Positions 1 through 64,000 of a stretch of DNA of 64,000 bases are shown here, one piece after another. How positions within the stretch are numbered: position 1 is the stretch's first letter; the number at the start of each line of letters is the position of its first letter. The stretch is from Candidatus Woesearchaeota archaeon (GTDB lineage Archaea > Nanobdellota > Nanobdellia > Woesearchaeales > JAHWHD01), in assembly GCA_019323515.1 (NCBI GenBank), contig JAHWHG010000002.1, positions 18,316-82,315 of the forward strand, read 5' to 3'. A model generated the notes under the pieces. It saw only the letters and a program-made list of their open reading frames with translations, was not told the origin of the DNA and did not search any database. A program made the position numbers and the translations under genes.

Positions 1-921
1 AACAGTGTGAATCCTTGGATGTTCTTTTTTCATCTCTTTGTATGCAGGGATCTCGTCTTCCCATGGATGCTTATACTCGATGCCTTCGAGTTCAGTTCCT
101 TTGAACTCTTCCTCAATCTTTAGCATTTCATCAGTGAAGTTCTGGATAACCGGGGCTGCAAGTCCTTTTGCAAGGATCCAGGTCTCGTCTTTTACCTTTG
201 CACGCACATAGTCAAGTTCTGGATGTACCATTATCCCAAGATTAAATGGGATTGTCCATGGAGTTGTTGTCCATATTACCAAGAACTCTTTATCTTTTCC
301 TTTGACTGGAAATTTTAAGAAGATTGATTTGTCAGTGACTTCCTGGTATTCCTGTTCATGTTTTGCAAGTGCTGTCTGGCAGGAAGCGCACCATGATAAT
401 GTTCTCAGACCTTCGTAAAGTCTTTTGTTCTCATGTGCTTTTTTGATAAGCCACCATTCACCTTCCATATAATTCGTGTTGATAGGATAATAAGCGTTCT
501 CAAAGTCCATCCAGATACCTAGGCGAAGAAGGTCTTCATCCATGACCTTTGCTTTTTCAACACTCCATTCCATGCATTCCTTTGCGAACTTGTCAAGGCC
601 AAAGTTTTCAATGTCATGCTTGTCCTTTAATCCGTTCTTTGCCATTACCTTGTGAGCTGTTGGAAGACCGTGCATATCGTATCCTGCACGATCCCAGACA
701 TCAAAACCTTTCATCCTTTTATAACGAAGTACAAAGTCTTTAGAAGAGTTGTTCCATGCATGGCCCATGTGAAGCCTTCCTGAAGTGTATGGAGGACCTT
801 GTAAAAAATAAAATTTTTGTTTTCCTTTATTGTTCTCTTTTGCAGTCTGCCAAATCTTGTTCTCAGCCCAGAATTTAAGTATCTCTGGTTCTTGTTCTAG
901 AGGATTATATTTAAGTACCAT
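1..921 (-). CDS. ileS: Isoleucyl-tRNA synthetase, N-terminal ~307 codons (gene runs off the left edge)
   Basis: My reverse-strand translation from ATG 921..919 reads MVLKYNPLEQEPEILKFWAEN...GPPYTSGRLHMGHAWN (class I HIGH-type motif)...LSWCASCQTALAKHE...VIWTTTPWTIPFN (IleRS-typical WTTTPWT block). The frame is open to position 1. It is absent from the ORF track because no stop lies inside the window. Confidence 0.85.
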   Translation of the reverse strand, partial: MVLKYNPLEQEPEILKFWAENKIWQTAKENNKGKQKFYFLQGPPYTSGRLHMGHAWNNSSKDFVLRYKRMKGFDVWDRAGYDMHGLPTAHKVMAKNGLKDKHDIENFGLDKFAKECMEWSVEKAKVMDEDLLRLGIWMDFENAYYPINTNYMEGEWWLIKKAHENKRLYEGLRTLSWCASCQTALAKHEQEYQEVTDKSIFLKFPVKGKDKEFLVIWTTTPWTIPFNLGIMVHPELDYVRAKVKDETWILAKGLAAPVIQNFTDEMLKIEEEFKGTELEGIEYKHPWEDEIPAYKEMKKEHPRIHTV

Positions 922-947
922 TTTACAAGAATGGAGTTAGTTTTTTA

Positions 948-957
948 TTTATAAAGG
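948..957 (-). promoter_or_regulatory. TATA-box-like element upstream of ileS
   Basis: tttataaagg on the plus strand (cctTTATAAA on the gene strand) ends ~27 nt upstream of the ileS ATG. The same TTTATAAA-type box recurs at similar spacing before many genes here. Confidence 0.45.
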
Positions 958-999
958 TTGTGGGTGTGTTTATAAATTAAATTCAAAAAAAAAGGATAA

Positions 1000-1317
1000 T
1001 CAAAGTTTAAACCTGTTATATCTCTTGTCTATTATAAACAGAACACCAGTTATCATAAGAGGTACTGCCAAGAACAGGATTGCATAGATATTGTCAAATA
1101 TGAATGCATATGCTATCCCTGTTATCAGGAAGAAGTAACCACCAAGTTCGCGTTTTCTCCATGCGATTATTGTAGCGATGAGCGGGATTATCCAGACAAC
1201 GCTTTCGATTATTGTTACTAATGAAAAGCCATGTGAAAGTACAACAAACATAAACCAAAAAAAGGTTGTGATACATGCCATGTATCTTGGTACATAGTGT
1301 ATATATTTATTTTTCAA
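1000..1317 (-). CDS. Small integral membrane protein
   Basis: ORF track 105 aa with four hydrophobic runs (ITTFFWFMFVVLSHGFSLV, VVWIIPLIATIIAW, YFFLITGIAYAFIF, ILFLAVPLMITGVLFII). No motif recognised. Confidence 0.5.
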   Translation of the reverse strand: MKNKYIHYVPRYMACITTFFWFMFVVLSHGFSLVTIIESVVWIIPLIATIIAWRKRELGGYFFLITGIAYAFIFDNIYAILFLAVPLMITGVLFIIDKRYNRFKL

Positions 1318-2035
1318 GTATGCTCACCTGTTTTAACATTTTTCTACATTCTTTATCATTGAGAAGCTGCCTTGAGACTTCACAGAACAGTTTTCCCACG
1401 TGATAAATAAGTTCTTTTTGCTTTACAACGCAGTCCCTTATCTTGTCGATGGTGTGCACTCCTTCATGTGTAAGAAGGACACGGTGTTCAAGGTTTTCAG
1501 ATACGCAATTGACAATATCTATAAACTTTAGATATGTTTTTTCAAGTTCGTCAAGTTTAACGTTTAAGTCATCAATCTCTTTCATAAGAAAGAGGATGTT
1601 CATGTCTTTTTGTTTAGTAAACTTGTAGAAGATTTTCTTGCTTACCTTAACATCTTTTGTAAGTATCGTGACCTTTAATCTTGCAAGGTATGAAGTAAGG
1701 CCTTCAATGTTGCTGTTTATAAGCTGTTTCATTGCAATCTCTTTTGTGAGATAGTTTAGGTTTGTAAGCGCCTTATTGATCATTGTCTTTTCAGAGAAAG
1801 GTGCCTGCTTTATCTTTGAGGAGTATTCAGCAAGCTTGAGCTTGTATGAGTTCTTGAATTCTGTGATAGCTTCCTCAATATCTATAAGATCATAAGCCTC
1901 ATCCTTGATCCTTTGGATAGAACGTCTTTTCTTGCAAATCTGGGGTTCAGGCTTCTGAATAATAGAACCTACAGTAGTATTAACAACATTGTTCAGATAT
2001 TTGTCTATTTCCATTGTGCTATTTATTAATACCAC
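1307..2035 (-). CDS. Hypothetical helical/coiled-coil protein
   Basis: ORF track 242 aa, Lys/Glu/Leu-rich and heptad-like, with no motif recognised. The track start is GTG at 2035; an ATG (MEIDKYLNN) lies at 2014. Confidence 0.5.
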   Translation of the reverse strand: MVLINSTMEIDKYLNNVVNTTVGSIIQKPEPQICKKRRSIQRIKDEAYDLIDIEEAITEFKNSYKLKLAEYSSKIKQAPFSEKTMINKALTNLNYLTKEIAMKQLINSNIEGLTSYLARLKVTILTKDVKVSKKIFYKFTKQKDMNILFLMKEIDDLNVKLDELEKTYLKFIDIVNCVSENLEHRVLLTHEGVHTIDKIRDCVVKQKELIYHVGKLFCEVSRQLLNDKECRKMLKQVSILEK

Positions 2036-2088
2036 CTCTTCTTAGAGAAGTAATAAGGTGAAATTTATTTATAAATCTTTAGGTTAAG

Positions 2089-2098
2089 CTTATAAATA
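2089..2098 (+). promoter_or_regulatory. TATA-box-like element for the tRNA-binding-domain gene
   Basis: cttataaata ends 21 nt upstream of ATG 2119, which implies a leaderless or near-leaderless transcript. Confidence 0.45.
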
Positions 2099-2118
2099 AT
2101 CAGTGCTAGTTTCTGTTT

Positions 2119-2448
2119 ATGATATCATGGAATGATTTTGAGAAAGTGGAGATAAGGGCTGGGACAGTGCTTAGGGCTGAGGAGTTTCCAGAGGCAAAGA
2201 AGCCAGCTTATAAGCTTGAGATTGATTTTGGTAGTCTTGGTATTAAGAAGACGAGTGCCCAGATAACTAAGCTTTACAAGCCTGAAGACCTGGCAGGAAA
2301 GCAGGTAGTTGCTGTTGTTAACTTTCCAGCTAAACAGATTGCTTCTTTTATGTCAGAATGTCTTGTTCTAGGAGTTGTTGGAGAGAATGGAGAGGTTGTG
2401 CTTTTGAGACCTGAGCGAGAGGTAGCTAATGGCCTGAGGGTCCTTTGA
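2119..2448 (+). CDS. tRNA-binding OB-fold domain protein (CsaA/Trbp111-like)
   Basis: ORF track 109 aa. MISWNDFEKVEIRAGTV...AKKPAYKLEIDFG...GKQVVAVVNFPAKQIA fits the CsaA/EMAP-II-type tRNA-binding domain pattern. Confidence 0.8.
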   Translation: MISWNDFEKVEIRAGTVLRAEEFPEAKKPAYKLEIDFGSLGIKKTSAQITKLYKPEDLAGKQVVAVVNFPAKQIASFMSECLVLGVVGENGEVVLLRPEREVANGLRVL

Positions 2449-2767
2449 GTTCATAGCGAATTATGTTTGCTAGTGCAATGCCATCGCTTACTTCTATATC
2501 GTGTTGTTTTCTGATGATATCTTCAACTAAGTCAGATATTGTAGGTTGTTTGTCTCTTGAGAATGTGCCTTGATAAATAGTGCGATGTTGTTCGTAATGG
2601 TCAATTGTTGTTAAATTAGAATAACGGTTCCTGTCTTGCTGTGACTCAAAGCGTAGTATTACGTGATCATAAGTCTGGAACTCTTTAAGGATAGCAGCTG
2701 CTATTGAGCCTGGTGTCTCCTGTTTAAGGTCATCAACCCAGATATTGCCGTTTATTCCGTGTCTCAT
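2426..2767 (-). CDS. Hypothetical protein
   Basis: ORF track 113 aa. Its 3' end overlaps the convergent gene by 23 nt. No motif recognised. Confidence 0.4.
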   Translation of the reverse strand: MRHGINGNIWVDDLKQETPGSIAAAILKEFQTYDHVILRFESQQDRNRYSNLTTIDHYEQHRTIYQGTFSRDKQPTISDLVEDIIRKQHDIEVSDGIALANIIRYELKGPSGH

Positions 2768-2814
2768 GTTATTCTTAAGAAATAAAAGAAGTATTTAAGT
2801 TTTTATTTGATGTA

Positions 2815-3411
2815 TTATAATCCTAAAACCGTGTTACACATCCTTCTTTCCTTTAACAGGCTTGTAAGGATGTACTTGTCCTGGATTTGTGGAGCTTTTG
2901 ATTGAATATAATCAGAAAGTTCATCTTTAGTTGTAGCGCTCATGTGCCAGATATCTCGAGCTTCATCACAGATCATGTAAGGGTAGATGTCAATCTCAGA
3001 CAAGTACCTGCGCTCCTTTGGAACATCTATAAGGAATGATGACAATGCTGAATTGGAGTCATAGACTCTAGCGAAAGGTCTTGTCCTGAAAGAATCTTCA
3101 GTGAAATAATCCTTGTGCATTGTCACTATAAATGAGCAAGGAAGGCCTTGTGCTATCATAAGGCAGCGGAATGCAATTGTCTTGTCATATTCGTCACCAA
3201 TCCCTTGTTCTAGGATCTTGTCGATTGACCTGAATTCTTTTGTCTCTTCTGTTGATGGAAGTGATTTGATGTAATCTAATGTCCTATGTGAAACTGCTCT
3301 AGCAGTTGTCATGTCTGAGAGTTCATAAGTTGTATGCTGCAGCTTTTCAACATGTGCAAGCACTAGCTTAGATACTTTTGTCTGGTCTCCTTCTTTTAGC
3401 CATGGATTCAT
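2815..3411 (-). CDS. Hypothetical protein
   Basis: ORF track 198 aa. No motif recognised. Confidence 0.5.
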   Translation of the reverse strand: MNPWLKEGDQTKVSKLVLAHVEKLQHTTYELSDMTTARAVSHRTLDYIKSLPSTEETKEFRSIDKILEQGIGDEYDKTIAFRCLMIAQGLPCSFIVTMHKDYFTEDSFRTRPFARVYDSNSALSSFLIDVPKERRYLSEIDIYPYMICDEARDIWHMSATTKDELSDYIQSKAPQIQDKYILTSLLKERRMCNTVLGL

Positions 3412-3528
3412 ACTTTTTGCAGGTTTTGATTTTGTTTAAATATTTATCGGTTTTAGTGAAGTTATAGCAATATTTTTATAGTTGTAATGACTTGAATTGT
3501 TATTAATATCAGTTAAGAGGTGATAATT

Positions 3529-4401
3529 ATGGGAATAAAAGACCAGTTGAATAAGTTGAAAGAGAATTGGCTGATCCTGTTGTTGGTTCTTGTTGTTGTT
3601 ATTGGCCCGATGTTTTTTGGGAGTTTTGGAAGTTATAGGAGCATTAGCACTGAATCTTTTGGCTTGACTTCATTGGAGTATGCTGAAGCTCCAAGAGCAG
3701 CTGCAAAGTATGACTCTGATGATGCAGGTTCAGGCGCTGTTGAGAGAATAATAACAAAGGATGCTTCCTTGTCAACTGAAGTTGAGAGAGGGACATTTCA
3801 TTTCTGGCAGGATGAACTTAAGAAAATAATCGCTGCTTCTGATTCAATACTACTTAACGAGAATGTGAACAAGTATGATTCTGGCTGGAAGGAGTATTAC
3901 AGAGGTTATTATCAAATCAAGGTTCCAACTGTGAAGTATGATGAAGTGATTGCAGAGTTAAAGACATTAGGAGAGGTGGAGTCATTTAGAGAGACTGCAA
4001 CTGATGTTACTGAGAGTTATCTTGACCTTAATACTGAGCTAGAGGTTGAAAAGGAACGTTTGAAGAGATATCAGGCGATGTATGATGAGGCAGTTGAGGT
4101 AGCTGATAAGATTGAGTTGAATGACAGGATCTTTAACCAGGAGAGAAGAATAAAGTATCTGGAGGAGAGGATTGAAAATATTGACCAAAGAGTGGATTAC
4201 AGTCAGGTTTACTTTACTTTAGATGAGAAAAGAAGTGAGTATGCATATGTTGCATTAGTGAAGTTCTCTGAACTTGTGAGAGGGATAGTTGACAGCTTAA
4301 ATGCACTGCTTAAGTTGTTTTTCTGGGCTGCGCCTTGGTTAATGGTCTATATTATCTATCGGATTATTAAGAAGAAGGTATCTCCTAGAAAAAGAAGGTA
4401 A
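3529..4401 (+). CDS. Membrane-anchored coiled-coil protein (DUF4349-like architecture, tentative)
   Basis: The ORF track gives 3520..4401. I prefer ATG 3529 because GAGGTGA (3516..3522) lies 6 nt upstream. The protein has an N-terminal TM (WLILLLVLVVVIGPMFF), a long coiled-coil middle and a C-terminal TM (FFWAAPWLMVYIIYRII). Confidence 0.55.
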   Translation: MGIKDQLNKLKENWLILLLVLVVVIGPMFFGSFGSYRSISTESFGLTSLEYAEAPRAAAKYDSDDAGSGAVERIITKDASLSTEVERGTFHFWQDELKKIIAASDSILLNENVNKYDSGWKEYYRGYYQIKVPTVKYDEVIAELKTLGEVESFRETATDVTESYLDLNTELEVEKERLKRYQAMYDEAVEVADKIELNDRIFNQERRIKYLEERIENIDQRVDYSQVYFTLDEKRSEYAYVALVKFSELVRGIVDSLNALLKLFFWAAPWLMVYIIYRIIKKKVSPRKRR

Positions 4402-4470
4402 TTATTTTTTTTCATTGTTATTTTTATTTTTTAATAACTTTTATAATATTCTCTTTATTTCTTGATTTAT

Positions 4471-5001
4471 ATGAAATTATTGTTACATGTATGCTGCGGT
4501 CCCTGTGCTACAGAGAGCATAAGAAGGTTAAAGGATGAGCATGAGGTTATTTGTTATTTCTATAACCCTTGTGTTGAGCCTAAGGAGGAATATGAGAGGA
4601 GGAAGGATGCTTTTGTTAAGGTTTGTGATGCTTTAGCAGTGGATTATGTGATTGGAGATTATGATAATAGGAAGTTCAGGGAGATTGTCAAGGGTCTTGA
4701 GGCAGAGCCAGAGAATGGCAGAAGATGCTTAAGATGTTATGAGATGAGGTTAAAGGAATCTGGTAGGTTTGCTAAGGAAAACGGTTTTGATGTCTTTGCT
4801 ACTACATTGACAATCAGCCCGCATAAGAATTCTAGAGTTATATTTGATATTGGGAATAAAGCAGGTTCTGAGCATGGTGTTAAGTTTCTGGGGATAGATT
4901 TCAAGAAAAATGAAGGGTTTGCTAACTCAGTAAAGATGAGTAAAGAGCTGGATTTATACAGACAGAATTATTGCGGCTGCAGACTTCTTTCAGTCAAATA
5001 G
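4471..5001 (+). CDS. queH: Epoxyqueuosine reductase QueH (DUF208 family)
   Basis: LLHVCCGPC near the N-terminus and YRQNYCGC at the C-terminus are the hallmark Cys motifs of QueH. ATG 4471 is preferred over the track's TTG 4462 because a TATA-like ttttataa at about 4439..4446 lies 25 nt upstream. Confidence 0.8.
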   Translation: MKLLLHVCCGPCATESIRRLKDEHEVICYFYNPCVEPKEEYERRKDAFVKVCDALAVDYVIGDYDNRKFREIVKGLEAEPENGRRCLRCYEMRLKESGRFAKENGFDVFATTLTISPHKNSRVIFDIGNKAGSEHGVKFLGIDFKKNEGFANSVKMSKELDLYRQNYCGCRLLSVK

Positions 5002-5321
5002 TCTTCAATACAATAATAACCCTGTTCCCTTGATTGCTCGACTTCTGCAGCTAGTAATGACAATGGGTCAAAGATATCCTCAAACAGATAATGACCTAAC
5101 CTAAGGTCTGTCTCGAATGCAGCGTTCTCTATTGAATATTCAATGCTTGTAAATGAATGCTGGTATTCTAGTTCTTCAGAAGTTTGTTCAAGGCAAGGTA
5201 TAGTTTCCTCTTTTTCTGTTTGCTCATCCATAGACTTTAACATGTCCAATGGTGATTCATCTTCGTCCTCTTCAACAGGGGGCGGTTCATCACCTTCGTC
5301 TTCTAAATACAGTATAATCAT
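4968..5321 (-). CDS. Hypothetical acidic protein
   Basis: ORF track 117 aa, very Glu/Asp-rich. Its 3' end overlaps queH by 34 nt. No motif recognised. Confidence 0.4.
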   Translation of the reverse strand: MIILYLEDEGDEPPPVEEDEDESPLDMLKSMDEQTEKEETIPCLEQTSEELEYQHSFTSIEYSIENAAFETDLRLGHYLFEDIFDPLSLLAAEVEQSREQGYYCIEDYLTERSLQPQ

Positions 5322-5373
5322 ATACCCTCAAACGTGAATTATTTAATTTTAGGGGTTAATAAAGCTTTTGTTA

Positions 5374-6372
5374 TTAACTGCCAGTAGCTTTTGATAACAG
5401 TGTTGCATCTCCTAAGGAGTAGAACCTGTAACTGTGTTTGATTGCTTCCTGGTATGCATTTAGAATTCTTTCTTTTCCTGCAAAAGCACAGACTAAAAGA
5501 AGCAGCGAGGATTTCGGAAGATGAAAGTTTGTTATCATTAAAGATACCTTTGATTTAAACCTGTAACCTGGATAGATGTAGATAGAGGTTGAGGTCTTTG
5601 CTGGTTTGATGTTTCCATTACTGTCAGATGCTGATTCAATTGCTCTTAATGATGTTGTTCCAACTGCGATCAAGCGGCCTTTGCAGCTGTTTATTGTATC
5701 TGCAGCTTCTTTTGTTATTTCGAAGTATTCCTTGTGCATCTTGTGGTCTTCAACATGCTCGGCTTTTATCTCAAAGAATGTGCCATAGTCGATGTGAAGG
5801 CAGACCTTTACAATCTTTATGCCTTTATTTTTTATCTTTTGAATAACTTCGGGTGTGAAATGTAATGAAGCAGTGGGAGCAGCCACACTTCCAGGTATCT
5901 TTGCAAAGATTGGCTGGTATTCTTTATCTGATAATGAGAGGCGTTTTATGTAAGTAGGGAACGGGTATTCTGCGTTTTCCAGGATGTTTTCATTGTTGAA
6001 CTTAAGATGGTAGATGTTGTCTTTTTTTTCAATAATCTCTGCCTTAAGGCTGTTGCTGAACTCTAAGATAGTGCCTGGCTTAGGTCTGTTGGATTTCACA
6101 TGAGCTGTTGCGTTTTTTCCTTTGATGTCAAGGATAAAGACTTCAGCTGGTGCGCCTGTTGATTTTTTTCCGATTAATCGCGTACGTCTAACCTTTGTTT
6201 CATTGATTACAAGCACATCGTCCTTGTTTAGATAATCTATGATGTCATAGAAATGTTTATGCTGTATAATTTTATCTTTTACAATCATCAACCTGCTGTG
6301 GTCTTTAGGAAAGATAGGTTCTTGTGCAATAAGCTCTTTTGGCAGATTGTATTTGAATTTTTCGAGCAGCAT
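5374..6372 (-). CDS. queA: S-adenosylmethionine:tRNA ribosyltransferase-isomerase
   Basis: ORF track 332 aa. Blocks MLLEKFKYNLPKELIAQEP, VAAPTASLHFT, HIDYGTFFEIK, VGTTSLRAIES and FHLPKSSLLLLV match the conserved QueA pattern. Confidence 0.85.
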   Translation of the reverse strand: MLLEKFKYNLPKELIAQEPIFPKDHSRLMIVKDKIIQHKHFYDIIDYLNKDDVLVINETKVRRTRLIGKKSTGAPAEVFILDIKGKNATAHVKSNRPKPGTILEFSNSLKAEIIEKKDNIYHLKFNNENILENAEYPFPTYIKRLSLSDKEYQPIFAKIPGSVAAPTASLHFTPEVIQKIKNKGIKIVKVCLHIDYGTFFEIKAEHVEDHKMHKEYFEITKEAADTINSCKGRLIAVGTTSLRAIESASDSNGNIKPAKTSTSIYIYPGYRFKSKVSLMITNFHLPKSSLLLLVCAFAGKERILNAYQEAIKHSYRFYSLGDATLLSKATGS

Positions 6373-6450
6373 TTTTTTGAAATATACAATTTTGTTTATA
6401 AAGATTTAGCATATAAACTTATAAAGGTTTTTTTGTTATTAAATAATAAA

Positions 6451-7047
6451 ATGAATCCTACAACAATGAGACCAAGCATGATTGGAAATGAAGTAACTAT
6501 AACTGATGAACCTGGTTTTAGTTTCACAAAAACTTTTTCAAAATATTTCAAAAGTATTGTATCTCTTGTTGCTGCAAGTTACCTTGTAGCATGCAGCACA
6601 CTGTCGCCTGTTGATAGAGTAAAGCCTACCTACAAGCAAAGCTGGTTTGGGTGTAAAGTTGCAAGAGTTGAGGGTAAGGTTGAAAATAAAGAGCAAGAGC
6701 CTATAATAGTTGCATCTGCAGTAACTTTAGAAAATTACACTGGACATGATCTTTTCTTGAGAAAGGATGTTCCTGTTGAGCATAAAATCCGTGATCTTTT
6801 CATGAGGTATCGCGAGGTTGAGCCTAGGAAACTTGAAAGGTTTGTTGATGAATATCTTAAAGCTCATAGGCAAAAGCTAGCTCCTCTTGATTATAATCCG
6901 CATGACCTTTTATACAGAGGATTGATTGGAGACAGGTTCTTTGAAGGTATGAGGTATGGAAGGCATCTTCCTGTAAAGGATACAACTGCTTATGATGAGT
7001 TTATTGTTAAGATAGCAGAGAAACCTATAATTATTACAAAAGTTTAA
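6451..7047 (+). CDS. Hypothetical protein with lipobox-like motif
   Basis: The track ORF 6253..7047 overlaps queA on the other strand, so I prefer the in-frame ATG 6451 (MNPTTMRPS...). A hydrophobic run ends in the lipobox-like L-V-A-C (IVSLVAASYLVACSTLSP). Confidence 0.5.
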   Translation: MNPTTMRPSMIGNEVTITDEPGFSFTKTFSKYFKSIVSLVAASYLVACSTLSPVDRVKPTYKQSWFGCKVARVEGKVENKEQEPIIVASAVTLENYTGHDLFLRKDVPVEHKIRDLFMRYREVEPRKLERFVDEYLKAHRQKLAPLDYNPHDLLYRGLIGDRFFEGMRYGRHLPVKDTTAYDEFIVKIAEKPIIITKV

Positions 7048-7158
7048 TACGGCTGCCGGGACTTTCGTTCTGCAGCCTTTCTACAGAGATTCGAACCCGG
7101 GTAGCAACCTTGCTCCGAAGCTTGGGAGGGTTGAATCATACCACTAGATCACAGCCGT
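7048..7158 (-). tRNA. tRNA-Gly (anticodon CCC) with two introns (12 nt at 37/38; 28 nt in the T-loop)
   Basis: Minus-strand read: ACGGCTG-T-G-ATCT-AGTGGTA-TGAT-T-CAACC-CTCCCA[AGCTTCGGAGCA]A-GGTTG-CTAC-CCGGG-TTCGAAT[CTCTGTAGAAAGGCTGCAGAACGAAAGT]CCCGG-CAGCCGT-A. The acceptor stem is 7/7 paired with the C2:G71, G3:C70 and A73 Gly identity set. U8, GG in the D-loop and a 4-nt variable loop are present. Exons sum to 71 nt. Both inserts can form bulge-helix-bulge geometry (see findings). Confidence 0.8.
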
Positions 7159-7235
7159 ATGGCTGTAGTGAATCTGAAGGGGTTTTTAAATTTTTAGAAA
7201 ATATAGAAAATTAAGGTAATAAAATAAAAAATTTT

Positions 7236-8027
7236 TTAATCTCGGTAATGGCCTTTGAAGTGTTTCCTGTACTTAGGGTCGTCTGAGGCGTTTCTCCATG
7301 AAAGGATTGTTTTGTCGCCTATCTTTAGGTCATGTTCACTTACTATACCCTCATAGCCTCCACGAAACCAGTGGTTAAAGACAGCTGCCTTGTATTCAAC
7401 GTCTTTTCCGATTTGAGATTTTAGGAAGTCTTCTTTCTTGAACCAGTATGGATACTCTTCTGTATTCCATTCTTCAAGGTCAAACTCAACTTTCCTGTCA
7501 CCTTTTTCAGTTGTAATTGTAAGGACTGCTCTTAAGTGTTCATCTGTCTTAAGTCTATCATCCTTGTCCCAAATATTGTTTGGGACTTTTACAGCTTTTA
7601 ACTTACCTTTAACCTCTTCTTCTAAAAGGTATTCAAGCATTTCAGTCTGGTCAAGACATTTCTCGCCAAAGTATTCCTTGCCTGTATTAAGGTCTGTTAC
7701 CTTTACACCACCGTATGTGTCATTGTGAAGGACATTCCCTTCTCTTTTCTCTCTCTGCTCAAAGTCAAGCTCAAAGCTTACCTTGTGACCTATAACTTCA
7801 AGAGGTAGATCTTCTCCATCAAATCTGACAGTCTCCCAGCACGAGTTATATCCTCGCCAATCAACAGGCATAGCACGAAAATGCTTATCCTTTAGTTTTG
7901 CTGGCGTATACTCTCTTGGCCATGTCTTTTTCCATTGTTCTTCATCAAAGTCGTTTAAAGCAAGTGCGCAGAAATCACAGTCATCATCAACATAGATCTT
8001 TTCAACATATTTTTCTAGATTATTCAT
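7236..8027 (-). CDS. Hypothetical protein
   Basis: ORF track 263 aa, Trp/Glu/Lys-rich and soluble-looking. No motif recognised. Confidence 0.55.
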   Translation of the reverse strand: MNNLEKYVEKIYVDDDCDFCALALNDFDEEQWKKTWPREYTPAKLKDKHFRAMPVDWRGYNSCWETVRFDGEDLPLEVIGHKVSFELDFEQREKREGNVLHNDTYGGVKVTDLNTGKEYFGEKCLDQTEMLEYLLEEEVKGKLKAVKVPNNIWDKDDRLKTDEHLRAVLTITTEKGDRKVEFDLEEWNTEEYPYWFKKEDFLKSQIGKDVEYKAAVFNHWFRGGYEGIVSEHDLKIGDKTILSWRNASDDPKYRKHFKGHYRD

Positions 8028-8137
8028 CTTATAAAGATAATGTATTAAGTAGTTTATAAAGCTTATGGTCCTTAACTACTAATAAGTAGTAATAAATAGA
8101 AGGATTTATAAAGGAAATATGCTTTCTAACCTATATA

Positions 8138-8620
8138 ATGAAACGGTTAGAACTGTTTTTGAGGGATATTGAAAGGACTGCGGAGTCTACAGTAGATGAT
8201 TATGCTTTTTGGGTTAATAATGAATCTAAGCATTTAAGTGATGCTACACTTCCTGAGGTCACTAAAGTTGTACAGTATTATTTTGGGCTGAATGATATTA
8301 ACAAAAAGATGCTTCTAGGTTCTGCTTTGCTTAATTCTGAGAAAAACTCAAAGACTAAGACATATCTGGATGCTGTGTTCAGGGATTTTAAGAGGACTGT
8401 ACTCTTCAGGCAGAGTGCACCGAGCCTTACTGAGAGATTTAAGAAGATGAGGGATCCTAATTATATGCCAAAGGAAAGGGATAATCAGATGAAGTATTAT
8501 TATAAGGTGCTTAGGGATTATGAAGCAAAGGATGCTGTTCCATTATCTGAACCAGAGGTTCCGATCATACAAAGGATTCTTGACATGAGAGAGAGGATTG
8601 AGTTACAGTATTCTCATTAG
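8138..8620 (+). CDS. Hypothetical protein
   Basis: ORF track 160 aa. No motif recognised. Confidence 0.5.
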   Translation: MKRLELFLRDIERTAESTVDDYAFWVNNESKHLSDATLPEVTKVVQYYFGLNDINKKMLLGSALLNSEKNSKTKTYLDAVFRDFKRTVLFRQSAPSLTERFKKMRDPNYMPKERDNQMKYYYKVLRDYEAKDAVPLSEPEVPIIQRILDMRERIELQYSH

Positions 8621-8641
8621 AGAAATTAGAAACAAGATAAT

Positions 8642-11119
8642 TTAGAAAAAAGAGTCAAGCTTGCTTTGTTCTTTATCCTCAAGAAGTTCTTTAATATCAT
8701 AGCCAAGCACAGCGAAGATCCTGTCAACAGCTGGAAGTATCTGGTTATTGATGTAGTACTCTGTGTCGTATTCATTATTTTCAATCTCTTCAGGAAGTTT
8801 AACCCTGTCACGGATCGGGCCAGGGCCTTCAGTCACTACAAAGTTGATCATAGAACCAGGGCCGACATCATAGCCAAGCTCTTTCATCCTTATAGCAGCA
8901 GCGACATGCGGGCCTATTGATTCATAATCGTCAATCTCGCGCTGGAGCTGTGTTGAAATCTGGACTTCACTTGTGTCGATTGCCCTATTCTTTAGTTCAT
9001 AGATTACGTTCTTCACATAGTTGAACGCTTTTTCAATGTTATCTTCCTTAAGTATTATCTCAAGGACGTGCTCCTGGACAGTTTTTGCAATCTGGCTCCA
9101 GTTTCTCCTGATAGCTTCAAAGCCTGTAATCTTCATCTTTCCAGTTTCGTCCATCAATGCATACTTTTTCTTTGCGCCTATATCAGAGAGTTTTGCTGAG
9201 ACAAAGATTCCAGAAGGGTAGTATCCTTCAAACTCAAGTTCCATAAGTCCTGGAAGGTTCTCGTTAATACTTTTTGCAAATGCCTTTGATTCATCTTTTG
9301 TCTTATTATCGAGGCTTAAAAACACTGAGTCAGTGTCGCTGTAGATTACCTTAAAGCCAGCTTCCTGCGCCTTGGCAATCACGTCCTTGATATAGTAGCG
9401 GGCGTATGCAGTTGTTGAACGTGCTGAGTCTTTTGAGTACCATCTTGCTCCATAAAAGCCAAGGTAGCCGTAGTATGAGTTTGAGAGAAGTTTTAATGTC
9501 TCTGAACGCGCCTTTAGAAGTATCTTTTTGTTTTCGTCTGTTGTCTCTTTTAAGATCTCCTTGATACGCATCCTTCTTGTGACAATGTTTTCAAGCACGC
9601 TTGACATAAATCCTTTCTTTTTCTTACAGAACCATAACTGATGTGTTTCAATAGGCACGTATTCTGGTGTGCAGCAGTCGCAGTTTAAAGTCTCTGGGCC
9701 AATGTTGTGCGAGATAATTATAGAAGGATAAAGGCTTCTGAAGTCATAGACTACAATGTCCTTGTAAAGCCCTGGCTTTGGTTCAAAAACAAAAGCTCCT
9801 TTTACCCTTACACCGCGACGTTCAAGCGTGGTCTTGTAGTCTGGGTTGTTAGGAGCTATTTCATCATAGTGTCTTGCTTCTTTAATCAGGTACCATTCCA
9901 CAAACTGCGAAAATGACATGCCGTTTATGTCATAAAGAGGCAGGCCGACTAGTTTAACAAACTCTTCAAGATTAGGAAGCAGTTTTTCGCAAAGCATGAA
10001 CGTGAGTCTGGAGTCCTGTAAGTTATAGGCTGCGAAGCATTCAAGTTCGTCTGATGATGAATCCCAGGCAGGAGCAAGCTTTTCCATGTCGATCTTGTGT
10101 TTCTTCTCTCCAAGAAGTTCATTTGAGACCTCGTCAAGTGAATACGTGTCAGTCTTTAGACTAGTTGCAAGGGCTCTCTGGATGAACTTGCATATGTCCA
10201 GGTGTATCATGCCATTGACCTGCGCATATGAAAATGTTCCTTTTTTTAGCTTTACCTCAGAGTAATCCCAGCCAAAGTCAAGAGGTATCTTATACTTGTC
10301 AGCTCTTGTTATTATGTAAGGAAAATCAAAACCGTTTGAGAAGTATCCTGTCAAGATGTCTGGTTTGAATGTTTCTATCATCTCTTTGAACTTTACAAGC
10401 ATGTCTGCCTCGCTTTTCAGGAACTCGATGTAGCTTAGCTTATTATTGAAACGTTTCCAGGTTAGCACCTTCTTGAATGATTCTTCATTACTCCCAAGTT
10501 CTTTTCCGTAAAGGCTGATCATTACAATAGGGTTTATGTCGGGAAGCACTGCTTTTCCATGAGGGTTATAAGTCTCTATATCAAATGCTAGGATCTTGAG
10601 GCTTTTAATTGAGTCGTTGCTGATGTGTTTGATAGATGATGCCCTGAAGACTGGAACCTTTGCTCTTTGGGTTATGAAGTCGCCTTCAGCTTCAGTCACT
10701 GTTATAGGTGTTAAGTCGTTATCAATCAGGTAGCGTCTTACAAAACGGATATCATATTCGTTCACTGAGACTACACCGCCAATGCTTTTGATTTCCCTTG
10801 CAAGGATTGGGACATCCTTTGGAATGCTTGTGTAGATTTTGATGACTGTGACTTCCTTGCCGATGTACTTTTTTTCGTGGATTTCTGTTCTTGTCACTCT
10901 TATAATGCGCCCTCGTGATTCTGAAGTCACTGCTTGTATAACTTTTTGAATTGCCTCAGAGTCTTCCTTTTTTACAATAGCATAGAAGTATGGCTGGAAG
11001 TTTTCGTCAATCACGCATATCTGCTGGTTGTCAGTGGTTTTTCCAAATAGATAAATGACTGGTTTGTCATTAAATATCTTGTACTGGACATCCATTGGAT
11101 AAAACTGTATTGTTGCCAT
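8642..11119 (-). CDS. polB: Family B DNA polymerase
   Basis: ORF track 825 aa. It carries the exonuclease motif ILAFDIETYN and the polymerase motifs DFRSLYPSII, KLLSNSYYGYLG and YSDTDSVFL. The reading frame is uninterrupted, so there is no intein. Confidence 0.95.
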   Translation of the reverse strand: MATIQFYPMDVQYKIFNDKPVIYLFGKTTDNQQICVIDENFQPYFYAIVKKEDSEAIQKVIQAVTSESRGRIIRVTRTEIHEKKYIGKEVTVIKIYTSIPKDVPILAREIKSIGGVVSVNEYDIRFVRRYLIDNDLTPITVTEAEGDFITQRAKVPVFRASSIKHISNDSIKSLKILAFDIETYNPHGKAVLPDINPIVMISLYGKELGSNEESFKKVLTWKRFNNKLSYIEFLKSEADMLVKFKEMIETFKPDILTGYFSNGFDFPYIITRADKYKIPLDFGWDYSEVKLKKGTFSYAQVNGMIHLDICKFIQRALATSLKTDTYSLDEVSNELLGEKKHKIDMEKLAPAWDSSSDELECFAAYNLQDSRLTFMLCEKLLPNLEEFVKLVGLPLYDINGMSFSQFVEWYLIKEARHYDEIAPNNPDYKTTLERRGVRVKGAFVFEPKPGLYKDIVVYDFRSLYPSIIISHNIGPETLNCDCCTPEYVPIETHQLWFCKKKKGFMSSVLENIVTRRMRIKEILKETTDENKKILLKARSETLKLLSNSYYGYLGFYGARWYSKDSARSTTAYARYYIKDVIAKAQEAGFKVIYSDTDSVFLSLDNKTKDESKAFAKSINENLPGLMELEFEGYYPSGIFVSAKLSDIGAKKKYALMDETGKMKITGFEAIRRNWSQIAKTVQEHVLEIILKEDNIEKAFNYVKNVIYELKNRAIDTSEVQISTQLQREIDDYESIGPHVAAAIRMKELGYDVGPGSMINFVVTEGPGPIRDRVKLPEEIENNEYDTEYYINNQILPAVDRIFAVLGYDIKELLEDKEQSKLDSFF

Positions 11120-11196
11120 TATTAATTTATGATTTAGAAATGGTATATAAAGGTTTAGAGGGTGGAGAGGTTGAAATTGTTTAAATTAAATGTATT

Positions 11197-11991
11197 TTAT
11201 CCGATATAATTAATATCTTTTCCAAGCCTGGATTTCATCTTCTGTAAAGCAGCATGTTTTGATACTTTAGAGAGGTCATCAGTTCTTCTAAGCATCTCTG
11301 ATTCAATTGAAACTATCTCTTTCTCAAGCTTTGCGATGTCAAGGTTAAGCGAGAGTTTCTTGTTAAGTATCTCTAAGATGGAACGAGCTCCTTTTATGCC
11401 AAGGTACATCGGGTGGCCAAAGGTTTCTGCAAGCATTGCAATCGCTTCTATTTCCCTTTTCTTTGCCAAACCTAGCAGAAGACCTGACACTCCTACAATA
11501 GGACCGACAACTCCATAAAGTTTATCATTAAGTTTGACACCTTTCTTATACTTCTGTATAATCTTTTTACTGTTGCCTGTGCAATATACACGCGGTGTCT
11601 TTGGGATTGCCTGAAGGCCGATTCCGCCAAGTGTTATTATCTCGCGGCATTTGTAATCTTCAAGAAGGTCAAGTATTTTTTCACAAAATTCATATGAACT
11701 TACCTCATCAATTGGCTGGACATCCCCTGCCAAGAAAAGTAAATCAATGCCCTTAAGCTGTGCATAGTAAAGTTCAATCTTTGGAAGTTCTACAAGGTTA
11801 TTCTCGTTCACAAAAACTGAATGCGGGAAAGTGTATGAGAAAACGTCATAAAGTTTTTTGGCTTTAAGTTCGTCTATAAGAAAGTCAACTGCTACCTTGC
11901 CTACATTTCCAATACCAGGAAGTCCTTCAATAAATACAGGCTGCTTTAGTTTTGGAAGGTTTTTGGTGCAGGGAGTTATTTTCCAGGCCAT
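11197..11991 (-). CDS. PAC2-family proteasome assembly chaperone-like protein (COG1938 type)
   Basis: ORF track 264 aa. The N-terminal IEGLPGIGNVGKVAVDFLI block is typical of the family, and it sits in the usual position downstream of nop10 in archaeal operons. Confidence 0.7.
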   Translation of the reverse strand: MAWKITPCTKNLPKLKQPVFIEGLPGIGNVGKVAVDFLIDELKAKKLYDVFSYTFPHSVFVNENNLVELPKIELYYAQLKGIDLLFLAGDVQPIDEVSSYEFCEKILDLLEDYKCREIITLGGIGLQAIPKTPRVYCTGNSKKIIQKYKKGVKLNDKLYGVVGPIVGVSGLLLGLAKKREIEAIAMLAETFGHPMYLGIKGARSILEILNKKLSLNLDIAKLEKEIVSIESEMLRRTDDLSKVSKHAALQKMKSRLGKDINYIG

Positions 11992-12051
11992 ATATCCTTA
12001 GAAGGAATCTTGCTTTAAAAATGTTTGTATTAATAAATGAAATACTTTCAG

Positions 12052-12231
12052 CTAGAGAAGCCCTTTATCCTCTAAATCTTTTTTTCTTGCCTTTCTCCTG
12101 TAATCACCGTACTTGTCCTCTGGAGAGAAGCGAGGCGGTTTTGGGACTGCAGTTGGAGAGTTGCATTTTGGGCAGAGTTCTTTCATAGTGTAAGTGCTGC
12201 ACTTTGTACATTTTAGAATGTGTTTAGCCAT
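12052..12231 (-). CDS. nop10: H/ACA RNP protein Nop10
   Basis: [49 protein letters not shown] has the zinc ribbon plus [10 protein letters not shown] block. The start is taken at the internal ATG 12231 rather than the track start 12297, which would overlap eif2a. Confidence 0.85.
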
Positions 12232-12238
12232 TTTTAAA

Positions 12239-13024
12239 TTATTTTTCCTGTTTCCTTTGGAAAGTGAACTCAGCCCTGTTCTTTGCAGAGGTTTCAATGC
12301 ACTTAAGGATGTTGCTAAGAATCTTTTCTGCTTGCTTGTATTCCTCTGCTTTGACCTTTAATGAATATTTTCCTGCTCCGATAAACTTTATCTCTGTCAT
12401 GTCCTTGCCTTTTGACAGTGCTTTTTTAAGAATCTCCTTGATAACATCAACTCCGTCAGGTTCATGGGAGACAAGCGAGATTGTTCCTCCTATTGAGACC
12501 TCAGGAGGTTTTATACGTTGCCTTATGACCTCTTCAAGCTTTTCAGTTGTTTTCTTGTCAAGGTTTAGTTTTTCCAGGTCGTAATTGCCTGCGACAACGT
12601 CTGCGAATGTTTCGAACAAGAAGTCGTATTTCTTGAATGCAGCTTCTTTAATCTGGTTGTAAAGTTTTCTTGTGTCAAGCTTAAGTTCTTTTGCGATGAA
12701 TTCAACAATCTTTTCAGCTTTCTGCTCCTGTTTAATCTCGTTGTTTTTCATACGTTTCTGCGCTTCGTTGACTCTTCTTAATGAGAGATCGATGTGACCT
12801 TTTTCCTGGTCAATCTTAAGGACCTTGCAGGTCACTTTCTTGCCTTCAACCACAAAGTCGCGGATGTTTCTTATACGGCCAGGGCTAATCTCTGAGATAT
12901 GTATCATACCAGATTTTCCGCCGAACTCGTCAAGTGTGACAAAAACTGAGTGATGATATATTTTTGTAACAGTACATAGAACTATTTCTCCTTCCTCTGG
13001 AAGACCTTCTCTTTGAAGTAACAT
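12239..13024 (-). CDS. eif2a: Translation initiation factor aIF2 alpha subunit
   Basis: ORF track 261 aa. The N-terminal S1 domain ([37 protein letters not shown]...) is followed by helical and alpha-beta domains. Confidence 0.9.
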
Positions 13025-13213
13025 TTATTCGAGTACCTCAAGTATTCTTGCCTTTACCTTAGTCTTGCCGCCTGTAGCTGAGCCTAGGACCTTACCGCAA
13101 ACTAAGCAGCGCACTTCTGTAGATGATTTACCGAACATTATCTGTTCATTCTTGCACTTTGGGCAGCGTATCTTAACGAATTTGCTTTCTGGTTCTCTTA
13201 GTGATGTTTTCAT
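13025..13213 (-). CDS. rps27e: Ribosomal protein S27e
   Basis: ORF track 62 aa with the C4 zinc ribbon CPKCKNEQIMFGKSSTEVRCLVCGKVL. An AGGAGGGA Shine-Dalgarno sequence and a TTTATAAA box lie upstream (about 13222..13260). Confidence 0.9.
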   Translation of the reverse strand: MKTSLREPESKFVKIRCPKCKNEQIMFGKSSTEVRCLVCGKVLGSATGGKTKVKARILEVLE

Positions 13214-13334
13214 TTAAGTATCCCTCCTTAGATTAATTGAAAAAGCGGTTTATTTATAAATCTTATGTAGGCTTTTTAAAGATTTGTAACAATTAAAATG
13301 CTTATAAGCGTAGAATGTATTAAAAAATGATTAT

Positions 13335-13643
13335 TTAAACAAACTCAACCTTCTTAGCCCTTATGCCTTGGGTCTGCATGTGCGTCTTTTTGCATGTAAC
13401 GCACTTATAACGAAGATCTGACTTCTTGGTCTGTTTCTTGCCTGTCTGTTTAAACTTGCTTATAGCTGGCTTAGAATAACGTCCAAGGCTACCATAACCG
13501 CGTGCACGCCCTCTTTTCTTAGCCCTGTACTTTGAACCGTATGTCAAAGAGGAAGCTTTCTTTGCTTTCTGCTGCGTTACCTTATGCTCAGTATGTGTCT
13601 TGCAATAAGGACAGTATCGTTTGATAGTCTTTGGCTTTTTCAT
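13335..13643 (-). CDS. rpl44e: Ribosomal protein L44e
   Basis: ORF track 102 aa with CPYCKTHTEHKV...RYKCVTCKK zinc-ribbon halves. The protein is very basic. Confidence 0.9.
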   Translation of the reverse strand: MKKPKTIKRYCPYCKTHTEHKVTQQKAKKASSLTYGSKYRAKKRGRARGYGSLGRYSKPAISKFKQTGKKQTKKSDLRYKCVTCKKTHMQTQGIRAKKVEFV

Positions 13644-13712
13644 TAATATGCAAAAAATTAGCGTCTATTTATAAAGTTTTCTAATGTAAAATGAAGTGGT
13701 AGTTTAAATGTA

Positions 13713-14342
13713 CTACTCCTGCTTTATCTCAGCAGCGCGTTCCTTTAGAATAAGTATGTCAGCTATCCTTTTAGGAAGGTTTGCTATGTCCTCTTTTTCA
13801 AAAGGGCCGTAGATTTCAAGGTCCTGGCCTACGAACTTTGGCACTGGTTGAAGGAATCTGATAAGTTTATTGTCGCAGGGTTGTTTTGGTAGATTCTCTT
13901 GTTCCCCTGTCTGTTCCTGCTGGATTTCAGGAGCCTTTGATTCAAGGATATTAAGAAGTATTCCTTTCCTGTAGAGGTCTAAGATTTTGAGGATACTTTC
14001 ATAGAACTGTTTTTCCTCTGCAAGAAGTGTTGATGTGTCGATTATGCTAGAGTTTGTCCTGCTCCTGTTAATTGCCATATTGATTATCTTTTTTTCTCTC
14101 CGTTCGTAGAATTCCTTAAGCATCTTATTTATGTTCTGGAGCTGTCTTTTTGTCTTTTCTTTTTCACCTGCACTGAATAAAGTGTCGTCTACCTTTAGCA
14201 TTATCTGTTGCTTGTCCTTTAGATATTCTACAAGGTTCTTGAAGAAGTTCTCGTCAAGTTTCTGAAGCTCTTCTCTCTGTTTCTCAGCCCTCAGAATATC
14301 AAAAAGAGTTTCATATGTAATGTTAACAGTATCATCCGCCAA
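13713..14342 (-). CDS. GINS subunit (Gins51-like), tentative
   Basis: ORF track 209 aa with a TTG start. It has an N-terminal helical domain (ITYETLFDILRAEKQREELQKLDENFF). The C-terminal block PKFVGQDLEIYGPFEKEDIANLPKRIADILI resembles the conserved C-terminus of archaeal Gins51 as I recall it. Confidence 0.6.
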   Translation of the reverse strand: MADDTVNITYETLFDILRAEKQREELQKLDENFFKNLVEYLKDKQQIMLKVDDTLFSAGEKEKTKRQLQNINKMLKEFYERREKKIINMAINRSRTNSSIIDTSTLLAEEKQFYESILKILDLYRKGILLNILESKAPEIQQEQTGEQENLPKQPCDNKLIRFLQPVPKFVGQDLEIYGPFEKEDIANLPKRIADILILKERAAEIKQE

Positions 14343-14393
14343 AGTAAACCCCCTAGAATTTTTGAATTAAGGTGGTATTTAAATTTTTATGTT

Positions 14394-15212
14394 CTAGATT
14401 ATCAACCTTAATAAGCCTCTTGTGACATATATCTCAAGGAACGCTGCGATTGTGATTATGAGAAGCGAGAGGAGGAATAGCATTGTAGCGTCCTTTATAA
14501 CGTTCTTGAAAGCATTGCTGCCTATTTTTTCAGTGACAAGTGCTTTTGATATCACGCCTCCAGAGATTGCTGCCAGCAGGAAGCCAGACAGTTCTGGGAC
14601 TGTGTGGACCATAAGTGATCCTGTCAGTGCTGCAGTATGTGTAATGCTTGTTGTGACGTATTGTGTTATCTTGACAATGAACGTGGCAAAGATGGATGCG
14701 TTGAAGATTATAAGAAATATAGCTCCGGCACCGTATGCGATTGAGAGAAGGAATGCGATGACGCACACGAGCAGGTTCTTGTCAAGTATGTACATGAATG
14801 CTCCGAAGCTTGACTCTGGGACAGATTCAACAAGCTCTGAGTTCACGCCGCGTTTCTCAAGAAAGCTTGTCTGGTACTCAAGAAGTGAACTGTTGTATGC
14901 ACCTGCTGCAAGTATGATGTATGCTATGAACACTCCAAGGAAAAGGAAGATGTATGTCTCTATTATGTCCTTATGATTCCTGAAGAAATGTTTTAAGCCA
15001 GCAAGGCTTTCTATCCTTTCCTCTTTCTTGATATAGCTTGTAAGAGTAGGTACTGTCAATAGTGTTGTGAAGAACAAAGTGGCTGTTGACATGAAGTCCT
15101 TGAAAAGAAGGTAAGATGTAAGTGCACCTATAAATGTATACATAAATCCAAGCACAAATGCAAAAAGATGGCGCTTGCTTATCTTATCAATCTTTAGCAC
15201 TGATTCCAGCAT
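14394..15212 (-). CDS. Polytopic membrane protein, SpoIIM/DUF95-like
   Basis: ORF track 272 aa with about 6 hydrophobic spans. The segment NLLVCVIAFLLSIAYGAGAIFLIIFNASIFATFI resembles the SpoIIM-family core. Confidence 0.55.
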   Translation of the reverse strand: MLESVLKIDKISKRHLFAFVLGFMYTFIGALTSYLLFKDFMSTATLFFTTLLTVPTLTSYIKKEERIESLAGLKHFFRNHKDIIETYIFLFLGVFIAYIILAAGAYNSSLLEYQTSFLEKRGVNSELVESVPESSFGAFMYILDKNLLVCVIAFLLSIAYGAGAIFLIIFNASIFATFIVKITQYVTTSITHTAALTGSLMVHTVPELSGFLLAAISGGVISKALVTEKIGSNAFKNVIKDATMLFLLSLLIITIAAFLEIYVTRGLLRLII

Positions 15213-17699
15213 CTAATCACCAAATTCAGATAAAAACTTCTTAGTTTTTTTCTTTTTCCAACCACTCAATAATAGTATCGTGATTATTGCTATGATTGCA
15301 ATAAAGGTTGCAAGAGTGATCGGGCTTTTCAGGTATTCGGTGAAGACCTCAAACGCGCTTCCTACTGCTGGAGCAGGTTGTTCTGCTTCTTCTGGTTGTT
15401 CAGGAAGTGTATCCTCTTTTCCTATGAATGTCTTGTTCTTGAAAGAGCTGTCGTCTGTTCCTGAATTAGCATCTGATTCGTTGTAGCGAAGGTCCATGTC
15501 GCTCATCCAGGAGCCAGTGATTGGACACTCACCGCAGTCTTTAGGGCATGATAAACATGTTTCACCGCCTCTTAATTCACAAACCAAGTCACCGCATATA
15601 GCTCTTACAGAACCTCCGCCTCCTCCGCCAGAGCCTCCACCACCTGAGTAAATCGTGATTGAGGTTGAGTTTGTGAATGTCTCGTTCCATGCAGTTGTTG
15701 ACACTGAGACAGTTCCAGCAGTGCTTGCAGTGAAGTTTGTCTCATAATAACCTGATGAGCTAGTTAAAATGTTCTTTGTGCCGCCTGGGTAAGTCAATGT
15801 TATGTTCCAGTCGCCGACTTTTACACCTGTGTCGTTGTCTAAGTATCCTGTGACTGTGACAAGTTCACCTGATGAAGGGTTTGTGTTTGAAAGGTTTAGG
15901 GTTAGGCCGAGTTTGTATTTTAAAATGAAAGTATCTATTGTTGAGTTTGTGTTTCCAGCCCTGTCAGTTGCATTTGCTGTCACAGTGCAGGTTCCAGGCA
16001 TATTGCTTGTGCTTGGTGACCATGTGCCTTGGTATTCGTTTGCTGAGATGTTTGTTAATGTGAAGTTTGTGCTTGTATCTGGACATTCTATTAATACATT
16101 TATGTAGTCTAGGTTTGTGTCAGTTGAATTAGCTCTTATTGTCACATTGTCGTCCCTGAAGTATCTTGGGTATATTATTAATATTAATTCTGGGTTTGTG
16201 TTGTCTATTGTGAAGAATGTGTCTGAGGTGTCATTAGCTTCATTTATTGAATCATTGATTATGACTAAAGCTGTATACTGTCCGTCTTCTAATAGTGTTG
16301 TATCTAAGTCTTGAGCAGTAATATTTATTGAACTGTTGATAAAGTTCCATTCTAAACTTGAATTAGCGTAATAAACTGATACAAATATTTGATCATTATC
16401 GTTATCTGAGTAAGTCCAATTAATCTCTTGTATGCCTGATAAAAATTCATTACCGTTAGGATAAGTTACTGTAACTGAAGGTTTGTGGTTGTATGTGATG
16501 TTCATTGCTGTGATTTCTATTACGCCTGATGTGTCAGAATGAAATCTTAAAGGAATACTATGGGTTGTTAAGTCATCAGGTACACTTTCAAGATAATCAT
16601 TTAGTTCTGAAGTGAAGTTTGAATAATTGAAAGTTTCAGATTTGTTTAATTCGTCATCAAAGCTCCATTCGATGTCTCCGTCTCCTGTAACGTCTATTGT
16701 TGGATTTGTAGGGTAGAATTTTTTAACTTCTTGTACTCTTTTAACTCCATCTTTATCGGTTATTAACCAGTCATTTAAATCAATATACTCTGCATCATAA
16801 GCTGCATTTGTTGAGGTATAACTACTTATCACGTTTGAAGGAAACACAGCACTCCCACTAGTCATATTCACTAAGAACACTCCTGCACTTGAATCAGAAA
16901 TCAGCCAGTATTCATCACTTCCTGAAAATGCTATATCTATACTTCTAATGCTACTACTAAGACCTGAATATTGTTTAATTACACTGCCAGATGTTGAGTT
17001 AATATGTACTACTTTTCCAGATAACCAGAAGGGGCTTCCATCTTTTGAAGTTAGTAACCATTCTTCATCACTTAGATAATACACATCATTAGGTTGTTTA
17101 ATGTTTGTAGAAAAATTTTTAGTTTCTATGCCTCCGTCTATTAATCTTACTATATCTGCACCTGTATCAGCAATTAACCATTTGTTATCAGAAACATAGA
17201 AGGCACCTTCAGGGTTGTTTAATCCTGCATAGCTAGAAATCTCTGTATCAGAAGAACTGTTAAACAATACTATCTTTTTATTAGTGTAGTCTACATATAA
17301 CCATTTTGAATCAGTGATGTATGTTGCATCATAAATGTCATTTGCAGTATTGAATGAATCATAGGTTGAACCATCTTGTGGATTTATTAGGTGAATCCCT
17401 GTATCTGTATCAGAAATTAACCATTTATTGTTTGCTATATAATTTGCATCAACAGGTGATGTTATTGATGTATTGTAGAAGTATAGTACCTCCCACTCAC
17501 TCAAATCGCCATAAAACTCAATCATTGCATCCAATACAAAAGCATTTCCTGGTAAATTTATATTTGTATCAAGAGTCCTGCTAATCGAGAAGTCTAAAGT
17601 TTTGTTAGAAATTTCAGTATTAACATCATCAAGATATTGAACAGCTCCAGCTAAACCTAAGAATAACAACATTACTAATATACTCACACCTTTTTTCAT
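15213..17699 (-). CDS. Secreted, C-terminally anchored surface protein with six-bladed beta-propeller-like repeats and Ig-like region
   Basis: ORF track 828 aa with signal peptide MKKGVSILVMLLFLGLAGA. There are six ~45-aa repeats marked by (K/E/Y/D)WL(I/L)xD (KWLISDT, KWLYVDY, KWLIADT, EWLLTSK, YWLISDS, DWLITDK). N-x-S/T sequons are very abundant. It also has a GGGGSGGGGGGS linker, a Cys-rich CGDLVCELRGGETCLSCPKDCGEC module and a C-terminal TM plus KKKKTKK. Confidence 0.7.
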   Translation of the reverse strand: MKKGVSILVMLLFLGLAGAVQYLDDVNTEISNKTLDFSISRTLDTNINLPGNAFVLDAMIEFYGDLSEWEVLYFYNTSITSPVDANYIANNKWLISDTDTGIHLINPQDGSTYDSFNTANDIYDATYITDSKWLYVDYTNKKIVLFNSSSDTEISSYAGLNNPEGAFYVSDNKWLIADTGADIVRLIDGGIETKNFSTNIKQPNDVYYLSDEEWLLTSKDGSPFWLSGKVVHINSTSGSVIKQYSGLSSSIRSIDIAFSGSDEYWLISDSSAGVFLVNMTSGSAVFPSNVISSYTSTNAAYDAEYIDLNDWLITDKDGVKRVQEVKKFYPTNPTIDVTGDGDIEWSFDDELNKSETFNYSNFTSELNDYLESVPDDLTTHSIPLRFHSDTSGVIEITAMNITYNHKPSVTVTYPNGNEFLSGIQEINWTYSDNDNDQIFVSVYYANSSLEWNFINSSINITAQDLDTTLLEDGQYTALVIINDSINEANDTSDTFFTIDNTNPELILIIYPRYFRDDNVTIRANSTDTNLDYINVLIECPDTSTNFTLTNISANEYQGTWSPSTSNMPGTCTVTANATDRAGNTNSTIDTFILKYKLGLTLNLSNTNPSSGELVTVTGYLDNDTGVKVGDWNITLTYPGGTKNILTSSSGYYETNFTASTAGTVSVSTTAWNETFTNSTSITIYSGGGGSGGGGGGSVRAICGDLVCELRGGETCLSCPKDCGECPITGSWMSDMDLRYNESDANSGTDDSSFKNKTFIGKEDTLPEQPEEAEQPAPAVGSAFEVFTEYLKSPITLATFIAIIAIITILLLSGWKKKKTKKFLSEFGD

Positions 17700-17749
17700 T
17701 GTACCAACCCTCTTTTAATTTATAAAGAAAAATTATATGACGCTCATAT

Positions 17750-18325
17750 TTAAACATTTCTATACTTTTTAGATACTGCATTTTTGATATACATGATAAT
17801 GGTAGCGAATACTGAGCCAGCAGTATTATTTATAAGGTCCCAGGATGAGTTTGCCCATTCTCCGAAGTCGCCTGCTCCAAAGCCAAGGACTCCCAGGCCT
17901 TCACCGACTGTTGAGTAGCCGATGTATTCAATCATCTCAATCACTGCGCCAGCTCCTATAGTAATCAGTATTGTATAAAGGTAAAGGTTAAAGCCTTTGA
18001 AGCTGCTCTTAAGTACGTGGTGTATGAGCAGGGAGAAAGCAAATGCTCCGTAGAAGTGCATTATATGATCAAATGGAATACCTAAGTAGAAGTTTCCGTA
18101 CAGTTTAAGATGATGAAGCATTATAGCAGTGACTGCTATTATTATAGTTGTTTTAGGAAATTTCCATCTTTTATATTGTATAAGAAGTGTTCCGAACATC
18201 AGAGCAGTCATTAATTTGTCAAAGATAAGTTCTTTATTGCTTCCAGTTGCTTCCTGCACTGTTGCAAACAGGAAATAGATGATAAATGCTATCAAGATAA
18301 GCTTAATCAATGATATTTTTGCCAT
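17750..18325 (-). CDS. Polytopic membrane protein
   Basis: ORF track 191 aa with 5-6 hydrophobic spans. No motif recognised. Confidence 0.5.
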   Translation of the reverse strand: MAKISLIKLILIAFIIYFLFATVQEATGSNKELIFDKLMTALMFGTLLIQYKRWKFPKTTIIIAVTAIMLHHLKLYGNFYLGIPFDHIMHFYGAFAFSLLIHHVLKSSFKGFNLYLYTILITIGAGAVIEMIEYIGYSTVGEGLGVLGFGAGDFGEWANSSWDLINNTAGSVFATIIMYIKNAVSKKYRNV

Positions 18326-18401
18326 AATTTGATTATTATCTGATTTTAATTATAATGATTAATATCCTTTAAAATAGAGGTTGTACTTGATAATAGACAG
18401 T

Positions 18402-19394
18402 TTATTCAGCAAGAAATATATTGTTCTTGTCCTCAAGAATCTTTACCTTCTGCATCTGGCCAGGCTTTTTAGTGCAGTTGTTTATTGAGATGCACCTGTT
18501 TCCAGCGACACCTATCATCTGGCCATTGATCCAGCCAGGGCATTTTACAAGAGCATTCACCTTGTCACCTTTCTTAAACTGAGATGGAAGGCGTTGGCAT
18601 TTCTTTATGTTCATGTTCTGCCGTGTAAGAATCAAGTCAACCTTAAACTCCTTTTCCCATTTCTTTAGCTGGTCATAGAATTTCCAATAAGTAAGCTCTT
18701 TAGCACCTTTTATCTTTCTGCTATATTTGTATGTCTCGTACTTCTGTATGCCGAGTCTTACATTCAGCTCTTTAGCAAGCTTGATTATGTCAATAATGTC
18801 TTTATCGTTGATCTTTGGCATCCAGACTGGTGTTAAAAAGAGTTCAATCTTTTGCTTTGAAATGTACTTGCAAAGCTCTATTATCTTACTGACATCATAT
18901 GAAGGTACTCCTGCAAGTTTTTTTCCGAGTTCCTTGTCTAGAGTGTGAATAGAAAGGTTGATCCTTCCAAGTCCTGCTTTGATAAGCTTGTCAATCATTT
19001 CTTTTGTCAGGAAAGAGGCGTTTGTCTGCATTGAGATAAAGTGGATGCCTTTAATCTTGTTAAGTTTCTTTACAAGTTCAATCAAATCAGGGTATAATGT
19101 AGTTTCTCCAACTGAGTCAATGTTTGCCTCAACAGAGCAGCCTTGTTCATTCTTATAGTCAACAACTTCCTTTACCCATTCAATAAGATAGGAAAGGTCT
19201 ATATTATAGTCAGCCTGGTGCCTTTTTGAGCATTTACCTGAGTCAGTTGAGCAGAAAGGACAGCAGAGGTTGCAGATTGATGTTGGCCGGATCTGGATTA
19301 GATTAGTGCCTCTGTCTATAATCCCGAATGCAATACAGCCTATCAATGGAATACCAGATTCTTTTGTTATGTTGATAAGGGTTTTATTTTTCAA
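18402..19394 (-). CDS. Radical SAM protein
   Basis: ORF track 330 aa. CNLCCPFC gives the CxxxCxxC cluster motif near the N-terminus, with a TIM-barrel-like middle. The C-terminal extension has no motif I recognise. Confidence 0.8.
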   Translation of the reverse strand: MKNKTLINITKESGIPLIGCIAFGIIDRGTNLIQIRPTSICNLCCPFCSTDSGKCSKRHQADYNIDLSYLIEWVKEVVDYKNEQGCSVEANIDSVGETTLYPDLIELVKKLNKIKGIHFISMQTNASFLTKEMIDKLIKAGLGRINLSIHTLDKELGKKLAGVPSYDVSKIIELCKYISKQKIELFLTPVWMPKINDKDIIDIIKLAKELNVRLGIQKYETYKYSRKIKGAKELTYWKFYDQLKKWEKEFKVDLILTRQNMNIKKCQRLPSQFKKGDKVNALVKCPGWINGQMIGVAGNRCISINNCTKKPGQMQKVKILEDKNNIFLAE

Positions 19395-20088
19395 TTTTCT
19401 TCCAGTCCATTCCTTTTACAAGGTGTTTGCATTTAAGGGAGCAGTCTGCGTATATATTGAAGCCTTTTTGGTAGCAATCTTTACAGAAGAACATGTCGTC
19501 AAAGACCACTTTATCAGGTTCATAACGAAACTCAATCTCTTTTAGTATATCCCTGTGGATGAGAATACAGCCAACTCCGCAAGCTCCTACTTGAATTAAT
19601 TTATCATTCTCAACCTCTTCTTCATCATACTGCCTTACTGAACTTCCCTTTACTATTGCGTATAAAAGCGGTTTAATAAGGGTTATGCCTGGTGCGTTTG
19701 TTACATTATATTCTTTGTAATATACTCCGGAAATAATCTTTTTATTATGTCTAAGCATACTTTCAATAATATCTTCAGGAGGTATGATGTCCTGTTCAAG
19801 TGAGAAGAAGTAGTCATAGTTGTCTTCTAAAGCCTTTTTCCTAATCATGTTCCTTGCCTTTACAATCCTGTCTCTGGCTTTTCCTGTGTAAGGAATCTTT
19901 CTTAGGATAATGTGTCTATTTATGATCTTTAACTTTTCCTTTAGAATGTTGAAATAGTCTTCAGTCTCTGAGTTGTCTACTATCATTATGTCAAAGTCTG
20001 AATAAGTCAGCTTTTTAAGGCCTTCAATGTACTCGTCAATGCAGTATGCCTTGTGGTTTGAGGTAGGACAACCTAGTAAGATTCTCAT
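19384..20088 (-). CDS. Glycosyltransferase-like protein (paralog A)
   Basis: ORF track 234 aa. LLGCPTSNHKAYCIDEYIEGLKKLTYSDFDIMIVDNSE...FFSLEQDIIPPED has a GT-A-like N-terminal Rossmann half with acidic motifs. It is a clear paralog of 23800..24522. Confidence 0.55.
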   Translation of the reverse strand: MRILLGCPTSNHKAYCIDEYIEGLKKLTYSDFDIMIVDNSETEDYFNILKEKLKIINRHIILRKIPYTGKARDRIVKARNMIRKKALEDNYDYFFSLEQDIIPPEDIIESMLRHNKKIISGVYYKEYNVTNAPGITLIKPLLYAIVKGSSVRQYDEEEVENDKLIQVGACGVGCILIHRDILKEIEFRYEPDKVVFDDMFFCKDCYQKGFNIYADCSLKCKHLVKGMDWKKIEK

Positions 20089-20133
20089 AGTCCTAGAAAT
20101 AGCTTAAGTGTATAAAAAGTTTGTGTTATATAA

Positions 20134-20163
20134 GAGAAGAAAAAAGAAAAAAAAAGAAAAAAA
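20134..20163 (-). terminator. Oligo-T (gene-strand) terminator after the S-layer-like gene
   Basis: The plus-strand purine run gagaagaaaaaagaaaaaaaaagaaaaaaa reads as a T/C-rich run on the minus strand. It starts ~12 nt after the stop at 20175. Archaeal terminators are typically oligo-T tracts. Confidence 0.5.
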
Positions 20164-20174
20164 GCTTTTTAGGC

Positions 20175-22613
20175 TTATTCTGTAGGTATACTTGCAGACA
20201 CTTTGTCTAGGCTTGTTACAGACAAGCTGATCTCGTCAGAAGCTTTGCTGAACACTGACTCATGCTTAGCATAGTTAGCTAAGTACTGTGCAGCAGCTCT
20301 TGTGTCAAGACCGCTATAACCTGCTACTAGTAGAGCAACTTTTCCGTTGTTATCGAACAACTTAATCATTGCTTTACCTTCTTCAAAGCCTTCTGTACAA
20401 TCTGCAGGGTTACCCATTACTTCAGCAGCTTTGCTGTTTACGCAAGGTCCACCAACTAAGATCAAGTTCTGAGCTGTAGCTGGTAGTTCGCTAGCAAAGA
20501 TAACTGCTCCTGTATCGATTCTTACTGGAACAGCTGTTTCTCCTGCAGCTCCAACAGATACTTCTGCGCTTGTAGGTGCAAGGAACACATTACCGTACCT
20601 TTGTTCAGATACAGTTTCCAATACGATGGATTGTCTTGGATCATCGTCATCGAATGAGACTAATGTTCCCCATTCAGTAGCCTGGTACTTTGTGTCATCG
20701 TCGTCATCATTTTCAGCTAAAGCTGTTGATGTATACCATGTAGCGTAGGTACCTTGTGCAGTGAACCAGTGTGTTGATGAGAACTGAAGTTCGTCATCTG
20801 CTGTGTCTCTTTCAAGTCTCATCATGATGTCGTAGTGGTTGTCTTCGTCGTCTGGTTCTCTGAATGTCACGTTAACTTCAGTCTGTGCAACTCCGTTCAG
20901 TGTTGCTCCTGAGCCGGTAACAGCTTGAAGTATATAAACATTCTCTGTTTCTGCTGCGTTTTCCAATTGGAGGTTGTATGGAACAATGTTTCCAGATGTA
21001 TCCAATCCAATTGTTATTGTACCTATTGTTCCTAAGTCAACATTAATGTAGCTCCCTGTGTCTGACATGTTTGAGCTGAACATGGAATCGAAGCTGTCTT
21101 CGTAATCCTTGCCAGTGTTAACATCCCTTAACTTTGTCTTGTTGTTTGTTGAGTCAATGTCTGTAATTTCCATGACATGAGGTACTTCTCCGCTGTCAAC
21201 TACAAACAAGAATGTTCCTTCACAGTCGTCATATGTTGTTTTTCCAGTGTTACAGTCTACTGATGTGCTGTCTTCCATTAAGAAGAACTTCTCATCAGTA
21301 TCTTTTCCCATGTAGATGTTATCAGAGTCGTCTAACTTAAATGGAATCTCGATTTCAACACCATCAGCGTTAGTGAACTTAAGTTCTGCTGCATCTCCAC
21401 TTGCAGTGAATGAAATCTCTCCCTTGTCTACAGCAACTTCACTGGCAAAGTCAAACTTGAATCCACCGAAAACAGGGTCTACCCAATTTTCACCAGGCTT
21501 TAGCCAGACTTCGTCATCAAGTTCAAATGTGATGTTGAATCCTTCCCATAATTCAGGTGTACCAGTTGTGTCAACAATAAAGTTAACTTCTGATCCATCA
21601 ACATCTGCTCCGCCTTGCTCAACTTCTTGTCCTTCCTGAAGAACAAGCTCTGTAGCTCCAACGTTTACTTCACAGACGTCTGTGTCTTGTGTAGCTGTGT
21701 GGATAGCTTTAGCATCTGTAACTCCTATTTCAACACCGTTAACTGTTTCAGTGGAGTCTACATCTACCCAAACTGTTGTTCCATCAACATTTACACCACA
21801 TGCATCTTCGTTCTCAGAAACGTCTACAACATAGATCTCGTGTTCAACACCAGCAAGTGTTCTTGTGATCTTAACATCCTGTGTCAGCCACATAACAGTT
21901 TCACCAGCTAGCAATGTCAACTTGTTTAATGTTGCACCGCTGAATGATGCGTCTGTTATTGTATACACCTGCCCCATTATCTCTATCTTTGTTGATTCAA
22001 GGTCATCAGCATAAGAATATGTTGATGATGAGCTATACTCAACAGCAGTGTCGAAGTCTAATCTATACCTGTACAATTCAGCATCTTCATTTAGCCAAAG
22101 ATAGCTTCCTTGTTGGTCGTTGTTATTTTCATCAGCATCTAACAAATACATTGATGATGCGTTGAAAATTCGAATCTCTTGTGTGTATGTTGTGTCTTGT
22201 TTGTTGTCTCCTTCATTGTCCTCATAGGTTCCTTCTTTTAGTAAAGAAGGGAGTTGTCCATCGTCCAATGGAGTTTCCTGTACACTATACAAATAGTCTC
22301 CCCAGTTTAAACTATCGCCAGCTTTCTCTAGCTTGACACCTTCATCAATGGTAACTTCAGCACCACCAGTTCCAACTACTTTTTTAGTAGCGTACTGTAG
22401 GCTGCCAAAGATATCTGCTATTCCGATTGTATCCTCAGACTTTGCAGTATCTCCCAGTACCAATAGGCCGTCAAACTTGTCGTCCATTACATATGGCTTA
22501 GGGTAGTCGCTCAGCTTGTAATCTAAAGCTGCAGCTCCAAAGATTGTAGCTCCCAGCATTGTTGCTCCAACGCCTAATGCAACAATCTTCTTAAAAGCCT
22601 TTTTTACTTCCAT
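20175..22613 (-). CDS. S-layer-like major surface protein
   Basis: ORF track 812 aa with signal peptide (KKIVALGVGATMLGATIFGAAA). The protein is acidic and Thr/Asp/Val-rich. The C-terminal block LILVGGPCVNSKAAEVMG...ALLVAGYSGLDTRAAAQYLANY resembles the conserved C-terminal domain of methanococcal-type S-layer proteins as I recall it. A strong GGAGGTG Shine-Dalgarno lies at 22622..22628, and the upstream region is long. Confidence 0.6.
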   Translation of the reverse strand: MEVKKAFKKIVALGVGATMLGATIFGAAALDYKLSDYPKPYVMDDKFDGLLVLGDTAKSEDTIGIADIFGSLQYATKKVVGTGGAEVTIDEGVKLEKAGDSLNWGDYLYSVQETPLDDGQLPSLLKEGTYEDNEGDNKQDTTYTQEIRIFNASSMYLLDADENNNDQQGSYLWLNEDAELYRYRLDFDTAVEYSSSSTYSYADDLESTKIEIMGQVYTITDASFSGATLNKLTLLAGETVMWLTQDVKITRTLAGVEHEIYVVDVSENEDACGVNVDGTTVWVDVDSTETVNGVEIGVTDAKAIHTATQDTDVCEVNVGATELVLQEGQEVEQGGADVDGSEVNFIVDTTGTPELWEGFNITFELDDEVWLKPGENWVDPVFGGFKFDFASEVAVDKGEISFTASGDAAELKFTNADGVEIEIPFKLDDSDNIYMGKDTDEKFFLMEDSTSVDCNTGKTTYDDCEGTFLFVVDSGEVPHVMEITDIDSTNNKTKLRDVNTGKDYEDSFDSMFSSNMSDTGSYINVDLGTIGTITIGLDTSGNIVPYNLQLENAAETENVYILQAVTGSGATLNGVAQTEVNVTFREPDDEDNHYDIMMRLERDTADDELQFSSTHWFTAQGTYATWYTSTALAENDDDDDTKYQATEWGTLVSFDDDDPRQSIVLETVSEQRYGNVFLAPTSAEVSVGAAGETAVPVRIDTGAVIFASELPATAQNLILVGGPCVNSKAAEVMGNPADCTEGFEEGKAMIKLFDNNGKVALLVAGYSGLDTRAAAQYLANYAKHESVFSKASDEISLSVTSLDKVSASIPTE

Positions 22614-22818
22614 TATCTAAACACCTCCGTGTTTTCTTTTTTGGGCTATTATGCTTTTTGCATTTATGTTGTCTTATGACAACATAGTGTTTTCCAGCAA
22701 ATCTTGTATCCTGTATTTAAGTTTTTGTAACCACTAACCAAACATTATTTTGTTGGTTCGTTGTCGTCGGTATTACTAGGATAATATCTGCTAGATTATG
22801 TAAACTATTTCAATTTTT

Positions 22819-22828
22819 GTTTATAAAC
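22819..22828 (-). promoter_or_regulatory. Candidate distal TATA box for the S-layer-like gene (long 5' UTR)
   Basis: gtttataaac lies ~200 nt upstream of ATG 22613. It is preceded on the gene strand by GCGAAAAG, the same arrangement (GCGAAAC-ATTTATATAC) seen upstream of the 38395..38571 gene. Confidence 0.35.
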
Positions 22829-23065
22829 TTTTCGCAAGAATATCGGGGGTGTTTCCGTCGGTATATGGCAAATGGCCTGTAGTGGCAGAATTTTGGGGTT
22901 TGAGTGCGTTGTTACTTGAGAATAGATAATGATGAAAAGGGGTGAAAAATAGGGTTTGTTTATAAATAAAAATGGCTTAATTTTTGTCGTATGTATATGA
23001 AAATAAATTGTTGTTTTGATGGAGTTTTTGGGTGTTTTCCAGGCTTGTTTTATTTGGAATAAATT

Positions 23066-23079
23066 GGTTTTATCGTCGG
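23066..23079 (+). promoter_or_regulatory. GGTTTTATCGWCGG motif copy
   Basis: ggttttatcgtcgg. Near-identical 14/15-mers occur at 31120..31134 (+) and 31226..31239 (-). Confidence 0.35.
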
Positions 23080-23091
23080 TAAGAATCAGTT

Positions 23092-23478
23092 TTATCCTTT
23101 TGGCTTTGGGGTAGGTCTTCCATAGTTGTTGACCCCTTCAATAAACTTCTTTGCGATTTCTATGAACTTATCATAGTCCTTTTTGACTAACTTTTTCAGT
23201 AAACATCTGCCTGCTTCAGGTGTTGATAGCTTAAAAGTAAGGTCTGTGAGCGGAGGATCAAGCATATAGCCAAGGTCGTTCCTTACAAGTTCGTCAATAA
23301 AGTACATGTTATAATCGCGACAGAGGTGTTCATGTTCAATGCCTTGGGCTTTTGCTTCTTTTATTGCGGATTCAATGCCTGAGTCCAGTGTGAAAGGTTC
23401 TAATGTGACTGCTCTAACTCCTTCTGAACGAACTGCAGATGCAAGCGCACAGTAGAATTGTGTTTCGTTGTATTTCAT
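23092..23478 (-). CDS. Hypothetical protein
   Basis: The track ORF 23092..23646 runs into the tRNA gene, so I prefer the in-frame ATG 23478 (MKYNETQFYCALASAV..., 128 aa). No motif recognised. Confidence 0.45.
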   Translation of the reverse strand: MKYNETQFYCALASAVRSEGVRAVTLEPFTLDSGIESAIKEAKAQGIEHEHLCRDYNMYFIDELVRNDLGYMLDPPLTDLTFKLSTPEAGRCLLKKLVKKDYDKFIEIAKKFIEGVNNYGRPTPKPKG

Positions 23479-23560
23479 GTTACGAGTAATTATGATTCGG
23501 TTTAAATTTATTATTGAAATGGATAATATAGAAATAATAGGAAAAGTGTAAAATAAAGAA

Positions 23561-23743
23561 TGCGGAGGTGAGGATTTGAACCCCAGTAGGCATTGCTCCA
23601 AGAAAGCAAAAAAGCGTTCTTGTCTAAGCCAACAGGTGTCTTCCAATCATCAGCAAGAAGCTTCTTCACACCTTTTGCCGAATTGGCCTAAGCTTGGACT
23701 TCTGTTAAGAATCTGTCCCGTTTGACCGCTCCGGCACCTCCGC
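23561..23743 (-). tRNA. Class II tRNA with ~100 nt of intervening sequence, probably tRNA-Leu (anticodon UAG, tentative)
   Basis: The minus-strand read (183 nt) is GCGGAGG-TG-CCGG-AGCGGTCAA-ACGG-G ... TGGGG-TTCAAAT-CCTCA-CCTCCGC-A. It has a 7/7 acceptor stem, U8, a long GG-containing D-loop, a T-arm and A73, with no encoded CCA. The best anticodon arm is CCAAG-CTTAGG[~83 nt]T-CTTGG. The intron segment TTGGCTTA can pair with TAGGCCAA across the anticodon loop. About 19 extra nt (ACAGATTCTTAACAGAAGT) lie between the D-arm and the anticodon stem. The boundaries are tentative. Confidence 0.7.
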
Positions 23744-23799
23744 ATAGAAGGTTAGTCTCTTAAATTTACATATAGTATAAAAAACTTACTGTTAATCTG

Positions 23800-24522
23800 C
23801 TATTGTTCAATATTATGCCAGCTGTTCTCTGCGCTTCTCCCTTTTAGCATATGCCTGCACTTTATAGATGTGTCACAGAATATCTTTTGTTTCAGCTCTT
23901 TCATGTCCAGAGAGAACCAGATATCGTCAAATGCCTTGTTCTCTGGGTTAAAGCGGAACTCAAACCTGTCAAGAAGATCCCTATGAATAAGCACGCACCC
24001 AAGACCGCATGCTCCAACCTCTATAACGCGTTCTTCCTCAACCTCATCTGCATGCATCAATCTTATGTCTCCTGTCTCAGGATGCATCTCAAAAAGTACA
24101 GGATGGAGTGTGTTCTTCATATAGCCATGGGCAGGTTTTAGTATATAATATACTCCAGATATTACCTTTTTATCATGCTTAAGAAGTCTTTGTATCGTGT
24201 CAGGGACAGGTATGACATCCTGTTCAAGCGAGAAGAAGTAATCGTAATTGCCTGATATGGCTTTCTCTTTTATTTTGTTCCTTGCCTTTACAATCCTGTC
24301 ACGTGCCTTTGGAGTGAAATCAATCTTCTCTATTATCACTTTTTTTGGAAAATCCTTAAACTTTTCCTTTAACAGGTTGAAGTAGCTGTCATCCTCAGAA
24401 TTGTCAACTAATATTATATCAAAGTTAGAGTAATCCAGTTGCTTAAGACCCTCAATATACTCATCAATACAATACAGTTTGTGCCTGGATGTTGGACATC
24501 CGACAAGAACTTTTGGTTGCAT
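23800..24522 (-). CDS. Glycosyltransferase-like protein (paralog B)
   Basis: ORF track 240 aa. VLVGCPTSRHKLYCIDEYIEGLKQLDYSNFDIILVDNSE...FFSLEQDVIPVPD is collinear with 19384..20088. Confidence 0.55.
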   Translation of the reverse strand: MQPKVLVGCPTSRHKLYCIDEYIEGLKQLDYSNFDIILVDNSEDDSYFNLLKEKFKDFPKKVIIEKIDFTPKARDRIVKARNKIKEKAISGNYDYFFSLEQDVIPVPDTIQRLLKHDKKVISGVYYILKPAHGYMKNTLHPVLFEMHPETGDIRLMHADEVEEERVIEVGACGLGCVLIHRDLLDRFEFRFNPENKAFDDIWFSLDMKELKQKIFCDTSIKCRHMLKGRSAENSWHNIEQ

Positions 24523-24720
24523 TTACTTAACCAGTTTTTTCTTAAGAGCCTTGGACTTATTTTTTTTGTTCCAATTGTACTTTCTCATCTTGGAAGAGTC
24601 GCCATAGCCGCAGCTGCTGCACACCTTTTTCCTTACATGATATGTGTGCTTTCCGCATCTTCTGCAGCGGATATGCGTCTTACCTTTACTGTGTCTTCCT
24701 TTTGAGTATGTTCCTTTCAT
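24523..24720 (-). CDS. rpl37e: Ribosomal protein L37e
   Basis: ORF track 65 aa. [38 protein letters not shown] is the L37e zinc-ribbon pattern. Confidence 0.9.
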
Positions 24721-24721
24721 T

Positions 24722-24946
24722 TTATGCTGGTGAAATTATTGTGATTGTGTCTCCTCTTATGAACACAACTCCAAGTTTCCTCTTAATCTCCCCATTAATG
24801 ATTTCGTCAGCTTGCTCAAGCACTACATTGATATGTATGTCAAATGCCTTAAGGTTTCCAATGTATTGCTTTTGGTTCTTAAGCTCTACTATTACTCTTT
24901 TATCTCTTGCTTTGTTTAAAGCGTCTAATGGTCTTGCAGTTTCCAT
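24722..24946 (-). CDS. Sm-like (LSm) archaeal protein
   Basis: ORF track 74 aa with Sm1/Sm2 blocks ([39 protein letters not shown] ... [15 protein letters not shown]). It sits in the classic LSm-L37e pairing. Confidence 0.9.
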
Positions 24947-25051
24947 TTATTTTGCACCCCACAAAAAAAACAATATTGCTACCAAAATTAGGAGGTATAT
25001 ATAAATGTTTCTGGTTTTGACCGACAATTTTATAAATAACTCCAAAATCCT

Positions 25052-25441
25052 ATGCTTAGAATGGCTAAGAGCACAAGAAGAAGCAAGAGAAAAGTAACAG
25101 GTACAAAGTACAGGAAAGAGCGTAAGAAGCGTAAATATGAGAGAGCTGGCACTCCAATGCTAACAAAGCTAGGTGAGAGGGCTTTCAAAAGAGTGAGGAC
25201 AATAGGCGATAACAGGAAGTCTAAGCTTATGGCTGCTGATTATGTGAATCTTGCTGATCCTAAGACAAAGAAGATTATGAAGGTCAAAATCAAGACAGTA
25301 GTTGAGAATAAGGCGAACAGGCATTATGTAAGAAGGAACATCATTACTAAAGGCGCTATTGTAGATACTGAGAAAGGCAAGGCAAGGATAACGTCAAGGC
25401 CTGGACAGGACGGACTGATGAATGCTGTTCTTGTAAAATGA
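25052..25441 (+). CDS. rps8e: Ribosomal protein S8e
   Basis: ORF track 129 aa, basic, with [25 protein letters not shown]...[16 protein letters not shown]. The start may instead be the ATG at 25061 (MAKST). Confidence 0.85.
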
Positions 25442-25635
25442 GTTCTGTAGATTTTAAGGTTGAGATTAAGTTTAAAGAGCTTGCACACATTGCTATGAGC
25501 CAGGGGTATAGCCATGCTGATAAGACGTTCCTTATGTATGAGATAGGTGAGGTTGAGAGGGACTTTTCAGATGGTTCTGTTGATCATGATGATGTTAACT
25601 CATTCTATAACATGATTATTGACAATTACACGTAA
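25438..25635 (+). CDS. Hypothetical small acidic protein
   Basis: ORF track 65 aa. Its start overlaps the rps8e stop (ATGA), which suggests translational coupling. Confidence 0.4.
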
Positions 25636-25668
25636 AATATTTAAACACTGAATTTTTTTGAATCAATC

Positions 25669-25884
25669 ATGAGGGACTTTCATAGTTATATCGGAGAATA
25701 TAGGTCTATCTTGATGGGACTTTTTACTGAAAAGCATAATAGGAGATTTTCTTACCTGAAAAGATACTCTAGCTTGGCAATTCGTCTAACCCAAGCTGCA
25801 GGATATGAAGCAGCTAAGGTAGTCGGTCCTTTTGGAAGTGCTTTTGATGTGCCTTTAGGCGAACTTGAGGCAAAGCTTGAGTAA
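25669..25884 (+). CDS. Hypothetical small protein
   Basis: ORF track 71 aa. No motif recognised. Confidence 0.4.
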   Translation: MRDFHSYIGEYRSILMGLFTEKHNRRFSYLKRYSSLAIRLTQAAGYEAAKVVGPFGSAFDVPLGELEAKLE

Positions 25885-25917
25885 ACTTTAAATGTCTTTT
25901 ATGTTATTTCTGTTTTT

Positions 25918-26565
25918 ATGATTGATATCTATGAAAATTTGTTAAAGAAGTATGGTAACAGAGGATGGTGGCCTGTAACAAAGAAGGGGTTAGTGCCTTG
26001 TTATTGCGGCGGTCCGGGTTCTGATAAAGAAAGGTTTGAGGTCATAGTTGGCGCAATACTGACACAGAACACTTCATGGAAGAATGTCGAGAAGGCAATC
26101 GTGAACCTGAATAAACAAAAGTTGGTCGATGTTGATAAAATACTTAAGATTGATGTCAGGAAGTTGGCTGAACTGATTAAGCCAAGCGGGTATTTTAACC
26201 AGAAAGCTGAGAGGTTGAAGATTGTTGCAAGGTTCTTCAAGAATAACAAGGTTCCATCCAGGGAGGAGTTATTGGAGTTGAAGGGTGTTGGTCCAGAGAC
26301 TGCTGACTCTATCCTGCTTTATGCTTTTGATAAACCTGTTTTTGTTGTTGATGCTTATACTAGAAGGATATTTTCTCGTCTTGGGTTTTTAGAGGAAGGA
26401 GCTTCTTATGATGAATGGCAGGAGTTGTTTCATTCTAAGCTGAAGAGGGATGTTAGAGTTTTTCAGGAGTATCATGCATTGATAGTTGAGCATGCTAAAC
26501 AATTCTGTAAGAAGAAGGCTGAGTGTGAGGGTTGTTTTTTGAAAAGTAATTGTGAGAGATATTAG
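25918..26565 (+). CDS. Endonuclease III-related HhH-GPD DNA glycosylase family protein
   Basis: ORF track 215 aa with a helix-hairpin-helix (LLELKGVGPETADSILLYAF), a following Asp (VVDAYTRR) and a C-terminal Cys cluster CKKKAECEGCFLKSNC (4Fe-4S loop). Confidence 0.8.
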   Translation: MIDIYENLLKKYGNRGWWPVTKKGLVPCYCGGPGSDKERFEVIVGAILTQNTSWKNVEKAIVNLNKQKLVDVDKILKIDVRKLAELIKPSGYFNQKAERLKIVARFFKNNKVPSREELLELKGVGPETADSILLYAFDKPVFVVDAYTRRIFSRLGFLEEGASYDEWQELFHSKLKRDVRVFQEYHALIVEHAKQFCKKKAECEGCFLKSNCERY

Positions 26566-26580
26566 CTTTCTAATCTTTAT

Positions 26581-27654
26581 TCAGAAATCACTCAACTTCT
26601 TTACCTTATCACCAATATAACTCACGATAGAAGTATTCCCGCCTTCGCCTTTGCTCTTTACAACAGAAATATACTTGCCCTGCTCAAGCTTTGCAATCCT
26701 TCTCTGGAAGAATTTGTAGTTTCGGGAGCCGCCTTGTGCCTGATAGATTTGATAGAGATCTCCAATCTTCTTGCCTGAGTTCTGTTTGATTATGTTGAGA
26801 ACTATCTGTTCTTCTGCTTCAAGGTCTTCTGAGTCCTTTATGGAGAATGCGTCAAGCTTTTCAATAGCAGTCTTTACATGCAGCTCTGTGATCTTTCTTG
26901 AGCTCTTGTCCTCGGCTGCGCTTCCGGATTCCCTTAACAGGTAGAGTCCAGAGCGGATGTCCTGAATCTTGAATGTCTTGTCAGCAACCAGTTGCAGAGC
27001 TGAAGGTTCCCATACACCTGGGACAAATGCGTATCTGGTACGCTCGTTAAGTATGCCGAGTGTCTCTCTTGAATTGTATGGCTGGAACTCACAGATTTCT
27101 GGTGTAAGCCTTGAGAGGATTCTCTCATCAAGCTTGTTAAGCCATTCCTTGTAGTTTGTGATAAGTATGATGGTCTTCCTATAAATCTCTTCAAGAAGAG
27201 GGTACAGGAAATCAAAGTCTTCAATCTTATCAGCTTCGTCAAAAACAAACACGACAGGTTTTTTGTTAAGAATCTGTTTAAGCAGCCTGAAAAGTTCATC
27301 TGTCTTCTTGTTCTGGACAAATCTCTGGCCAAGCTGTTCACAGATATAAAGAAATATCTTGTAAGTTGAGTTAAGGTTCCAGCAGTTGATGTAGATTATT
27401 AATACATCGTCTGTCTCAAGCTCAAGTTCCTCAAGCAGGTTTTTTGTGGCAGCTGTCTTACCTATTCCAGGCCTGCCATGGACAAGGATGTTCCTGCCGT
27501 TCCTGTTATCGCATAATGGTCTTATGCAGGCAGCAATCTGTCTCTGCTGAAGTTCACGATATGGAATGACCTTTGGTTGGTAATCATACTCAAGGGCAAC
27601 AGAATTCTTGAAAAGAGATTCATCGCTTCTTAATATGTCCTTAAATAATGAGAT
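26581..27654 (-). CDS. cdc6: Orc1/Cdc6 replication initiator (start codon unresolved)
   Basis: The track reports only 26581..27252 (from an internal GTG). The same frame is open up to 27654 and encodes ISLFKDILRSDE...YQPKVIPYRELQ...LVHGRPGIGKTAA (Walker A)...VVFVFDEADK (Walker B), then a winged-helix C-terminus. There is no ATG/GTG/TTG in frame upstream of Walker A. An ATG at 27658..27656 lies in the +1 frame (ATGAATC). Confidence 0.85.
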   Translation of the reverse strand: MSLFKDILRSDESLFKNSVALEYDYQPKVIPYRELQQRQIAACIRPLCDNRNGRNILVHGRPGIGKTAATKNLLEELELETDDVLIIYINCWNLNSTYKIFLYICEQLGQRFVQNKKTDELFRLLKQILNKKPVVFVFDEADKIEDFDFLYPLLEEIYRKTIILITNYKEWLNKLDERILSRLTPEICEFQPYNSRETLGILNERTRYAFVPGVWEPSALQLVADKTFKIQDIRSGLYLLRESGSAAEDKSSRKITELHVKTAIEKLDAFSIKDSEDLEAEEQIVLNIIKQNSGKKIGDLYQIYQAQGGSRNYKFFQRRIAKLEQGKYISVVKSKGEGGNTSIVSYIGDKVKKLSDF

Positions 27655-27749
27655 TCATACCACCCGTTTGAAATTGAATAATGGAATAAATAAAATGTTT
27701 TTAAGGTTTGTGGTTCTGGAGTTGATTTAATGTTTATAATCCGTTATTA

Positions 27750-29057
27750 TTACTTTTTTTGCTTTTTTGTTGCTTCTTTTTTCTTTTTCCCTATAACCTT
27801 GATTCCGTTCATGTAAGGATGAAGTGCTTTTGGGATATTGACAGAGCCGTCCTTGTTCTGGAAGTTCTCAAGAATAGCTACAAGCGCTCTTGAGGTAGCG
27901 ATGACTGTGTTGTTAAGGGTGTGTACCAGGTATTTCTGTTTTCCGTCGGTTGCCTTGATATTAAGGCGGCGTGCCTGTGCATCTTCCATGTTTGTTAATG
28001 AAGCGACTTCAAAGTATTCCTTTTTCCTGGGTGACCATGCCTCAAGGTCGCATGACTTTGCTTTCAGGTCTGCTAAATCGCCTGAGCAGCATTCAAACAC
28101 CCTGCAAGGTAAACCGAGTTTTTTGAACACAGCTTTAGTCAGTTCAAGCATTTCATCATAAAACTTGTATGAATCCTCTGGCTTGCAGATAACTATCATC
28201 TCCTGCTTGTTGAACTGGTGTGTCCTGTACAGGCCTTTCTCGTCAATGCCGTGGCTGCCTATCTCTTTCCTGAAGCACATTGAGTATCCTGTTATCTTTA
28301 TCGGAAGTTCCTCCTCTTTGAGTGTCCTGTCAATAAATGCTCCTATAAGCGGGTGTTCAGATGTTCCTATCATGTAGAGGTCTTCACTGTCAATCTTGTA
28401 CATCATGTTCTCCATCTCTTCAAATGACATAACCCCTTCAACAACCCTTTTCCTTATCATCAAAGGAGGTTCATAGTATCTGTAGCCTTTCTTTACCATG
28501 AAGTCGCGTGCAAAGTTGATAAGCGCCATCTGCAATAGAGCGAGCTCTCCCTTAAGATAATAGAAACCGTTGCCAGAGGTTTCTGCTGAAGTCTCAAAGT
28601 CCGCAATGTCTAGTTCCTCAGCAAGCTCAACATGGCTCTTGACAGGAAAGTTAAATGCCTTTACTTTTCCTATCTTTTCAATCTCTACATTGTCCTTGTC
28701 ATTCCTGCCGATTGGAACAGACTTATGTATCATCTGTGGTATGATCTTCATGATCTCGTAGATTCTGTTGCCAAGCTGTTCCTGTTTTTCCTCAAGATCC
28801 TTCAGTTTTTTCGGGAGCTCTTTTGCTTCCTTTACTTTCTTCTTTATGTCCTTACCAGCTTTCTGGAGCTTGTTGATCTCCTGGTTGATTATGTTACGCT
28901 GGTGGCGCAGCTTTTGGGTCTTTTGCATGATCTCGCGATATTTCTTGTCCTTGTCAAGGAGTTCGTCAACTAGCTTAAGTTTATGGTCCTGGAACTTTTT
29001 CTTTATGTTCGCCTTGACCTTGTCAGGATTTTCTCTTATGAATTTGATATCGAGCAT
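27750..29057 (-). CDS. serS: Seryl-tRNA synthetase
   Basis: ORF track 435 aa. It has the N-terminal coiled-coil arm (MLDIKFIRENPDKVKANIKKK...) and a class II core (YRTHQFNKQEM, GSGDLA-like CCSGDLADLKA, TLNNTVIATSRALVAILEN). Confidence 0.95.
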   Translation of the reverse strand: MLDIKFIRENPDKVKANIKKKFQDHKLKLVDELLDKDKKYREIMQKTQKLRHQRNIINQEINKLQKAGKDIKKKVKEAKELPKKLKDLEEKQEQLGNRIYEIMKIIPQMIHKSVPIGRNDKDNVEIEKIGKVKAFNFPVKSHVELAEELDIADFETSAETSGNGFYYLKGELALLQMALINFARDFMVKKGYRYYEPPLMIRKRVVEGVMSFEEMENMMYKIDSEDLYMIGTSEHPLIGAFIDRTLKEEELPIKITGYSMCFRKEIGSHGIDEKGLYRTHQFNKQEMIVICKPEDSYKFYDEMLELTKAVFKKLGLPCRVFECCSGDLADLKAKSCDLEAWSPRKKEYFEVASLTNMEDAQARRLNIKATDGKQKYLVHTLNNTVIATSRALVAILENFQNKDGSVNIPKALHPYMNGIKVIGKKKKEATKKQKK

Positions 29058-29224
29058 AGTATCACCTTATCAAGTATTTTGAAAATATGTATATAAATCT
29101 TTCTAGAACAAACTCGAGGGTTTGAATGTTAGATTGATTAAACATTTCATAGTTTGTAATAGGTCTTAGATGTATATAAACTTAATCGCTATTAATTCAA
29201 TAAAAAATAATTTAACAAAAATAA

Positions 29225-31054
29225 TCAGTCCAGAAATAATTCAATCTTATCATGGCGTTTGAGTGCGTTCATGACCACATTGCCAATCTTGCTTCTCTTT
29301 ATCTTTATCACAGCTTTCTTGCTTGACTTTGTTGTCATAAGGAACTCGTCATTGACATAGATGTTTACGTCCTTGTTGCGGTGCTTTGTGTCAATGAAGA
29401 TAGAGACTGACTTGCCAGAGAATGCGAAGTCAAAAGGAAGTGGTTTTTTGTTTGGCTTTACAATGTCGCCACTGTCGCGTTCAAGCGGCTGGACGTCAAT
29501 GTGCATCCCAATGCTTTTCTCAATCTGTTCAATGTTCTTTCCTTGTTTTCCTATGATGCCTGCTATATTCTCATCAGGCGCATAGACAATGCAGTTGTTG
29601 TTTGAGACTACCTTAACCTCAACGTCTGCGTATTTCTCAAGCTTTCTCTTTATGTTCTCTTCAGCTAACCTGAAAGCTCCTGTCTTCTCTGTCTCAGTGA
29701 CAGGCATGACTACAGTCTGCTCACCGTAGGAATAAATCTCGAATGCTGGTTTCGCTGTTTCAAAGTCTGAGACGACAACAACAGGTCTAGCAAGGTCTGC
29801 CTCGGTCATGCCTGAAGGGACCTTGACTGTCATCTCAAGGCTTAGCACCTTTGCAATTGTTCCGTTCTTTATGAATACAACAGTGTCAATTATCTGCGGT
29901 ATGATGCCCATCTCGATCCTGCCGATGAAACGCTGGATTGAGTCAACAGGGTTTGTTCCGTGGACAACTCCTATCATGCCGACACCTGCAAGACGCATGT
30001 CAGCGAACAGCTTGAAGTCTGAGGTGTTACGCATCTCGTCAAAGAATGTGTAATCAGGTCTTGACAAGAGAAGGATATCGTGTATCTCCGCCGGTGTTCC
30101 GCGGGCGATTGCGTACTGGGTTATTGCCTCTGAAACCTGGAGGTCGCGAGGAGCTTCAACTGTCTTGACAATCTTATTTTGAGATGCGTAGAACTCTGCA
30201 AGTGCAGAAGCGAACGTGCTCTTGCCCATTCCAGGAGAGCCTGCGATAAGAATGCCCTCTGCCTGTTCCTTTATCCTTGTAAGAAGTTTTTCGCTAAGCT
30301 TATAGTCATCTAGGGTTAAAGTTTTGACAGGTCTGACTGCTGTGATCTCCCATCCGTCAGCAAGAGGCGGTTTTGCAATCACGATACGATAGTTCCCAAG
30401 CTGGACAATTGTTGAACCTTTTCTTTCAATCTCGACAAACCCCTGAGGGTTTATCCCTGTTTCCTCAACAATCTCATTGGCAATGTCCTTGACTTCGTCC
30501 TGGGTGAGAGCTTTCTTTGTTATCTCTTCAAAGTTCCATGCACCTGGCCTGCCTTTTTTTGCAGCTACTTTTTGGTTCTCTTTGATATGGACACTCATAG
30601 TGGCAGGGTCGAAGAATTTCTCAAGCATGATTGTCCTTGCCTTCTTTGGCTCGAATTCAATGAGAAGGACAGAGATGCCTTTTGACTCTGCTACCAGAGC
30701 CTGGACCCTGTCAGCAGTCATCAAGGTAGCTTTCTCTTCGTATGCAAGAGCCCTTATCATAGCGTCGATTGCTCCGGCTTTTGCGTGCGTTATCTCAAAT
30801 TCCTTTGGCCGGGAGCCTGTGTAAGTTATTGAGAACTTGTGCTTTTTAGAGAGTTCTCTCAGTTTCTTTATCTCGTCAAGGCCGATGTAGCCAATCTCTT
30901 TATTGAGGTTGCTCTGGTTCTCAAGTTCAGATAGAACTGCTTCATGTATCAGGATTGATTTTACTTGAATCTCCTTTGCTTCAATTCTTTTTGATACCAG
31001 ACGTTCAATCAGGACTGAAGTGTCTGGAACAAGTTTTGTTATTATCTTTGCCAT
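29225..31054 (-). CDS. PIN domain - P-loop ATPase - KH domain protein (COG1855-type)
   Basis: The track ORF extends to 31252. I prefer ATG 31054 (MAKIITKLVPDTSVLIE = PIN start) because gtatataaac (31076..31085) lies 22 nt upstream, consistent with a leaderless mRNA. It carries Walker A GSPGMGKST and a C-terminal KH block (IAGIIGKQGKNIEQIE). Confidence 0.8.
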   Translation of the reverse strand: MAKIITKLVPDTSVLIERLVSKRIEAKEIQVKSILIHEAVLSELENQSNLNKEIGYIGLDEIKKLRELSKKHKFSITYTGSRPKEFEITHAKAGAIDAMIRALAYEEKATLMTADRVQALVAESKGISVLLIEFEPKKARTIMLEKFFDPATMSVHIKENQKVAAKKGRPGAWNFEEITKKALTQDEVKDIANEIVEETGINPQGFVEIERKGSTIVQLGNYRIVIAKPPLADGWEITAVRPVKTLTLDDYKLSEKLLTRIKEQAEGILIAGSPGMGKSTFASALAEFYASQNKIVKTVEAPRDLQVSEAITQYAIARGTPAEIHDILLLSRPDYTFFDEMRNTSDFKLFADMRLAGVGMIGVVHGTNPVDSIQRFIGRIEMGIIPQIIDTVVFIKNGTIAKVLSLEMTVKVPSGMTEADLARPVVVVSDFETAKPAFEIYSYGEQTVVMPVTETEKTGAFRLAEENIKRKLEKYADVEVKVVSNNNCIVYAPDENIAGIIGKQGKNIEQIEKSIGMHIDVQPLERDSGDIVKPNKKPLPFDFAFSGKSVSIFIDTKHRNKDVNIYVNDEFLMTTKSSKKAVIKIKRSKIGNVVMNALKRHDKIELFLD

Positions 31055-31075
31055 GCAATTATCCATTGTATACTG

Positions 31076-31085
31076 GTTTATATAC
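31076..31085 (-). promoter_or_regulatory. TATA box for the PIN-ATPase gene
   Basis: Gene-strand GTATATAAAC lies 22 nt upstream of ATG 31054. Confidence 0.45.
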
Positions 31086-31119
31086 TTTTTGATGGCCAGG
31101 TAATCTTTCGGTTGCGTTT

Positions 31120-31134
31120 GGTTTTTATCGACGG
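31120..31134 (+). promoter_or_regulatory. GGTTTTATCGWCGG motif copy
   Basis: ggtttttatcgacgg forms an inverted pair with 31226..31239 about 90 bp away, in the divergent intergenic region. Confidence 0.35.
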
Positions 31135-31225
31135 TAAATCCTTTTGAGACTTCTGTTTCGGTATTTTGCGAATTTTTAGATGTTGTTTGGAAGCTGTTAC
31201 TTCTGTTTTGTATGCTTAATTTTTC

Positions 31226-31239
31226 CCGTCGATAAAACC
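31226..31239 (-). promoter_or_regulatory. GGTTTTATCGWCGG motif copy (inverted)
   Basis: Plus-strand ccgtcgataaaacc is the reverse complement of ggttttatcgacgg. Confidence 0.35.
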
Positions 31240-31332
31240 ATAATCTCATCAAAAATAGAAAAGTATTTAAATAAAAAGCTCTAAAATAGTATATAAGCTA
31301 TTAAAATAAATTGAAAATGAGGTGAACTTATA

Positions 31333-31431
31333 ATGGCTGCAAAAAAGAAAAAAGCTGCTAAGAAAAAAGTAGCAAAGAAAAAAACAACAAAAAAGAAAGC
31401 TACAAAGAAAAAAGCTAAAAAGAAAAGATAA
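31333..31431 (+). CDS. Lysine-rich 32-aa mini-protein
   Basis: My translation is MAAKKKKAAKKKVAKKKTTKKKATKKKAKKKR. GAGGTGA (31319..31325) lies 7 nt upstream of the ATG, and a T-run follows the stop. It is below the ORF-track size cutoff. Its tail is near-identical to the C-terminus of the 38395..38571 product. Confidence 0.5.
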   Translation: MAAKKKKAAKKKVAKKKTTKKKATKKKAKKKR

Positions 31432-31444
31432 GCTTTCTATGTGA

Positions 31445-31460
31445 TTTTTTTATTTTTTTT
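31445..31460 (+). terminator. Oligo-T terminator
   Basis: tttttttatttttttt begins 14 nt after the stop of the mini-ORF. Confidence 0.45.
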
Positions 31461-31498
31461 ATTTCCTTATTTCTACTCACTTGATTTTAATGTTATCT

Positions 31499-33496
31499 TT
31501 ACGAGAATAAGTTGTCAAAGAACCTTGAGATGTTCCTGAAGAAGTTCTTGAATTTCTGACTGAATGTGAGTTCCTCTAATGTCACTGTGATGTTAGTGTC
31601 TTTTGTGTAGTCGTTGCCTGCCTGGTTATGATATGTTATCACAAGCTTGATGTTGTTTTCGCCCTGGTCAAGGTCTGAGCCCTGCATCATAAAGTTAAAA
31701 CGTTTACTCTCTTCAAGGCTTTCGATTGTCCATTCCTTTTTTGTGTTTTCAAGCTGGATTGTCAATGTTATATCTTCAGGGGTTGAATAACTTTCTTTCT
31801 CGATAAGGGTTTCAATGCTGAACTCGTCCTCGTACTTTACATTATCTGGGTAATTCAGCTCTGAAATCTTTATTGAAGGGATGTCGTAGATTTCCACTTC
31901 AAGGGTGTCAGTTTTTGAAACTGTGTCAGAGTCGATTGAAGCTATGACCTGCTTTATCCCAGGACTGTCGAAAGTAAGCTGGAATACTGAAGAAACGCTT
32001 TCTCCTATGCTAAGGTCGATCTTCTTGCAGTCAGTCTCAACGCAGACATCTACTGATGAAAGTTTTGTGTTGCCAGTGTTTTTTGATGTGCACTCAACAA
32101 CTGCTTTATCCTGGAGCAGGACTGTCTCAGAGAGCATGTTGCAGTCAAACTCAAGGCCTGGTGTGAGTGATTTCTCGTCCTTTGTAAGCTGTTCCTGGAT
32201 CTTTTTCACAAGCAGCTGCGAGTAGGTTGCAGCGTCATCTGTTGACTTGACAGTTACCTCAGAGGTTGCATTGCCAACTGAATGTACAAGGAACGGCAGG
32301 GTATAGATATATCCCTCATCAAGGTTTTCATCTACCTGGATTACCCATGAATATGTTCTTGATTCTTTTGGTCTTAGAAGTATTACCTGCGATTCTGGTC
32401 CGAGTATCTCAACATCTTTCGATGTTACAAGTGTGAGTTCGTCAGCTATGTAATAGTCCTGCAGGTTGGACACACTAACTTCAATCAGGTCGTATGAGCC
32501 AAAACCTACCTTTTCATAGAGCGGGCTTGCCTGAAGTGTTATCTTTGCAGGTTCTTTCCCTGTTGCTTCTATTAGTCTTGAGTTGACTTCAAGCTTGTTT
32601 GTGTCAATGTCAATGTTGTAACCTTTCCATTCATAGTGAGTTGCTGAATCTTCTGAGTCATGAAGTTCTGAAAGGATGATGTGTGTTGGGTCGATGTAAC
32701 CGAATTCTCCGTATGTGGCGTCAAACGGTATCCAGCCATAGTTAGGGAAATACACTTCAGCCCAGCCATGCGCTCCCCATTCTTCTGGGAAAAGCGGTGA
32801 GTTTGTATAAGCAATGCCTGAGATAAAGCGTACAGGTATGCCGAGTGCGCGGTTTATGCTGATGAACAGGTTTGTGATTTCGTCACAGACGCCTTGCCTT
32901 GTTGTAATGACCCAGCTACTTTTCTGTGAGACGTCTGCTGTCAAGGTTGAGAGGTCGTAGTTGATGTTGTTCTTAACCCACTCGGCAATCTTTACCTCTA
33001 CTACAAAGAGGTCGTCTTCACCCTGGGCAAGACTGTTGCCAAGGTCTCTTATCTCTGGGTTGATGTCAATGTGTTCAGTTGGAAGTGTGTAGCTTTGGAT
33101 GTCAGCAGGAAGGTTTGTGACAGGAAAGCGTACCTTGTCTGTGATCTTATGTATTGTGTTCCTTGAAGCTATCTCAGAGTTTATGCTGAACTGAAGATTG
33201 TTCTGTGATGGGTTTTCCCAGGTAAATATAAGATGGTTGTCAGATTCTTCTGGTTCAGGGGTTGTGATGAATCTAATCAGGTCCTGGTTCTCGCGGTCCT
33301 TTGGATAGAATGAGATGTTTGCAAGAACATAGTCCAGCTGTGAGTCATGGGAGCGCTGGATTGTGAGGCTTGATGAGATGTCAATGCCTACTTTTATGTC
33401 TTTAGCTGTGTAGTACCATGTCTCTGCAAGTACTGGTGTTGTTAAGATACTTGATAATAATAGAATAATAATATAGCTGGGAGATTTTGATTTCAT
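31499..33496 (-). CDS. Secreted transglutaminase-like domain protein
   Basis: ORF track 665 aa with a signal peptide (IIILLLSSILTTPVLA). The transglutaminase core has the Cys-His-Asp arrangement (TRQGVCDEITNLF...GAHGWAEVYFPNYGWIPFDATYGE), followed by Ig-like C-terminal repeats. Confidence 0.8.
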   Translation of the reverse strand: MKSKSPSYIIILLLSSILTTPVLAETWYYTAKDIKVGIDISSSLTIQRSHDSQLDYVLANISFYPKDRENQDLIRFITTPEPEESDNHLIFTWENPSQNNLQFSINSEIASRNTIHKITDKVRFPVTNLPADIQSYTLPTEHIDINPEIRDLGNSLAQGEDDLFVVEVKIAEWVKNNINYDLSTLTADVSQKSSWVITTRQGVCDEITNLFISINRALGIPVRFISGIAYTNSPLFPEEWGAHGWAEVYFPNYGWIPFDATYGEFGYIDPTHIILSELHDSEDSATHYEWKGYNIDIDTNKLEVNSRLIEATGKEPAKITLQASPLYEKVGFGSYDLIEVSVSNLQDYYIADELTLVTSKDVEILGPESQVILLRPKESRTYSWVIQVDENLDEGYIYTLPFLVHSVGNATSEVTVKSTDDAATYSQLLVKKIQEQLTKDEKSLTPGLEFDCNMLSETVLLQDKAVVECTSKNTGNTKLSSVDVCVETDCKKIDLSIGESVSSVFQLTFDSPGIKQVIASIDSDTVSKTDTLEVEIYDIPSIKISELNYPDNVKYEDEFSIETLIEKESYSTPEDITLTIQLENTKKEWTIESLEESKRFNFMMQGSDLDQGENNIKLVITYHNQAGNDYTKDTNITVTLEELTFSQKFKNFFRNISRFFDNLFS

Positions 33497-33611
33497 GTTA
33501 ATCCTTTATACTTGTGCAATGTATATAAATGTTTTTAAAAGAATGAGATAAGATTTTCCGATAGATTTATTAATAATAGAATAGCTATTTCGTTTAAAAG
33601 AGGTCTGGCTG

Positions 33612-34295
33612 ATGGATATTGGGTTATTTGCTATAATTGTTGCGATTGTTCTTTTAGTTATTGCGATAGTGCTAAAGCTTATGAAGAAGGCAGTGAAGCT
33701 TGCTTTGTTTGTAGGGATGTTTGTCACAGCACTGCTCCTGATGGGAGGGTATCAGCTTTACACAGATTCAATGAATTTTAAAGATGCAGTTGGCGGTTCT
33801 GAGAACACTTTCTTGTTTGTGGATGATGTTGTTGTTGCAGGTTTTAATTCTAAATTCGAGAGCGGTGAGGATATCGAGGTTATTAGTGCTGCTCAGATAT
33901 CTGAGTTTAACCAGTATTATCAGGATGAGGAGTATGAAGAGATGGTTGATGATGCGTATAAGATTTTTTTTGTGCATAAGAACACCTTCCAAGGTCTTGA
34001 CGAGGTTGAGTTCGGTGGGCAGATGTATGACAGGGATTATCTTATGCGGGTGCTTGATTCAGATGAGCCAAGTTCATTTTTTCCAGGGCTTGATGTTCCT
34101 GATGCAAATGAATTAAAAGCAGTTGTGTTTGCGTCAATGCTTAGCAGGATGATGGAGGATGAAGGTTCTTTCTTTATATTTTCACAGATAAAGGAAGGAA
34201 ACATAGAGGTGTACCCTGAGACTCCGGTTTTTAAGTTTGTCAAGTATGTTCCAGAGAAGTTTTTGAAAAAATTTATTGAGGTTGAAGAAGAATGA
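33612..34295 (+). CDS. Membrane-anchored acidic protein
   Basis: ORF track 227 aa with two N-terminal TM spans and an acidic soluble domain. No motif recognised. Confidence 0.5.
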   Translation: MDIGLFAIIVAIVLLVIAIVLKLMKKAVKLALFVGMFVTALLLMGGYQLYTDSMNFKDAVGGSENTFLFVDDVVVAGFNSKFESGEDIEVISAAQISEFNQYYQDEEYEEMVDDAYKIFFVHKNTFQGLDEVEFGGQMYDRDYLMRVLDSDEPSSFFPGLDVPDANELKAVVFASMLSRMMEDEGSFFIFSQIKEGNIEVYPETPVFKFVKYVPEKFLKKFIEVEEE

Positions 34296-34642
34296 GCTTT
34301 TTAGATAAGTTGAAGTTTTGGAAAAAGGAGCCAGAGCTTGAGTTCGAAAAGGATTTTCCTGACCTGGAGGTTCCTAAAGAGGACCAGCCTATTGAGAGGA
34401 CATTTCCGAGTGCGATGCCTGAGGACAGGATGAGGACTCAAGGATTTTCGTTACAGCAGCCCGGGATGCAGCCTGGTATGGGAGAGCGTGATCTTAGCGG
34501 GGAGAGGATGATAAGCAAGGATTTTGAGATCATATCTGCGAAGCTTGACGCTATAAAGGCACAGCTTGATGCGATGAATGTCAGACTGCACAGCCTTGAA
34601 AGGATTGCTGCTGGTGAGAAGCGTGGCCCAGGATTCTACTGA
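34292..34642 (+). CDS. Hypothetical protein with C-terminal coiled coil
   Basis: ORF track 116 aa. ATGA overlap with the upstream gene. Confidence 0.45.
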   Translation: MSFLDKLKFWKKEPELEFEKDFPDLEVPKEDQPIERTFPSAMPEDRMRTQGFSLQQPGMQPGMGERDLSGERMISKDFEIISAKLDAIKAQLDAMNVRLHSLERIAAGEKRGPGFY

Positions 34643-35027
34643 TTTCTTTATCATCGCGCTGTTTGTGGTTGCGATTGACCAGGTATCAAAGTACTTTGTA
34701 AGGAATCTGAGGTATGATTTTGTAAAGAACACTGGAGCTATATTTGGGGTGCTGAAAGGTGCAACCGGATTCCTGATAGTTGTTTCACTTGTTGTTATCT
34801 TCCTTTTGTTCTGGTACAGGAAGGATATACTGAAGCAGAAGAAGATTCATCAGGTGTGTTATGCTTTAGTGCTTGGCGGTGTTATTGGAAATCTTATTGA
34901 CAGGGTTGTATACGGTTATGTGATCGATTTCATTGATTTTAAGGTATGGCCAGTATTTAATTTAGCTGATGTTGCATTGAGTGTTGGTGTGTTGTTGTTG
35001 GTGTATTTGATAATTAGAGAGAAGTGA
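34623..35027 (+). CDS. lspA: Lipoprotein signal peptidase (signal peptidase II)
   Basis: VKNTGAIFGVL, LVLGGVIGNLIDRVVYGYVIDFIDF and VFNLADVALSVG are the conserved LspA blocks, including both catalytic Asp regions. The track start 34578 overlaps the upstream gene heavily, so the in-frame GTG 34623 is preferred. Confidence 0.75.
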   Translation: MAQDSTDFFIIALFVVAIDQVSKYFVRNLRYDFVKNTGAIFGVLKGATGFLIVVSLVVIFLLFWYRKDILKQKKIHQVCYALVLGGVIGNLIDRVVYGYVIDFIDFKVWPVFNLADVALSVGVLLLVYLIIREK

Positions 35028-35099
35028 TAGGATTCTTTGATTGAAATAGAATAAAAGACCTTGAACCATAAATAATAAAGATAAATAATAAAAAAAATT

Positions 35100-35714
35100 T
35101 CAAACACAATCATGTGGCTTGTAACCTTGCTTCTTTGCCTCAACCTTGTCATTCAACCAGACGCGGTTAGCTTTCTTGATCCTCTTTGCCCAGTCGCACT
35201 TAGGTGAATGATAGGAAGAGCCTGTCTTTGAAGCTATGTACTTGCCAGGTTTGTGCTCGCTCTTGTAGACGATTGAGTGCTCAGGCGTGATCTCTTCAAC
35301 CTTCATATCGTCTTCAGGTTCTTCGTCCTTTGCATAGTTCTCAACATGTTCAAGCTCTGGCTCAAATTCCTCGTCTTCTTCACCAGATGATGCAAGCTTG
35401 AGTATGTTTAGGCTGAAACCAAAGAGCTCAATCAATACCAGCGGAAAGAACACAAGCAACCTAAGGCTGTTGTTAAAGTAAAGGAAGATTGTGTCTCCTA
35501 ACAGTATAAGGAATATGACAAACAATACATTCCAGCCGCCAACATGGTTCATTGCAACAAGCAGTGAGAAGAACGCAAACAGCAGAAGCACGAACAGTAA
35601 AGCGAGTTGCTTGACCTGTGCAAAGCCTGTCATCTTAAGCGCTGCATCGATTAGCAGAACAAAGACCAGGACAAGGACAACATCAATAAATAGTAGTATG
35701 CCATTCTGTTTCAT
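35100..35714 (-). CDS. Membrane protein with C-terminal Ada-like metal-binding motif
   Basis: ORF track 204 aa with 4 N-terminal TM spans and an acidic linker. The C-terminal YHSPKCDWAKRIKKANRVWLNDKVEAKKQGYKPHDC resembles the short Cys-containing module (YH.P.C..A..I...N...F.S..EA...GY.PC..C) attached to many secreted or membrane proteins. Confidence 0.5.
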   Translation of the reverse strand: MKQNGILLFIDVVLVLVFVLLIDAALKMTGFAQVKQLALLFVLLLFAFFSLLVAMNHVGGWNVLFVIFLILLGDTIFLYFNNSLRLLVFFPLVLIELFGFSLNILKLASSGEEDEEFEPELEHVENYAKDEEPEDDMKVEEITPEHSIVYKSEHKPGKYIASKTGSSYHSPKCDWAKRIKKANRVWLNDKVEAKKQGYKPHDCV

Positions 35715-35789
35715 TATTACATCCCCCCAATTAAGTATAAATCCCTTAAACTCCTATTTAAGAATTTCTATCCTAAAGTAGTTACAATT

Positions 35790-36134
35790 CTAGAACTCTT
35801 CAATATCTTCAAGTGCCTTGAGCATGCCCTGGCTCTTCAGGTATGCAACCTGTGCAGGCCTGTACTTATAGACAATGTCGCCTTTTTCGTCACCGCCAAG
35901 TTCCCATGGCTCTACAATAACTATGTTTGTCTCGCGTACCCAGAGCTTTCTCTTAAGCCTTCCAGGGATTCTGCAGACTCTTGTTTTTCCGTCAAGGCAG
36001 CGCACGTACATCCTTGAACCGCCCAAGCGTTTCTCCACAATACCAAGAACCTGATTATCTCGAGGAAGCCTTGTCCTTCTAACCTGCTCCTCAATTTCTT
36101 CCTGTCTTGCCTGTTCTTCTTTCTTTCTACTCAT
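35790..36134 (-). CDS. eif1a: Translation initiation factor aIF1A
   Basis: ORF track 114 aa with the S1-like OB core GIVEKRLGGSRMYVRCLDGKTRVCRIPGRLKRKLWVRETNIVIVEPW. Confidence 0.9.
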   Translation of the reverse strand: MSRKKEEQARQEEIEEQVRRTRLPRDNQVLGIVEKRLGGSRMYVRCLDGKTRVCRIPGRLKRKLWVRETNIVIVEPWELGGDEKGDIVYKYRPAQVAYLKSQGMLKALEDIEEF

Positions 36135-36192
36135 TGATGGTTAAAGAAGTGGGTGTGTTTATAAAGTTTTCCATAAGTTTTTATTCATTGTT

Positions 36193-36861
36193 ATGTGCCA
36201 AGGTTTTATGGAGGGTTATATAATCGCTGACTGTGATGGTACTATCCTAGATAGCATCATGCCTCCAAAGTATTTTGCTCTTGAGACTGCGAGGGCATTT
36301 GGCTTTGATGTTGAATTTAAAGATATTGAGATTGTTGATTTTAAGACTTTCATAAAAGGGCTGGGTATTGAGTTTGATAGGTTTTTCTCTAAGTTTAAGG
36401 AGTTTGACACAAGGCATACTGAGAACGGCTTGAATGAGTTGTGTTCAAAAGGACTTATCAAGCCATGGAAGGATACTGGATACTTTTTTGATGAACTTGA
36501 GAGTCGTTATAAGATAGGGGTGTTAAGTGATAACCTGCATGCGTATAGGCAGTTAGAGTTGTTTGGTCTTGAGAAAAGGATACATGGATACAAGGCCTGG
36601 GACAGTTCAATGCCAAGGGAGTGGATCAAGCCAGGTATAGAGCTTGGGTGTGAGCTTCTCTATGAATTAGGTTTTTGCGATAAGCCTGCAAAAGTGTTGG
36701 TATTAGGTGATGCGCCTAATGATGTTTATCTTGGGAATAATCTTAAAGATGTATTAGATGTTGAGGTGGTTTCGTGTTATATTGACAGGTATAATCTTAA
36801 GATTGATGCTGATCATATCTTCAGAAGTCTGAGGGAGTTTGTTGAATTTCTTAAGGGATAG
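36193..36861 (+). CDS. HAD-superfamily hydrolase
   Basis: ORF track 222 aa with motif I IADCDGTILDS (DxDGT) and the late motif LGDAPNDV. Confidence 0.7.
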   Translation: MCQGFMEGYIIADCDGTILDSIMPPKYFALETARAFGFDVEFKDIEIVDFKTFIKGLGIEFDRFFSKFKEFDTRHTENGLNELCSKGLIKPWKDTGYFFDELESRYKIGVLSDNLHAYRQLELFGLEKRIHGYKAWDSSMPREWIKPGIELGCELLYELGFCDKPAKVLVLGDAPNDVYLGNNLKDVLDVEVVSCYIDRYNLKIDADHIFRSLREFVEFLKG

Positions 36862-36883
36862 ATTTATATATAATAAAGTCTGC

Positions 36884-37396
36884 ATGTTCTGTATGAAAAA
36901 AGGGGTAAAGAAGTTAAAGCTAGCAAAGGATGCAGTGATCGCTCCAAACTGGAAGCGTATTCTTGCTTTTATAATTGATTACTTGATAATTGATTTAGTA
37001 GTGCTTGCACCTTTCAAACTGCACATTGAGAGGCTTGTTCCGACAGGGAGTCCATGGACAGCTACTCCGAGTCCTGTTGTTGCTTCAGAGATGATATTCA
37101 TTGCAGGGATTGTACTGGTGCTGATAATGGCTTATTTTACATTTTTGGAATTTTTCCTTAAACAGACTCCGGGAAAGATGCTGTTTAACCTGTATGTAGT
37201 TTCAGAGGTTAAGAAGGAGCTTGGATTTTGGAGGATTCTTTTGAGTAATTTTACGTTTTTTCCTCTGATTCCGATTGTTGCTGTGTTATGGATAGTTGAT
37301 CCCCTGACAATGTTATTTTCAGCAAAGCATCAGAGGATGCTTGAGAAACTTACCAAGATAATGGTTGTAGAGATGAGAGGGTTTAAGGTCAAATGA
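36884..37396 (+). CDS. RDD-family membrane protein
   Basis: WKRILAFIIDYLIIDLVV is followed by 2-3 further TM spans. The start is uncertain: ATG 36884 or 36893, both downstream of atttatatataat at about 36862..36874. The track start 36839 overlaps the previous gene. Confidence 0.55.
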   Translation: MFCMKKGVKKLKLAKDAVIAPNWKRILAFIIDYLIIDLVVLAPFKLHIERLVPTGSPWTATPSPVVASEMIFIAGIVLVLIMAYFTFLEFFLKQTPGKMLFNLYVVSEVKKELGFWRILLSNFTFFPLIPIVAVLWIVDPLTMLFSAKHQRMLEKLTKIMVVEMRGFKVK

Positions 37397-38319
37397 AGCT
37401 GTTGAAGAATAAATGGGTTGCTGCACTTGTTATTATCCTAATACTTTATGGGGTCAGTTACCTGCTTGCGGTTGCTGTTGGAGGTGACTCCAAAGTCTTC
37501 CTTGGAGGGAATGTTGCGCTTATTAGAGTAGCGGGAATGATAACTGTAGATGGCCAGTCTGGAACTTTTTCAGATTCTGGAACCTCGTCTAAAGAGGTTG
37601 TTGCGTATATTGAAGAAGCGAGTGAGAATCCTATGCTGAAGGCGATTGTGATTGACATAAACTCACCAGGCGGAACCCCTGTAGCTTCAAAGGAGATTGC
37701 TGATGCTTTGAAAGAGTCTACAAAGTTTACAGTATGCTATATAAGAGAGGTAGGTGCTTCAGGCGCTTACTGGGTTGCATCTGCATGTGATAAGATTGTT
37801 GCTAATGATCTCTCAATCACCGGGTCGATCGGTGTGATAGGAAGTTATCTTGAGTTTTCAGGTTTTCTTGATAAGTATCAGGTGAAGTATGAGAGAGTGG
37901 TAAGCGGTGAGTATAAGGATATGGGAAGTCCGTACAAGGAGTTGACTGACAGCGAGAGGATATTGTTGCAGAGCACAGTTGATAAGATGCATGATTATTT
38001 TGTTAAAGAGGTTGCTGCTAACCGCGGCATGCAGGTTGAGGATGTCAAGAAGCTTGCAACTGGAGAGGTGTTCCTTGGCCTTGATGCTAAGGAGAACGGG
38101 TTAGTGGACGAGCTAGGTGATATGAAGGTTGTGGAGAGATTGTTAAGGGAGAAACTTAATATCACTAGCATCGAGTATGTTGAGTTCTATAAAGAGAGGA
38201 GTTTCTGGGACCTTGTAAGTGTTTCAATGAGAGAGCCTAGTTATTATGTAGGCAAGGGGATTGGTGATGAGTTTTTCTCTAAAAGCCAGGACAGTCCTTT
38301 ATTGAGTATACGTACCTGA
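37393..38319 (+). CDS. sppA: Signal peptide peptidase SppA (36K type)
   Basis: ORF track 308 aa with an N-terminal TM and ClpP-fold blocks AIVIDINSPGGTPVAS, GASGAYWVASACDKIVAN and SITGSIGV (catalytic Ser). Confidence 0.85.
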   Translation: MKLLKNKWVAALVIILILYGVSYLLAVAVGGDSKVFLGGNVALIRVAGMITVDGQSGTFSDSGTSSKEVVAYIEEASENPMLKAIVIDINSPGGTPVASKEIADALKESTKFTVCYIREVGASGAYWVASACDKIVANDLSITGSIGVIGSYLEFSGFLDKYQVKYERVVSGEYKDMGSPYKELTDSERILLQSTVDKMHDYFVKEVAANRGMQVEDVKKLATGEVFLGLDAKENGLVDELGDMKVVERLLREKLNITSIEYVEFYKERSFWDLVSVSMREPSYYVGKGIGDEFFSKSQDSPLLSIRT

Positions 38320-38359
38320 ACATCTGGTTGTTTTCTTGTAGTAATCTTACAGAAAGAGT

Positions 38360-38378
38360 AAAAAAAATAAAAAAAAAG
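38360..38378 (-). terminator. Oligo-T (gene-strand) terminator after the lysine-rich protein gene
   Basis: Plus-strand aaaaaaaataaaaaaaaag reads as T-runs on the minus strand, 17 nt after the stop at 38395. Confidence 0.45.
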
Positions 38379-38394
38379 AAATCAAGAAGTGAGC

Positions 38395-38571
38395 TTATCT
38401 CTTCTTCTTTTTAGCTTTTTTCTTTGCCTTTTTCTTTGTAGCTTTCTTTTTAGCTTTCTTCTTTTTTCCACCTCGAGCCATTTTAGCTCTTGAGATGTCG
38501 CCTTTCTTGTCTACAAAGTAAAGGTAACCAGCTTCTTTCTTAACTCCAACTTTAGCAACTTTTTCAGCCAT
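38395..38571 (-). CDS. 58-aa protein: short beta-rich head plus lysine-rich tail (candidate nucleic-acid-binding protein)
   Basis: My translation is MAEKVAKVGVKKEAGYLYFVDKKGDISRAKMARGGKKKKAKKKATKKKAKKKAKKKKR. A strong GGAGGT Shine-Dalgarno lies 7 nt upstream of the ATG (38571), with a TATA-like tttatata further upstream and a T-run terminator. It is below the ORF-track cutoff. Confidence 0.65.
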   Translation of the reverse strand: MAEKVAKVGVKKEAGYLYFVDKKGDISRAKMARGGKKKKAKKKATKKKAKKKAKKKKR

Positions 38572-38655
38572 TTTGGTTAACCTCCCCTAATTTTTACAGA
38601 ATTACTCTGTTTATCGTCTATAATACACGAGCAGGTATATAAATGTTTCGCTTTT

Positions 38656-38679
38656 TTCCCGTCGGTGCGTCGTCGGGAA
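38656..38679. promoter_or_regulatory. Palindromic CGTCGG-family element upstream of the lysine-rich protein gene
   Basis: ttcccgtcggtgcgtcgtcgggaa has TTCCCG/CGGGAA arms and contains two CGTCGG cores. It lies just upstream (gene strand) of the GCGAAACATTTATATAC promoter-like sequence. Confidence 0.35.
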
Positions 38680-38733
38680 ATCCTTAACTTTCAAGCAGTG
38701 ATAAATTAAGGTGTTGTGTCGGTGAAGGTTGTT

Positions 38734-38869
38734 GAGCTCTGTCTTAAGACTCGTTCGGCTGCTCAATCTTTTTGCAATGATGTTGTTGAGCACCTAGGGA
38801 CACGTCGAACGAGGTTCGAGTACAGCCCGTATTGCCTCTCTGGCCCTTTGGCGTCTTAAGACAGAGCTC
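38734..38869 (+). repeat. Structured ~135-nt repeat, copy 1
   Basis: It has perfect 17-bp terminal inverted repeats GAGCTCTGTCTTAAGAC...GTCTTAAGACAGAGCTC. These enclose nested helices CTCGTTCG/CGAACGAG and GCTGCTCAA/TTGAGCA. It is ~90 percent identical by eye to 42074..42207. Confidence 0.85.
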
Positions 38870-38895
38870 TTAAGACTCGTTCGGCTGCTCAATCT
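38868..38895 (+). repeat. 28-nt partial third copy of the repeat 5' arm
   Basis: tcttaagactcgttcggctgctcaatct is identical to 38742..38769 and abuts or overlaps the 3' end of copy 1. Confidence 0.85.
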
Positions 38896-38911
38896 GCTGC
38901 TCTTAGAAATG

Positions 38912-38919
38912 TTTTTATA
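38912..38919 (+). promoter_or_regulatory. TATA box inside the conserved AGAAATGTTTTTAT block
   Basis: tttttata lies 22 nt upstream of ATG 38941. The same block follows repeat copy 2 (42223..42230, upstream of ATG 42253). Confidence 0.5.
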
Positions 38920-38940
38920 GAATCAGGGTTTCTAGGGTTT

Positions 38941-39798
38941 ATGCAAGGAAAGATTGAGGTAGGAGGACAGGCTGTTATTGAGGGAGTGATGATGAGGAGT
39001 CCGAATTATGTAGCGGTCTCTGCCCGGACTGATCGGGGTATAGTAACAAAGAGAGAGCGGCTGAGAAAGAAGAAAGCTTTCTTCAAATGGCCTTTTGTCA
39101 GGGGTGTTGTTGGGTTGTTTGAGATGCTTGTCATAGGGATGAAAGCATTGACATGGTCAGCAAACCAGGCTGGTGATGAGGATGAGCAGATGTCGACAAT
39201 GGATATTGTGCTTGTGTTTGTGTTTTCATTTCTCTTTGTTGTGGTCGGGTTTATTGTGGCTCCGTTCTATGTGACTAAGTTAATAGTAGGAAGTTCAGGT
39301 GTTTTGTTCAATCTTGTAGATGGTCTTATCAGGGTTGGGGTGTTTGTTGTGTATCTTCTTGTGATATCAATGATGAAGGATGTGAAGACTGTGTTCCAGT
39401 ATCACGGGGCTGAGCATAAAGCTGTCAATTGCTATGAGGCAGGTCTGAAGCTGAATGTGAAGAACTGCCAGAAGTATAAAACACTGCACCCGAGGTGCGG
39501 TACATCGTTTATTGTGATTGTCCTGGTGGTGAGCATACTTGTTTTTTCCTTGATAACCGGGTCTGTGGTTGTCAGGTTAATGTCAAGGATTTTGTTGTTG
39601 CCAGTTATTGCTGGTTTAAGTTTTGAGTTCCTTAAGTTTGCTGGAAAGCATCATAAGAATATAATTGTAAGGTTGCTGAACTATCCTGGGATGCTTATAC
39701 AGAAAGTGACCACTAAAGAGCCTGATGATAAGCAGGTTGAGGTTGCGATAAAGTCGCTTAAAGAAGTGTTAAGGCTTGAAAAAGGAAAAAGTATATAA
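38941..39798 (+). CDS. DUF1385-family membrane protein
   Basis: ORF track 285 aa. GGQAVIEGVMMRSP...YHGAEHKAVNCYEAG...LHPRCGTSF are the characteristic DUF1385 blocks. Confidence 0.8.
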   Translation: MQGKIEVGGQAVIEGVMMRSPNYVAVSARTDRGIVTKRERLRKKKAFFKWPFVRGVVGLFEMLVIGMKALTWSANQAGDEDEQMSTMDIVLVFVFSFLFVVVGFIVAPFYVTKLIVGSSGVLFNLVDGLIRVGVFVVYLLVISMMKDVKTVFQYHGAEHKAVNCYEAGLKLNVKNCQKYKTLHPRCGTSFIVIVLVVSILVFSLITGSVVVRLMSRILLLPVIAGLSFEFLKFAGKHHKNIIVRLLNYPGMLIQKVTTKEPDDKQVEVAIKSLKEVLRLEKGKSI

Positions 39799-39838
39799 AT
39801 TTAGGATTATTGAATTGGTGTAAAAGAGGTGAAATCAT

Positions 39839-40030
39839 ATGATGAAAGATCTTGCAAAGAATAATATTGGAAAACTTACAGGAGGGCTGTTAATTCTTTA
39901 TGTTGGAATTGTTTATCTGCTGTGGAACATTGGGACAATTCCGTATCATCTGAATGTCTTATGGCCAGGGTTAGTGATAATCCTAGGACTTGGAATACTT
40001 CTGAAGTACTTCCTTGGGCCAAAGAAATAA
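39839..40030 (+). CDS. Small two-TM membrane protein
   Basis: ORF track 63 aa. A GAGGTGA Shine-Dalgarno lies 6-7 nt upstream. Confidence 0.5.
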   Translation: MMKDLAKNNIGKLTGGLLILYVGIVYLLWNIGTIPYHLNVLWPGLVIILGLGILLKYFLGPKK

Positions 40031-40048
40031 ACATTGATATTATTTTTT

Positions 40049-40189
40049 TTATATCTCTTCTAATATATGTCGCTTTACTTTCATAGTCCCTTCTGTGCCG
40101 CAGTAAGGACATCTATGAAATGGTTCTTTCCTGTCTTTCTTTAACGGCTCAATCACAAAGTTGCATTTAGTGCATCTGAACTTTACCAT
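40049..40189 (-). CDS. 46-aa zinc-ribbon protein
   Basis: My translation is MVKFRCTKCNFVIEPLKKDRKEPFHRCPYCGTEGTMKVKRHILEEI, with two CxxC pairs. It is below the ORF-track cutoff. Confidence 0.45.
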   Translation of the reverse strand: MVKFRCTKCNFVIEPLKKDRKEPFHRCPYCGTEGTMKVKRHILEEI

Positions 40190-40234
40190 TTTAAAAAATT
40201 AAAGATGAATTGGTATATAAATGTTGTTAATAAA

Positions 40235-40882
40235 TCAGATGTCAGTTGGTTCCTGGATGTTGAGGATCCTGTAGTTCAGTCCTTGTTCTTTGAAGTTCTT
40301 TTCTACAGTGTCTAGATTGATTGGGTATCTTGGGTTGTCATAGTGCATTGGGATGACAAGGGATGCTTGTGTCTCTTTAGCGAACAGAGCTGCTTCAAAT
40401 GGTCCCATGACAAGGCCATGGTTGCAGACTGGGACAAAGAGGATGTCGCAGGTGTAGTCGTTAGGGAAGCAGATAGTGTCGCCGGTATGGTACAAGGTTT
40501 TTTCTGCCTTGATCATGAACCCAATAGGTTCATTGATCTCTTTTCCGCCTTTAAGTATTGGAAGAAAGCCGTGGACTGCTTTTGTGACCTCTATCCTTAT
40601 GTTGTCGATATTGATTATGTCACCCTGCTTTACAATGTTAGGAGAGAGTTCAGGGTATGCTTTTGCGACCTCATTAGTTGTATAAATTGGTGCTTCGAGT
40701 TTCATAAGAGCGTCAATATTGCAGTGGTCGCTGTGTTTGTGAGTGATAAGGATTATGTTAGCTTGTTTCCAGTCTTCCAGGAAAAGTTCGTTGAAATTGA
40801 TAGTGCCTGGATCTATAAGGATTGTCTTGTTTTGTGTTTCAATAAGGAAACATGATTGAGGGTATCTTGTGATTTTCATCAT
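40235..40882 (-). CDS. MBL-fold metallo-hydrolase
   Basis: ORF track 215 aa with ILITHKHSDHC (the HxHxDH motif) and later His/Asp ligand positions. Confidence 0.8.
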   Translation of the reverse strand: MMKITRYPQSCFLIETQNKTILIDPGTINFNELFLEDWKQANIILITHKHSDHCNIDALMKLEAPIYTTNEVAKAYPELSPNIVKQGDIINIDNIRIEVTKAVHGFLPILKGGKEINEPIGFMIKAEKTLYHTGDTICFPNDYTCDILFVPVCNHGLVMGPFEAALFAKETQASLVIPMHYDNPRYPINLDTVEKNFKEQGLNYRILNIQEPTDI

Positions 40883-40965
40883 ATTGTTGTCTGTTTATTA
40901 TTGTTTATATTGTTTTTGGTTTGTGTTTCAAAAGCTTTTTATATCCCTGTTGATGGGTGTGGGTT

Positions 40966-41418
40966 ATGATAATCATAATAAGAGGAGCAATGGGAGTTGG
41001 AAAGACATCTGTAGCTAAGAAAGTTGCAGAGAAGCTAGGGTTTGAGTATGTCTCAATTGATAAGCTGCTTGAAGAGAATGGACTTGATAAGGTTGAAGGA
41101 AAGTCTATCCCTCTTGAGAATTTCCTGAAAGTTAATAGCATGATACCGCGTGATAAAGATGTTGTGGTTGACGGAAACTTTTATTTTAAGGAAGTTATTG
41201 AAGACCTGGGTGCTGATCTTGTCTTTACTCTGCATGCAAGTTTTGAGGAATGCGTAAGAAGGGATAAAGGAAGGGAGGTCACACTTTATGATGAAGGTGC
41301 AAAGGCATATTATGATTTCTGTAACAGGTTTGAGTTTGGGATAAAGATTGATACTGATGATAAGGCAGAGAGTAAAGTGGTTGAAGAGATAGTTGCAATT
41401 ATAGTTTCCAAACGATAG
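40966..41418 (+). CDS. P-loop kinase-like ATPase
   Basis: MIIIIRGAMGVGKTSVAKKVAEKLG carries Walker A. ATG 40966 is preferred over track GTG 40957 because tttttatatcc lies ~25 nt upstream. Confidence 0.6.
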   Translation: MIIIIRGAMGVGKTSVAKKVAEKLGFEYVSIDKLLEENGLDKVEGKSIPLENFLKVNSMIPRDKDVVVDGNFYFKEVIEDLGADLVFTLHASFEECVRRDKGREVTLYDEGAKAYYDFCNRFEFGIKIDTDDKAESKVVEEIVAIIVSKR

Positions 41419-41452
41419 ATTTTTAAATGAAAGTTTTTTTTGTTTTTCTTCT

Positions 41453-41677
41453 ATGGGACTACGAATGAATATTAAGAGGAGTTATCTGAAAAAAGAGGAT
41501 GGACTTGTAAAGAAGGTTGATGATGTAGTCAAGGACATGGGTGAAGATGATAGAAAAAGGGTAGTTGAGCTGCTGAAGGATTTTTATCATTACGGCCAGG
41601 ATGTTCCTAAAGACATACATGGAGAGCCTTATGACAGGAAACGTATTCTTAATGAGATTGCGAAGTATGCAAACTAA
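41453..41677 (+). CDS. Hypothetical small protein
   Basis: ORF track 74 aa. No motif recognised. Confidence 0.4.
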   Translation: MGLRMNIKRSYLKKEDGLVKKVDDVVKDMGEDDRKRVVELLKDFYHYGQDVPKDIHGEPYDRKRILNEIAKYAN

Positions 41678-41711
41678 GTTTCTTAACATATAAATCCATA
41701 TAAATCTCGTA

Positions 41712-42074
41712 ATGGTACTTAATAGTATGAGCTGGAAGCCAAGCGACTATTATGGAAAAAGGTTTGTGACTGATAAAAGGGAGTATATTATTGATTCTGG
41801 GGGTGTTGTTGAAGGGATTGATGCAAAGGTTGTTGAGATAGCTGGTCTTGAGGAAAATGTGTGGGGCCTGCTGAAGCTTGAGAATTATACTGGAGTTGAG
41901 CTTCCACCTGCATATAAGTTATGCGCTGAGAGGATGATTTCTTTGTATGGTAAACAGCCTGCTGTTGGCTTGCAGTTGATAGTAAGGATGGAGCAGGACC
42001 GGGACCTTGGGCCAAAGCAGCGTGTTCTTGTCACAGATATTGTAAGAGAGATTGTTGATTATTCTAAAGAATAG
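41712..42074 (+). CDS. Hypothetical protein
   Basis: ORF track 120 aa. Its stop codon abuts repeat copy 2. Confidence 0.45.
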   Translation: MVLNSMSWKPSDYYGKRFVTDKREYIIDSGGVVEGIDAKVVEIAGLEENVWGLLKLENYTGVELPPAYKLCAERMISLYGKQPAVGLQLIVRMEQDRDLGPKQRVLVTDIVREIVDYSKE

Positions 42075-42207
42075 GCTCACTTTTAAGACTCGTTCGGCTG
42101 CTCAATCTTTTTCTAAACATGTTGTTGAGCACCTAGGGACACGTCGAACGAGGTTCGAATACAGCCCGTATTGCCTCACTGGCCAATTGGCGTCTTAAAA
42201 CCGAGCC
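42074..42207 (+). repeat. Structured ~135-nt repeat, copy 2
   Basis: GGCTCACTTTTAAGAC...GTCTTAAAACCGAGCC are the terminal arms. The internal helices match copy 1, and it is followed by the same AGAAATGTTTTTAT promoter block. Confidence 0.85.
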
Positions 42208-42252
42208 TAAAGAATAGAAATGTTTTTATTCTTACCATTTGTCAAGTTTTGT

Positions 42253-42891
42253 ATGGAGAAGAATACGTTTAAGGAACTGCAAAAGTATTTCAGGGGTGAG
42301 AAGGTTAAGCCAAAGGCAATGAAAGATATATCTGAGTTCAAGGACCTTTGCATAATGGGGTCAATGTCGTATGCTTATGCTGGTGGCGGTTGTTTTGCTG
42401 ACCTGACTAAACTTTACATTGGCCAACACGGTGATTATTTTGGTGATGTTCTGAGAGGTAGAAGGGTGATTGAGATCGGCGCTTTTGACAAGCCGCTTGC
42501 TGATATTGTGCTTGAGCTGGGTGCGAAGGAGTATGTTGCTGTTGACAGTTCAAGAGGGATGATAGAGAGGACAAAAAGTATGCTTAAGGGGAAGAAGAGG
42601 TGCAGGGTTGTGTTCAGCGACGCGCTTAAGTATCTTTGCAAGCAGAGGGATGGTTCTGCTATTGTTGTTAGTTCCGGTGTGATTACACTAGAGACAATAC
42701 GAAACCCTGATTATATCAGGTTTCTTGTCCAGGAGATAAGGAGGGTGACACCTGAAGGCGGGTGCACGTTCCATACAATAGGTAAAGGTGATATCCTGTA
42801 TAAAGATTATTTCTATAACGGAGGGTTTAGACAGCCTTGCTACAGTTTTAATAAATGGGTAGCTGAGCAGGCTGTTATACTTGAAAAATGA
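42253..42891 (+). CDS. Class I SAM-dependent methyltransferase
   Basis: VIEIGAFDKPLADIVLELGAKEYVAVDSS is a motif I-like Gly/acidic pattern. ATG 42253 is preferred (TATA 42223..42230), since the track start 42220 lies inside the promoter block. Confidence 0.65.
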   Translation: MEKNTFKELQKYFRGEKVKPKAMKDISEFKDLCIMGSMSYAYAGGGCFADLTKLYIGQHGDYFGDVLRGRRVIEIGAFDKPLADIVLELGAKEYVAVDSSRGMIERTKSMLKGKKRCRVVFSDALKYLCKQRDGSAIVVSSGVITLETIRNPDYIRFLVQEIRRVTPEGGCTFHTIGKGDILYKDYFYNGGFRQPCYSFNKWVAEQAVILEK

Positions 42892-43406
42892 AGGTAAGGA
42901 TTGTTAAAGGTGACATAACAGAGCAGCCTGTTGATGTTATTGTGAATGCTGCGAACAGGACTCTTCTGGGAGGAGGGGGTGTTGATGGTGCAGTGCATAG
43001 CAAGGCTGGACCAAAACTGCTTGAGGAGTGCAAGAACATACGAAGGGAGAAGTATCCTGACGGGCTTCCAGTCGGACAGGTTGTTATAACTGAGGGTTAT
43101 AACCTTGCTGCCAGGCATGTGATACATACAGTAGGGCCAGTATATTACCCTGCTAAGGACCAAAGCATGTTGTTAGCCTATTGTTTCAAGAATTCACTTG
43201 ATCTAGCTGAGAAGAATAAGTTAAGGAGCATAGCATTTCCTGCTATATCGACAGGGGCTTACAAGTATCCTATAGAAGAGTGTGCAAAGATTTCTAAAAG
43301 GGTTTTTGAGAACTATGATTTTGTTAATATAAAGGAAGTTGTGATGTGTCTTTTCACTGATTCTGCTTATCAGATCTTTAAGAAAGTTTATGGCGGAGAG
43401 CTTTAA
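42888..43406 (+). CDS. Macro domain protein (ADP-ribose / O-acetyl-ADP-ribose hydrolase type)
   Basis: ORF track 172 aa with KGDITEQPVDVIVNAANRTLLGGGGVDGAVHSKAG...IAFPAISTGAYKYP. ATGA overlap with the methyltransferase gene. Confidence 0.9.
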   Translation: MKVRIVKGDITEQPVDVIVNAANRTLLGGGGVDGAVHSKAGPKLLEECKNIRREKYPDGLPVGQVVITEGYNLAARHVIHTVGPVYYPAKDQSMLLAYCFKNSLDLAEKNKLRSIAFPAISTGAYKYPIEECAKISKRVFENYDFVNIKEVVMCLFTDSAYQIFKKVYGGEL

Positions 43407-43411
43407 GAGAA

Positions 43412-43903
43412 ATGTTTATTAAGTCTGGGAAAATTACCTTGCTCATGAAAAGTTTATCTATGTTATCTATGCTGTTTATCTTGATAGGTGTAGTGCTTAC
43501 ACTTGAGAGTTTTAATATTGTTGAGGGTGTGAGTGTGCACTGGCCAGGTTTATTGCTGTTGATAGGAACAGGTTTTCTTGTGCTGTTTATGGAGAGGAAG
43601 AATGATGCTGCCTTGGTATGGATAGGTTCATTTTTGGTTTTCCTGAGTGCTTTTTTTTATTACCTTAACTACACTTCATGGAAGTCCCTGGCAAGGTTGT
43701 GGCCAGTGTTCCTTGGAATTGTAGGGTTGAGCTTTTTTTGTGTTAATGTGTTTATCAAGAAAAAGGTGTATGCGTATCTATCAGTAATATTTGTGTTTTT
43801 GTTTGTTGCGCTTTTCATTGTGTTTACTGTATCATTGAGGTTGTGGCCTCTATCCTTGGTTTTTTTTGGTATAAGTTTATTAATAATTGATTATTTTAAG
43901 TGA
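43412..43903 (+). CDS. Polytopic membrane protein
   Basis: ORF track 163 aa with 5 hydrophobic spans. Confidence 0.5.
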   Translation: MFIKSGKITLLMKSLSMLSMLFILIGVVLTLESFNIVEGVSVHWPGLLLLIGTGFLVLFMERKNDAALVWIGSFLVFLSAFFYYLNYTSWKSLARLWPVFLGIVGLSFFCVNVFIKKKVYAYLSVIFVFLFVALFIVFTVSLRLWPLSLVFFGISLLIIDYFK

Positions 43904-43907
43904 TATC

Positions 43908-45290
43908 ATGGTGAAAGTTGCTTTTGTTGAACCTACCGGAGCTGTATCCAATGTTTTTGCTAAGTATATGACTATTCCGTTACTCGGTCCGGTGTACCTT
44001 GGAACAATTGCTAAACAAACTGGGTATGATGTTGTGTTATTGAATGAAAACATACTTGGAAGAAAGGTTTTGGATGAGGAGTTAAGGGATATTGATGTAC
44101 TTTGTCTTAGCTGCCTGACAACTACTGTCAACAGAGGGAAGGAGATTGCAAGGCAGTATAAACTTCTGAGAGAGGATCTTGGGCTTAAGTCAAAGGCTGT
44201 TATAGGCGGGATACATGCAAGCATGCTGCCAGGTGATGTGGTTAATTATTTTGACCAGGTAATAGTTGGAGAGGGTGAGAAGGTAATTCTTGACATCTTA
44301 TCCGGTGCAAGGAGTGAGAAGGTTATATTTGGTGAGAGGCTTGAGAACCTTGATGAGTTGCCTGCAGCTGACTTTACATTATTGAAAGGTTATGAAAGGT
44401 TGAGAAGGTGGCCAGTGATGACGTCAAGAGGGTGTCCTTTTGACTGTAATTTCTGTTCTGTGACTGAGATGTTTGGTCGCGGGTACAGGGCGATGAGTCC
44501 TGAGAAAGTAATGGATGATGTGCAAAAGTACAGGAAAGGTACATTGTTCTTTGCTGATGATAACTTTGCTGTTGACATTGCAAGGTCTAACAAGATACTT
44601 GACCTGATGGTTAAGAATAATTTTAACAGGGAATGGTTTACTCAAGTGAGGACTGACATAACAAAAAAGCCGGAGTTTGTGGCTAAGATGCGAAAGGCTG
44701 GGTGCAAGATTGTATATGTCGGGCTTGAGTCAATAAATCCTGACAGCCTTAAAGAGATGAAGAAAAGTCAGACTGTTGATGATATCAAGAGATGTATCAG
44801 GGTGTTTCATGACAATGGGATAAGGGTGCATGGGATGTTCATGCTTGGGAATGATTCAGATACAAAGAAGACGTTCAGCGAGACTTCTGAGTTCTGTAAT
44901 TCTTCAGAGCTTGATTATGTGCAGTACATGGTGCTTACTCCATTGCCAGGCACGCAGTTGTACAATAAACTTGAAACAGAGGGAAGGCTGCTGCACAAGA
45001 ACTGGAACTTTTATGACGGCTTGCACGCTGTGTTCAAGCCAAGGAATATGAGCGCAGCAGAGCTGCAGCAGGGAGTGATTGAGTGTTTCAGTGATTTCTA
45101 TAGCTATACGAAAGCTATCAATAATGGGTTGAATGCTTTGGCTGGAAAGGTAGGTGCTTTTTTTGTTAACATGCATGTGCCTTCACTGCATCCTTCAATT
45201 ATGAGATTAGCTGGAAACAAGATTGTGAAAACATGGATTGAGCAGAATAAGTATTACCTTGGTTATCTCAAGACAATAAGTGGTATGTAA
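43908..45290 (+). CDS. B12-binding-domain radical SAM protein
   Basis: It has an N-terminal cobalamin-binding-like Rossmann segment and SRGCPFDCNFCS (CxxxCxxC). ATG 43908 (MVKVAFVEP) is preferred over track start 43887. Confidence 0.85.
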   Translation: MVKVAFVEPTGAVSNVFAKYMTIPLLGPVYLGTIAKQTGYDVVLLNENILGRKVLDEELRDIDVLCLSCLTTTVNRGKEIARQYKLLREDLGLKSKAVIGGIHASMLPGDVVNYFDQVIVGEGEKVILDILSGARSEKVIFGERLENLDELPAADFTLLKGYERLRRWPVMTSRGCPFDCNFCSVTEMFGRGYRAMSPEKVMDDVQKYRKGTLFFADDNFAVDIARSNKILDLMVKNNFNREWFTQVRTDITKKPEFVAKMRKAGCKIVYVGLESINPDSLKEMKKSQTVDDIKRCIRVFHDNGIRVHGMFMLGNDSDTKKTFSETSEFCNSSELDYVQYMVLTPLPGTQLYNKLETEGRLLHKNWNFYDGLHAVFKPRNMSAAELQQGVIECFSDFYSYTKAINNGLNALAGKVGAFFVNMHVPSLHPSIMRLAGNKIVKTWIEQNKYYLGYLKTISGM

Positions 45291-45769
45291 TGAAGAAGTT
45301 AGTTGTTTATTATTCCTTTGAAGGAAACACTAAGTTTGTTGCAGAGGAGATCTCTAAAGCAGTTGGTGCTGATTTGCTTGAGCTTAAGCCTGTGAAAGAT
45401 ATAAAGTCGCATGGGTTTATGAAGTTTGTTTGGGGAGGAAGGCAGGTCATGATGAAGAAAGAGCCTGAGTTGCAGGAATTTAATGTTAAAGTTGAGGATT
45501 ATGATATAATTTTTATTGGTACTCCTGTATGGGCGTTTACATTTGCTCCTGCTCTGCGTACTTTTTTTTCTAAGTTTAGTTTAGAAGGTAAGAAGATTGG
45601 GTTATTTTGCACATTTGACGGTAACTATAGGAATGTGTTTGAAGATATGCAGAAGTCTGTTAAGGGAGATGTGATAGGTAAGAAAGCGTTCATGAAGCCT
45701 TTGAAGAATAAAGAGAAGTGTAGTGGAGAGGCTGTCAAGTGGGCAGAGTTATTATTAACTAGTGGTTGA
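45290..45769 (+). CDS. Flavodoxin-like protein
   Basis: ORF track 159 aa. KKLVVYYSFEGNTKFVAEEI is the FMN phosphate-binding loop pattern. The start overlaps the radical SAM stop (TAATG). Confidence 0.8.
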   Translation: MKKLVVYYSFEGNTKFVAEEISKAVGADLLELKPVKDIKSHGFMKFVWGGRQVMMKKEPELQEFNVKVEDYDIIFIGTPVWAFTFAPALRTFFSKFSLEGKKIGLFCTFDGNYRNVFEDMQKSVKGDVIGKKAFMKPLKNKEKCSGEAVKWAELLLTSG

Positions 45770-45819
45770 ATAAGTTTATAAATGAGGGTATATGTTCTAT
45801 ATTTTTCCGGGGTGTCGTA

Positions 45820-45984
45820 ATGATTAATGCTAAAGCGATTTCATTGGTAAGGAACACTGTTGTGCTTCCAGGGTATGAGTTAACGTGTCCGCACTGTAAC
45901 CATAAAATACATTTTGAGAAAGAACTAATGAGCTGTTGTTCTAATGTTTATTGTGATTTCTGTCAGCAGAAGGTAGAGTTGTAG
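45820..45984 (+). CDS. Small Cys-rich (zinc-ribbon-like) protein
   Basis: The track ORF runs 45766..45984 from a TTG. I prefer ATG 45820 (MINAKAISL...CPHCNHKIHF...CCSNVYCDFCQQK), which has gtttataaat (45774..45783) and GGGGTG upstream. The 3' end overlaps the convergent gene by 44 nt. Confidence 0.4.
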   Translation: MINAKAISLVRNTVVLPGYELTCPHCNHKIHFEKELMSCCSNVYCDFCQQKVEL

Positions 45985-47065
45985 CTCTTGCTGAAAGTTT
46001 TTCCCTGAAACCTGGTGCTTTCATTGCTGGAAGATAATCTTCTGTGTCCATTGTGTTGAACAGGTAGACATTAGGGGTTAATCTGTAGATGCCTTTTTTC
46101 TGCGGAAGGTTTAGTTCTGGTTTTGGGCAGTTGCTGTCAAAAAGTACAGTCACCATATCTGTCTTGTGGTTAAGCTCTGTGTAAATCACATCTGCATGTC
46201 CAGATCCTACTGTTGCAAGAACCTGTCCATGCTTTAAAGCTGAACAGATCTGGTATAACATTGTCCAGTTCCTGATTGCCAGGCTTGAAACACTGTCAGT
46301 CTCTGACCTGCCAGCTTTACAGTAATCTTCTGTATCCAGACCTCCAAAGTCTATTGGAAGGATCTTGTGGCTGTTGTCACGAAGGAAGTTTAGTTTTGGT
46401 CCTATGATCGGCATGAAAGAAGGATGCGGGGTTGGTAAATCTCTTGAGTTAACTATCCCTGGTCTTGAGAAATAATCCTCAAGTTTGTGTTCATGGTTAG
46501 CATAAAAGCCTTCAATACCTGCAATGAAACTGGTGTTCATCTTTTTCAGAAGACTTAGACGTTCGTCTAATCCTAGAAGGTGATGTTCTCCAAACACTAT
46601 TAAAGGTTTTTTTCTTAATACTCTTAGAAGTTCTTCCTCAGTAATCTTTTCTGAATGTTGGAACTGTTTAACCCATGCATGAAACTTTTTTGAAGCTTCA
46701 CCCCATTCATCAGGACCGCCTAGTCTTTTTTCCAGGTCTTGACGGTCTGAGTATTGCAGCATGTTGTAAAGTGCTTCCTGGTAGCCTTCTGTCTTTAGGA
46801 CATATCTGTATTGTTTTTTTGAGGGTACTATCCCAATACTGAAGTTTCTCTGTTGTCTTGCCTTGAAGTAGTTGTCAGTCACCCAGTAACCCTCAGGTGT
46901 TCTTGCAATCTCGTTGGGTTCAACAGTCTGGTTATTGTTGATGTCCCTGTAAAGAACGTATGCGGTTGTTGGGAACGCGTTTTGGAGTTCTGCGTATGGA
47001 ACAGATTTAGCAAAAGCAGAAGTAAGTGTAAAGTACAGTGCTGGTACGATTAAGGACTTTCTCAT
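45941..47065 (-). CDS. Secreted ChaN/Tiki-superfamily-like protein
   Basis: ORF track 374 aa with a signal peptide (LIVPALYFTLTSAFA). LIVFGEHHLLG...IAGIEGF...RNWTMLYQI...VLATVGSGHADV fits the GxxH...E...R..M...GxxH layout of the ChaN/TraB/Tiki/erythromycin-esterase superfamily. This is a tentative call from memory. Confidence 0.5.
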   Translation of the reverse strand: MRKSLIVPALYFTLTSAFAKSVPYAELQNAFPTTAYVLYRDINNNQTVEPNEIARTPEGYWVTDNYFKARQQRNFSIGIVPSKKQYRYVLKTEGYQEALYNMLQYSDRQDLEKRLGGPDEWGEASKKFHAWVKQFQHSEKITEEELLRVLRKKPLIVFGEHHLLGLDERLSLLKKMNTSFIAGIEGFYANHEHKLEDYFSRPGIVNSRDLPTPHPSFMPIIGPKLNFLRDNSHKILPIDFGGLDTEDYCKAGRSETDSVSSLAIRNWTMLYQICSALKHGQVLATVGSGHADVIYTELNHKTDMVTVLFDSNCPKPELNLPQKKGIYRLTPNVYLFNTMDTEDYLPAMKAPGFREKLSARATTLPSADRNHNKH

Positions 47066-47105
47066 TGAAGATTATGTTTGAAAGTAGCTTATAAAGATTA
47101 TTGGC

Positions 47106-48110
47106 CTAGAACAGTGCTCTTCCTAACCTGTAGTCCGGGTTAGGGTTGAGGTAATTAACAAGCCTTTTAATTAATTCAAGAGAGTTAACGTATCTGTCCT
47201 CTAAATCTGCGTAACCTTCGCTGTTGCCAAGCTGTACCTTGTCATAGTCAGCATAATGATGAATCTCTTTAAATATATTTTTGCAGTACTCAAAGAAATA
47301 TCTTGGGTTCTCTCTGATGTGTTTTTTTAGTCTGTTATTTGGTTCAAAATAGTATGTGAATCCTCCATGATTCTTTATGTATTGATTCATATCTGCAGTC
47401 TCTTTGCTTAGTGTGTTTGAATGATGTCCAATGTCCCAGGCAAGCCTCTGTACGAGTTTCTCCATTGCATACAATCCGAATGAGTAAAGGTCTGAATATT
47501 TATGAATCATTTCATCTTTATACTCTGGTGGCGCGTATGCACGGTTCCAGAACAGGCCATTGTCTTCCTCTAAAGGACAGGCAATACCAAAATCAATAAG
47601 GTGGTAATCAAGGATGTTTGCTGGTCTGATGTCTTTATGCTGAAGGCCTTGGTAGGTTAATGATAGAACAGCTTCCTCAAGTTTTTGCATGTTATGGAAC
47701 TCTTTTGCTAATCCTATAAGGCCGTAGTTGTTATAATAATAAGGTTTGATGTAAGGCATTAAGATACCTGGTATGTCGCCAAAAGTTACCATGCCTAAGC
47801 AGTTTACTATGTTTGGGTGTGACATGTCGAATGAATTGAAGATCCTAATCTCGTTAAGGTGCCTTTCAAAATGAGTCATCTTAAGTACATGGTCTATCAT
47901 TCCAGTGCTTTTAATGAATTCAAGGTCTATCAGCTCGTTAGGGATATTTACCTTGCAGACAGCCTGGTAATCTGACCATCTTTGTTCTTCTTTTACATTA
48001 ATGTAGTACAATTGGCTAAGACAGTCAAGGTCTTTGCCCCTAAACCCTTGAAAAATCTTTATCTTTCCGCAGTCACTCACTTGTCCTGGTTCAAGAAGAT
48101 ATGCCATCAT
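47106..48110 (-). CDS. Hanks-type (eukaryotic-like) protein kinase paralog K1
   Basis: ORF track 334 aa with AVCKVNIPN (Lys), NEIRIF (Glu), HKDIRPANI, DFG, APPEY and SDLYSFG. The N-terminus MAYLLEPGQVSDCG is shared with K2. The C-terminus is diverged (YLNPNPDYRLGRALF). Confidence 0.8.
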   Translation of the reverse strand: MMAYLLEPGQVSDCGKIKIFQGFRGKDLDCLSQLYYINVKEEQRWSDYQAVCKVNIPNELIDLEFIKSTGMIDHVLKMTHFERHLNEIRIFNSFDMSHPNIVNCLGMVTFGDIPGILMPYIKPYYYNNYGLIGLAKEFHNMQKLEEAVLSLTYQGLQHKDIRPANILDYHLIDFGIACPLEEDNGLFWNRAYAPPEYKDEMIHKYSDLYSFGLYAMEKLVQRLAWDIGHHSNTLSKETADMNQYIKNHGGFTYYFEPNNRLKKHIRENPRYFFEYCKNIFKEIHHYADYDKVQLGNSEGYADLEDRYVNSLELIKRLVNYLNPNPDYRLGRALF

Positions 48111-49087
48111 ACATACTCCATTAGTTCTTCAGTTAAAAGATGTTTAGGAGGGATTCTTTTGTCAGGGTCAGGGTTTAGGTAGTAGCGGCAGATTTGAATT
48201 AGTCCTGAACAATCAACTGCCGAGATATAGGAATCATATGACATTGAGTTGTCTTCAACATGAAAATCATTATCTTTAAAATAATTGATATTTTTCTGGA
48301 GAATCCTAATGAATTCTTCTGAATCCTGCCTGACATTCTTTGAAAATTCGTAAGGTTCCTCACTAAAGTTAAGAACCTTTCTACAAAAATCAGGTTTAAG
48401 TTCTTTAGAATCAAAATACCCATAAGAAATCCCTCTTAGATAAGTCGTTTGAAGAGACATCCCAACTGAATAAGATATTAATAACCCAACTGAGTAAAGG
48501 TCAGAATTTTTATGAGGCTTGCAGTTGAAATATTCAGGGGCACAAAATGAACGATTAAAAAATATTCCATTGTCGCTGTCGACTCTACAGGCAATCCCAA
48601 AATCAATCAGTTTGCCACCAATAACATTGTCAGGCTTAATGTCCTTGTGTGAGATACCATTATGCCTTAGATAATATACAGCACCTTCAATGCCTCTGAA
48701 CGTTTCAGGATAAAGAAACAAGATTCCTCCATACATGTCACGATTACAAAGATTAAGAACTGCCACTGGAAGATCTTTAAATGTTATATCACCTAATAAA
48801 GAAATTATGTTTGGGTGAGAAATTTGTTTAAGGATCGAAACTTCATTATTATGCCTTTTGTTATGTGATTGAAGATTTAACATAACCTGTAAGCCTGTAC
48901 TTATTAATCCTTCTCTATCAATTCTGTTATTTGGAATATTTAATTTTCCTATATTTGCAGTATCTGAGCCGAACTTCTGCAATACAAATAGCTGGCTTAG
49001 ACAATCCAGGTTTTCTCCCCTTATCCCATGAATAACCTTATACCTAGCGCAGTCGCTCACTTGTCCTGGTTCTAGAAGATATGCCAT
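48107..49087 (-). CDS. Hanks-type protein kinase paralog K2
   Basis: ORF track 326 aa with IGKLNIPN, NEVSILKQISHPNI, HKDIKPDNV, DFG, APEY, SDLYSVG and C-terminal YYLNPDPDKRIPPKHLLTEELMEYV. The stop overlaps the K1 start (ATGA). Confidence 0.8.
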   Translation of the reverse strand: MAYLLEPGQVSDCARYKVIHGIRGENLDCLSQLFVLQKFGSDTANIGKLNIPNNRIDREGLISTGLQVMLNLQSHNKRHNNEVSILKQISHPNIISLLGDITFKDLPVAVLNLCNRDMYGGILFLYPETFRGIEGAVYYLRHNGISHKDIKPDNVIGGKLIDFGIACRVDSDNGIFFNRSFCAPEYFNCKPHKNSDLYSVGLLISYSVGMSLQTTYLRGISYGYFDSKELKPDFCRKVLNFSEEPYEFSKNVRQDSEEFIRILQKNINYFKDNDFHVEDNSMSYDSYISAVDCSGLIQICRYYLNPDPDKRIPPKHLLTEELMEYV

Positions 49088-50181
49088 TATAGATACCCCA
49101 TTAGTTCCTCAGTTAAAAGGTCTTTAGGAGGGATTCTTTTTTCAGGGTCACGGTTTAGGTAGTAGCAGAATCTTTCAAGGAATTTTTCATCGAGTGACAG
49201 GTTAAATACTCCCTGAAGGTTACTTGCCTTAAGATTCATAGCATCGTGCAATGTCTTATACTCTGCTGAACCGCTTAGCTCCCAAGCACCTGAGAAATGT
49301 TGCTCAAAAACTGAGAGGCAACCTACAGGACCTCCTGCATCTTGGAAGAACTTTGTAAAGTTTTTGGGGTATTCTCTTATGCTCTTTACCACGTTTATAT
49401 CGTTAAATTGAGGTATGTACTCACTGACAAATTCCTTAATAATTGTGTATAATTTAATCTTCATATCTTGCCTTAGTCTATTAAGATTGTAGTCTATTGA
49501 ATCTTTCTTGTATCCTTCTTTAAAGTCCTCATCTGGATCTTCGTCAAGACAAAAAACAATTTGCCTGAACATTGCCTCAAAGTATACTAAAGCTGCACTG
49601 TATAAATCAGAATTAATATGTGCTCTTTTTTCATAAAACTCAGGAGGGCAATATGCCCTATTAAAGAAAAATCCGTTGTCTGCGTCAATGTGTGAAGCAA
49701 GGCCAAAGTCAATCAGTTTGCCAGCAAGTATGTTTCTTGGGGATATGTCTTTGTGTAATATTCTTTTTGATCTTAAGTAGTAAACAGCGGATTCCAGGCC
49801 TGATAATTCTGAGACACATCCTTTTGAATGCCTATCAAGAACTTTACCTATTTTCATCAGCATTCCGCGCTTTCCGTTGAACTCACAGATGTCATAAATC
49901 TCCTGAATATTTGGATGTCTAAGGCTTTTAAGTATTGAAACCTCATTATCAAACCTTTCCTCGTGCGTCTGCATCGATAATATCTGTGACATCCCAGTAC
50001 TTCTTACATGTTCTTTGTCAATCAAATCGTTTGGGATGTTTACTTTAAGTATTAGAATATGTTTATCATCCTTTGTAACATATAACTGGCTTAAGGAGTC
50101 ACAATTTTCTCCAATTAAACCAAGAGCAGCCATGTACTTTCCGCAGTCGCTTTTCTGGCCTGGATTAAGTAAGAATACCAT
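49087..50181 (-). CDS. Hanks-type protein kinase paralog K3
   Basis: The track ORF starts at TTG 50193. I prefer ATG 50181 (MVFLLNPGQKSDCGKY aligns with the K1/K2 N-termini; atttataaag 50201..50210 lies upstream). It has LILKVNIPN, NEVSILKSLRHPNI, HKDISPRNI, DFG, PPEF, SDLYSAA and YYLNRDPEKRIPPKDLLTEELMGYL. The stop overlaps the K2 start (TAATG). Confidence 0.8.
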   Translation of the reverse strand: MVFLLNPGQKSDCGKYMAALGLIGENCDSLSQLYVTKDDKHILILKVNIPNDLIDKEHVRSTGMSQILSMQTHEERFDNEVSILKSLRHPNIQEIYDICEFNGKRGMLMKIGKVLDRHSKGCVSELSGLESAVYYLRSKRILHKDISPRNILAGKLIDFGLASHIDADNGFFFNRAYCPPEFYEKRAHINSDLYSAALVYFEAMFRQIVFCLDEDPDEDFKEGYKKDSIDYNLNRLRQDMKIKLYTIIKEFVSEYIPQFNDINVVKSIREYPKNFTKFFQDAGGPVGCLSVFEQHFSGAWELSGSAEYKTLHDAMNLKASNLQGVFNLSLDEKFLERFCYYLNRDPEKRIPPKDLLTEELMGYL

Positions 50182-50200
50182 ATAGAAGTCCAATCAGGGT

Positions 50201-50210
50201 GATTTATAAA
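50201..50210 (-). promoter_or_regulatory. TATA box upstream of kinase K3
   Basis: atttataaag lies 20 nt upstream of ATG 50181. Confidence 0.4.
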
Positions 50211-50225
50211 GGTTTAGTAGTAGAA

Positions 50226-51158
50226 TTATTTCTTTGACTCTTTTCTTTTCTTTACAAATTCCCTTATAGCAAGGATATCTCCAGCGTGTCTTGCAGCCTG
50301 TATGCATTTGTCATAATCGTTAGGGTACTTTTCATAGATAAGTTTAGCCAGTCTTTTTGCTTCTCCACTTTTCTTTGCTTCAAATGCAATGGTTGATGCT
50401 TGCATAAGCTGGCCAAGCTGTTCTCTTATAGATATAGCTGTCTGGTAATCTTTCATTGTAACTGCGATATCTGCAAGATCCTCAAGAAATGCTTTTGAGG
50501 CTTTATTCTTTCTATCTAAAGCGTCCAAGTAAATAAGGTATGCATCATTTTCCCTTCCAACTGATTTTGCTATCTCAATCTTTCTCTTGACTGTCATGGT
50601 ACGTTCTATGGCTTTGTCTGATAACTCAATTGCCTCTTCAAACATGTTAGCTTCAAATGCTGTCTCTGCTGCAACTGCTATGTAATCAGTCTTGATGAAA
50701 AGTTCAATAGCTTCCTGGAACTTGCCTTGTCTCCTGAGAGACCATGCCTGGTGATACTTTTGATTCCTTAGCTCTTCCTTGCTAGGACCTTTATAGTTCT
50801 CCTGGCTCCAGCTGTTAATTGCGTAAAGTACTTTAGATGTCATAAGGTTTGCAGGTATCTTTGAGCACCTGTCAAGGCTTTGCACGAAAGTAGCAAGGTC
50901 ACCGTCGTAATCGAACTCTCTTTCCCATTTCTTGAAGCTTGCCCCAAGTATAAAGGCAGGCAGCATGTTTTCGATATTGTCCCAGCTAGGATGTCGCCAT
51001 TCATTTACCCTTGTTCCGCTCCATTGGACATCTTCTAAACCTATAATCCCAATATAAGAAATCTCTTCATCATCTATCTTTATTATCTCTTTATTCTTTA
51101 CAAGAAGTTTTCCTTCAAGTGAGTATTCGCTGCCTGATTCAGTCTTGTAGATCTTCAT
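50226..51158 (-). CDS. Helical-repeat (TPR-like) protein with distinct N-terminal domain
   Basis: ORF track 310 aa. The C-terminal two thirds consist of repeated ~34-aa helical pairs (FQEAIELFIKTDYIAVAAETAFEANMFEEAIELSDKAIE...). It lies immediately upstream of the kinase array on the same strand. Confidence 0.55.
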   Translation of the reverse strand: MKIYKTESGSEYSLEGKLLVKNKEIIKIDDEEISYIGIIGLEDVQWSGTRVNEWRHPSWDNIENMLPAFILGASFKKWEREFDYDGDLATFVQSLDRCSKIPANLMTSKVLYAINSWSQENYKGPSKEELRNQKYHQAWSLRRQGKFQEAIELFIKTDYIAVAAETAFEANMFEEAIELSDKAIERTMTVKRKIEIAKSVGRENDAYLIYLDALDRKNKASKAFLEDLADIAVTMKDYQTAISIREQLGQLMQASTIAFEAKKSGEAKRLAKLIYEKYPNDYDKCIQAARHAGDILAIREFVKKRKESKK

Positions 51159-51239
51159 ATTTTTCTTGTAGGGGTTTAGTTTTTATAAAGGTTTAGGATG
51201 TGGGTAAAGTATATAAATAGTTAATTCTTAAGTTCCTAT

Positions 51240-52394
51240 ATGCTCAAAGACATGAAATCAAAGAACATACACATAATGTTTGCGCTTTATGTGATAGGTG
51301 GATTGATGTTCTTTTTGCCAGTGCTGGCTTTGTATTATGAGGAGAGTCTTTTTACTGCGACTAATGTTGCTATAATATTTGCAGTCTCTTCTGTTTCCTT
51401 TGCGTTGTTTGAGATACCTACTGGTGCAATCTCTGACCTGTTTGGAAGGAAGAGAACAATTGTGCTTGGCAATCTGTTTGCGTTGTCTGGTCTTGTGTTT
51501 CTTTATTATGGGGGCTCTATGTTCATGTTTGTAATGTATGCATTGTTCAACAGTTTTGGCAGGGCTTTGATGTCAGGGACTGATTCAGCATTGATGTATG
51601 ATACTCTTATGGATGAGAAAAAGGAACATATGTTTAAGAAAGTTATCGGAACGTGTCATGCGTTGTGGCCAGTGGGTGCAACAATAGGTTCTGTACTAGG
51701 AGGGTACATGGCAGCTGTGTCATTGAAGACTCCTATAGCGTATACGTTTATTCCGTTTGGGGTTGCTACATTGTTAACACTTTTCTTGAAAGAGCCATTG
51801 TATGAGAAAGAGCAGCATTCTGTTGTGACGCACATGAAAGAGTCGTTCAAGGTTATATTTCATAACAAGCAGGTATTGTTATTGATGGTGGGTATGTTTA
51901 TATTGATGGCTTTTGGTGAGTCAATACATATGCTGAAACCGCTTTTCTTAGAGTTCAAGGATATTCCTATAAGATATTTTGGGATTATCTATGGATTTGT
52001 GTTTGGGGTTAGTGCTGTTGGGCATTATCTTTCGCATGATGTATCTGAAAAGATAGGGGATAAGAATACTTTGTTAGTGGCTACATTTACTATGCCGTTG
52101 TTTATTATTTTGGCAGCGTTGTTTGATAAGTATGTTGCTATTGTGTTTTTGGTTCTGTCGTCAGTACCTTTTGGGTTGCGTAGGCCAGTGATTGAGCTTA
52201 TGCTGAATAAAGAGGTTAGTTCTCAGAGAAGGGCTACTATAATCTCAACTGGGTCTTTCATGGAGCAGCTTGGCCTGACAGTGTTTGTTCCGATTGTAGG
52301 GTACATGGCTGATATTTGGTCAATTAACTTTGCTTATGGGTTATCAGGAGCTTTGATGGGTAGTGTGTTCGTGTTGTGGTTGTGGCTGGAGTAG
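51240..52394 (+). CDS. MFS transporter
   Basis: ORF track 384 aa with about 12 hydrophobic spans and the loop motif GAISDLFGRKRTIVLGN between TM2 and TM3. Confidence 0.8.
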   Translation: MLKDMKSKNIHIMFALYVIGGLMFFLPVLALYYEESLFTATNVAIIFAVSSVSFALFEIPTGAISDLFGRKRTIVLGNLFALSGLVFLYYGGSMFMFVMYALFNSFGRALMSGTDSALMYDTLMDEKKEHMFKKVIGTCHALWPVGATIGSVLGGYMAAVSLKTPIAYTFIPFGVATLLTLFLKEPLYEKEQHSVVTHMKESFKVIFHNKQVLLLMVGMFILMAFGESIHMLKPLFLEFKDIPIRYFGIIYGFVFGVSAVGHYLSHDVSEKIGDKNTLLVATFTMPLFIILAALFDKYVAIVFLVLSSVPFGLRRPVIELMLNKEVSSQRRATIISTGSFMEQLGLTVFVPIVGYMADIWSINFAYGLSGALMGSVFVLWLWLE

Positions 52395-52453
52395 CACTGG
52401 ACATTGGACACCTGGGCATAATGCTTATAAAGAATATATACTTCTAAGGAATT

Positions 52454-53026
52454 ATGGTGAGGTTTAAGGTTATTAATGATGAATTAAGAATAAATAAGGT
52501 CCTAACTAAACTAGATGCCTTTGCTTTTGATGTTATTAATATAATTGAGAAATATACTAAGTATATAATTGTGAGTGGTTATGTTTCAATCTTTTTTGGT
52601 AGGTCAAGGGCAACTGAGGATATTGATATGCTGATAACTGGAATGGGATATGATGATTTTCTTAAGATGTATAATGATTTCCTTGGCAAGGGATTTGAGT
52701 TCACTATTGATGATCCTGAAGATTTATATAATCGGTACTTAATGCAGGGGACTGCTATAAATGTTTGGAGGAAAAACCTTCCTTTATTAAGGATGGAAAT
52801 TAAAATAGCGAGAAAGCTTGGACAAAAGCTTGTAATACAAAATCCTTTGAAGGTTTATGTCAATGATAAAATTATATTCTTTTCACAGATAGAGGCTCAG
52901 ATCGCTTATAAAAGGTATTCGGCATCTGAAAAGGATCTTGAGGATGCAAGGCATCTTGAGATTGTGTTTGATGGTTTAGATTCCGAAAAGATTAAATATT
53001 TTGAGGACTTATTTAATAAAGAATGA
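52454..53026 (+). CDS. Nucleotidyltransferase-fold protein (AbiEii-like?, tentative)
   Basis: ORF track 190 aa. SGYVSIFFGRSRATEDIDMLI fits the G-[SR]-x(n)-D-x-D minimal nucleotidyltransferase signature. Confidence 0.4.
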   Translation: MVRFKVINDELRINKVLTKLDAFAFDVINIIEKYTKYIIVSGYVSIFFGRSRATEDIDMLITGMGYDDFLKMYNDFLGKGFEFTIDDPEDLYNRYLMQGTAINVWRKNLPLLRMEIKIARKLGQKLVIQNPLKVYVNDKIIFFSQIEAQIAYKRYSASEKDLEDARHLEIVFDGLDSEKIKYFEDLFNKE

Positions 53027-53184
53027 CAAGGATGCAGTTTGTTGAGAAATGGGCAAGGTTTGTTGTTGAACATCCAGATGAAGAATGGAGCAGGCTGCAG
53101 GCTGAACTGATTGATTCTCAAGTACAGAATGCTGAGCAAGTCAAACTGACAAAAGAACAGGTCAGGTTTATCAAAGGGTTTTAG
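53023..53184 (+). CDS. 53-aa protein translationally coupled to the nucleotidyltransferase-fold gene
   Basis: My translation is MTRMQFVEKWARFVVEHPDEEWSRLQAELIDSQVQNAEQVKLTKEQVRFIKGF. The ATG overlaps the upstream stop (ATGA). It is below the track cutoff. The track's antisense ORF 52906..53223 is the alternative reading. Confidence 0.4.
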   Translation: MTRMQFVEKWARFVVEHPDEEWSRLQAELIDSQVQNAEQVKLTKEQVRFIKGF

Positions 53185-53241
53185 GTTTTTCAGAAGTTTC
53201 TGGAGATTAGTTTTAAATATCATGTTTGGTTACTTGGTTTT

Positions 53242-53748
53242 ATGGTACTGAATCCGTTTGGTAAAGGGAAGAAGCCTGAGAAGGTTGAAAAGGTAGAGCT
53301 TGAGCCTGCCACTTTGGATGAGATCTTTCCAGCTAAAAAGCCGAGCTTTTATTCAAGATTGAAGCAGGATGTTAATTATTATTTGAAGGATCTTGCACTG
53401 GCTGGTATTGGCTGTTATTTCTTCTTTAGTCTGTTCTCGCATAACGGGTGCTTTGATTCGTTAAGGACAAAGGATGCTATGCAGTATCGTTCTAAGGATA
53501 ATCTTGTTAAAGTGGTTGAGTCTGTTGAGGAAGAGTGGAAGGATAATGAGCAGTATATGGTCTTAGATGGGTATAATCCTAAGGTCATAAGGAAGGTTAA
53601 GTTTAAGGACGGTTCTGATACATGGCTTAGCTACAGGACAATGGCGCATCAGCCTTACATGAAATGGTTGCACGGTGATGAGTTTGATCCTAAAGTAGGA
53701 GAAAGGTATGAAGTCAGGGGTAGGGTCATTGTGAGGAAGGTTGAATAG
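53242..53748 (+). CDS. Hypothetical single-TM protein
   Basis: ORF track 168 aa with one hydrophobic span (LALAGIGCYFFFSLF). Confidence 0.45.
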   Translation: MVLNPFGKGKKPEKVEKVELEPATLDEIFPAKKPSFYSRLKQDVNYYLKDLALAGIGCYFFFSLFSHNGCFDSLRTKDAMQYRSKDNLVKVVESVEEEWKDNEQYMVLDGYNPKVIRKVKFKDGSDTWLSYRTMAHQPYMKWLHGDEFDPKVGERYEVRGRVIVRKVE

Positions 53749-53773
53749 AATTCTTTAAAAAAAATAAAAAAAA

Positions 53774-54061
53774 TTAAAAGTAGAAAAATCCTCCTAAAAC
53801 CAGCATCAGAATTCCAACAGCTGTTCCGACTATGCTGACTATCAATCCTGCTTTTCCGAGACTTGTCTGGCCTGATTTTCTCTGCATGAACGAGAACACA
53901 ATACCGATTATCCCCAAAATTATTCCAGGAATCTCGTAATAGTCCAATGACACAAAACTCATCATTCCCATGACAAAACCTACAATTCCGTATGCTTCTG
54001 AGGCTGGTTTTATTATTGGTTTTGATGCAGTTGTCTTTGATATTACTGGCATAAGTATCAC
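53774..54061 (-). CDS. Small membrane protein
   Basis: ORF track 95 aa with Gly/Ile-rich TM spans. Confidence 0.45.
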   Translation of the reverse strand: MILMPVISKTTASKPIIKPASEAYGIVGFVMGMMSFVSLDYYEIPGIILGIIGIVFSFMQRKSGQTSLGKAGLIVSIVGTAVGILMLVLGGFFYF

Positions 54062-54326
54062 CTCTTTGGTGATGAGATGTTTTAATGGTTTATAAGGTTT
54101 ACTGAAAAGTTATCACTTTGCTCCTGAACCATCAGATGAAGGATGATGACGAGTTCTTTAAGCTGCAGGTTGAGTATGCAAAGAAAAAGGAGTATCTTAA
54201 CTATTCACAGGATTTCTTTTTTGTCGGAGTGAAAAGTTAATCCTCCTTTGGAAGTTTTTATGTCCGCTAAAGTGATTTAGTCAACCAAAAACTTTAAATA
54301 TCAATACACACTTATACACACTTAAA

Positions 54327-54674
54327 ATGAAGTTTCCGCTCACCAAGAAGGATATAATTGCAATGAACCAGGTGTTTGACCAGGGGATTTTGATCAATGA
54401 GGAGAGTCTTGACTTTGCTATAAGCTATGCTAGAATGACAGAGAACTGGGTAAAGGCTCTTGCTTTTTTGGTCAGAGCGATAAACGTTGACCATGTCTTT
54501 GAGGAAGGAAATAAGCGGACAGCTGCATTACTGATAGAGACCTATGTTGAGTTTGAAGGCCATAAGGTGTACAAGGATAAACTTGCTTTATTGATTGCTC
54601 GAATGGCAGCTAAAAGGGTAACAAGCATAAGAAGATTGGAGGAGATGATCAAAGATGTCATCAAGAATAGTTAA
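54327..54674 (+). CDS. doc: Doc (death-on-curing) family toxin
   Basis: ORF track 115 aa. HVFEEGNKRTAALL matches the Doc variant of the Fic motif (HxFx[D/N/E][A/G]NKR). Confidence 0.75.
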   Translation: MKFPLTKKDIIAMNQVFDQGILINEESLDFAISYARMTENWVKALAFLVRAINVDHVFEEGNKRTAALLIETYVEFEGHKVYKDKLALLIARMAAKRVTSIRRLEEMIKDVIKNS

Positions 54675-54879
54675 ACTTGCACAGCGGATAGCTGTAAGGG
54701 ATAAGAAGCTGTTTGATAGTCTTATTGAGTTTGAGAAGACTGGTAAAGTACGAACAAAGACAAGGTTAAACTTTACAATAGATAAGGATCTGGCTCTTCG
54801 TTTTAGAAAATTCTGTAGAGATAAAGGTTATAATATGAGTTCTAGGATTGAAAAGTGCATAGAGGAGATTATTGGTTAA
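54655..54879 (+). CDS. Ribbon-helix-helix (CopG-like) protein, putative Doc antitoxin
   Basis: ORF track 74 aa. LNFTIDKDLALRFRKFCRDKGYNMSSRIEKCIEEII has the beta-strand plus two helices RHH pattern. It overlaps the doc 3' end by 20 nt. Confidence 0.6.
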   Translation: MSSRIVKLAQRIAVRDKKLFDSLIEFEKTGKVRTKTRLNFTIDKDLALRFRKFCRDKGYNMSSRIEKCIEEIIG

Positions 54880-55165
54880 GTTTTTCGTACTCTTCATGCA
54901 TTCTCTTGTAATGTGCTTGTGCTTCCTGCATCATCTTTGTCCTTCTTTGATATTCCTCTGATCTCATCTTTTCCTGTTGTTCTGCGATGACTAATCTAGG
55001 GTCAGCGCAGCCATGGAATCTTTTAACTGGTCTGGACATTGCTGTGTAATATCTTACCAAAGGTCTAGACCTGCACGCAGGTGCATGGTAAGTTATAGGT
55101 TCTCTATTGACGCATCCAGATAAAATCAATGTTAAAGCACAAAGCGTTTTTTTTAGTTTGTTCAT
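54869..55165 (-). CDS. Small lipoprotein
   Basis: ORF track 98 aa. MNKLKKTLCALTLILSGCVN has a classical lipobox, L-S-G-C. Confidence 0.6.
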   Translation of the reverse strand: MNKLKKTLCALTLILSGCVNREPITYHAPACRSRPLVRYYTAMSRPVKRFHGCADPRLVIAEQQEKMRSEEYQRRTKMMQEAQAHYKRMHEEYEKLNQ

Positions 55166-55232
55166 GTCTTTGTTGTGAGAAAGTGTGGAATTTAAAGCTA
55201 ATTAATATTCTTGCTATGCTTAATATTAAGAA

Positions 55233-56126
55233 CTAATGTTTCTTTATGTAAGTTTCATGGAAGTCTCTTAGTGCTCCCATTAGACCGCGTTCAAGCGCAG
55301 GGTCAAAGTCATTGTAGTAGTATATTTTTCCAAAGCCCAGTGCAATGTGCTTTAAAGCTGATGCAACTGGCTGCAGTTTCTCGTGCTCTCCTACAAACTG
55401 GCTTTGCATCTCCCTTATCCTCTGGGCAAGAAGCCCTGCGATGTCGCGCCTTTTTGCTGCCTCTGCCCTGTCGTTCACAACCTTGCCCTTCATCCATCCA
55501 GGCTGAAGATTAAGCAGTTTATTGTAAGCTTCCTCAAGTTCCCAGTCCTGGGAGATGAAGCTCCATAAACTTCCGGCTGATTCCTTTTTTGCAAGGTCAA
55601 GGTATGCAACAGATGTCGCGTGTTCAAGAAGAACCTCAGCTGTGGTAGCGTCATGTTCATTGCAATGCTCAACAAGGCTTTTGTATGCTACAATCCTCCT
55701 TACATAATCCTGCTTGTATTTTCTTGGGATACCTGCTTCAACAGCGTCAATTATGTTGTAGACATACTCCTTTTGTTTCTGCGGTGAGACATCGTCTTTG
55801 ATATGTGAAGCCATCATAAGCACTTTTTTCTGTGCAAACACTGGCTGAAGACTTTCAAGGAATGAGATCATCCTGGTAGGTTTGGTTGAACGTTCCTTAA
55901 GCTCTTTCTTTTGTTCAAGTAGATATTCTAACTCAGAGTCAGGTGCGTCCTTCTGGATCTGGTCAATAACTGCCCTAAGCTTGTCAATGTTGCCCTTGTA
56001 AGGGTCAAAGCATGCAACAACCCTTGCAAGACAGTCAGAGCTAGAATGTTTCCTAAACTTCTTATAATCAATATCCCACTCGTTCAGGTTCAGTGATTCC
56101 TTTAACATTTCCCCTTCCATAGTCAC
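55233..56126 (-). CDS. Hypothetical all-helical protein
   Basis: ORF track 297 aa. No motif recognised. Confidence 0.5.
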   Translation of the reverse strand: MTMEGEMLKESLNLNEWDIDYKKFRKHSSSDCLARVVACFDPYKGNIDKLRAVIDQIQKDAPDSELEYLLEQKKELKERSTKPTRMISFLESLQPVFAQKKVLMMASHIKDDVSPQKQKEYVYNIIDAVEAGIPRKYKQDYVRRIVAYKSLVEHCNEHDATTAEVLLEHATSVAYLDLAKKESAGSLWSFISQDWELEEAYNKLLNLQPGWMKGKVVNDRAEAAKRRDIAGLLAQRIREMQSQFVGEHEKLQPVASALKHIALGFGKIYYYNDFDPALERGLMGALRDFHETYIKKH

Positions 56127-56194
56127 ATTATAGATAGTGGTTGGTTATAAAGGTTGGGGATTAGTTTTATAAGATACTCACTTCTATCGCCTCT

Positions 56195-56566
56195 ATGAAA
56201 CAAATAAATATGTTAAATTCTTTGGCTGAACTGATAAGGTTCAGGAATGGTGAGAGAAATTATGTGTTTGACCTTGAGACTGTGGCTTGTTATTGTGAGG
56301 GTTCTGGTAATCTTGAAGTTTATTTAGTTAAGCCAAGATTGGGAGAGTATAAGAGAGTCACCCAGAGAGGTGCCAGGAACGTGCTTGCAGCTTATAATAA
56401 GGAATTAGAGGAAGAAGCTGAGGAGTATGATGAAAAGATGAAAGACATAGATTTTCAGGCTACACTTGAAAGGGTTGGACAGGCTTACTGGATGACCAAT
56501 GAAGAAGCTGACTACTGCGGATTATCACGCGGTGATGATAGGAATATTGAGTTTCTTGAGATTTAA
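56195..56566 (+). CDS. Hypothetical protein
   Basis: ORF track 123 aa. No motif recognised. Confidence 0.45.
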   Translation: MKQINMLNSLAELIRFRNGERNYVFDLETVACYCEGSGNLEVYLVKPRLGEYKRVTQRGARNVLAAYNKELEEEAEEYDEKMKDIDFQATLERVGQAYWMTNEEADYCGLSRGDDRNIEFLEI

Positions 56567-56602
56567 TTCTTTTTTTTAATTATCTTTAAATAATTCTTGC
56601 TT

Positions 56603-57664
56603 CTAGCCCATGTACTTCAACAGTTCTTCTGTCAATAGCTCTTTAGGAGGGATTCTTTTGTCAGGGTCAGGGTTTAGGTAGTAGCGGCATCTTTCTAAAA
56701 GTTTTCTGGACCATACTCCCTCAGGTGACCATTCAAATGCTCCATAATATCCCATTATCTCTCCCTCAGATACAACTTCTTCCAGCTTTTTATAAAAATG
56801 TGAAAATAAGTCTACATATTCATTATAATGATCTTTTATCTTTCCTGGGTAGTTTTTGTCTTTGGACCAATCAATAAAATCTTCATAGTAGGTAATCGGT
56901 CTCCAATCTATATCTTTGGTCTCTGGAAACAGACCTTTATCCACAAAGTCCTGAAGCTGCTCTAAAAAACCTTTTGCCTTGACACGAATATATGTGCATT
57001 TTGGGGAACTTTTATACCAGTCCCTTATGATCAGCTGCTCTAACAAGGCATTGATTATAACCAGGCCATACGAGTATATGTCAGAATTCTTATGTAGCCT
57101 GCAATCATCAAACTCAGGTGGTCTGAACATCCTGTTAAAATATAAACCGTTGTCATCTTCAAATCTGCAAGCAATACCAAAATCAATTAATTTTGATTTT
57201 GTCATGTTCATTGGTCTTATGTCCTTGTGCGCTATCCCTTTATGTCTTAGATAGTAAATTGCAGGCTCGATCTTGTCTAAGTGCTGGATAGGATAGTTTA
57301 TCCAAAAATTTTTATGGTAATCAGTTTCCAGAGCAAACACTATTGCAGGAAGTCCATCAAAATAAGTTGTGTCGTGTAAAGATATTATGTTAGGATGGTG
57401 AAGCTGTTTAAGGATGGCGACTTCGTTTTCAAACCTCTCTATATGTGTCAAATGATTTAGCATATGGGACATGCCTGTACTCTGGATATGTTCCTTATCA
57501 ATAAGGTCATTAGGGATGTTTAACTTTGCAGCGAGTGACTGTGGAGAAGCCAGCCAATATACCTGGCTCAAGCAGTCCCTTATACATCCAGATAAAGGTA
57601 AAAACACTGTGTACTTGCCGTCATCTGAAACCTGGTCACGACTTAGCAATAATCCATCTCCCAT
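56603..57664 (-). CDS. Hanks-type protein kinase paralog K4
   Basis: ORF track 353 aa with AAKLNIPN, NEVAILKQLHHPNI, HKDIRPMNM, DFG, PPEF, SDIYSYG and YYLNPDPDKRIPPKELLTEELLKYMG. Confidence 0.8.
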   Translation of the reverse strand: MGDGLLLSRDQVSDDGKYTVFLPLSGCIRDCLSQVYWLASPQSLAAKLNIPNDLIDKEHIQSTGMSHMLNHLTHIERFENEVAILKQLHHPNIISLHDTTYFDGLPAIVFALETDYHKNFWINYPIQHLDKIEPAIYYLRHKGIAHKDIRPMNMTKSKLIDFGIACRFEDDNGLYFNRMFRPPEFDDCRLHKNSDIYSYGLVIINALLEQLIIRDWYKSSPKCTYIRVKAKGFLEQLQDFVDKGLFPETKDIDWRPITYYEDFIDWSKDKNYPGKIKDHYNEYVDLFSHFYKKLEEVVSEGEIMGYYGAFEWSPEGVWSRKLLERCRYYLNPDPDKRIPPKELLTEELLKYMG

Positions 57665-57753
57665 AGGGTTAGCTAGTGATAGAAGGATTTAAAGGTTATT
57701 GTGAGGGGTTAAGTGAATAAATATTTATAAATCCTTTACTGGTTCTTTGGATT

Positions 57754-58605
57754 ATGATAACATTATATGACTTTCTTAAGTCTGAGAGTCTTAGGGAGTT
57801 GGAGCAGAGGTACCTTTCTCAAGGTTATGAGTTCTCTATCGAGGAGGCTATTGAGGACTGGCAGAAGCTTAAGCAGGATAGATGTGAAAAGAAGGTCCTG
57901 TGCAGGACTGAGAATCTTAAAGTTGATGGTTGTGATTATCATGTACATGGGATATGTCATTCTAAATATATAAGTGAGAAGCACAGGGATATGTTTAAGA
58001 GTAAGGAAACTTTATGGTTCTATGAAGAGAACCTTGGAAGGCATATTGATGTGCATGGTATAGAGGTGTATGACCATGCATTGTTTGACAGGGATGATGT
58101 GTGGCAGATGTCAATGGAGGATGATTTCAGTGCACTTGAGCTGTTCTTTAAATCGTTAAGGAAGAAGAAGGCAGACAAAGCTGAGAGGTCTTTAGGTATG
58201 CCAGCTGAAGTTGCGTATTCCCTGCCTTTCTACCTTGTGATGGACTTAGCAGGAGGGAAGGTTGCTAATCTGACAGGAGATAGGTCGAGGTTAGCTGCAA
58301 GGTCTGCTTTCCAGGCTGCTTTTATGAAAAAGTTTGAGTTCAAGGATAAGTCAATAGTTGTAGGTGATGCGCATCGTGGGCCTGTTAAGTATTTCCTTAA
58401 GAACGGTGTGAAGGATGGGTATATTAATGCATTGGCTGATTATTATTATGAACTGTTCATGATGGACCAGAAGAAGTATTACATGTCTAAACCTTCAAGA
58501 GAGTTAGGTTATAGGATGATGAACCTTTATGCTGTGCTGTGGAAGAACCGATATGGGTTATTGTTTGATGCTGTGCTGTTGAATGTTGCTTTTGGGTTGT
58601 TGTGA
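57754..58605 (+). CDS. TraB/Tiki-superfamily-like protein
   Basis: ORF track 283 aa. YHVHGICHS...WFYEENL...RSRLAARSAFQAAFM...IVVGDAHRGPVKYFL fits the GxxH...E...R...GxxH layout of TraB/PrgY/Tiki proteins (tentative). It is divergent from K4. Confidence 0.45.
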   Translation: MITLYDFLKSESLRELEQRYLSQGYEFSIEEAIEDWQKLKQDRCEKKVLCRTENLKVDGCDYHVHGICHSKYISEKHRDMFKSKETLWFYEENLGRHIDVHGIEVYDHALFDRDDVWQMSMEDDFSALELFFKSLRKKKADKAERSLGMPAEVAYSLPFYLVMDLAGGKVANLTGDRSRLAARSAFQAAFMKKFEFKDKSIVVGDAHRGPVKYFLKNGVKDGYINALADYYYELFMMDQKKYYMSKPSRELGYRMMNLYAVLWKNRYGLLFDAVLLNVAFGLL

Positions 58606-58615
58606 ACGAGATTGG

Positions 58616-59032
58616 TCAGGAAAGAAGTTCCTTAATCTGGCTGATAAACTTAAGCATGCTATCAATTAAATCAGATGCTTCTTCCTTTGAGACATCTTTG
58701 CCATAATAATTTATCTGGTTTCTTAATCTCCTGAACCTGTCAAAGGTTTCTGCAAGGTTTGGCTTATCAAGTATCTCTTTAAGAAAAGCGACATAGCATT
58801 GGTGGTTATAGATCTTGTATCCTTCACTGATCGCCAAAGCTTCTAAAAGTTCCCTTAAAGATTCATATAGAAGACTTAACTTTGAAGATGCTGTAGTATC
58901 ATTGAGCTCAAGCATCGACTGTGTTTCCAGTTTCTTTGCAGAAGAATCTTTCAGAGATTTAATCAGGCTTTTATCAATAGTGATACTTTTTACCATATCA
59001 TTCATATTACAAGCTTTCCAGTCCATCACCAT
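58616..59032 (-). CDS. HEPN domain protein (toxin partner of MNT)
   Basis: ORF track 138 aa, four-helix-like. FDRFRRLRNQINYYG matches the R-x-x-R-N-x-x-x-Y HEPN (PF05168-type) signature. It overlaps the upstream MNT gene by 7 nt. Confidence 0.7.
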   Translation of the reverse strand: MVMDWKACNMNDMVKSITIDKSLIKSLKDSSAKKLETQSMLELNDTTASSKLSLLYESLRELLEALAISEGYKIYNHQCYVAFLKEILDKPNLAETFDRFRRLRNQINYYGKDVSKEEASDLIDSMLKFISQIKELLS

Positions 59033-59517
59033 GCACCTGAAAGTATGTGGCCGTTAAGAATGTTGTTCAACAACTGTTTTGGTACAGATTTCTTATCCTT
59101 GAATATGAACAGTTGTATCTCCCTTTTTTTATGCTTTAATAGTGGTTTTTTTGTAGAAGAAGTGAATACAGCAATATCAATATCTGAACCAGGCTTGACC
59201 TCAGCTTTTGAAAGTGAACCGAAAAGGATTATCAAAGGATCTATCAGCTCTTTTTCCATCTGTTTTACTAGAGGTTCCAGCTCCAGGCTCCAGTAAACTC
59301 TTGAAAGGTCCCTAAAAAGTTTGCTCTCCTTGTCTGCAGAATAAAAGATATAGTTCCTGTCAAGCTCCTTTGTTAGTAGCCCTTGATCCTTGTAATAAGT
59401 CAAAAGCTTTGAAGCAGTAGGGGCTGTTATGCCAATCAACCTGGCGTATTCCCTTACATTTATCCTTCTATAACAGTCTTCAAAAAAGGGTTTTAAATCG
59501 TTTAATATATTTAACAT
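59026..59517 (-). CDS. wHTH + minimal nucleotidyltransferase (MNT) protein
   Basis: ORF track 163 aa with an N-terminal HTH (YARLIGITAPTASKLLTYYKDQGLL) followed by GSLSKAEVKPGSDIDIAVF (GS...DxD). Confidence 0.75.
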   Translation of the reverse strand: MLNILNDLKPFFEDCYRRINVREYARLIGITAPTASKLLTYYKDQGLLTKELDRNYIFYSADKESKLFRDLSRVYWSLELEPLVKQMEKELIDPLIILFGSLSKAEVKPGSDIDIAVFTSSTKKPLLKHKKREIQLFIFKDKKSVPKQLLNNILNGHILSGAW

Positions 59518-59526
59518 ATGTTAAAT
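59509..59526. promoter_or_regulatory. Perfect 18-bp palindrome over the MNT start codon (candidate operator)
   Basis: ATTTAACATATGTTAAAT is centred on CATATG and includes the MNT ATG (59517). An imperfect second copy, TTTTAACATATGTAAAT, lies at about 59564..59580. Confidence 0.45.
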
Positions 59527-59640
59527 ATTATTTACAGTGATATTTAAATGTTTCGTTAAATTATTTTAACATATGTAAATAATTCTTTACAAGCGTTTGG
59601 TGAATGTTGCTTTTGGATTGATGTAGCGAAAAGTGTTTGA

Positions 59641-59679
59641 GGTGTCTACAAAAACGTAATATTTAAATATGTAGACACC
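59641..59679. repeat. Inverted repeat GGTGTCTACA-(19 nt)-TGTAGACACC upstream of fic
   Basis: ggtgtctacaaaaacgtaatatttaaatatgtagacacc. The loop contains a TATA-like atatttaaata. The repeat ends 13 nt before ATG 59692. Confidence 0.8.
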
Positions 59680-59691
59680 TTTTAATCCTAT

Positions 59692-60579
59692 ATGTTCATA
59701 GAAATAAGAGAAGTAGGTAAAAGCAAGAAGTATTATCTTATACATACCTATAGGTCAAAGGGTAAAGTAAAACGTCTATCTAAATATCTTGGTTCTAATC
59801 TAAGTAAAATTAAACTGCAAAAATTACGGAAAAAGGCAGAGCAGCAGATATCAGAGGAGATAAAAGAGAAGGATATTCTTGGATTTGAACTGTCAAAAGA
59901 TGAGATCGAAAAATACAAAAGATATGAAAGGGATATAGAGATCAAACATCTGCAAAACTGGCAGAAGTTTACTGAGAATTTTACCTATAATACAAACGCG
60001 ATCGAGGGCTCAACAGTTGCGTTATCTGAGGTAAGGGAACTGCTTAGAGGAGAGGACAAGCCTCATGATAATGATGAAATTGAAACATTAAATGTTGCAG
60101 AGGCGATTGAGTTCATCAAAAATTCTAAACTGAAGGTTACAGTTGCGTTTATCAAGAAGTTACATAAGATCTGCTTTAACAGGACAAAACGGTTTGCAGG
60201 CAAGTTAAGGGATGTTAATGTGGTGATCCGTGATTCAAAAGGGATGGTTGTTCATGAAGGTGCTCCAGTTGACCAGCTAAAACTACTGCTTGAAGAACTT
60301 TGCACTTGGTATGAAAAACATAAAAGGAAATATCCTGCATTGCTGCTTGCTGCAGTGATGCATAACCAGTTTGAAAAGATCCATCCATTTCAGGATGGTA
60401 ATGGAAGGGTTGGCAGGTTACTGCTTAATTATGTACTAATAAGGCATGATTATCCGCCAATCAATATCAGGCTTAAGGATAGGGCAAGATATTATCGTTG
60501 CTTGCATGAGTATGATAATAAGAACGATATCAAATCAACCCTGAAATTTCTGATAAACCAGTACAAAAAACAATATTAG
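59692..60579 (+). CDS. fic: Fic family protein
   Basis: ORF track 295 aa. HPFQDGNGRVGRLL is the canonical Fic motif HxFx(D/E)GNGRxxR. Confidence 0.9.
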   Translation: MFIEIREVGKSKKYYLIHTYRSKGKVKRLSKYLGSNLSKIKLQKLRKKAEQQISEEIKEKDILGFELSKDEIEKYKRYERDIEIKHLQNWQKFTENFTYNTNAIEGSTVALSEVRELLRGEDKPHDNDEIETLNVAEAIEFIKNSKLKVTVAFIKKLHKICFNRTKRFAGKLRDVNVVIRDSKGMVVHEGAPVDQLKLLLEELCTWYEKHKRKYPALLLAAVMHNQFEKIHPFQDGNGRVGRLLLNYVLIRHDYPPINIRLKDRARYYRCLHEYDNKNDIKSTLKFLINQYKKQY

Positions 60580-60607
60580 GTGTCTACATTTTGTTTGTGT
60601 AGACACC
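60579..60607. repeat. Inverted repeat GGTGTCTACA-(9 nt)-TGTAGACACC immediately after fic
   Basis: ggtgtctacattttgtttgtgtagacacc has the same 10-nt arms as 59641..59679. It starts at the last base of the fic stop codon. Confidence 0.8.
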
Positions 60608-60652
60608 TGGAGTAAATAAATATTTATAAATTATTATTGAGTTCTTAGTGTT

Positions 60653-61291
60653 ATGGATATTATACTTGCTATTCGGGATATGAACTTTACTTTAAGTGAT
60701 GCAATCAACGGTGTTAGTGAATCGGACTATGAATTCTATACATGCAAGCAAAGGGATGATATTGAGCTGTTGAAAGGAGGGTTAGGCGAGTTAGTGGGAG
60801 CTTATGTTATAGAGCAGCTGCTGCAGGAGTTTCCGATAAAGGTTTATAATGAATATTATAGGTCAGGAGTGGTTGAGCTGAAGCCAAGGCATGGGCTTGA
60901 TGCGTTAAGGATAAAGGATAAGAGAAGTGATGAAAAGTGCGAGGTTGATAATCTTTTTAGTTATAAAGGAAGGGCGTACATACTTGAGTCAAAGGTTGGA
61001 TTATCATTGCTTTTGCAGAGTTATGAAAGGCAGATAGAGCTTGTCAAAAGGTTACTCGGAATGAAACCTTATATGATTGAATTAAGGTTGTGTAGACGGA
61101 ATGCTGTGCATCAACAGATGGATGATTGGTACACAGTGTTCTTTCCTCTTAAGGAGCAGATTGAAGAAGAGGCTAGGGAGTTGTTAAAGACATTTAGGGA
61201 GAAGTATGTTGTTAGGAAGAAGGTTAAAAGGAAGAAAGGGAGGAGGAGGAAGAATGAGAGGTTTAGGGGGAACAATACTTTCTTCAATTAA
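60653..61291 (+). CDS. Hypothetical protein with Lys/Arg-rich C-terminal tail
   Basis: ORF track 212 aa. A possible D...ExK arrangement (EVDNLFSYKGRAYILESK) hints at a PD-(D/E)xK fold, but this is weak. The tail is KKVKRKKGRRRKNERFRG. Confidence 0.45.
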   Translation: MDIILAIRDMNFTLSDAINGVSESDYEFYTCKQRDDIELLKGGLGELVGAYVIEQLLQEFPIKVYNEYYRSGVVELKPRHGLDALRIKDKRSDEKCEVDNLFSYKGRAYILESKVGLSLLLQSYERQIELVKRLLGMKPYMIELRLCRRNAVHQQMDDWYTVFFPLKEQIEEEARELLKTFREKYVVRKKVKRKKGRRRKNERFRGNNTFFN

Positions 61292-61349
61292 AGTTTTTTT
61301 AACCCTTCTGCGATAAATTAATATATAAGCTTGCTTTATTACTTTTATT

Positions 61350-62039
61350 ATGACAAGACGTGATCATAATCTCTTTTCCTTAAAAGTTTTTTTAAGCTAT
61401 GCTATTGCATTTTCAATAGGATTTTGGATTTCGACTCTTGTTACACCTTTTATTAATACTAATAATCAATTAGTAATATATATTATTACAGGGTTATTTC
61501 TTGAGCTATCTGCTAAAACTTGTCAAATGTTTTTGTATAATAAACCTAGAATTATTATAGATAAGGGGTTTTTACTTTGGGTATTTATTCATTCTAATCT
61601 CGCTTATGCTATTGTATACTTAGTTCAAAAGATTAACATTTCAACCAAATACTTATTTATTATTTCTGTTGGTTTAGGTATTACAGTAATCACTAATCTA
61701 ATTTGGAGAGTTATGTATAGTAGGAAGGGTTTTCATTCTCCCAACTTTAATTTGAGTTTATTTGAGTTGGTTAAAATACCTTTTGCTCTTTTTACAATCT
61801 TTATGACTTTAACCTCAATATACTTAACATTCACTAGTTTCTTATTTGGAGTGTTTATTCCTCCAATATTTTGTATAGCCATAGCAGGAAGCCTAATAAA
61901 GTATTTTGATAGAGATGCCAATGGAAAAAAGTTTTTATGGGACACTCTTGCTTTAGCAGGTGTGTTGTTGCTTTTAGTTGTTTTGTTTTTTTATCAAATG
62001 TTTGCACCTATATTTCGAACTCTTAGTGTTATAAAATGA
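61350..62039 (+). CDS. Polytopic membrane protein
   Basis: ORF track 229 aa with 6-7 hydrophobic spans. The DNA is visibly AT-rich. Confidence 0.5.
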   Translation: MTRRDHNLFSLKVFLSYAIAFSIGFWISTLVTPFINTNNQLVIYIITGLFLELSAKTCQMFLYNKPRIIIDKGFLLWVFIHSNLAYAIVYLVQKINISTKYLFIISVGLGITVITNLIWRVMYSRKGFHSPNFNLSLFELVKIPFALFTIFMTLTSIYLTFTSFLFGVFIPPIFCIAIAGSLIKYFDRDANGKKFLWDTLALAGVLLLLVVLFFYQMFAPIFRTLSVIK

Positions 62040-62269
62040 AGTTGAATGAATTTTTTGGAGATTTTTTAAATTACTATAAAATATTATTAATTGGTTTCCT
62101 TGGGGGAATTATAGCTTTTATCTTTTCATTTACTTTTCAAGATTTATTGAAACAGATGGTTATGTTTCAAGCATTCTTTTCTTCATTATTCTTGGCCTTG
62201 GTTTGGTCATTTTTTTTGGCATTTTTCTCATTTATAATAGTTAAGATATTGGGCATGAACTTTAAATAA
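62036..62269 (+). CDS. Small two-TM membrane protein
   Basis: ORF track 77 aa. ATGA overlap with the upstream gene. Confidence 0.45.
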   Translation: MKLNEFFGDFLNYYKILLIGFLGGIIAFIFSFTFQDLLKQMVMFQAFFSSLFLALVWSFFLAFFSFIIVKILGMNFK

Positions 62270-62337
62270 CCTAACTCTTCTCAATTTTCATATCTCTTTA
62301 ATAAAATATATAAATCTGTTCTACGTATATCTAAACT

Positions 62338-62598
62338 ATGGTTGAATCTAAAGAAGTTAGAAACAAATTACTCACAAGTCTTGCTTTAGATATATTAGGA
62401 TTTGCTTCATTTGTTTTTCCTATTATTGGGGGTTTTTCTGATATAGTATATGCGCCTATACAAGCTTGGTGGATTAAACATGCCTATGATAATACTGGCT
62501 TAGCAATATTAGGCTTTTTTGAAGAAGTTTTGCCGTTTACAGATATTATTCCTTCTTGTACTATTGCGCATTTTGTTGCTTATAGGTCTAAGAAATAA
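62338..62598 (+). CDS. Small membrane protein
   Basis: ORF track 86 aa with two hydrophobic spans. Confidence 0.45.
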   Translation: MVESKEVRNKLLTSLALDILGFASFVFPIIGGFSDIVYAPIQAWWIKHAYDNTGLAILGFFEEVLPFTDIIPSCTIAHFVAYRSKK

Positions 62599-62608
62599 TA
62601 ATTAATAT

Positions 62609-63154
62609 CTAACAATTTCCAAAGAACTTCTCACAAAACTTGCAATATTGAATAATAGTTTCTTTATCAGTCTCAAAGTCTTTACATCTATTAAGATACA
62701 TGAATTTTTTTCCTTTTTCAAGTTCTGAGGCTTTTTGAATTTTAATATGTTTTGGAGTTACAAGGATAAAATAAGCATTAGAATAAGGATAACGTCCTTT
62801 TCGTTTGTAATGTTTATTGAAATCAAATTCTCCACTTGTTCGATATTTAACTTCAACATATGCAATCTTTGAACCTTTAACAACAATAAAATCAGGCATT
62901 TTCCTTACTTCATTAGCAACAGGACCTTCTTTAGGTAAGATTCTACTTCCAAAACCTGGCACTGTATTTTCCATACCAAACCTGAAAACCCTATAATCCA
63001 AAGAAATAAACATTTCTTCTATTATAGCTTCAGCAATTCTGCCTTTAATGTAATTATCAGTGATTTCGTTTTTATCCTTTTTTTTAGATAATTTGTAGCA
63101 ATCTAAGCAAAGTTCGTACTTGCCAGAATCCTTGCCGCAGTTTTTGCAGTTCAA
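62609..63154 (-). CDS. Zinc-ribbon-flanked PD-(D/E)xK nuclease-like protein (putative restriction endonuclease)
   Basis: ORF track 181 aa with N-terminal CKNCGK...CLDCY, a core MPDFIVVKGSKIAYVEVKYR (PD...EVK) and C-terminal CKFCEKFFGNC. It is divergent from the methyltransferase gene. Confidence 0.5.
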   Translation of the reverse strand: MNCKNCGKDSGKYELCLDCYKLSKKKDKNEITDNYIKGRIAEAIIEEMFISLDYRVFRFGMENTVPGFGSRILPKEGPVANEVRKMPDFIVVKGSKIAYVEVKYRTSGEFDFNKHYKRKGRYPYSNAYFILVTPKHIKIQKASELEKGKKFMYLNRCKDFETDKETIIQYCKFCEKFFGNC

Positions 63155-63264
63155 TTTAATATTATTAAGGTGAGTATACTATAAAAATGTTTTTAAATAT
63201 GTTATCTATTTTAGTATATAAAAGATCGAAATCTATTTAAATTCCGGCTTGCTAATTTTTGTAT

Positions 63265-64000
63265 ATGCAAAAGAGTATACGTAATCTTATAAAAGGTGGC
63301 GGAAAAAGAGATATAAGAGAGATAGCTGGGCATAAAGTGCCTTATGAATGGAACCAGTTCTGGATCCAAAAGCAAAGGCAAGGACACAGCTTACATTACA
63401 TAGTGCCTTATCAGGCTTGTTTTGCGCCTCAGATACCTAAGTTCTTTATCAAGCGCTTTTCTAAGCCTGGAGATGTTGTATTAGATCCTTTTTGTGGTAG
63501 AGGGACTACAGTTTTTGAAGCTAATCAGATGAATAGGATAGGTATAGGTGTTGATATTTCTCCTTTAGCTTTAGCTATTGCAGAGTCAAAGATGAATAAT
63601 GTTACTTTGGAACAGGTTAAAGACAGGCTTAAAGAGATTGATTTTTCAAAAGAAGAACTTGAAGGGTATGAAGATTTTAAAGAGATTTATCATAAAAAGA
63701 CTTATTCTCAAATCATGAACTTACAGAAGCAGCTTACTGATTCTCCTGTTGATAAGCTGATTAGAGCAATAATCTTAGGTAGGTTGCATGGGCATTCTCA
63801 GGCTTTCTTTTCTGTCTGGACTTTTAATGTAATTTCATTATCAAAGAAGGCTATAATTGCTCAGTCTAAGAAAAGAGGCACTAAGCCTGAAAGTAGGGAT
63901 GTTGTTCCTAGAATACTGAAGAAGGCTGCTACAGTGCTTAGAGATCCTGTTAAAGAGAAAAGAGGTTCTAAGCTATATAGATTAGATATAGCTAAAGGTT
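63265..64000 (+). CDS. DNA (N6-adenine/N4-cytosine) methyltransferase, 5' part (continues beyond the window)
   Basis: My translation from ATG 63265 is MQKSIRNLIK...YQACFAPQIPKFFIKRFSKPGDVVLDPFCGRGTTVFEANQMNRIGIGVDISPLA. The SAM-binding FxGxG-type motif DPFCGRGTT lies near the N-terminus. The frame is open to the window end. Confidence 0.75.
   Translation, partial: MQKSIRNLIKGGGKRDIREIAGHKVPYEWNQFWIQKQRQGHSLHYIVPYQACFAPQIPKFFIKRFSKPGDVVLDPFCGRGTTVFEANQMNRIGIGVDISPLALAIAESKMNNVTLEQVKDRLKEIDFSKEELEGYEDFKEIYHKKTYSQIMNLQKQLTDSPVDKLIRAIILGRLHGHSQAFFSVWTFNVISLSKKAIIAQSKKRGTKPESRDVVPRILKKAATVLRDPVKEKRGSKLYRLDIAKG

What the first reader, a model, noticed from the sequence alone, without database searches (positions are those of the whole stretch)
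38734..38940. Highly structured ~135-nt repeat (two full copies plus a 28-nt partial copy), each fused to the same outward promoter
Seen in sequence: copy 1 (38734..38869) and copy 2 (42074..42207) are in the same orientation, 3.3 kb apart, and about 90 percent identical by eye. Each can fold into a long outer stem: 17 perfect bp in copy 1, and 5+9 bp in copy 2. The outer stem encloses CTCGTTCG/CGAACGAG and GCTGCTCAA/TTGAGCA helices. A mutually exclusive TCGAAC-GAG-GTTCGA hairpin and a 3' GCC-loop-GGC hairpin are also possible. At least one difference between copies is compensatory: CTTAAGAC/GTCTTAAG in copy 1 versus TTTAAGAC/GTCTTAAA in copy 2. Copy 1 is followed by an exact 28-nt re-duplication of its own 5' arm (38868..38895). 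Both copies are followed by the block AGAAATGTTTTTAT, whose TATA lies 22-23 nt upstream of a leaderless-looking ATG (38941 and 42253). Candidate interpretations are a MITE-like element carrying a portable promoter, a small structured ncRNA gene family, or a DNA/RNA regulatory module with alternative pairings. I could not match it to tRNA, SRP RNA, RNase P RNA or C/D-box sRNA features.
Basis: seen in the sequence. Interest (0 to 1): 0.7.

Follow-up and report, generated by a model that had tools for sequence, protein, structure and literature searches.

The report
Small transposon-like repeat in Woesearchaeota
The two ~135-base repeats are most likely copies of a small non-coding transposable element (a MITE) with inverted-repeat ends in a Woesearchaeota genome, not a structured RNA gene or a carrier of a portable promoter, so the finding is real but fairly ordinary.

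Summary
The repeat is real. Copy 1 (38734-38869) and copy 2 (about 42074-42207) match in 119 of 136 aligned columns, and an exact 28-nt partial copy abuts copy 1.

Three new observations favour a miniature inverted-repeat transposable element (MITE):
- Copy 2 is flanked by a perfect 9-11-nt direct repeat, CTAAAGAATAG. This looks like a target-site duplication, placed between the upstream stop codon and the downstream promoter.
- All of the above-chance folding comes from the 16-17-bp terminal inverted repeat. The inner 102 nt fold no better than shuffled sequence (z +0.35, -0.20, -0.85).
- Three syntenic Woesearchaeota/Nanoarchaeota relatives lack the element at the copy-1 site but keep the DUF1385 promoter.

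The shared AGAAATGTTTTTAT block is therefore host promoter. It matches the genome-wide promoter consensus, lies outside the copy-2 duplication, and sits 35 versus 8 nt from the two copies.

Rfam, ARAGORN, a covariance model and word scans of public collections found no known RNA family and no third copy. The window encodes no transposase, and the rest of the genome could not be searched, so family size and the mobilising enzyme are unknown.

Verdict: a new member of a known kind. Interest is low to moderate.

The parts
38734..38869 (+). Copy 1 of the element (136 nt), with a perfect 17-bp terminal inverted repeat (38734-38750 and 38853-38869). No flanking duplication is recognisable.
   Evidence: D5; I12
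38868..38895 (+). Exact 28-nt partial copy of element positions 9-36, overlapping the last 2 nt of copy 1 (tandem period 126 nt). It is followed by GCTGCTCTTAG, which repeats the GCTGCTC motif.
   Evidence: (D12)
42075..42207 (+). Copy 2 of the element (132-134 nt, depending on where the duplication ends). Its terminal inverted repeat GGCTCACTTTTAAGAC / GTCTTAAAACCGAGCC has 2 mismatches.
   Evidence: I14
42064..42074 (+). Left copy of the direct repeat CTAAAGAATAG (candidate target-site duplication). It contains the TAG stop codon of ORF 41712-42074.
42207..42217 (+). Right copy of the direct repeat CTAAAGAATAG. It abuts the promoter of the downstream gene.
38905..38918 (+). Host BRE/TATA promoter block AGAAATGTTTTTAT of the DUF1385 gene (ATG at 38941). 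It is not part of the element and corresponds to GAAAAGATTTTTATAAT in relatives.
42216..42229 (+). Host BRE/TATA promoter block AGAAATGTTTTTAT of the methyltransferase-like gene (ATG at 42253). It lies outside the flanking duplication.

Best explanation
The repeats are copies of a short (about 133-136 bp), non-coding, non-autonomous DNA transposon (a MITE) in a Candidatus Woesearchaeota genome.

Proposed mechanism:
- The element is defined by 16-17-bp terminal inverted repeats, which share the inner core TTAAGAC/GTCTTAA.
- A transposase encoded elsewhere would bind the two ends, excise or copy the element, and insert it at a staggered cut. Repair of that cut duplicates 9-11 bp of target.

Shown:
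- The inverted repeats.
- A perfect flanking duplication, CTAAAGAATAG, at copy 2. It sits exactly between the stop codon of the upstream gene and the BRE/TATA of the next gene, and both signals are kept intact by the duplication.
- Absence of the element from the orthologous spacer of three relatives at the copy-1 site.
- No internal structure above chance, and no coding potential.

Inferred:
- A DDE-type, IS4/IS5-like transposase acting in trans. This rests only on the length of the duplication and its symmetric CTA...TAG ends.
- Further copies elsewhere in the genome.
- Copy 1, which has no duplication and carries a 28-nt tandem partial copy, was rearranged after insertion by slippage or a second insertion.

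The downstream promoters belong to the host genes. The copies sit just upstream of them, perhaps because in a compact genome that is one of the few places where an insertion is tolerated.
For: - Terminal inverted repeats: 17/17 bp in copy 1, and 18 nt at 89% in copy 2.
- The exact 10-mer TAAAGAATAG occurs 3 times in the window against 0.37 expected. Two of the three abut copy 2 on either side, and the match extends to 11 nt with the preceding C.
- Folding above chance vanishes when the inverted repeat is removed (versus 8, 9, 75).
- L013, L031 and L033 keep the order small gene(-)/DUF1385(+), with spacers of 170 and 180 nt in L013 and L031 (73 nt as called in L033, where the DUF1385 start appears to be called too far upstream) against 369 nt here. 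In them AGTGATGAAAAGA runs straight into the TTTTTATAAT promoter. The window has roughly 197 extra nt there, comprising copy 1, the partial copy and about 36 nt.
- No called protein matches the one open frame across the element.
- No Rfam family and no tRNA match.
- Element G+C is 0.49-0.52 against 0.385 for the window, which fits a foreign or mobile origin.
- The two copies differ at 17 of 136 positions while copy 2's duplication is intact, which suggests different source copies.
- A census paper reports MITEs in archaea, with a Woesearchaeal genome among the densest at 105 per Mb (PMC11602168).
Against: - Only two full copies and one fragment are known. No third copy was found in the window with filters off, in about 5 kb beyond its ends, in relatives, or by exact-word scans of genome, metagenome and viral collections.
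- No transposase, integrase or reverse transcriptase Pfam hit in any of the ORFs scanned, which cover nearly all ORFs of 120 aa or more outside 1-12 kb. Genes in 1-12 kb are known only from Logan contig annotation, and it lists none.
- Copy 1 has no recognisable duplication.
- No strain-level empty site was found: every Logan contig read that reaches either site carries element sequence.
- The inverted repeats are the most divergent part of the two copies (5 of 17 positions), while a 40-nt internal block is identical. This is the reverse of the usual MITE pattern.
- Two or three of the inverted-repeat differences are matched on both arms.
- The relatives used for the empty-site comparison are distant (DUF1385 56-62% identical).
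Confidence: 0.62

Rival explanations
1. A lineage-specific structured small RNA gene family. The two loci would be paralogous ncRNA genes whose long closing stem is a processing or stability helix, and the RNA would act in trans or in cis on the neighbouring genes.
For: - Two or three both-side changes keep the outer stem paired.
- All 8 internal differences fall in predicted loops, apart from one that turns a G-U pair into A-U. My own binomial estimate gives p of about 0.02.
- G+C is about 0.5 in a 0.385 genome, a classic hint of RNA genes in AT-rich archaea.
- A TATA-like ATAAATTAA lies about 25-30 nt upstream of copy 1.
Against: - The internal 102 nt fold no better than shuffles.
- The minus strand folds as well as the plus strand.
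- No Rfam match even at E up to 10, and no tRNA.
- The covariance model finds nothing in three syntenic relatives.
- The covariation is not significant with two sequences (67 of 500 shuffles reach it).
- One of the 'compensatory' pairs is made of bases of the flanking duplication.
- Copy 2 starts directly after a stop codon, with no room for a promoter of its own.
- The perfect flanking duplication is not explained.
Confidence: 0.12
2. One reading: a mobile or duplicated module that carries its own outward promoter and so drives the downstream genes.
For: An identical 15-nt block, TAGAAATGTTTTTAT, follows both copies at the right distance from leaderless-looking ATGs.
Against: - The block lies outside the duplication that bounds copy 2.
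- Its distance from the element is 35 versus 8 nt.
- Three relatives without the element have the homologous promoter (GAAAAGATTTTTATAAT) at the same distance from the DUF1385 ATG.
- Related motifs are enriched in the window (11 sites against 2.9 expected), and many genes with their own upstream spacer have a BRE/TATA of the form AAAC[AC]TTTATAWA at about -33 to -26.
Confidence: 0.04
3. A recombination site. The two direct copies would be att- or attC-like folded sites that bound a 3.3-kb excisable cassette (38.87-42.07 kb).
For: - The direct orientation of the two copies.
- One Logan contig (L025) joins the left half of copy 1 to the right half of copy 2, skipping the 3.3 kb.
- Synteny with relatives ends between the two copies.
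Against: - No integrase or recombinase in the window.
- The ends lack the integron R''/R' cores RYYYAAC/GTTRRRY (read from the sequence).
- DUF1385 and the small membrane-protein gene inside the 'cassette' are in the ancestral syntenic position in three relatives.
- The 3.3-kb segment is present in the same sample as L025 (L028), so L025 is most simply a de Bruijn chimera through the 40-nt exact repeat.
- Copy 2 has its own flanking duplication.
Confidence: 0.05
4. A chance similarity or an assembly artefact.
For: None beyond the fact that the window comes from a MAG.
Against: Both copies score E of about 1e-40 with the covariance model (trivially, since it was built from them). More to the point, they recur identically in independent Logan assemblies of at least six samples.
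Confidence: 0.01

Closest known systems
Prokaryotic MITEs (miniature inverted-repeat transposable elements), as censused in bacteria and archaea including DPANN (PMC11602168)
   Same: Size of about 135 bp, terminal inverted repeats of 16-17 bp, a flanking direct duplication (copy 2), no coding capacity, intergenic position, and taxon-restricted distribution.
   Different: Only two copies and a fragment are documented. No partner transposase is known. The inverted repeats are more diverged between the copies than the interior. The 9-11-bp duplication is at or just above the 2-10 bp range quoted in that paper.
IS4/IS5-superfamily DDE insertion sequences and their derivatives (for example IS10, IS231 and MIC231, IS903). 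This comparison is from memory and was not tested.
   Same: Duplications of 9-12 bp and a preference for symmetric target sites. The duplication here, CTAAAGAATAG, has symmetric ends CTA...TAG.
   Different: No transposase gene or full-length IS with these ends was seen. The assignment rests only on duplication length and symmetry.
Correia (Neisseria) and ERIC (enterobacteria) elements, which are bacterial MITE-like repeats of about 100-150 bp that sit next to genes and can affect their transcription. From established knowledge.
   Same: Similar size, long terminal inverted repeat giving a hairpin if transcribed, location between genes next to promoters, and possible co-transcription with neighbours.
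   Different: Those families have tens to hundreds of copies, and some carry functional promoter elements. Here the promoter is demonstrably the host's, and the organism is a DPANN archaeon.
REPINs (paired REP sequences mobilised by RAYT transposases). From established knowledge.
   Same: Hairpin-forming intergenic repeats in which both arms change together.
   Different: REPINs give no target duplication and consist of a simple hairpin of two REPs. No RAYT/TnpA(Y1) gene is present in the window.

Membership tests
MITE | Small size (about 50-800 bp) and no transposase gene inside | tested here: met
   The element is 133-136 nt. The only open frame has no protein match, and between the copies it shows 1 synonymous change against several non-synonymous ones (read).
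MITE | Terminal inverted repeats of at least 10-15 bp | tested here: met
   17/17 bp in copy 1; 18 nt at 89% in copy 2.
MITE | Target-site duplication flanking the element | tested here: inconclusive
   Copy 2 has a perfect 9-11-nt duplication, CTAAAGAATAG. Copy 1 has none and is followed by a partial tandem copy.
MITE | Multiple dispersed copies in the genome | not testable with these tools
   The 64 kb hold two copies and one fragment. The rest of the MAG is not in any searchable DNA collection: word scans did not even return the window itself.
MITE | Presence/absence polymorphism (empty sites) | tested here: inconclusive
   The copy-1 site is empty in three distant relatives. No empty site was seen among conspecific Logan contigs.
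MITE | A related autonomous IS with the same ends that supplies the transposase | not testable with these tools
   No transposase Pfam hit in the window. The inverted-repeat word gave only a chance hit in viral contigs.
Structured ncRNA gene family | Secondary structure more stable than chance, beyond a terminal stem | tested here: not met
   Internal 102 nt: z +0.35 (copy 1, + strand), -0.20 (copy 1, - strand), -0.85 (copy 2).
Structured ncRNA gene family | Significant covariation in helices | tested here: inconclusive
   Only 2 sequences. There are 3 both-side changes, all in the outer stem, and 67 of 500 shuffles reach the observed value.
Structured ncRNA gene family | Membership of a described family (Rfam) or tRNA-like | tested here: not met
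   No Rfam hit at gathering score, and nothing relevant at E up to 10. ARAGORN found nothing with intron and relaxed settings, apart from one sub-threshold minus-strand call in copy 2 only.
Structured ncRNA gene family | Homologues in related genomes | tested here: not met
   The covariance model R1 finds nothing in L013, L031 or L033-L035. Only about 35 kb of relatives could be searched.
Integron attC / site-specific att site | R''/R' core sites (RYYYAAC...GTTRRRY) and a nearby tyrosine recombinase | tested here: not met
   The ends read GAGCTCTGTCTTAAGAC/GTCTTAAGACAGAGCTC, without those cores. No integrase family hit in the window.
Promoter-carrying mobile module | The promoter lies inside the mobile unit and is absent from empty sites | tested here: not met
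   The promoter lies outside the copy-2 duplication and is present in relatives lacking the element.

The most novel reading that the evidence does not exclude
The element could be a mobile unit whose hairpin architecture is itself under selection. Examples would be a transposon that moves through a folded single-stranded intermediate, or a co-transcribed RNA hairpin that insulates or terminates neighbouring transcription units in a very compact DPANN genome. This would explain why both arms of the terminal repeat changed together between the copies, and why the interior is more conserved than the ends. No such system is described for DPANN archaea.
Probability: 0.12. Interest if true: 0.55.

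Novelty: new member of a known kind. Interest (0 to 1): 0.27.

Why it matters
If correct, this documents one concrete MITE-type element in a Woesearchaeota (DPANN) genome, with its ends, its target duplication and an insertion placed precisely between a stop codon and the next promoter. It shows how even a very compact genome accommodates mobile DNA. It also gives a sequence tag for finding the partner transposase and for tracking strains.

It has practical value as a caution. The exact 40-nt core breaks short-read assemblies at both loci and can create chimeric joins such as contig L025. A strong whole-element folding z-score can come entirely from terminal inverted repeats. The finding does not open a new biological question.

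Tried and rejected
- tRNA, split tRNA or permuted tRNA: ARAGORN found nothing with default, intron and relaxed settings. The GGTTCGA(A/G)T motif is not followed by a T-stem.
- Known RNA families: Rfam gave nothing at gathering score over the whole window, or at E up to 10 over 38600-39000.
- More copies by exact words. CCTAGGGACACGTCGAAC gave 0 hits in viral contigs, 0 in genome contigs and 5 unrelated chance hits in metagenomes. GACTCGTTCGGCTGCTCAA gave 2 chance hits in bacteria (the covariance-model check gave E 0.77) and 0 viral hits. The inverted-repeat word gave 1 chance hit in phage coding sequence.
- BLASTN against plasmids and phages: no match.
- Finding copies through spurious ORF calls: the 43-aa translation of the open frame has no word-sharing protein among 5.8 billion.
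- Covariance model R1: no third copy in the window with filters off, in relatives, or in contigs that extend past the window ends.
- Diversity-generating retroelement template/variable repeat pair: rejected. The differences are not adenine-specific, neither copy lies in a gene, and there is no reverse transcriptase.
- BHB-bounded intron or circular RNA: rejected. Copy 1's stem has no bulges, and copy 2 has a 2x2 internal loop rather than two 3-nt bulges 4 bp apart.
- H/ACA or C/D sRNA: the AUGAUG in copy 1's loop is not conserved in copy 2, and there is no two-sided pocket with an ACA box 3' of a stem.
- Left flank of copy 1 as a decayed older copy: the local alignment is marginal (GTTGTTGAGC, 4.5% of shuffles reach it).
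- Strain-level empty site: not found.
- Hybrid contig L025 as a real deletion: cannot be told from a chimera, because the deleted segment is present in the same sample.
- Not run: the representative-protein search and structure prediction. A 49-aa non-coding translation could not give a significant result.

Full report
**What is there**

The window is archaeal. It encodes aIF-1A, aIF-2 alpha, family-B DNA polymerase, Gins51, Cdc6 and ribosomal proteins S8e and S27e. The DUF1385 protein at 38941-39798 is identical to NCBI protein MBW3014860.1 of a 'Candidatus Woesearchaeota archaeon' MAG, on an 82,362-bp contig.

The repeat is as described:
- Copy 1 is at 38734-38869 and copy 2 at about 42073-42208, on the same strand. 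They are 90% identical over 132 nt and match in 119 of 136 columns.
- An exact 28-nt partial copy at 38868-38895 abuts copy 1 (family D12).
- Independent Logan assemblies from several samples carry the same sequences. Those contigs end inside the shared 30-40-nt core, so this is not a MAG artefact.

**Is it 'highly structured'?**

The whole element folds much better than shuffled sequence:
- As RNA, z = -5.2 for copy 1 and -3.9 for copy 2.
- With DNA parameters, z = -5.15.
- The minus strand does as well as the plus strand, with z = -5.4 and -3.6.

When the outer stem is removed the signal disappears. The inner 102 nt give z = +0.35 (copy 1, + strand), -0.20 (copy 1, - strand) and -0.85 (copy 2). 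The only exceptional feature is therefore a 16-17-bp terminal inverted repeat. It is GAGCTCTGTCTTAAGAC, perfect, in copy 1, and (A)GGCTCACTTTTAAGAC/GTCTTAAAACCGAGCC(T) with two mismatches in copy 2.

**The flanks of copy 2**

Copy 2 is bounded by a perfect direct repeat:
- TAAAGAATAG lies at 42065-42074 and 42208-42217. The 10-mer is expected 0.37 times in the window and occurs 3 times, two of them abutting the element.
- With the preceding C the repeat is 11 nt, CTAAAGAATAG.
- The left copy contains the TAG stop codon of ORF 41712-42074.
- The right copy runs directly into AAATGTTTTTAT, the BRE/TATA of the next gene.

Removing the element and one repeat copy restores a seamless stop-codon-to-promoter junction. 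This is the signature of a staggered-cut insertion with target-site duplication. The duplicated target has symmetric ends (CTA...TAG). From general knowledge, that is typical of DDE transposases with 9-12-bp duplications. This last point is a lead, not a test.

**The copy-1 site in relatives**

The closest available DUF1385 homologues are only 56-62% identical. Three of their loci keep the local gene order of peptidase S49, small basic-protein gene on the minus strand, then DUF1385: L013 (GCA_019323525.1), L031 (GCA_034722435.1) and L033 (Logan). L013 and L031 also show eIF-1A and a HAD-like gene further upstream.

- The spacer between the small gene and DUF1385 is 170 nt in L013 and 180 nt in L031, against 369 nt in the window. 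In L033 it is 73 nt as called, where the DUF1385 start appears to be called too far upstream.
- The alignment is well conserved from the small gene through '...AACTTTC..AGTGAT'.
- In all three relatives AGTGATGAAAAGA then runs straight into TTTTTATAAT, about 25 nt before the ATG.
- In the window, roughly 197 extra nt lie between AGTGATAAA and AGAAATGTTTTTATAG. They comprise copy 1, the partial copy and about 36 nt of unassignable sequence.
- The covariance model finds no copy anywhere in these relatives.

So the element is an insertion in this lineage, and the DUF1385 promoter pre-dates it.

**The 'same outward promoter'**

The block AGAAATGTTTTTAT occurs exactly at 38905 and 42216, but four observations argue against it being part of the repeat:
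- It is 35 nt from copy 1 and 8 nt from copy 2.
- It lies outside copy 2's duplication.
- It has a counterpart in relatives without the element.
- It fits the promoter consensus of this genome. Related motifs are enriched (11 sites against 2.9 expected). Many genes with their own upstream spacer carry AAAC[AC]TTTATAWA-like boxes at about -33 to -26 from the ATG, which is consistent with leaderless transcripts.

The portable-promoter idea is therefore not supported.

**RNA-gene tests**

- Rfam gave nothing at gathering score over the window, and nothing relevant at E up to 10 around copy 1.
- ARAGORN found no tRNA with intron-tolerant and relaxed settings, apart from one sub-threshold minus-strand call in copy 2 only.
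- With two sequences, covariation is not significant: 3 both-side changes, all in the outer stem, and 67 of 500 shuffles reach that value. One of those pairs is formed by bases of the flanking duplication.
- In favour of some structural constraint, all eight internal differences fall in predicted loops, apart from one G-U to A-U change. My binomial estimate is p of about 0.02, which is weak on its own.
- The element is G+C-rich for this genome (0.49-0.52 against 0.385).

**Search for more copies and for a transposase**

- No third copy was found in the window, even with filters off.
- None was found in contigs reaching about 3.8 kb and 0.9 kb beyond the window ends.
- Exact-word scans of the genome, metagenome and viral collections returned only chance hits. 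These scans did not return the window itself, so the source MAG is not in those collections and its other contigs could not be searched.
- BLASTN against plasmids and phages found nothing.
- No scanned ORF in the window hits a transposase, integrase or reverse transcriptase family. The scans cover nearly all ORFs of 120 aa or more outside 1-12 kb.
- No conspecific contig shows an empty site.

**Interpretation**

The combination fits the definition of a MITE: a short non-coding unit, terminal inverted repeats, a perfect 9-11-bp flanking duplication, absence from orthologous sites, no internal structure above chance, and no family match. A census paper reports MITEs in 20% of archaeal genomes, with a Woesearchaeal genome among the densest at 105 per Mb (PMC11602168), so the kind is known in this clade.

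Several points remain atypical or unresolved:
- Only two copies and a fragment are known.
- No partner transposase is known.
- Copy 1 lacks a duplication and carries a tandem partial copy. The period of 126 nt and the repeated GCTGCTC motif point to slippage or a second, truncated insertion.
- The ends are more diverged between the copies (5 of 17 positions) than the interior, and the changes are matched on both arms.

That last point leaves some room for a reading in which the hairpin itself is selected, either as folded single-stranded DNA during transposition or as an RNA hairpin acting on neighbouring transcripts. I put about 0.12 on that reading and about 0.62 on a plain MITE.

**Verdict**

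The ncRNA and portable-promoter options are not supported. It is a new member of a known kind, of low to moderate interest.

Noticed in passing
L025 (Logan DRR851373_12245939), element at 213-348; corresponds to window 38.55-38.82 kb joined to 42.15-42.6 kb: One contig joins the left half of copy 1 to the right half of copy 2 through the shared 40-nt core, skipping the 3.3-kb segment with DUF1385, the MBL-fold hydrolase and the kinase-like gene. It is either a real deletion by recombination between the direct copies or a k-mer chimera. The segment is present in the same sample (L028), which favours a chimera.
   Followed up: partly
window 38572-38705; L013 9831-9965; L031 about 3821-3960; L033 about 1525-1660: The non-coding spacer upstream of the 58-aa lysine-rich protein gene is conserved at the DNA level in genomes whose proteins are only about 56-62% identical. 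It holds a 5'-UTR hairpin (ACAGA..TCTGT), the promoter GCGAAACATTTATATACC on the minus strand, a T-run, a GC-rich palindrome (CGTCGGAGCTCCGACG in relatives, altered in the window) and AACTTTC..AGTGAT(G)A. It could be a regulatory site between divergent promoters, or a small RNA.
   Followed up: partly
window, about -33 to -26 upstream of many ATG start codons (e.g. 5374-6372, 8642-11119, 31499-33496, 50226-51158, 62609-63154): A consistent BRE/TATA-like box, AAAC[AC]TTTATAWA, sits about 25-33 nt before start codons. This implies mostly leaderless mRNAs in this Woesearchaeote. A few genes (e.g. 38395-38571, 39839-40030) instead have GGAGG-like leaders.
   Followed up: partly
window 47106-50193 and 56603-57664 (minus strand): Four paralogous eukaryotic-type protein kinase (Pkinase) genes. 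Three are in tandem, with 76-85% identical DNA blocks between them (repeat families D1, D2, D7, D17).
   Followed up: no
window 19384-20088 and 23800-24522 (minus strand): Two paralogous family-2 glycosyltransferase genes, about 73% identical at the DNA level and 4.4 kb apart (repeat families D3, D4). They flank an S-layer-like protein gene (20175-22613).
   Followed up: no
window 31339-31433 (+) and 38402-38467 (-): Lysine-codon-rich 15-nt periodic repeats (AAGAAAAAAGC-like). One lies in the C-terminal tail of the 58-aa protein, and a similar stretch lies near 31.3 kb in inverted orientation. This suggests a second small, very basic protein gene.
   Followed up: no
window 27750-40030 versus L013 1-11200 and L031: Gene order from seryl-tRNA synthetase to DUF1385 plus a small LiaI/LiaF-like membrane protein is conserved with distant relatives. 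Synteny ends near 40.1 kb, between the two element copies. The RDD-family gene at 36839-37396 is absent from L013 and L031.
   Followed up: partly
window 59026-60579: A nucleotidyltransferase-domain gene (59026-59517, minus strand) and a Fic/DOC gene (59692-60579) flank AT-rich inverted and direct repeats (59498-59591 and 59540-59670). This may be a toxin-antitoxin-like or defence islet.
   Followed up: no
about 870 nt before window position 1 (ends of L019 and L020): Logan contigs from two different samples both stop at the same point, about 870 nt upstream of the window start, inside a gene of more than 597 aa. This hints at another repeat or variable region there. The covariance model finds no copy of the element in these contigs.
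   Followed up: partly

What the first reader, a model, noticed from the sequence alone, without database searches (positions are those of the whole stretch)
45941..51158. Five-gene minus-strand block: helical-repeat protein, three translationally coupled Hanks-type kinase paralogs, secreted ChaN/Tiki-like protein
Seen in sequence: five ORFs run head-to-tail on the minus strand. The order is 50226..51158 (TPR-like), K3 (49087..50181), K2 (48107..49087), K1 (47106..48110), then 45941..47065 (signal peptide; GEHH...E...R..M...GSGH layout). K3/K2 share a TAATG junction and K2/K1 an ATGA junction, so they are likely co-translated. All three kinases keep the catalytic set: Lys in xKxNIPN, Glu in NE(V/I)xI(L/F), HKDIxPxN, DFG, (A/P)PE(Y/F) and SDxYSxG. 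Divergence is concentrated in the segment between SDxYSxG and the C-terminal YYLNPDPDKRIPPK helix (about 95-135 aa, barely alignable by eye), and the Gly-rich loop is non-canonical (EPGQVSDCGKYK). Established knowledge: archaeal housekeeping kinases are RIO/Bud32 types, and tandem arrays of Hanks-type kinases are not a standard archaeal feature. Inference: this could be a multi-kinase signalling, defence or host-interaction module, with the variable insert as a specificity element. I know of no described system with this gene set.
Basis: partly seen in the sequence, partly recalled or inferred. Interest (0 to 1): 0.8.

Follow-up and report, generated by a model that had tools for sequence, protein, structure and literature searches.

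The report
Tandem protein-kinase paralogs in a Woesearchaeote

Summary
The five minus-strand ORFs exist as described, in a Candidatus Woesearchaeota MAG. K1, K2, K3 and a fourth copy K4 (56603-57664) are true Hanks-type kinases. They pass the Pfam Pkinase cutoff, keep the catalytic Lys, Glu, HxD-N, DFG, PE, Asp and Arg, and the K2 model matches DAPK/CaMK/IRAK4 folds. The Gly-rich loop is really G(L/I)RGENLDCLSQL(F/Y), degenerate and 3 aa longer, not EPGQVSDCGKYK. K1-K4 form a lineage-specific clade within a rare subfamily found in archaeal (where labelled, Woesearchaeota) metagenome contigs. Other members also sit next to further kinase genes. K3-K2-K1 overlap (TAATG, ATGA) and share one promoter. 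The TPR-like gene, K3, the Tiki-like gene and K4 each have their own TATA box about 30 nt upstream of the ATG, so the block is three transcription units. The Tiki-like protein has no homolog among 5.8 billion proteins. Its ChaN match is sub-threshold (E 0.07-0.2) and its structure model failed. The TPR-like protein has only sub-threshold TPR hits. Neither flanking gene recurs beside related kinases. No known defence or phage system matches. Verdict: a real, mildly novel kinase paralog operon. The five-gene module is unsupported.

The parts
49087..50181 (-). K3, first gene of the kinase operon (364 aa from ATG 50181). Hanks-type Ser/Thr kinase paralog with the longest C-lobe insert (143 aa).
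   Evidence: Pfam Pkinase 69 bits against a cutoff of 31.7. NCBI's product of 364 aa matches the ATG start. Insert length.
48107..49087 (-). K2, second gene (326 aa). Its start overlaps the K3 stop (TAATG).
   Evidence: Pfam Pkinase 66.3 bits. Junction. AF2 model has pLDDT 78.7 and pTM 0.79. Foldseek matches DAPK1, CaMKII and IRAK4 at probability 1.0.
47106..48110 (-). K1, third gene (334 aa). Its start overlaps the K2 stop (ATGA). It is the most divergent copy, with a truncated and altered C-terminal tail.
   Evidence: Pfam Pkinase 49.7 bits. Junction. Basal position in the NJ tree. Tail in the alignment.
50205..50210 (-). TATA box (context AAACCTTTATAAAT) 29 nt upstream of the K3 ATG. Predicted promoter of a leaderless or short-leader K3-K2-K1 transcript.
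   Evidence: K2 and K1 have no such element.
48013..48198 (.). Junction repeat, copy 1 (K2 tail plus K1 start). It is 83% identical over 186 nt to copy 2, which lies 980 nt away.
   Evidence: the repeat finder family D1, alignment and codon-identity test.
48993..49178 (.). Junction repeat, copy 2 (K3 tail plus K2 start).
56603..57664 (-). K4, dispersed fourth paralog (353 aa) with its own TATA box at 57688-57693. Sister to K2 in the tree.
   Evidence: Pfam Pkinase 57 bits. K2+K4 clade 159/200. TATA box.
50226..51158 (-). Upstream neighbour: 310-aa protein with an unassigned N-terminal 130 aa and an alpha-helical-repeat C-terminal half. It has its own TATA box at 51184-51189. Not shown to belong to the kinase unit.
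   Evidence: Sub-threshold TPR hits. NCBI name 'soluble NSF attachment family protein'. No relatives found. TATA box.
45941..47065 (-). Downstream neighbour: 374-aa orphan protein with a hydrophobic N-terminus and GEHH/GSGH motifs. It has its own TATA box at 47090-47095. Not shown to belong to the kinase unit.
   Evidence: Only a self-hit among 5.8 billion proteins. PF04187 at E 0.22/0.066. AF2 pLDDT 34. Motifs and hydropathy. TATA box.

Best explanation
K3-K2-K1 is one operon of three lineage-specific paralogs of a small, soluble, stand-alone Hanks-type Ser/Thr protein kinase. K4 is a dispersed fourth copy derived from the same array. The array arose by tandem (unequal-crossover) duplication in this Woesearchaeota lineage. 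Transcription is predicted to start from one TATA box about 29 nt upstream of the K3 ATG, giving a leaderless or short-leader mRNA. K2 and K1 are then translated by termination-reinitiation at the overlapping TAATG and ATGA junctions, so the three proteins are made together. All residues needed for phosphotransfer are kept, so the proteins are most likely active kinases. The HKD catalytic loop (non-RD) and a short activation segment without a conserved phospho-acceptor suggest they do not depend on activation-loop phosphorylation. The paralogs differ mainly in a 101-143-aa, predicted-helical insert in the C-lobe, between helix F and the last conserved helix, where kinases dock substrates. The inferred division of labour is therefore different substrates or partners for each copy, possibly including cross-phosphorylation of each other. 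The flanking TPR/SNAP-like and secreted Tiki-like genes are separately promoted orphan neighbours, not demonstrable components. Shown: gene structure, paralogy, kinase-family membership, fold, promoter motif pattern and lack of conservation of the neighbours. Inferred: catalytic activity, co-translation and the insert as a specificity element.
For: Kinase identity: Pfam Pkinase 49.7-69 bits, above the 31.7 cutoff, for all four copies. A profile search of the PDB hits 1,799 kinase sequences, with DAPK3 best at 4e-16. The K2 AF2 model has pLDDT 85-97 over residues 1-210, and Foldseek gives DAPK1, CaMKII and IRAK4 at probability 1.0. Catalytic residues are invariant. Lineage-specific expansion: K1-K4 are monophyletic in 192/200 bootstraps, with P0009 as sister in 199/200, and K4 nested as sister of K2. 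In 5.8 billion proteins K2's only close relatives are its own paralogs. Motif scans of GTDB genomes, JGI metagenomes and IMG/VR find none. Tandem-duplication signature: a 186-nt, 83%-identical repeat spans both junctions exactly one gene length apart. Operon: overlapping stop and start codons. A TATA box is present before K3 and absent before K2 and K1, while the motif marks 33/67 ORF starts against a 3.5% background. Variable insert: 17-26% identity against 40-51% in the core, with low model confidence over residues 211-295. Kinase clustering recurs in the wider subfamily: a tandem pair of subfamily members in L006-L008, and other kinase genes adjacent in L001-L004 and L015. Neighbours not part of it.
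Against: No experimental or transcript data exist. Promoters are inferred from a motif only, and read-through from the TPR-like gene into K3, or from K1 into the Tiki-like gene, is not excluded because there is no oligo-T run in either spacer. The Gly-rich loop is degenerate and lengthened, which could impair ATP binding. The insert is modelled with low confidence, so its position on the substrate-docking face is inferred from topology only. No partner phosphatase, FHA protein or obvious substrate is encoded in the 64-kb window. Absence of conservation of the neighbours is weak evidence, because no closely related genome is available.
Confidence: 0.6

Rival explanations
1. One reading: all five genes form one functional module. 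The helical-repeat protein scaffolds the three kinases, and the secreted Tiki/ChaN-like hydrolase is the output or sensor for signalling or host interaction.
For: All five genes are on the same strand, with short spacers of 40-44 nt and no oligo-T terminator between them. ChaN (PF04187) is the top-ranked Pfam family for the 374-aa protein and covers the GSGH region. K4 is also adjacent to an orphan with two GxxH motifs at similar spacing.
Against: There are separate TATA boxes before the TPR-like gene, K3 and the Tiki-like gene. The Tiki-like protein has no homolog, and the TPR-like protein has none found. Neither occurs near any related kinase. The ChaN and TPR matches are below the curated cutoffs. 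The K4 neighbour is unrelated to the Tiki-like protein.
Confidence: 0.12
2. The kinases are anti-virus defence kinases, like the single-gene PD-T4-6 or Stk2 kinases or MADS mad6. The variable inserts would then act as diversified sensors of viral proteins.
For: The best PADLOC matches are mad6 (up to 63.7 bits) and PD-T4-6 models of similar size. K4 lies in a stretch with Fic/DOC genes (54327-54674, 59692-60579), a nucleotidyltransferase (59026-59517) and many orphans. There is a rapidly diverging insert and a lineage-specific expansion.
Against: The PADLOC and PHROGs matches cover only the generic kinase core and score no better than Pfam Pkinase. No partner genes of MADS or BREX are present. 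The block lies among housekeeping genes (flavodoxin, radical SAM, MFS transporter) and has the same GC content as its surroundings. No relatives are on IMG/VR viral contigs.
Confidence: 0.1
3. Some or all copies are pseudokinases or scaffolds that bind partners without catalysis, because the ATP-clamping Gly-rich loop has degenerated.
For: The loop reads G(L/I)RGENLDCLSQL(F/Y), whereas many of the more distant subfamily members read xDGTFGPLY. K1 has also lost the conserved C-terminal tail.
Against: All other catalytic residues (Lys, Glu, HxD, Asn, DFG, PE, Asp, Arg) are invariant in four paralogs that are only 32-45% identical. That pattern is expected under selection for catalysis. Pseudokinases usually lose at least one of Lys, the catalytic Asp or DFG (established knowledge of the kinase superfamily).
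Confidence: 0.1
4. The kinases are effectors delivered by the DPANN cell into its host cell to rewire host proteins by phosphorylation.
For: DPANN archaea are mostly host-dependent (literature listed). The family is restricted to such lineages, expands in a lineage-specific way, and diversifies on a putative substrate-binding surface.
Against: There is no signal peptide or transmembrane segment in any copy: the maximum Kyte-Doolittle 19-residue windows are 1.25-1.39 and lie inside the kinase core. No secretion or transfer genes are adjacent. In relatives the kinases sit among housekeeping genes and next to phosphoesterase and PhoU-like regulator genes, which suggests internal signalling.
Confidence: 0.08

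Closest known systems
Archaeal Hanks-type (eukaryotic-like) Ser/Thr kinases, e.g. Sulfolobus ArnC/ArnD and the S. islandicus ePKs (PMC5007285, PMC5300886, PMC5682000)
   Same: Same superfamily, with the same catalytic subdomains. They are cytoplasmic kinases of archaea with several paralogs per genome. Cross-phosphorylation between paralogs is documented in the title and abstract of PMC5682000.
   Different: K1-K4 are bare kinase domains. They have a KxNIPN motif around the beta3 Lys, an insertion of about 15 aa between that Lys and the helix-C Glu, a lengthened degenerate Gly-rich loop, a 101-143-aa hypervariable C-lobe insert and a conserved RIPPKxLLTEELMxY tail. Three are translationally coupled in one operon. 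No close sequence relationship to characterised archaeal kinases was seen. The nearest solved structures are eukaryotic CAMK-group and bacterial PknB-type kinases at about 20% identity.
Uncharacterised 'LKVNLP' kinase subfamily from metagenomes (P0009, P0039 = MBI4439518.1 of a Woesearchaeota MAG, P0041, P0046, P0086 and others)
   Same: They share the N-terminal LxPGxxxxxRYxV strand, the (L/V)K(V/L)N(L/I)P Lys motif, the HPNI motif, the short DFG...NGxFxNRxYxPPE activation segment, HxNSD(L)(W/Y)S, a variable C-lobe segment and a small size of 320-440 aa. They recur next to other kinase genes.
   Different: They are only 20-34% identical to K2. Many of the more distant members keep a recognisable DGxFGPLY Gly-rich loop. 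Their recurrent neighbours (an AbrB/MazE-PhoU-like protein and a Metallophos phosphoesterase) are absent from this window.
Single-gene defence kinases PD-T4-6 and Stk2, and MADS mad6 (PADLOC models)
   Same: They are small Ser/Thr kinases of prokaryotes. These are the best PADLOC hits (mad6 up to 63.7 bits, PD-T4-6 up to 53.4 bits).
   Different: The similarity is limited to the generic kinase core. The scores do not exceed those of Pfam Pkinase, and no MADS partner genes are present.
ChaN / Tiki / TraB superfamily (Pfam PF04187, PF01963), for the 374-aa neighbour only
   Same: There are two GxxH motifs (GEHH at 159, GSGH at 287) about 130 residues apart, and an R..M motif before the second one. 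PF04187 is the top-ranked Pfam family over residues 257-292.
   Different: The score of 11.9-13.6 bits is far below the 27.7-bit cutoff. There is no PDB sequence match, and the structure model is unusable. Membership remains a lead, not a result.

Membership tests
Hanks-type / eukaryotic-like protein kinase (Pfam PF00069) | Score above Pfam's curated gathering threshold for the Pkinase domain | tested here: met
   K1 49.7, K2 66.3, K3 69.0 and K4 57.0 bits against a cutoff of 31.7.
Hanks-type / eukaryotic-like protein kinase (Pfam PF00069) | Catalytic residues: beta3 Lys, helix-C Glu, HxD catalytic Asp with downstream Asn, DFG Asp, APE Glu, subdomain IX Asp and subdomain XI Arg | tested here: met
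   K48, E82, H147/D149, N154, D162-F-G, E185, D196 and R311 are invariant in K1-K4 and in register with the canonical kinase P0135.
Hanks-type / eukaryotic-like protein kinase (Pfam PF00069) | Canonical Gly-rich loop GxGxxG between beta1 and beta2 | tested here: not met
   The homologous loop is G(L/I)RGENLDCLSQL(F/Y). It has two Gly, lacks the third, and is 3 residues longer. Many active kinases deviate here, so this lowers confidence in activity but does not exclude membership.
Hanks-type / eukaryotic-like protein kinase (Pfam PF00069) | Bilobal protein-kinase fold | tested here: met
   The AF2 model of K2 has pTM 0.79 and core pLDDT 85-97. Foldseek against the PDB gives DAPK1, CaMKII and IRAK4 at probability 1.0 and E about 1e-9, with no APH or choline kinase among the 50 hits listed.
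Hanks-type / eukaryotic-like protein kinase (Pfam PF00069) | ATP-dependent phosphorylation of Ser/Thr/Tyr | not testable with these tools
   Needs a biochemical assay.
Polycistronic, translationally coupled operon (K3-K2-K1) | Overlapping stop and start codons and no internal promoter | tested here: met
   TAATG and ATGA overlaps. TTTAWA lies 29 nt upstream of K3 only and is absent upstream of K2 and K1.
   The TPR-like, K3 and Tiki-like genes have their own TATA boxes. No relative of the TPR-like or Tiki-like protein occurs in any locus holding a related kinase, and none was found elsewhere.
ChaN/Tiki/TraB superfamily (PF04187, PF01963) | Profile match above the curated cutoff | tested here: not met
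   PF04187 scores 11.9 bits (full length) and 13.6 bits (domain only) against a cutoff of 27.7. PF01963 is not hit.
ChaN/Tiki/TraB superfamily (PF04187, PF01963) | Two GxxH motifs plus conserved Glu and Arg in the right order, and the superfamily fold | tested here: inconclusive
   The motifs GEHH159 and GSGH287 are present. The fold could not be tested because the single-sequence AF2 model has pLDDT 34.
Tetratricopeptide repeat proteins | Three or more tandem 34-residue repeats scoring above the Pfam cutoffs | tested here: not met
   Only one repeat unit (residues 135-156) is hit, at 21-24 bits against cutoffs of 27-30. NCBI calls the protein 'soluble NSF attachment family protein', which fits a generic helical-hairpin repeat.
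Known anti-phage defence systems with kinases (PD-T4-6, MADS, BREX PglW, Stk2) | Full-length match to the system's kinase model and presence of its partner genes | tested here: not met
   Only kinase-core stretches match, and the neighbours give no PADLOC hit. The NCBIfam equivalog scores are far below their cutoffs, e.g. MAD6 at 33.7 against 460.

The most novel reading that the evidence does not exclude
The 'KxN(I/L)P' kinases are a DPANN-specific family that repeatedly expands into arrays whose C-lobe insert diversifies quickly. If so, the array would work as a set of diversified recognition kinases (host-interaction or anti-viral sensors), functionally analogous to tandem-kinase immune receptors. 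The near-identical junction DNA, and the assembly break at the same base in five independent samples, would then reflect ongoing recombination and copy-number variation in the population.
Probability: 0.12. Interest if true: 0.7.

Novelty: new variant of a known kind. Interest (0 to 1): 0.35.

Why it matters
Signal transduction in DPANN archaea is essentially unstudied. These cells have tiny genomes and mostly depend on hosts, so keeping four copies of a stand-alone kinase is a notable investment. The work defines a previously undescribed, rare subfamily of eukaryote-type kinases with a distinctive motif signature and a hypervariable C-lobe insert. It also gives a concrete tricistronic operon to test. 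It removes an over-interpretation: the neighbouring 'TPR' and 'Tiki-like' genes should not be annotated as parts of a kinase system. If the inserts prove to be specificity modules, the array would be a compact natural example of kinase neofunctionalisation by tandem duplication.

Tried and rejected
(1) AlphaFold2 on the Tiki-like protein without an alignment gave pLDDT 34, which is unusable, so no fold search was run on it. (2) Sequence search of the PDB with the Tiki-like and TPR-like proteins gave nothing meaningful. (3) Hypothesis that the 310-aa 'TPR-like' protein is a divergent copy of the ~305-aa AbrB/MazE-PhoU-like protein that neighbours related kinases: rejected, hhalign probability 0.06. 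(4) Hypothesis that the orphan next to K4 (57754-58605, GICH/GDAH motifs) is a second Tiki-like protein: no similarity by BLASTP or hhalign and no Pfam hit. (5) Hypothesis that the Tiki-like protein is a divergent Metallophos phosphatase like the neighbour of P0009: no similarity. (6) Neighbourhood survey through GTDB genomes. The family alignments A3 and A6 were too divergent for the tool. The K1-K4+P0009 motifs found nothing. The A7 motifs retrieved only generic bacterial Hanks kinases at 23-32% identity, which was uninformative. (7) Metagenome and viral-contig scans for close relatives of K1-K4 and of the TPR-like protein found none. (8) PADLOC and PHROGs gave only generic kinase-core hits. 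(9) A search for a partner phosphatase or FHA protein among ORFs across the whole window found none. (10) A literature search for DPANN or Woesearchaeota kinase arrays found nothing specific. (11) An exact-product look-up of K2 found nothing on record. (12) The sigma-70 promoter and intrinsic-terminator scan gave no more than chance and is not applicable to archaea.

Full report
**1. What is in the sequence**

ORF listing confirms five head-to-tail minus-strand ORFs at exactly the stated coordinates:
- 45941-47065: 374 aa, the 'Tiki-like' protein
- 47106-48110: K1, 334 aa
- 48107-49087: K2, 326 aa
- 49087-50181/50193: K3
- 50226-51158: 310 aa, the 'TPR-like' protein

The K3 stop and K2 start overlap as TAATG. 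The K2 stop and K1 start overlap as ATGA. A tblastn of the kinases against the window finds a fourth paralog, K4, at 56603-57664 on the minus strand. GC content of the block (0.365-0.40) is the same as its surroundings.

The window comes from an 82-kb contig of a Candidatus Woesearchaeota MAG (locus tags KY330_00465 onward). The rest of the window is archaeal housekeeping: family-B DNA polymerase, aIF2-alpha, GINS51, Orc1/Cdc6, PAC2, SerRS and an S-layer-like protein.

**2. The kinases are real Hanks-type kinases, with one correction**

All four pass Pfam's Pkinase gathering score (49.7-69 bits against 31.7). A profile of K1-K4 matches 1,799 kinase sequences of the PDB. The best are DAPK3, CDPK, Snf1 and bacterial PknB-type kinases.

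An AlphaFold2 model of K2, built with an 18-sequence family alignment, has pTM 0.79 and pLDDT 85-97 over residues 1-210. Foldseek places it with DAPK1, CaMKII and IRAK4 at probability 1.0. None of the 50 listed hits is an aminoglycoside or choline kinase.

I aligned K1-K4 with more distant relatives and with a canonical bacterial kinase (P0135).

The Gly-rich loop assignment was wrong. EPGQVSDCGKYK lies before and within strand beta1. The loop in register with GxGxxG is G(L/I)RGENLDCLSQL(F/Y), which is degenerate and three residues longer.

Further peculiarities:
- About 15 extra residues between the beta3 Lys and the helix-C Glu (spacing 34 against about 19 in P0135).
- A non-RD catalytic loop (HKD).
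- A short activation segment of 24 residues from DFG to PE, with no conserved Ser/Thr.
- A conserved tail, RIPPKxLLTEELMxY, in K2, K3 and K4.
- No copy has a signal peptide or membrane segment.

**3. The divergence pattern**

Pairwise identity is 40-51% in the core, 17-26% in the segment after SDxYSxG, and up to 77% in the tail. The variable segment is 101-143 aa long, against roughly 60 in canonical kinases (established knowledge of PKA numbering). The model predicts helices there, but at pLDDT 44-65. Whether it is a folded specificity domain is therefore not shown.

**4. Origin of the array**

A 186-nt direct repeat with 83% identity spans both gene junctions (48013-48198 and 48993-49178). 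The two copies lie exactly one gene length (980 nt) apart. That is the footprint of unit-length tandem duplication.

At codons encoding identical amino acids, K2 and K3 use the same codon in 18 of 19 cases in the tail, against 35 of 72 in the core. The junction is therefore homogenised or constrained at the DNA level, by gene conversion or by selection on the reinitiation signal.

A bootstrapped NJ tree on 267 alignable columns gives:
- K1-K4 monophyletic in 192/200 replicates
- P0009 as sister in 199/200
- K4 nested as sister of K2 in 159/200
- K1 basal

The expansion is thus specific to this lineage, and K4 derives from the array.

**5. How rare is the family**

Among 5.8 billion clustered proteins, K2's only close relatives are K1, K3 and K4. 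An exhaustive HMMER search of 1.84 billion representatives finds one moderately close protein: P0009, at 164 bits over its full length. Beyond that is a loose group of small kinases (P0041, P0029, P0039, P0046, P0050, P0051, P0016, P0020, P0026, P0071, P0109, P0143, P0086) sharing the unusual motifs.

One of them, P0039, is annotated from another Woesearchaeota MAG. Several lie on contigs with archaeal-type genes such as diphthamide synthase, PTH2 and SRP54.

Scans for the family-specific motifs in 185,579 GTDB species genomes, in JGI metagenome contigs and in IMG/VR found nothing. A looser scan returned only ordinary bacterial kinases.

**6. Is the five-gene block a unit?**

Three lines of evidence say no.

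*Promoters.* This genome has a clear promoter signature. TTTAWA lies 22-40 nt upstream of the ATG at 33 of 67 non-overlapping ORFs, against 3.5% for random positions. That fits archaeal TATA boxes and leaderless or short-leader mRNAs (established knowledge of archaeal promoters). Such a box, in the context AAACCTTTATAAA, precedes these genes:
- the TPR-like gene (51184-51189)
- K3 (50205-50210)
- the Tiki-like gene (47090-47095)
- K4 (57688-57693)

It does not precede K2 or K1. The predicted units are TPR-like | K3-K2-K1 | Tiki-like. Read-through is not excluded, because the spacers lack oligo-T runs.

*The flanking proteins are orphans.*
- The Tiki-like protein matches only itself in 5.8 billion proteins.
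- Its best Pfam hit is indeed ChaN/Tiki (PF04187), but at 11.9-13.6 bits against a 27.7-bit cutoff.
- Its structure model failed (pLDDT 34).
- The TPR-like protein has one sub-threshold TPR unit. It has no relative in the metagenome scan or the PDB. NCBI names it 'soluble NSF attachment family protein'.

*Neighbourhoods of related kinases.* I fetched the neighbourhoods of seven related kinases (loci L001-L015). None encodes a relative of either flanking protein, or of the orphans around K4.

**7. What does recur around related kinases**

- Other kinase genes: a tandem pair of subfamily members in L006-L008, and longer kinases of other types next to the subfamily member in L001-L004 and L015.
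- An AbrB/MazE-PhoU-like protein of about 305 aa (L001-4, L012, L015).
- A Metallophos phosphoesterase (L005, L013/14, L009-11).

Neither the PhoU-like protein nor the phosphoesterase is present in this window. No PP2C, FHA or Metallophos protein was found among the ORFs scanned across all 64 kb. The recurrent kinase-kinase adjacency and the phosphoesterase and regulator neighbours point to internal signalling. They do not point to a secreted or defence function.

**8. Known systems**

- PADLOC gives only kinase-core hits: mad6 at up to 63.7 bits, plus PD-T4-6 and MkoA. The flanking genes give none.
- NCBIfam equivalogs are far below their cutoffs.
- PHROGs gives one generic kinase family.
- Hanks-type kinases are well documented in archaea (PMC5007285), so their presence alone is not surprising.
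- I found no paper on kinase arrays in DPANN archaea.

**9. Conclusion**

The core of the finding is a tricistronic, translationally coupled operon of three lineage-specific paralogs, plus one dispersed copy. They belong to a rare, undescribed subfamily of stand-alone Hanks-type kinases from archaeal, Woesearchaeota-like contigs, and the subfamily has distinctive structural departures.

The most likely function is cytoplasmic phospho-signalling by co-produced kinases that have diverged in a C-lobe surface (confidence about 0.6). The five-gene 'module', the Tiki/ChaN assignment and the TPR assignment are not supported by the tests that could be run. Defence, effector and pseudokinase readings remain possible at low probability.

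Noticed in passing
window 48172 (K2 tail); loci L096-L100: Contigs assembled independently from five SRA runs (DRR851344, DRR851372, DRR851376, DRR851379, SRR11241199) are 100% identical to the window. All begin at the same base, 48172, just after the CCTGACCCTGAC (Pro-Asp-Pro-Asp) hexamer duplication inside the junction repeat. The longest exact repeat within the K1-K3 DNA is only 18 nt (about 24 nt is shared with the K4 tail), so a population polymorphism upstream (hexamer number or array copy number) is a possible cause. Complete K2, K3, K4 and TPR-like products are not recorded from those assemblies.
   Followed up: partly
window 57754-58605 (+), divergent from K4: A 283-aa orphan is transcribed divergently from K4, with back-to-back TATA boxes in the 89-nt spacer. 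It has two GxxH motifs (GICH at 66, GDAH at 204) at a spacing like that of the Tiki-like protein. It shows no detectable similarity to that protein and no Pfam, PADLOC or PHROGs hit.
   Followed up: yes
loci L001-L004, L012, L015 (PhoU-like); L005, L013/L014, L009-L011 (Metallophos): In the wider kinase subfamily two neighbours recur: an AbrB/MazE-PhoU-like protein of about 305 aa, and a Metallophos phosphoesterase. This suggests a conserved kinase-regulator-phosphoesterase association in other archaeal (DPANN-like) lineages. It is absent from this window.
   Followed up: partly
window 38941-40882 and locus L012 11141-12609: In L012 the related kinase P0041 is followed directly by Lactamase_B_3 and DUF1385 genes. 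The same two genes lie 5 kb from the kinase block in the window, which may be a remnant of ancestral synteny.
   Followed up: partly
whole window: Half of the ORFs (33 of 67) have TTTAWA 22-40 nt upstream of the ATG, often as AAACCTTTATAAA, against a 3.5% background. This implies mostly leaderless or very short-leader transcripts in this Woesearchaeote.
   Followed up: yes
window 4462-5001 (+) and 5374-6372 (-): QueH (epoxyqueuosine reductase) and QueA (Queuosine_synth, 371 bits) are present. These are genes of the bacterial queuosine tRNA-modification pathway, which is unexpected in an archaeon and a candidate bacterial acquisition.
   Followed up: no
window 34578-35027 (+) and 54869-55165 (-): A signal peptidase II (Peptidase_A8, 111 bits) is encoded. 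A 98-aa ORF begins MNKLKKTLCALTLILSGC, a bacterial-type lipobox. Together these suggest bacterial-style lipoprotein processing in this archaeon.
   Followed up: no
window 54327-54674, 58616-59517, 59692-60579: The stretch around K4 holds two Fic/DOC-domain genes and a nucleotidyltransferase gene that overlaps a small partner ORF (toxin-antitoxin-like), among many orphans. It looks like an accessory-gene region.
   Followed up: partly

What the first reader, a model, noticed from the sequence alone, without database searches (positions are those of the whole stretch)
48143..48190. 48-nt identical stretch shared by kinase genes 8.5 kb apart; conserved gene ends and variable middles (possible gene conversion or cassette exchange)
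Seen in sequence: 48143..48190 in K2 (tttaggagggattcttttgtcagggtcagggtttaggtagtagcggca) is identical to 56642..56689 in K4. K3 (49123..49168) differs at only 3-4 positions. At the 5' ends, 48069..48107 (K1) and 49049..49087 (K2) differ at 2 of 39 nt. Between these ends the genes are too diverged to align at DNA level by eye. Identity at synonymous positions over ~16 codons is more than protein-level constraint requires. That suggests recent gene conversion, recombination anchors for shuffling the variable middles, or an overlapping nucleic-acid-level signal.
Basis: seen in the sequence. Interest (0 to 1): 0.6.

Follow-up and report, generated by a model that had tools for sequence, protein, structure and literature searches.

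The report
Short gene-conversion tracts between archaeal kinase paralogs
Four old, highly diverged protein-kinase gene copies in a Woesearchaeota (DPANN) archaeon share a few short stretches with almost no silent-site differences, most likely because the copies recently copied short pieces onto each other (gene conversion); this is real but a known kind of event.

Summary
The 48-mer 48143-48190 (K2) is identical to 56642-56689 (K4). K3 (49123-49170) differs at 4 of 48 positions. The K1 and K2 5' ends differ at 2 of 39. The 48-mer is the longest exact repeat in the window, and independent metagenome runs show it in only these contexts.

It encodes CRYYLNPDPDKRIPPK, kinase subdomain XI, in four Hanks-type kinase paralogs (36-45% amino-acid identity) of a Woesearchaeota/Nanoarchaeota genome. 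K3-K2-K1 overlap stop to start. K4 lies 6.4 kb upstream of K3.

Protein constraint and codon bias do not explain the identity. Among K2, K3 and K4, pS in the block is 0, against 0.78-0.88 in the catalytic core. P(16 identical codons) is about 1e-6, and rare codons are shared. K1 and a distant relative encode the same motif with other codons.

Adjacent segments have different nearest neighbours: K3=K4, then K2=K4, then K2~K3, and K1~K2 at the 5' end. I found no RNA structure, overlapping ORF, reverse transcriptase, recombinase or convincing internal promoter.

Best reading: several short interlocus gene-conversion events, including homogenisation of the two tandem gene junctions. Cassette exchange is not supported, because no pair shares both ends. 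Interest is modest.

The parts
47106..48110 (-). K1, Hanks-type Ser/Thr kinase paralog and last kinase of the K3-K2-K1 array. It starts at ATG 48110 or, by analogy with K2, at ATG 48107. Its C-terminus is shorter (…YLNPNPDYRLGRALF*) and does not share the codon-identical block.
   Evidence: ORF. Pfam Pkinase E=4e-13, above cutoff. In the same motif, pS against the other copies is 0.78-0.80.
48107..49087 (-). K2, the middle kinase paralog. Its stop overlaps the K1 start (ATGA/TGATG) and its start overlaps the K3 stop (TAATG).
   Evidence: ORF and sequence. Pfam Pkinase E=4e-18, residues 75-318 matching profile positions 41-258 of 263.
49087..50181 (-). K3, the first kinase of the array, starting at ATG 50181.
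   Evidence: ORF. Pfam Pkinase E=6e-19. Strong leaderless-type promoter score of 19.2.
56603..57664 (-). K4, a solitary kinase paralog 6.4 kb upstream of K3 on the same strand. It is monocistronic, and the gene downstream of it is convergent.
   Evidence: ORF. Pfam Pkinase E=3e-15. Promoter score 11.8.
48143..48190 (-). The 48-mer in K2 (codons 300-315, CRYYLNPDPDKRIPPK, kinase subdomain XI), identical to the K4 copy.
   Evidence: pS=0 and pN=0 against K4.
56642..56689 (-). The 48-mer in K4, identical to the K2 copy.
49123..49170 (-). Near copy in K3 (FCYYLNRDPEKRIPPK). It has 4 differences, all amino-acid changing, and no silent differences.
48013..48198 (-). K2|K1 junction block: the last ~30 codons of K2, the stop/start overlap, and the first ~32 codons of K1. 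It is homologous as one unit to the K3|K2 junction.
   Evidence: Repeat family D1, 186 nt, 83% identity, spacing 980. The alignment of the central part is shown. K1-K2 5'-end pS is 0.24 with pN 0.
48993..49178 (-). K3|K2 junction block, the partner of the K2|K1 junction.
   Evidence: K2-K3 tail pS is 0.28, against 0.83-0.91 for either copy against K4.
50203..50210 (-). Palindromic TATA box TTTATAAA, 22-29 nt upstream of the K3 ATG. It is the promoter of the K3-K2-K1 transcription unit (leaderless type).
57687..57693 (-). TATA-like box TTTAAAT, 23-29 nt upstream of the K4 ATG.

Best explanation
K1-K4 are four old paralogs of a lineage-specific Hanks-type protein kinase in a Woesearchaeota (DPANN) archaeon. 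Silent sites are saturated along most of their length. In a few short stretches the copies have recently overwritten one another by non-reciprocal homologous recombination (interlocus gene conversion), which reset divergence there to about zero.

At least two or three separate events are needed:
(a) a tract of at least 48 nt between K2 and K4, across subdomain XI, 8.5 kb apart;
(b) a tract of about 120-190 nt that homogenised the two tandem junctions as a unit (K3 tail + K2 head against K2 tail + K1 head);
(c) a small K3-K4 patch just upstream of the 48-mer.

The strongly conserved protein motifs at the gene ends (YYLNPDPDKRIPPK; MAYLLEPGQVSDC) keep enough DNA identity for strand invasion, so conversion recurs there and not in the variable region.

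Shown: the identity, the zero silent divergence, the failure of codon bias to explain it, the mosaic of nearest neighbours, and the absence of detectable RNA structure, alternative ORF or recombinase. Inferred: the conversion mechanism itself, the number and direction of events, and the idea that the conserved motifs act as recurrent initiation sites. Selection on the stop/start overlap and a Shine-Dalgarno-like GGAG/GGGG may add a few constrained bases at the junctions.
For: - Silent divergence (Nei-Gojobori). In the 48-mer block, Sd=0 of about 10 silent sites for K2-K3, K2-K4 and K3-K4. In the catalytic core pS is 0.78-0.88. K1 in the same block has pS 0.78. The tail gives pS 0.28 for K2-K3 but 0.83-0.91 against K4. 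The 5' end gives pS 0.24 for K1-K2, and the other pairs are saturated.
- Identical-codon fraction at identical residues. It is 0.40-0.50 in the core. In the C-terminal region it is 18/19 for K2-K3 (Fisher p=4e-5) and 18/23 for K2-K4. In the N-terminal region it is 10/12 for K1-K2, p=0.008.
- Run-length permutation gives p=0.0014-0.004 for the three C-terminal pairs. Two other paralog pairs in the window show fraction 0.50, runs of 7-8, not significant.
- Codon usage. P(16 identical codons | identical residues) is about 1e-6. The shared codons include rare ones: CGC 7%, CTA 9%, ATC 28%.
- Mosaic. Quartet patterns in the core are 21:20:20 (star-like), but 12:2:1 for K1K2|K3K4 in codons 1-35 (chi-square p=0.006). 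At the 3' end, informative sites run K3=K4 (5 of 7), then K2=K4 (4 of 4), then K2=K3 (8 of 11). Fisher test of block against tail gives p=0.015.
- The junction tract crosses the gene boundary as one unit. DNA-level homogenisation predicts this.
- The only other full-length family member found, P0128 (E=5e-43), conserves YLNFDPDKRMPPK but uses different codons at 7 of the 11 residues it shares with K2/K4 (the two substituted residues, F and M, aside).
- Literature. Concerted evolution by gene conversion is documented in bacterial and archaeal protein-coding paralogs (PMC6053082). Tracts in bacterial multigene families are short, a few hundred nt or less (PMC8223754, discussion).
Against: - There are only four paralogs, with no orthologs from sister species. 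The classical test, paralogs more alike within a genome than orthologs between genomes, could not be run.
- The informative-site counts for the mosaic are small (4, 7 and 11 sites).
- The order of similarity in the block (K2=K4 > K3 > K1) parallels the weak amino-acid ordering in the core (dN: K2-K4 0.41, K3 0.46-0.52, K1 0.53-0.59). Part of the pattern could therefore be ordinary history with a locally very low rate.
- P0128 comes from a 28% GC genome, so its different codons are partly compositional.
- No conversion event or chimeric allele was seen in population data.
Confidence: 0.6

Rival explanations
1. The conserved stretches are nucleotide-level functional elements under purifying selection. 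Candidates include a cis-regulatory signal for expressing the downstream kinase (internal promoter, SD sequestration or translational coupling), a shared small-RNA or antisense target, or a protein-binding DNA site embedded in the coding sequence.
For: - Silent sites are frozen.
- The K3 and K2 tails, which precede another kinase gene, keep CTTTTAAC (codons L-L-T) 31 nt upstream of the next ATG, where this genome's TATA boxes sit. K4, with no downstream kinase, encodes the same L-L-T as CTA TTG ACA.
- In MFE folds, CCUCC of the 48-mer pairs with the GGAG/GGGG just upstream of the next start codon.
- All four K3 differences in the block are non-synonymous, which would be odd for a pure DNA element but leaves silent positions untouched.
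Against: - K4 carries the perfect 48-mer without any downstream kinase gene.
- K1 has the same protein motif with normal silent divergence.
- A promoter matrix built from 19 genomic TATA sites scores the junctions at -0.8 and -5.6. These are reached by 8% and 30% of random coding positions. The real K3 and K4 promoters score 19.2 and 11.8.
- There is no significant structure on either strand: the sense 48-mer has an MFE of 0, and z-scores run from -1.7 to +1.5.
- Rfam gives no hit.
- No other frame is open across the three copies.
- The distant relative uses different codons.
- A shared functional element does not predict nearest neighbours that alternate between adjacent segments.
Confidence: 0.17
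2. Modular cassette exchange. The conserved ends are recombination anchors that allow the variable substrate-side region of the kinases to be swapped between loci, or replaced from outside, as a diversity-generating arrangement.
For: - The region between the catalytic core and subdomain XI is highly variable in sequence and length.
- A 48-nt perfect direct repeat is long enough for homologous recombination.
- K3 carries a polymorphic cluster of 5 amino-acid-changing SNPs in its variable region, with two haplotypes in one sample.
Against: - No gene pair shares both a 5' and a 3' anchor, so a double crossover that exchanges a middle is not possible in the present state.
- The catalytic core between the ends is as saturated as the variable part.
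- The repeats are direct, so a crossover would delete 8.5 kb rather than exchange cassettes.
- No recombinase, reverse transcriptase or silent cassette copies are in the window.
- No donor for the K3 variant haplotype is in the window.
- No joints were seen, though unitigs are blind to them.
Confidence: 0.07
3. No special process. The identity follows from strong protein constraint plus codon preference, or from chance.
For: The block encodes the most conserved C-terminal kinase motif (subdomain XI), which is conserved even in the distant relative P0128.
Against: - P is about 1e-6 from genomic codon usage, and the shared codons include rare ones.
- K1 and P0128 show that the motif tolerates synonymous change.
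- Equally invariant catalytic motifs (HKDIxPxN, LIDFG) show about 50% codon identity.
- Control paralog pairs show no such runs.
Confidence: 0.03

Closest known systems
Concerted evolution of prokaryotic protein-coding paralogs by interlocus gene conversion. Examples are tufA/tufB in Proteobacteria, mtrA, mtmB/C and mtbB/C in methanogens, and archaeal chaperonin subunits (PMC6053082 and the references in it to Lathe & Bork 2001 and Archibald & Roger 2002).
   Same: Paralogs in one genome share stretches far more similar at silent sites than their age allows. Different segments give conflicting relationships. Non-reciprocal homologous recombination is the accepted mechanism.
   Different: In those cases conversion covers most or all of the gene and keeps the copies functionally uniform, and it is shown by comparison with orthologs in other species. 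Here the tracts are very short (about 48-190 nt) and confined to the gene ends of copies that are otherwise only 36-45% identical in protein. No ortholog comparison is possible.
Short-tract conversion in bacterial contingency or antigenic-variation families (pilE/pilS, vlsE and similar), as summarised in PMC8223754.
   Same: Short conversion tracts, with conserved flanking segments next to variable segments.
   Different: Those systems have silent donor cassettes, one expression site, and frequent programmed transfer of the variable part. Here all four genes are complete and have plausible expression signals. It is the conserved part, not the variable part, that looks transferred. No silent cassettes were found.
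Hanks-type (eukaryotic-like) Ser/Thr protein kinases of archaea and bacteria, Pfam PF00069.
   Same: All four proteins match Pkinase above the gathering score and keep the catalytic residues.
   Different: This is a very narrow lineage-specific subfamily with its own N-terminal (LLxPGQxSD) and C-terminal (YLNxDPDKRxPPK) motifs. Only one other full-length member was found among 1.84 billion representative proteins.

Membership tests
Interlocus gene conversion / concerted evolution | Paralogous sequences in the same genome, with a delimited tract of much lower silent-site divergence than the flanks | tested here: met
   pS=0 in the block against 0.78-0.88 in the core. Run-length permutation p=0.001-0.004. 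Codon-usage expectation about 1e-6.
Interlocus gene conversion / concerted evolution | Mosaic structure: adjacent segments support different relationships among the copies | tested here: met
   Core 21:20:20 against N-terminal 12:2:1 (p=0.006). The 3' segments run K3=K4, then K2=K4, then K2=K3 (Fisher p=0.015). The site counts are small.
Interlocus gene conversion / concerted evolution | Paralogs more similar to each other within a genome than to their orthologs in sister species | not testable with these tools
   No orthologs were found in 5.8 billion proteins, GTDB genomes or JGI metagenomes. The one distant relative uses different codons for the motif, which is consistent but weak.
Interlocus gene conversion / concerted evolution | Conversion events or chimeric alleles segregating in populations | tested here: inconclusive
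   Contigs of five runs (X1, X2, X5, X7, X8) show no variation in the tracts and no chimeric joints. However, Logan unitigs break at the repeat and drop rare variants.
Hanks-type protein kinase (PF00069) | Match to the Pkinase profile above the gathering score | tested here: met
   49.7-69 bits against a cutoff of 31.7 for all four. The best solved relatives are DAPK, CDPK and PknB-type kinases at E about 1e-16.
Hanks-type protein kinase (PF00069) | Catalytic residues: beta3 Lys, alphaC Glu, HxD…N catalytic loop, DFG, APE-like motif, subdomain XI Arg | tested here: met
   Invariant in the four-way alignment (K2 numbering): K48, E82, H147-K-D149…N154, D162-F-G164, P184-E185, R311. Enzymatic activity was not tested. 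The AlphaFold model had low confidence (pLDDT 58).
Diversity-generating retroelement (DGR) | Reverse transcriptase gene nearby, and a template/variable repeat pair differing at adenines | tested here: not met
   No reverse-transcriptase domain in any scanned ORF of the window. The K3 differences from K2/K4 on the coding strand are G>T, C>T, C>G and C>A, so they are not adenine-specific.
Shufflon / site-specific cassette inversion | Inverted repeats flanking the segments, plus a site-specific recombinase | tested here: not met
   The repeats are direct and all genes are on the same strand. No recombinase or integrase domain was found.
Embedded archaeal promoter for the downstream gene | A TATA/BRE match at -33 to -27 comparable with the genome's own promoters | tested here: not met
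   Matrix scores are -0.8 and -5.6, reached by 8% and 30% of coding positions. Real promoters have a median of 5.5, and K3 and K4 score 19.2 and 11.8.
Structured RNA element | Folding energy beyond shuffled controls, or a match to a known RNA family | tested here: not met
   z-scores run from -1.74 to +1.51 and the sense 48-mer is unstructured. No Rfam hit.

The most novel reading that the evidence does not exclude
The codon-frozen C-terminal block, with the junction block, is not only a conversion scar. It would be a maintained recombination or regulatory module that links the kinase paralogs. For example, it could be a hotspot that lets this reduced-genome DPANN archaeon reassort kinase bodies and tails between the tandem array and the solitary copy, or a shared target for one antisense or small RNA that co-regulates K2, K3 and K4.
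Probability: 0.07. Interest if true: 0.6.

Novelty: new member of a known kind. Interest (0 to 1): 0.3.

Why it matters
It is a clean small example showing that intragenomic gene conversion operates in a DPANN (Woesearchaeota) genome. It can act on tracts of only about 50-190 nt, between paralogs that are otherwise saturated at silent sites and up to 8.5 kb apart.

For annotation and evolution work, it warns that trees or dS estimates built from the ends of these genes will mislead.

The kinase family itself may be of some interest to people studying DPANN biology. It is four tandem or near-tandem copies with a hypervariable substrate-side region, essentially unique to this lineage.

It does not open a new kind of mechanism.

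Tried and rejected
- Codon bias as the cause: rejected.
- RNA structure on either strand of the 48-mer and of the three 120-141-nt contexts: nothing beyond shuffles. Rfam at gathering threshold on the whole window: no hit.
- Overlapping ORF in another frame: every alternative frame has stops in at least one copy.
- Internal leaderless promoter in the K3 and K2 tails. CTTTTAAC at -31 looked attractive, and K4 lacks it. However, a matrix built from the genome's own TATA sites scores it within the coding background.
- Remnant of a deleted kinase downstream of K4, or other kinase fragments or silent cassettes in the window: none found by tblastn or blastn.
- Orthologs or extra family members for a within-species against between-species comparison:
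  - The protein word-index search found only the four copies.
  - GTDB genomes gave only generic kinases.
  - A degenerate back-translated motif scan of JGI metagenomes gave 0 hits.
  - The profile-based locus scan gave only generic kinases.
  - The exhaustive profile search gave one distant member, P0128.
- Population variation and chimeras. Contigs of runs X1, X2, X5, X7, X8 and X11 are essentially identical to the window, and unitigs break at the repeat, so they are uninformative on chimeras. One read-laying run failed on a filter.
- The exact-protein lookup of K2 found no encoding contig.
- The AlphaFold model of K2 from the 4-sequence alignment was too poor (pLDDT 58) for a fold search.
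- DGR and shufflon readings: no reverse transcriptase or recombinase.
- K1's downstream neighbour and K4's divergent neighbour are not homologous.

Full report
**What is there**

The window is chromosomal DNA (38% GC) from a DPANN archaeon of the Woesearchaeota/Nanoarchaeota group.
- It carries archaeal housekeeping genes: family-B DNA polymerase, aIF2-alpha, GINS51, PAC2, seryl-tRNA synthetase and an S-layer-like protein.
- The closest seryl-tRNA synthetases (78-82% identity) are labelled Woesearchaeota or Nanoarchaeota.

Four genes on the minus strand encode Hanks-type Ser/Thr kinases:
- K1 47106-48110
- K2 48107-49087
- K3 49087-50181
- K4 56603-57664

All four match Pfam Pkinase above the gathering score and keep the catalytic residues.

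K3, K2 and K1 form a tight array with overlapping stop and start codons (TAATG, ATGA/TGATG). A strong TATA box (TTTATAAA) lies 22-29 nt upstream of the K3 ATG. K4 stands alone 6.4 kb upstream of K3 with its own TATA box. TATA-like boxes at about -30 from the ATG are common in this genome, which suggests mostly leaderless transcripts.

The paralogs are 36-45% identical in protein.

The family is extremely narrow.
- A search of 5.8 billion proteins found only these four.
- GTDB genomes and JGI metagenomes gave only generic kinases.
- An exhaustive profile search of 1.84 billion representatives found one further full-length member, P0128 (E=5e-43). It shares both the N-terminal and the C-terminal signature motifs.

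**Checking the observation**

Every stated identity holds.
- The 48-mer is the longest exact repeat in the window.
- It encodes CRYYLNPDPDKRIPPK, which lies at the very end of the Pkinase profile match, in subdomain XI.
- It is real in nature. In Logan contigs from independent runs of different studies, unitigs stop 30 nt into the repeat in both the K2 and the K4 context, and no further contexts exist.

- A 186-nt block spans the end of one gene, the stop/start overlap and the beginning of the next.
- It is repeated at a spacing of exactly 980 nt with 83% identity.
- Its central 90 nt show 8 differences, about 91% identity (my count on the alignment).

**Is it more than protein constraint?**

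Yes.
- At residues that are identical between two copies, the codon is also identical in 40-50% of cases in the body of the genes.
  - In the C-terminal region the figure is 18/19 for K2-K3 and 18/23 for K2-K4.
  - In the N-terminal region it is 10/12 for K1-K2.
- Nei-Gojobori counts give pS=0 for all three pairs among K2, K3 and K4 in the 48-mer block. The catalytic core gives 0.78-0.88, which is saturation.
- Runs of 14-16 identical codons have permutation p-values of 0.001-0.004.
- Two other paralog pairs in the same window show the 0.50 baseline and unremarkable runs.
- From the window's codon usage, the chance that 16 such codons all agree is about 1e-6. The shared codons include rare ones: CGC 7%, CTA 9%.
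- K1 encodes the same motif with ordinary silent divergence (pS 0.78).
- The distant relative P0128 encodes YLNFDPDKRMPPK mostly with other codons.

So the motif does not need these nucleotides.

**Conversion or a hidden nucleic-acid signal?**

Several tests for a signal came back empty.
- There is no folding beyond shuffled controls on either strand. The sense 48-mer is completely unstructured.
- There is no Rfam match.
- No alternative open frame is shared by the copies.
- One lead looked good. The K3 and K2 tails keep CTTTTAAC (codons Leu-Leu-Thr) exactly where this genome places TATA boxes relative to the next ATG. K4, which has no kinase downstream, spells the same three residues CTA TTG ACA.
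- A position matrix built from 19 of the genome's own TATA sites scores the two junctions at only -0.8 and -5.6. That is within the coding background (8% and 30% of random coding positions reach it). The real K3 and K4 promoters score 19.2 and 11.8.
- I therefore do not accept the embedded-promoter idea. A few bases around the stop/start overlap and the GGAG/GGGG upstream of it may still be constrained for re-initiation.

Two facts speak most strongly against a coupling or promoter signal: K4 carries the perfect 48-mer with no downstream kinase, and K1 lacks it.

**Positive evidence for conversion: the mosaic**

- In the catalytic core the three possible quartet groupings are supported equally (21:20:20), which is a saturated star.
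- In the first 35 codons the grouping K1K2|K3K4 wins 12:2:1 (p=0.006).
- At the 3' end three adjacent segments each have a different closest pair:
  - K3=K4 just before the block (5 of 7 informative sites)
  - K2=K4 in the block (4 of 4)
  - K2=K3 in the tail (8 of 11)
  - Fisher test of block against tail: p=0.015.
- The junction tract runs straight across a gene boundary.

Repeated short DNA-level copying predicts both features. A single conserved element does not.

Gene conversion among prokaryotic paralogs, including archaeal ones, is well documented (PMC6053082). Tracts in bacterial multigene families are short (PMC8223754, discussion).

**Cassette exchange**

This reading is not supported.
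- No pair of genes shares both ends. K1 and K2 share only the 5' end. K2, K3 and K4 share only the 3' end. A double crossover that swaps a middle has no anchors.
- The repeats are direct, so a crossover would delete 8.5 kb.
- There are no silent cassettes or kinase fragments.
- There is no recombinase or reverse transcriptase in the window.
- Population contigs are nearly invariant, although unitigs cannot reveal chimeras.

**Limits**

- There are four sequences and no orthologs, so the decisive test could not be run. That test asks whether the copies are identical within genomes but different between them.
- The informative-site counts are small.
- The block's similarity order loosely parallels the amino-acid distances in the core.

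I put short-tract gene conversion at about 0.6, a nucleotide-level functional element at about 0.17, and cassette-type exchange at about 0.07. Chance or codon bias is about 0.03; an assembly artefact is excluded by the independent runs. The remainder is unassigned: mixed causes, or an explanation not considered here.

**Verdict**

This is a real, statistically supported feature with an ordinary best explanation: a new example of a known process in an under-studied lineage. Interest is modest (0.3).

Noticed in passing
window 38735-38870 and 42075-42205 (+), with a partial third copy of the 5' arm at 38868-38895: Two copies of a GC-rich intergenic element of about 125 nt, sharing exact 40-mers and 30-mers. 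It folds into a multi-branch structure closed by a 16-bp stem (MFE -53.9 kcal/mol, z=-4.1) and contains a T-loop-like GGTTCGA motif. ARAGORN calls no tRNA, and Rfam gives no hit even at E<=1. It may be an unknown small RNA or a miniature mobile element.
   Followed up: partly
window 49396-49428 (inside K3, variable region): A cluster of 5 SNPs within 33 nt, all amino-acid changing (KEFVSEYIPQFNDIN to KEFINDYIPQFNDMN). In run X1 the two haplotypes have depths 7.2 and 3.9. The alternative form is the only one in the X5 and X7 contigs. No donor sequence is in the window. The cause could be diversifying selection, or a micro-conversion from a copy outside the window.
   Followed up: partly
window 53247-53298 (first ~40 nt of ORF 53242-53748, +): Contig depth jumps to about 51 against 14 in the flanks in X1 (28 in X5). 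Many different sequences continue on both sides in X1, X5 and X7. This short 5' gene end is therefore shared by many genes or organisms in these metagenomes. It is another conserved gene end, and its nature is unknown.
   Followed up: no
window-wide; examples at 50203-50210, 51183-51190 and 57687-57693: About 19 of 53 ORFs have a TTTATAAA/TTTAAAT box starting 33-27 nt upstream of the ATG, often preceded by AAAC(C). This implies that leaderless transcripts are the rule for first genes. Several internal genes instead show GGAGGTGAT-like Shine-Dalgarno sequences.
   Followed up: partly
window 54327-54674, 58616-59517 and 59692-60579: The kinase neighbourhood is rich in toxin-antitoxin-like and defence-like small genes: a Doc-like protein, a pair that by reading its residues looks like a HEPN protein (58616-59032) and a nucleotidyltransferase (59026-59517), which was not scanned against any family library, and a Fic-domain protein. 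There are also several ORFs with no family match. This suggests a variable genomic region.
   Followed up: no
window 19384-20088 and 23800-24522 (-): Two glycosyltransferase-family-2 paralogs (51% identical) share an exact 25-mer over the motif DRIVKARN. When tested as a control, the codon-identity run is not significant (p=0.17).
   Followed up: yes
L084 10001-11212 (Logan contig of SRR26541449, 28% GC): This is the only other full-length member of the kinase subfamily (P0128, 403 aa). It is single-copy and sits among archaeal housekeeping genes (SRP54, diphthamide synthase, Pth2, dUTPase). The four-copy expansion therefore seems specific to the window's lineage.
   Followed up: partly
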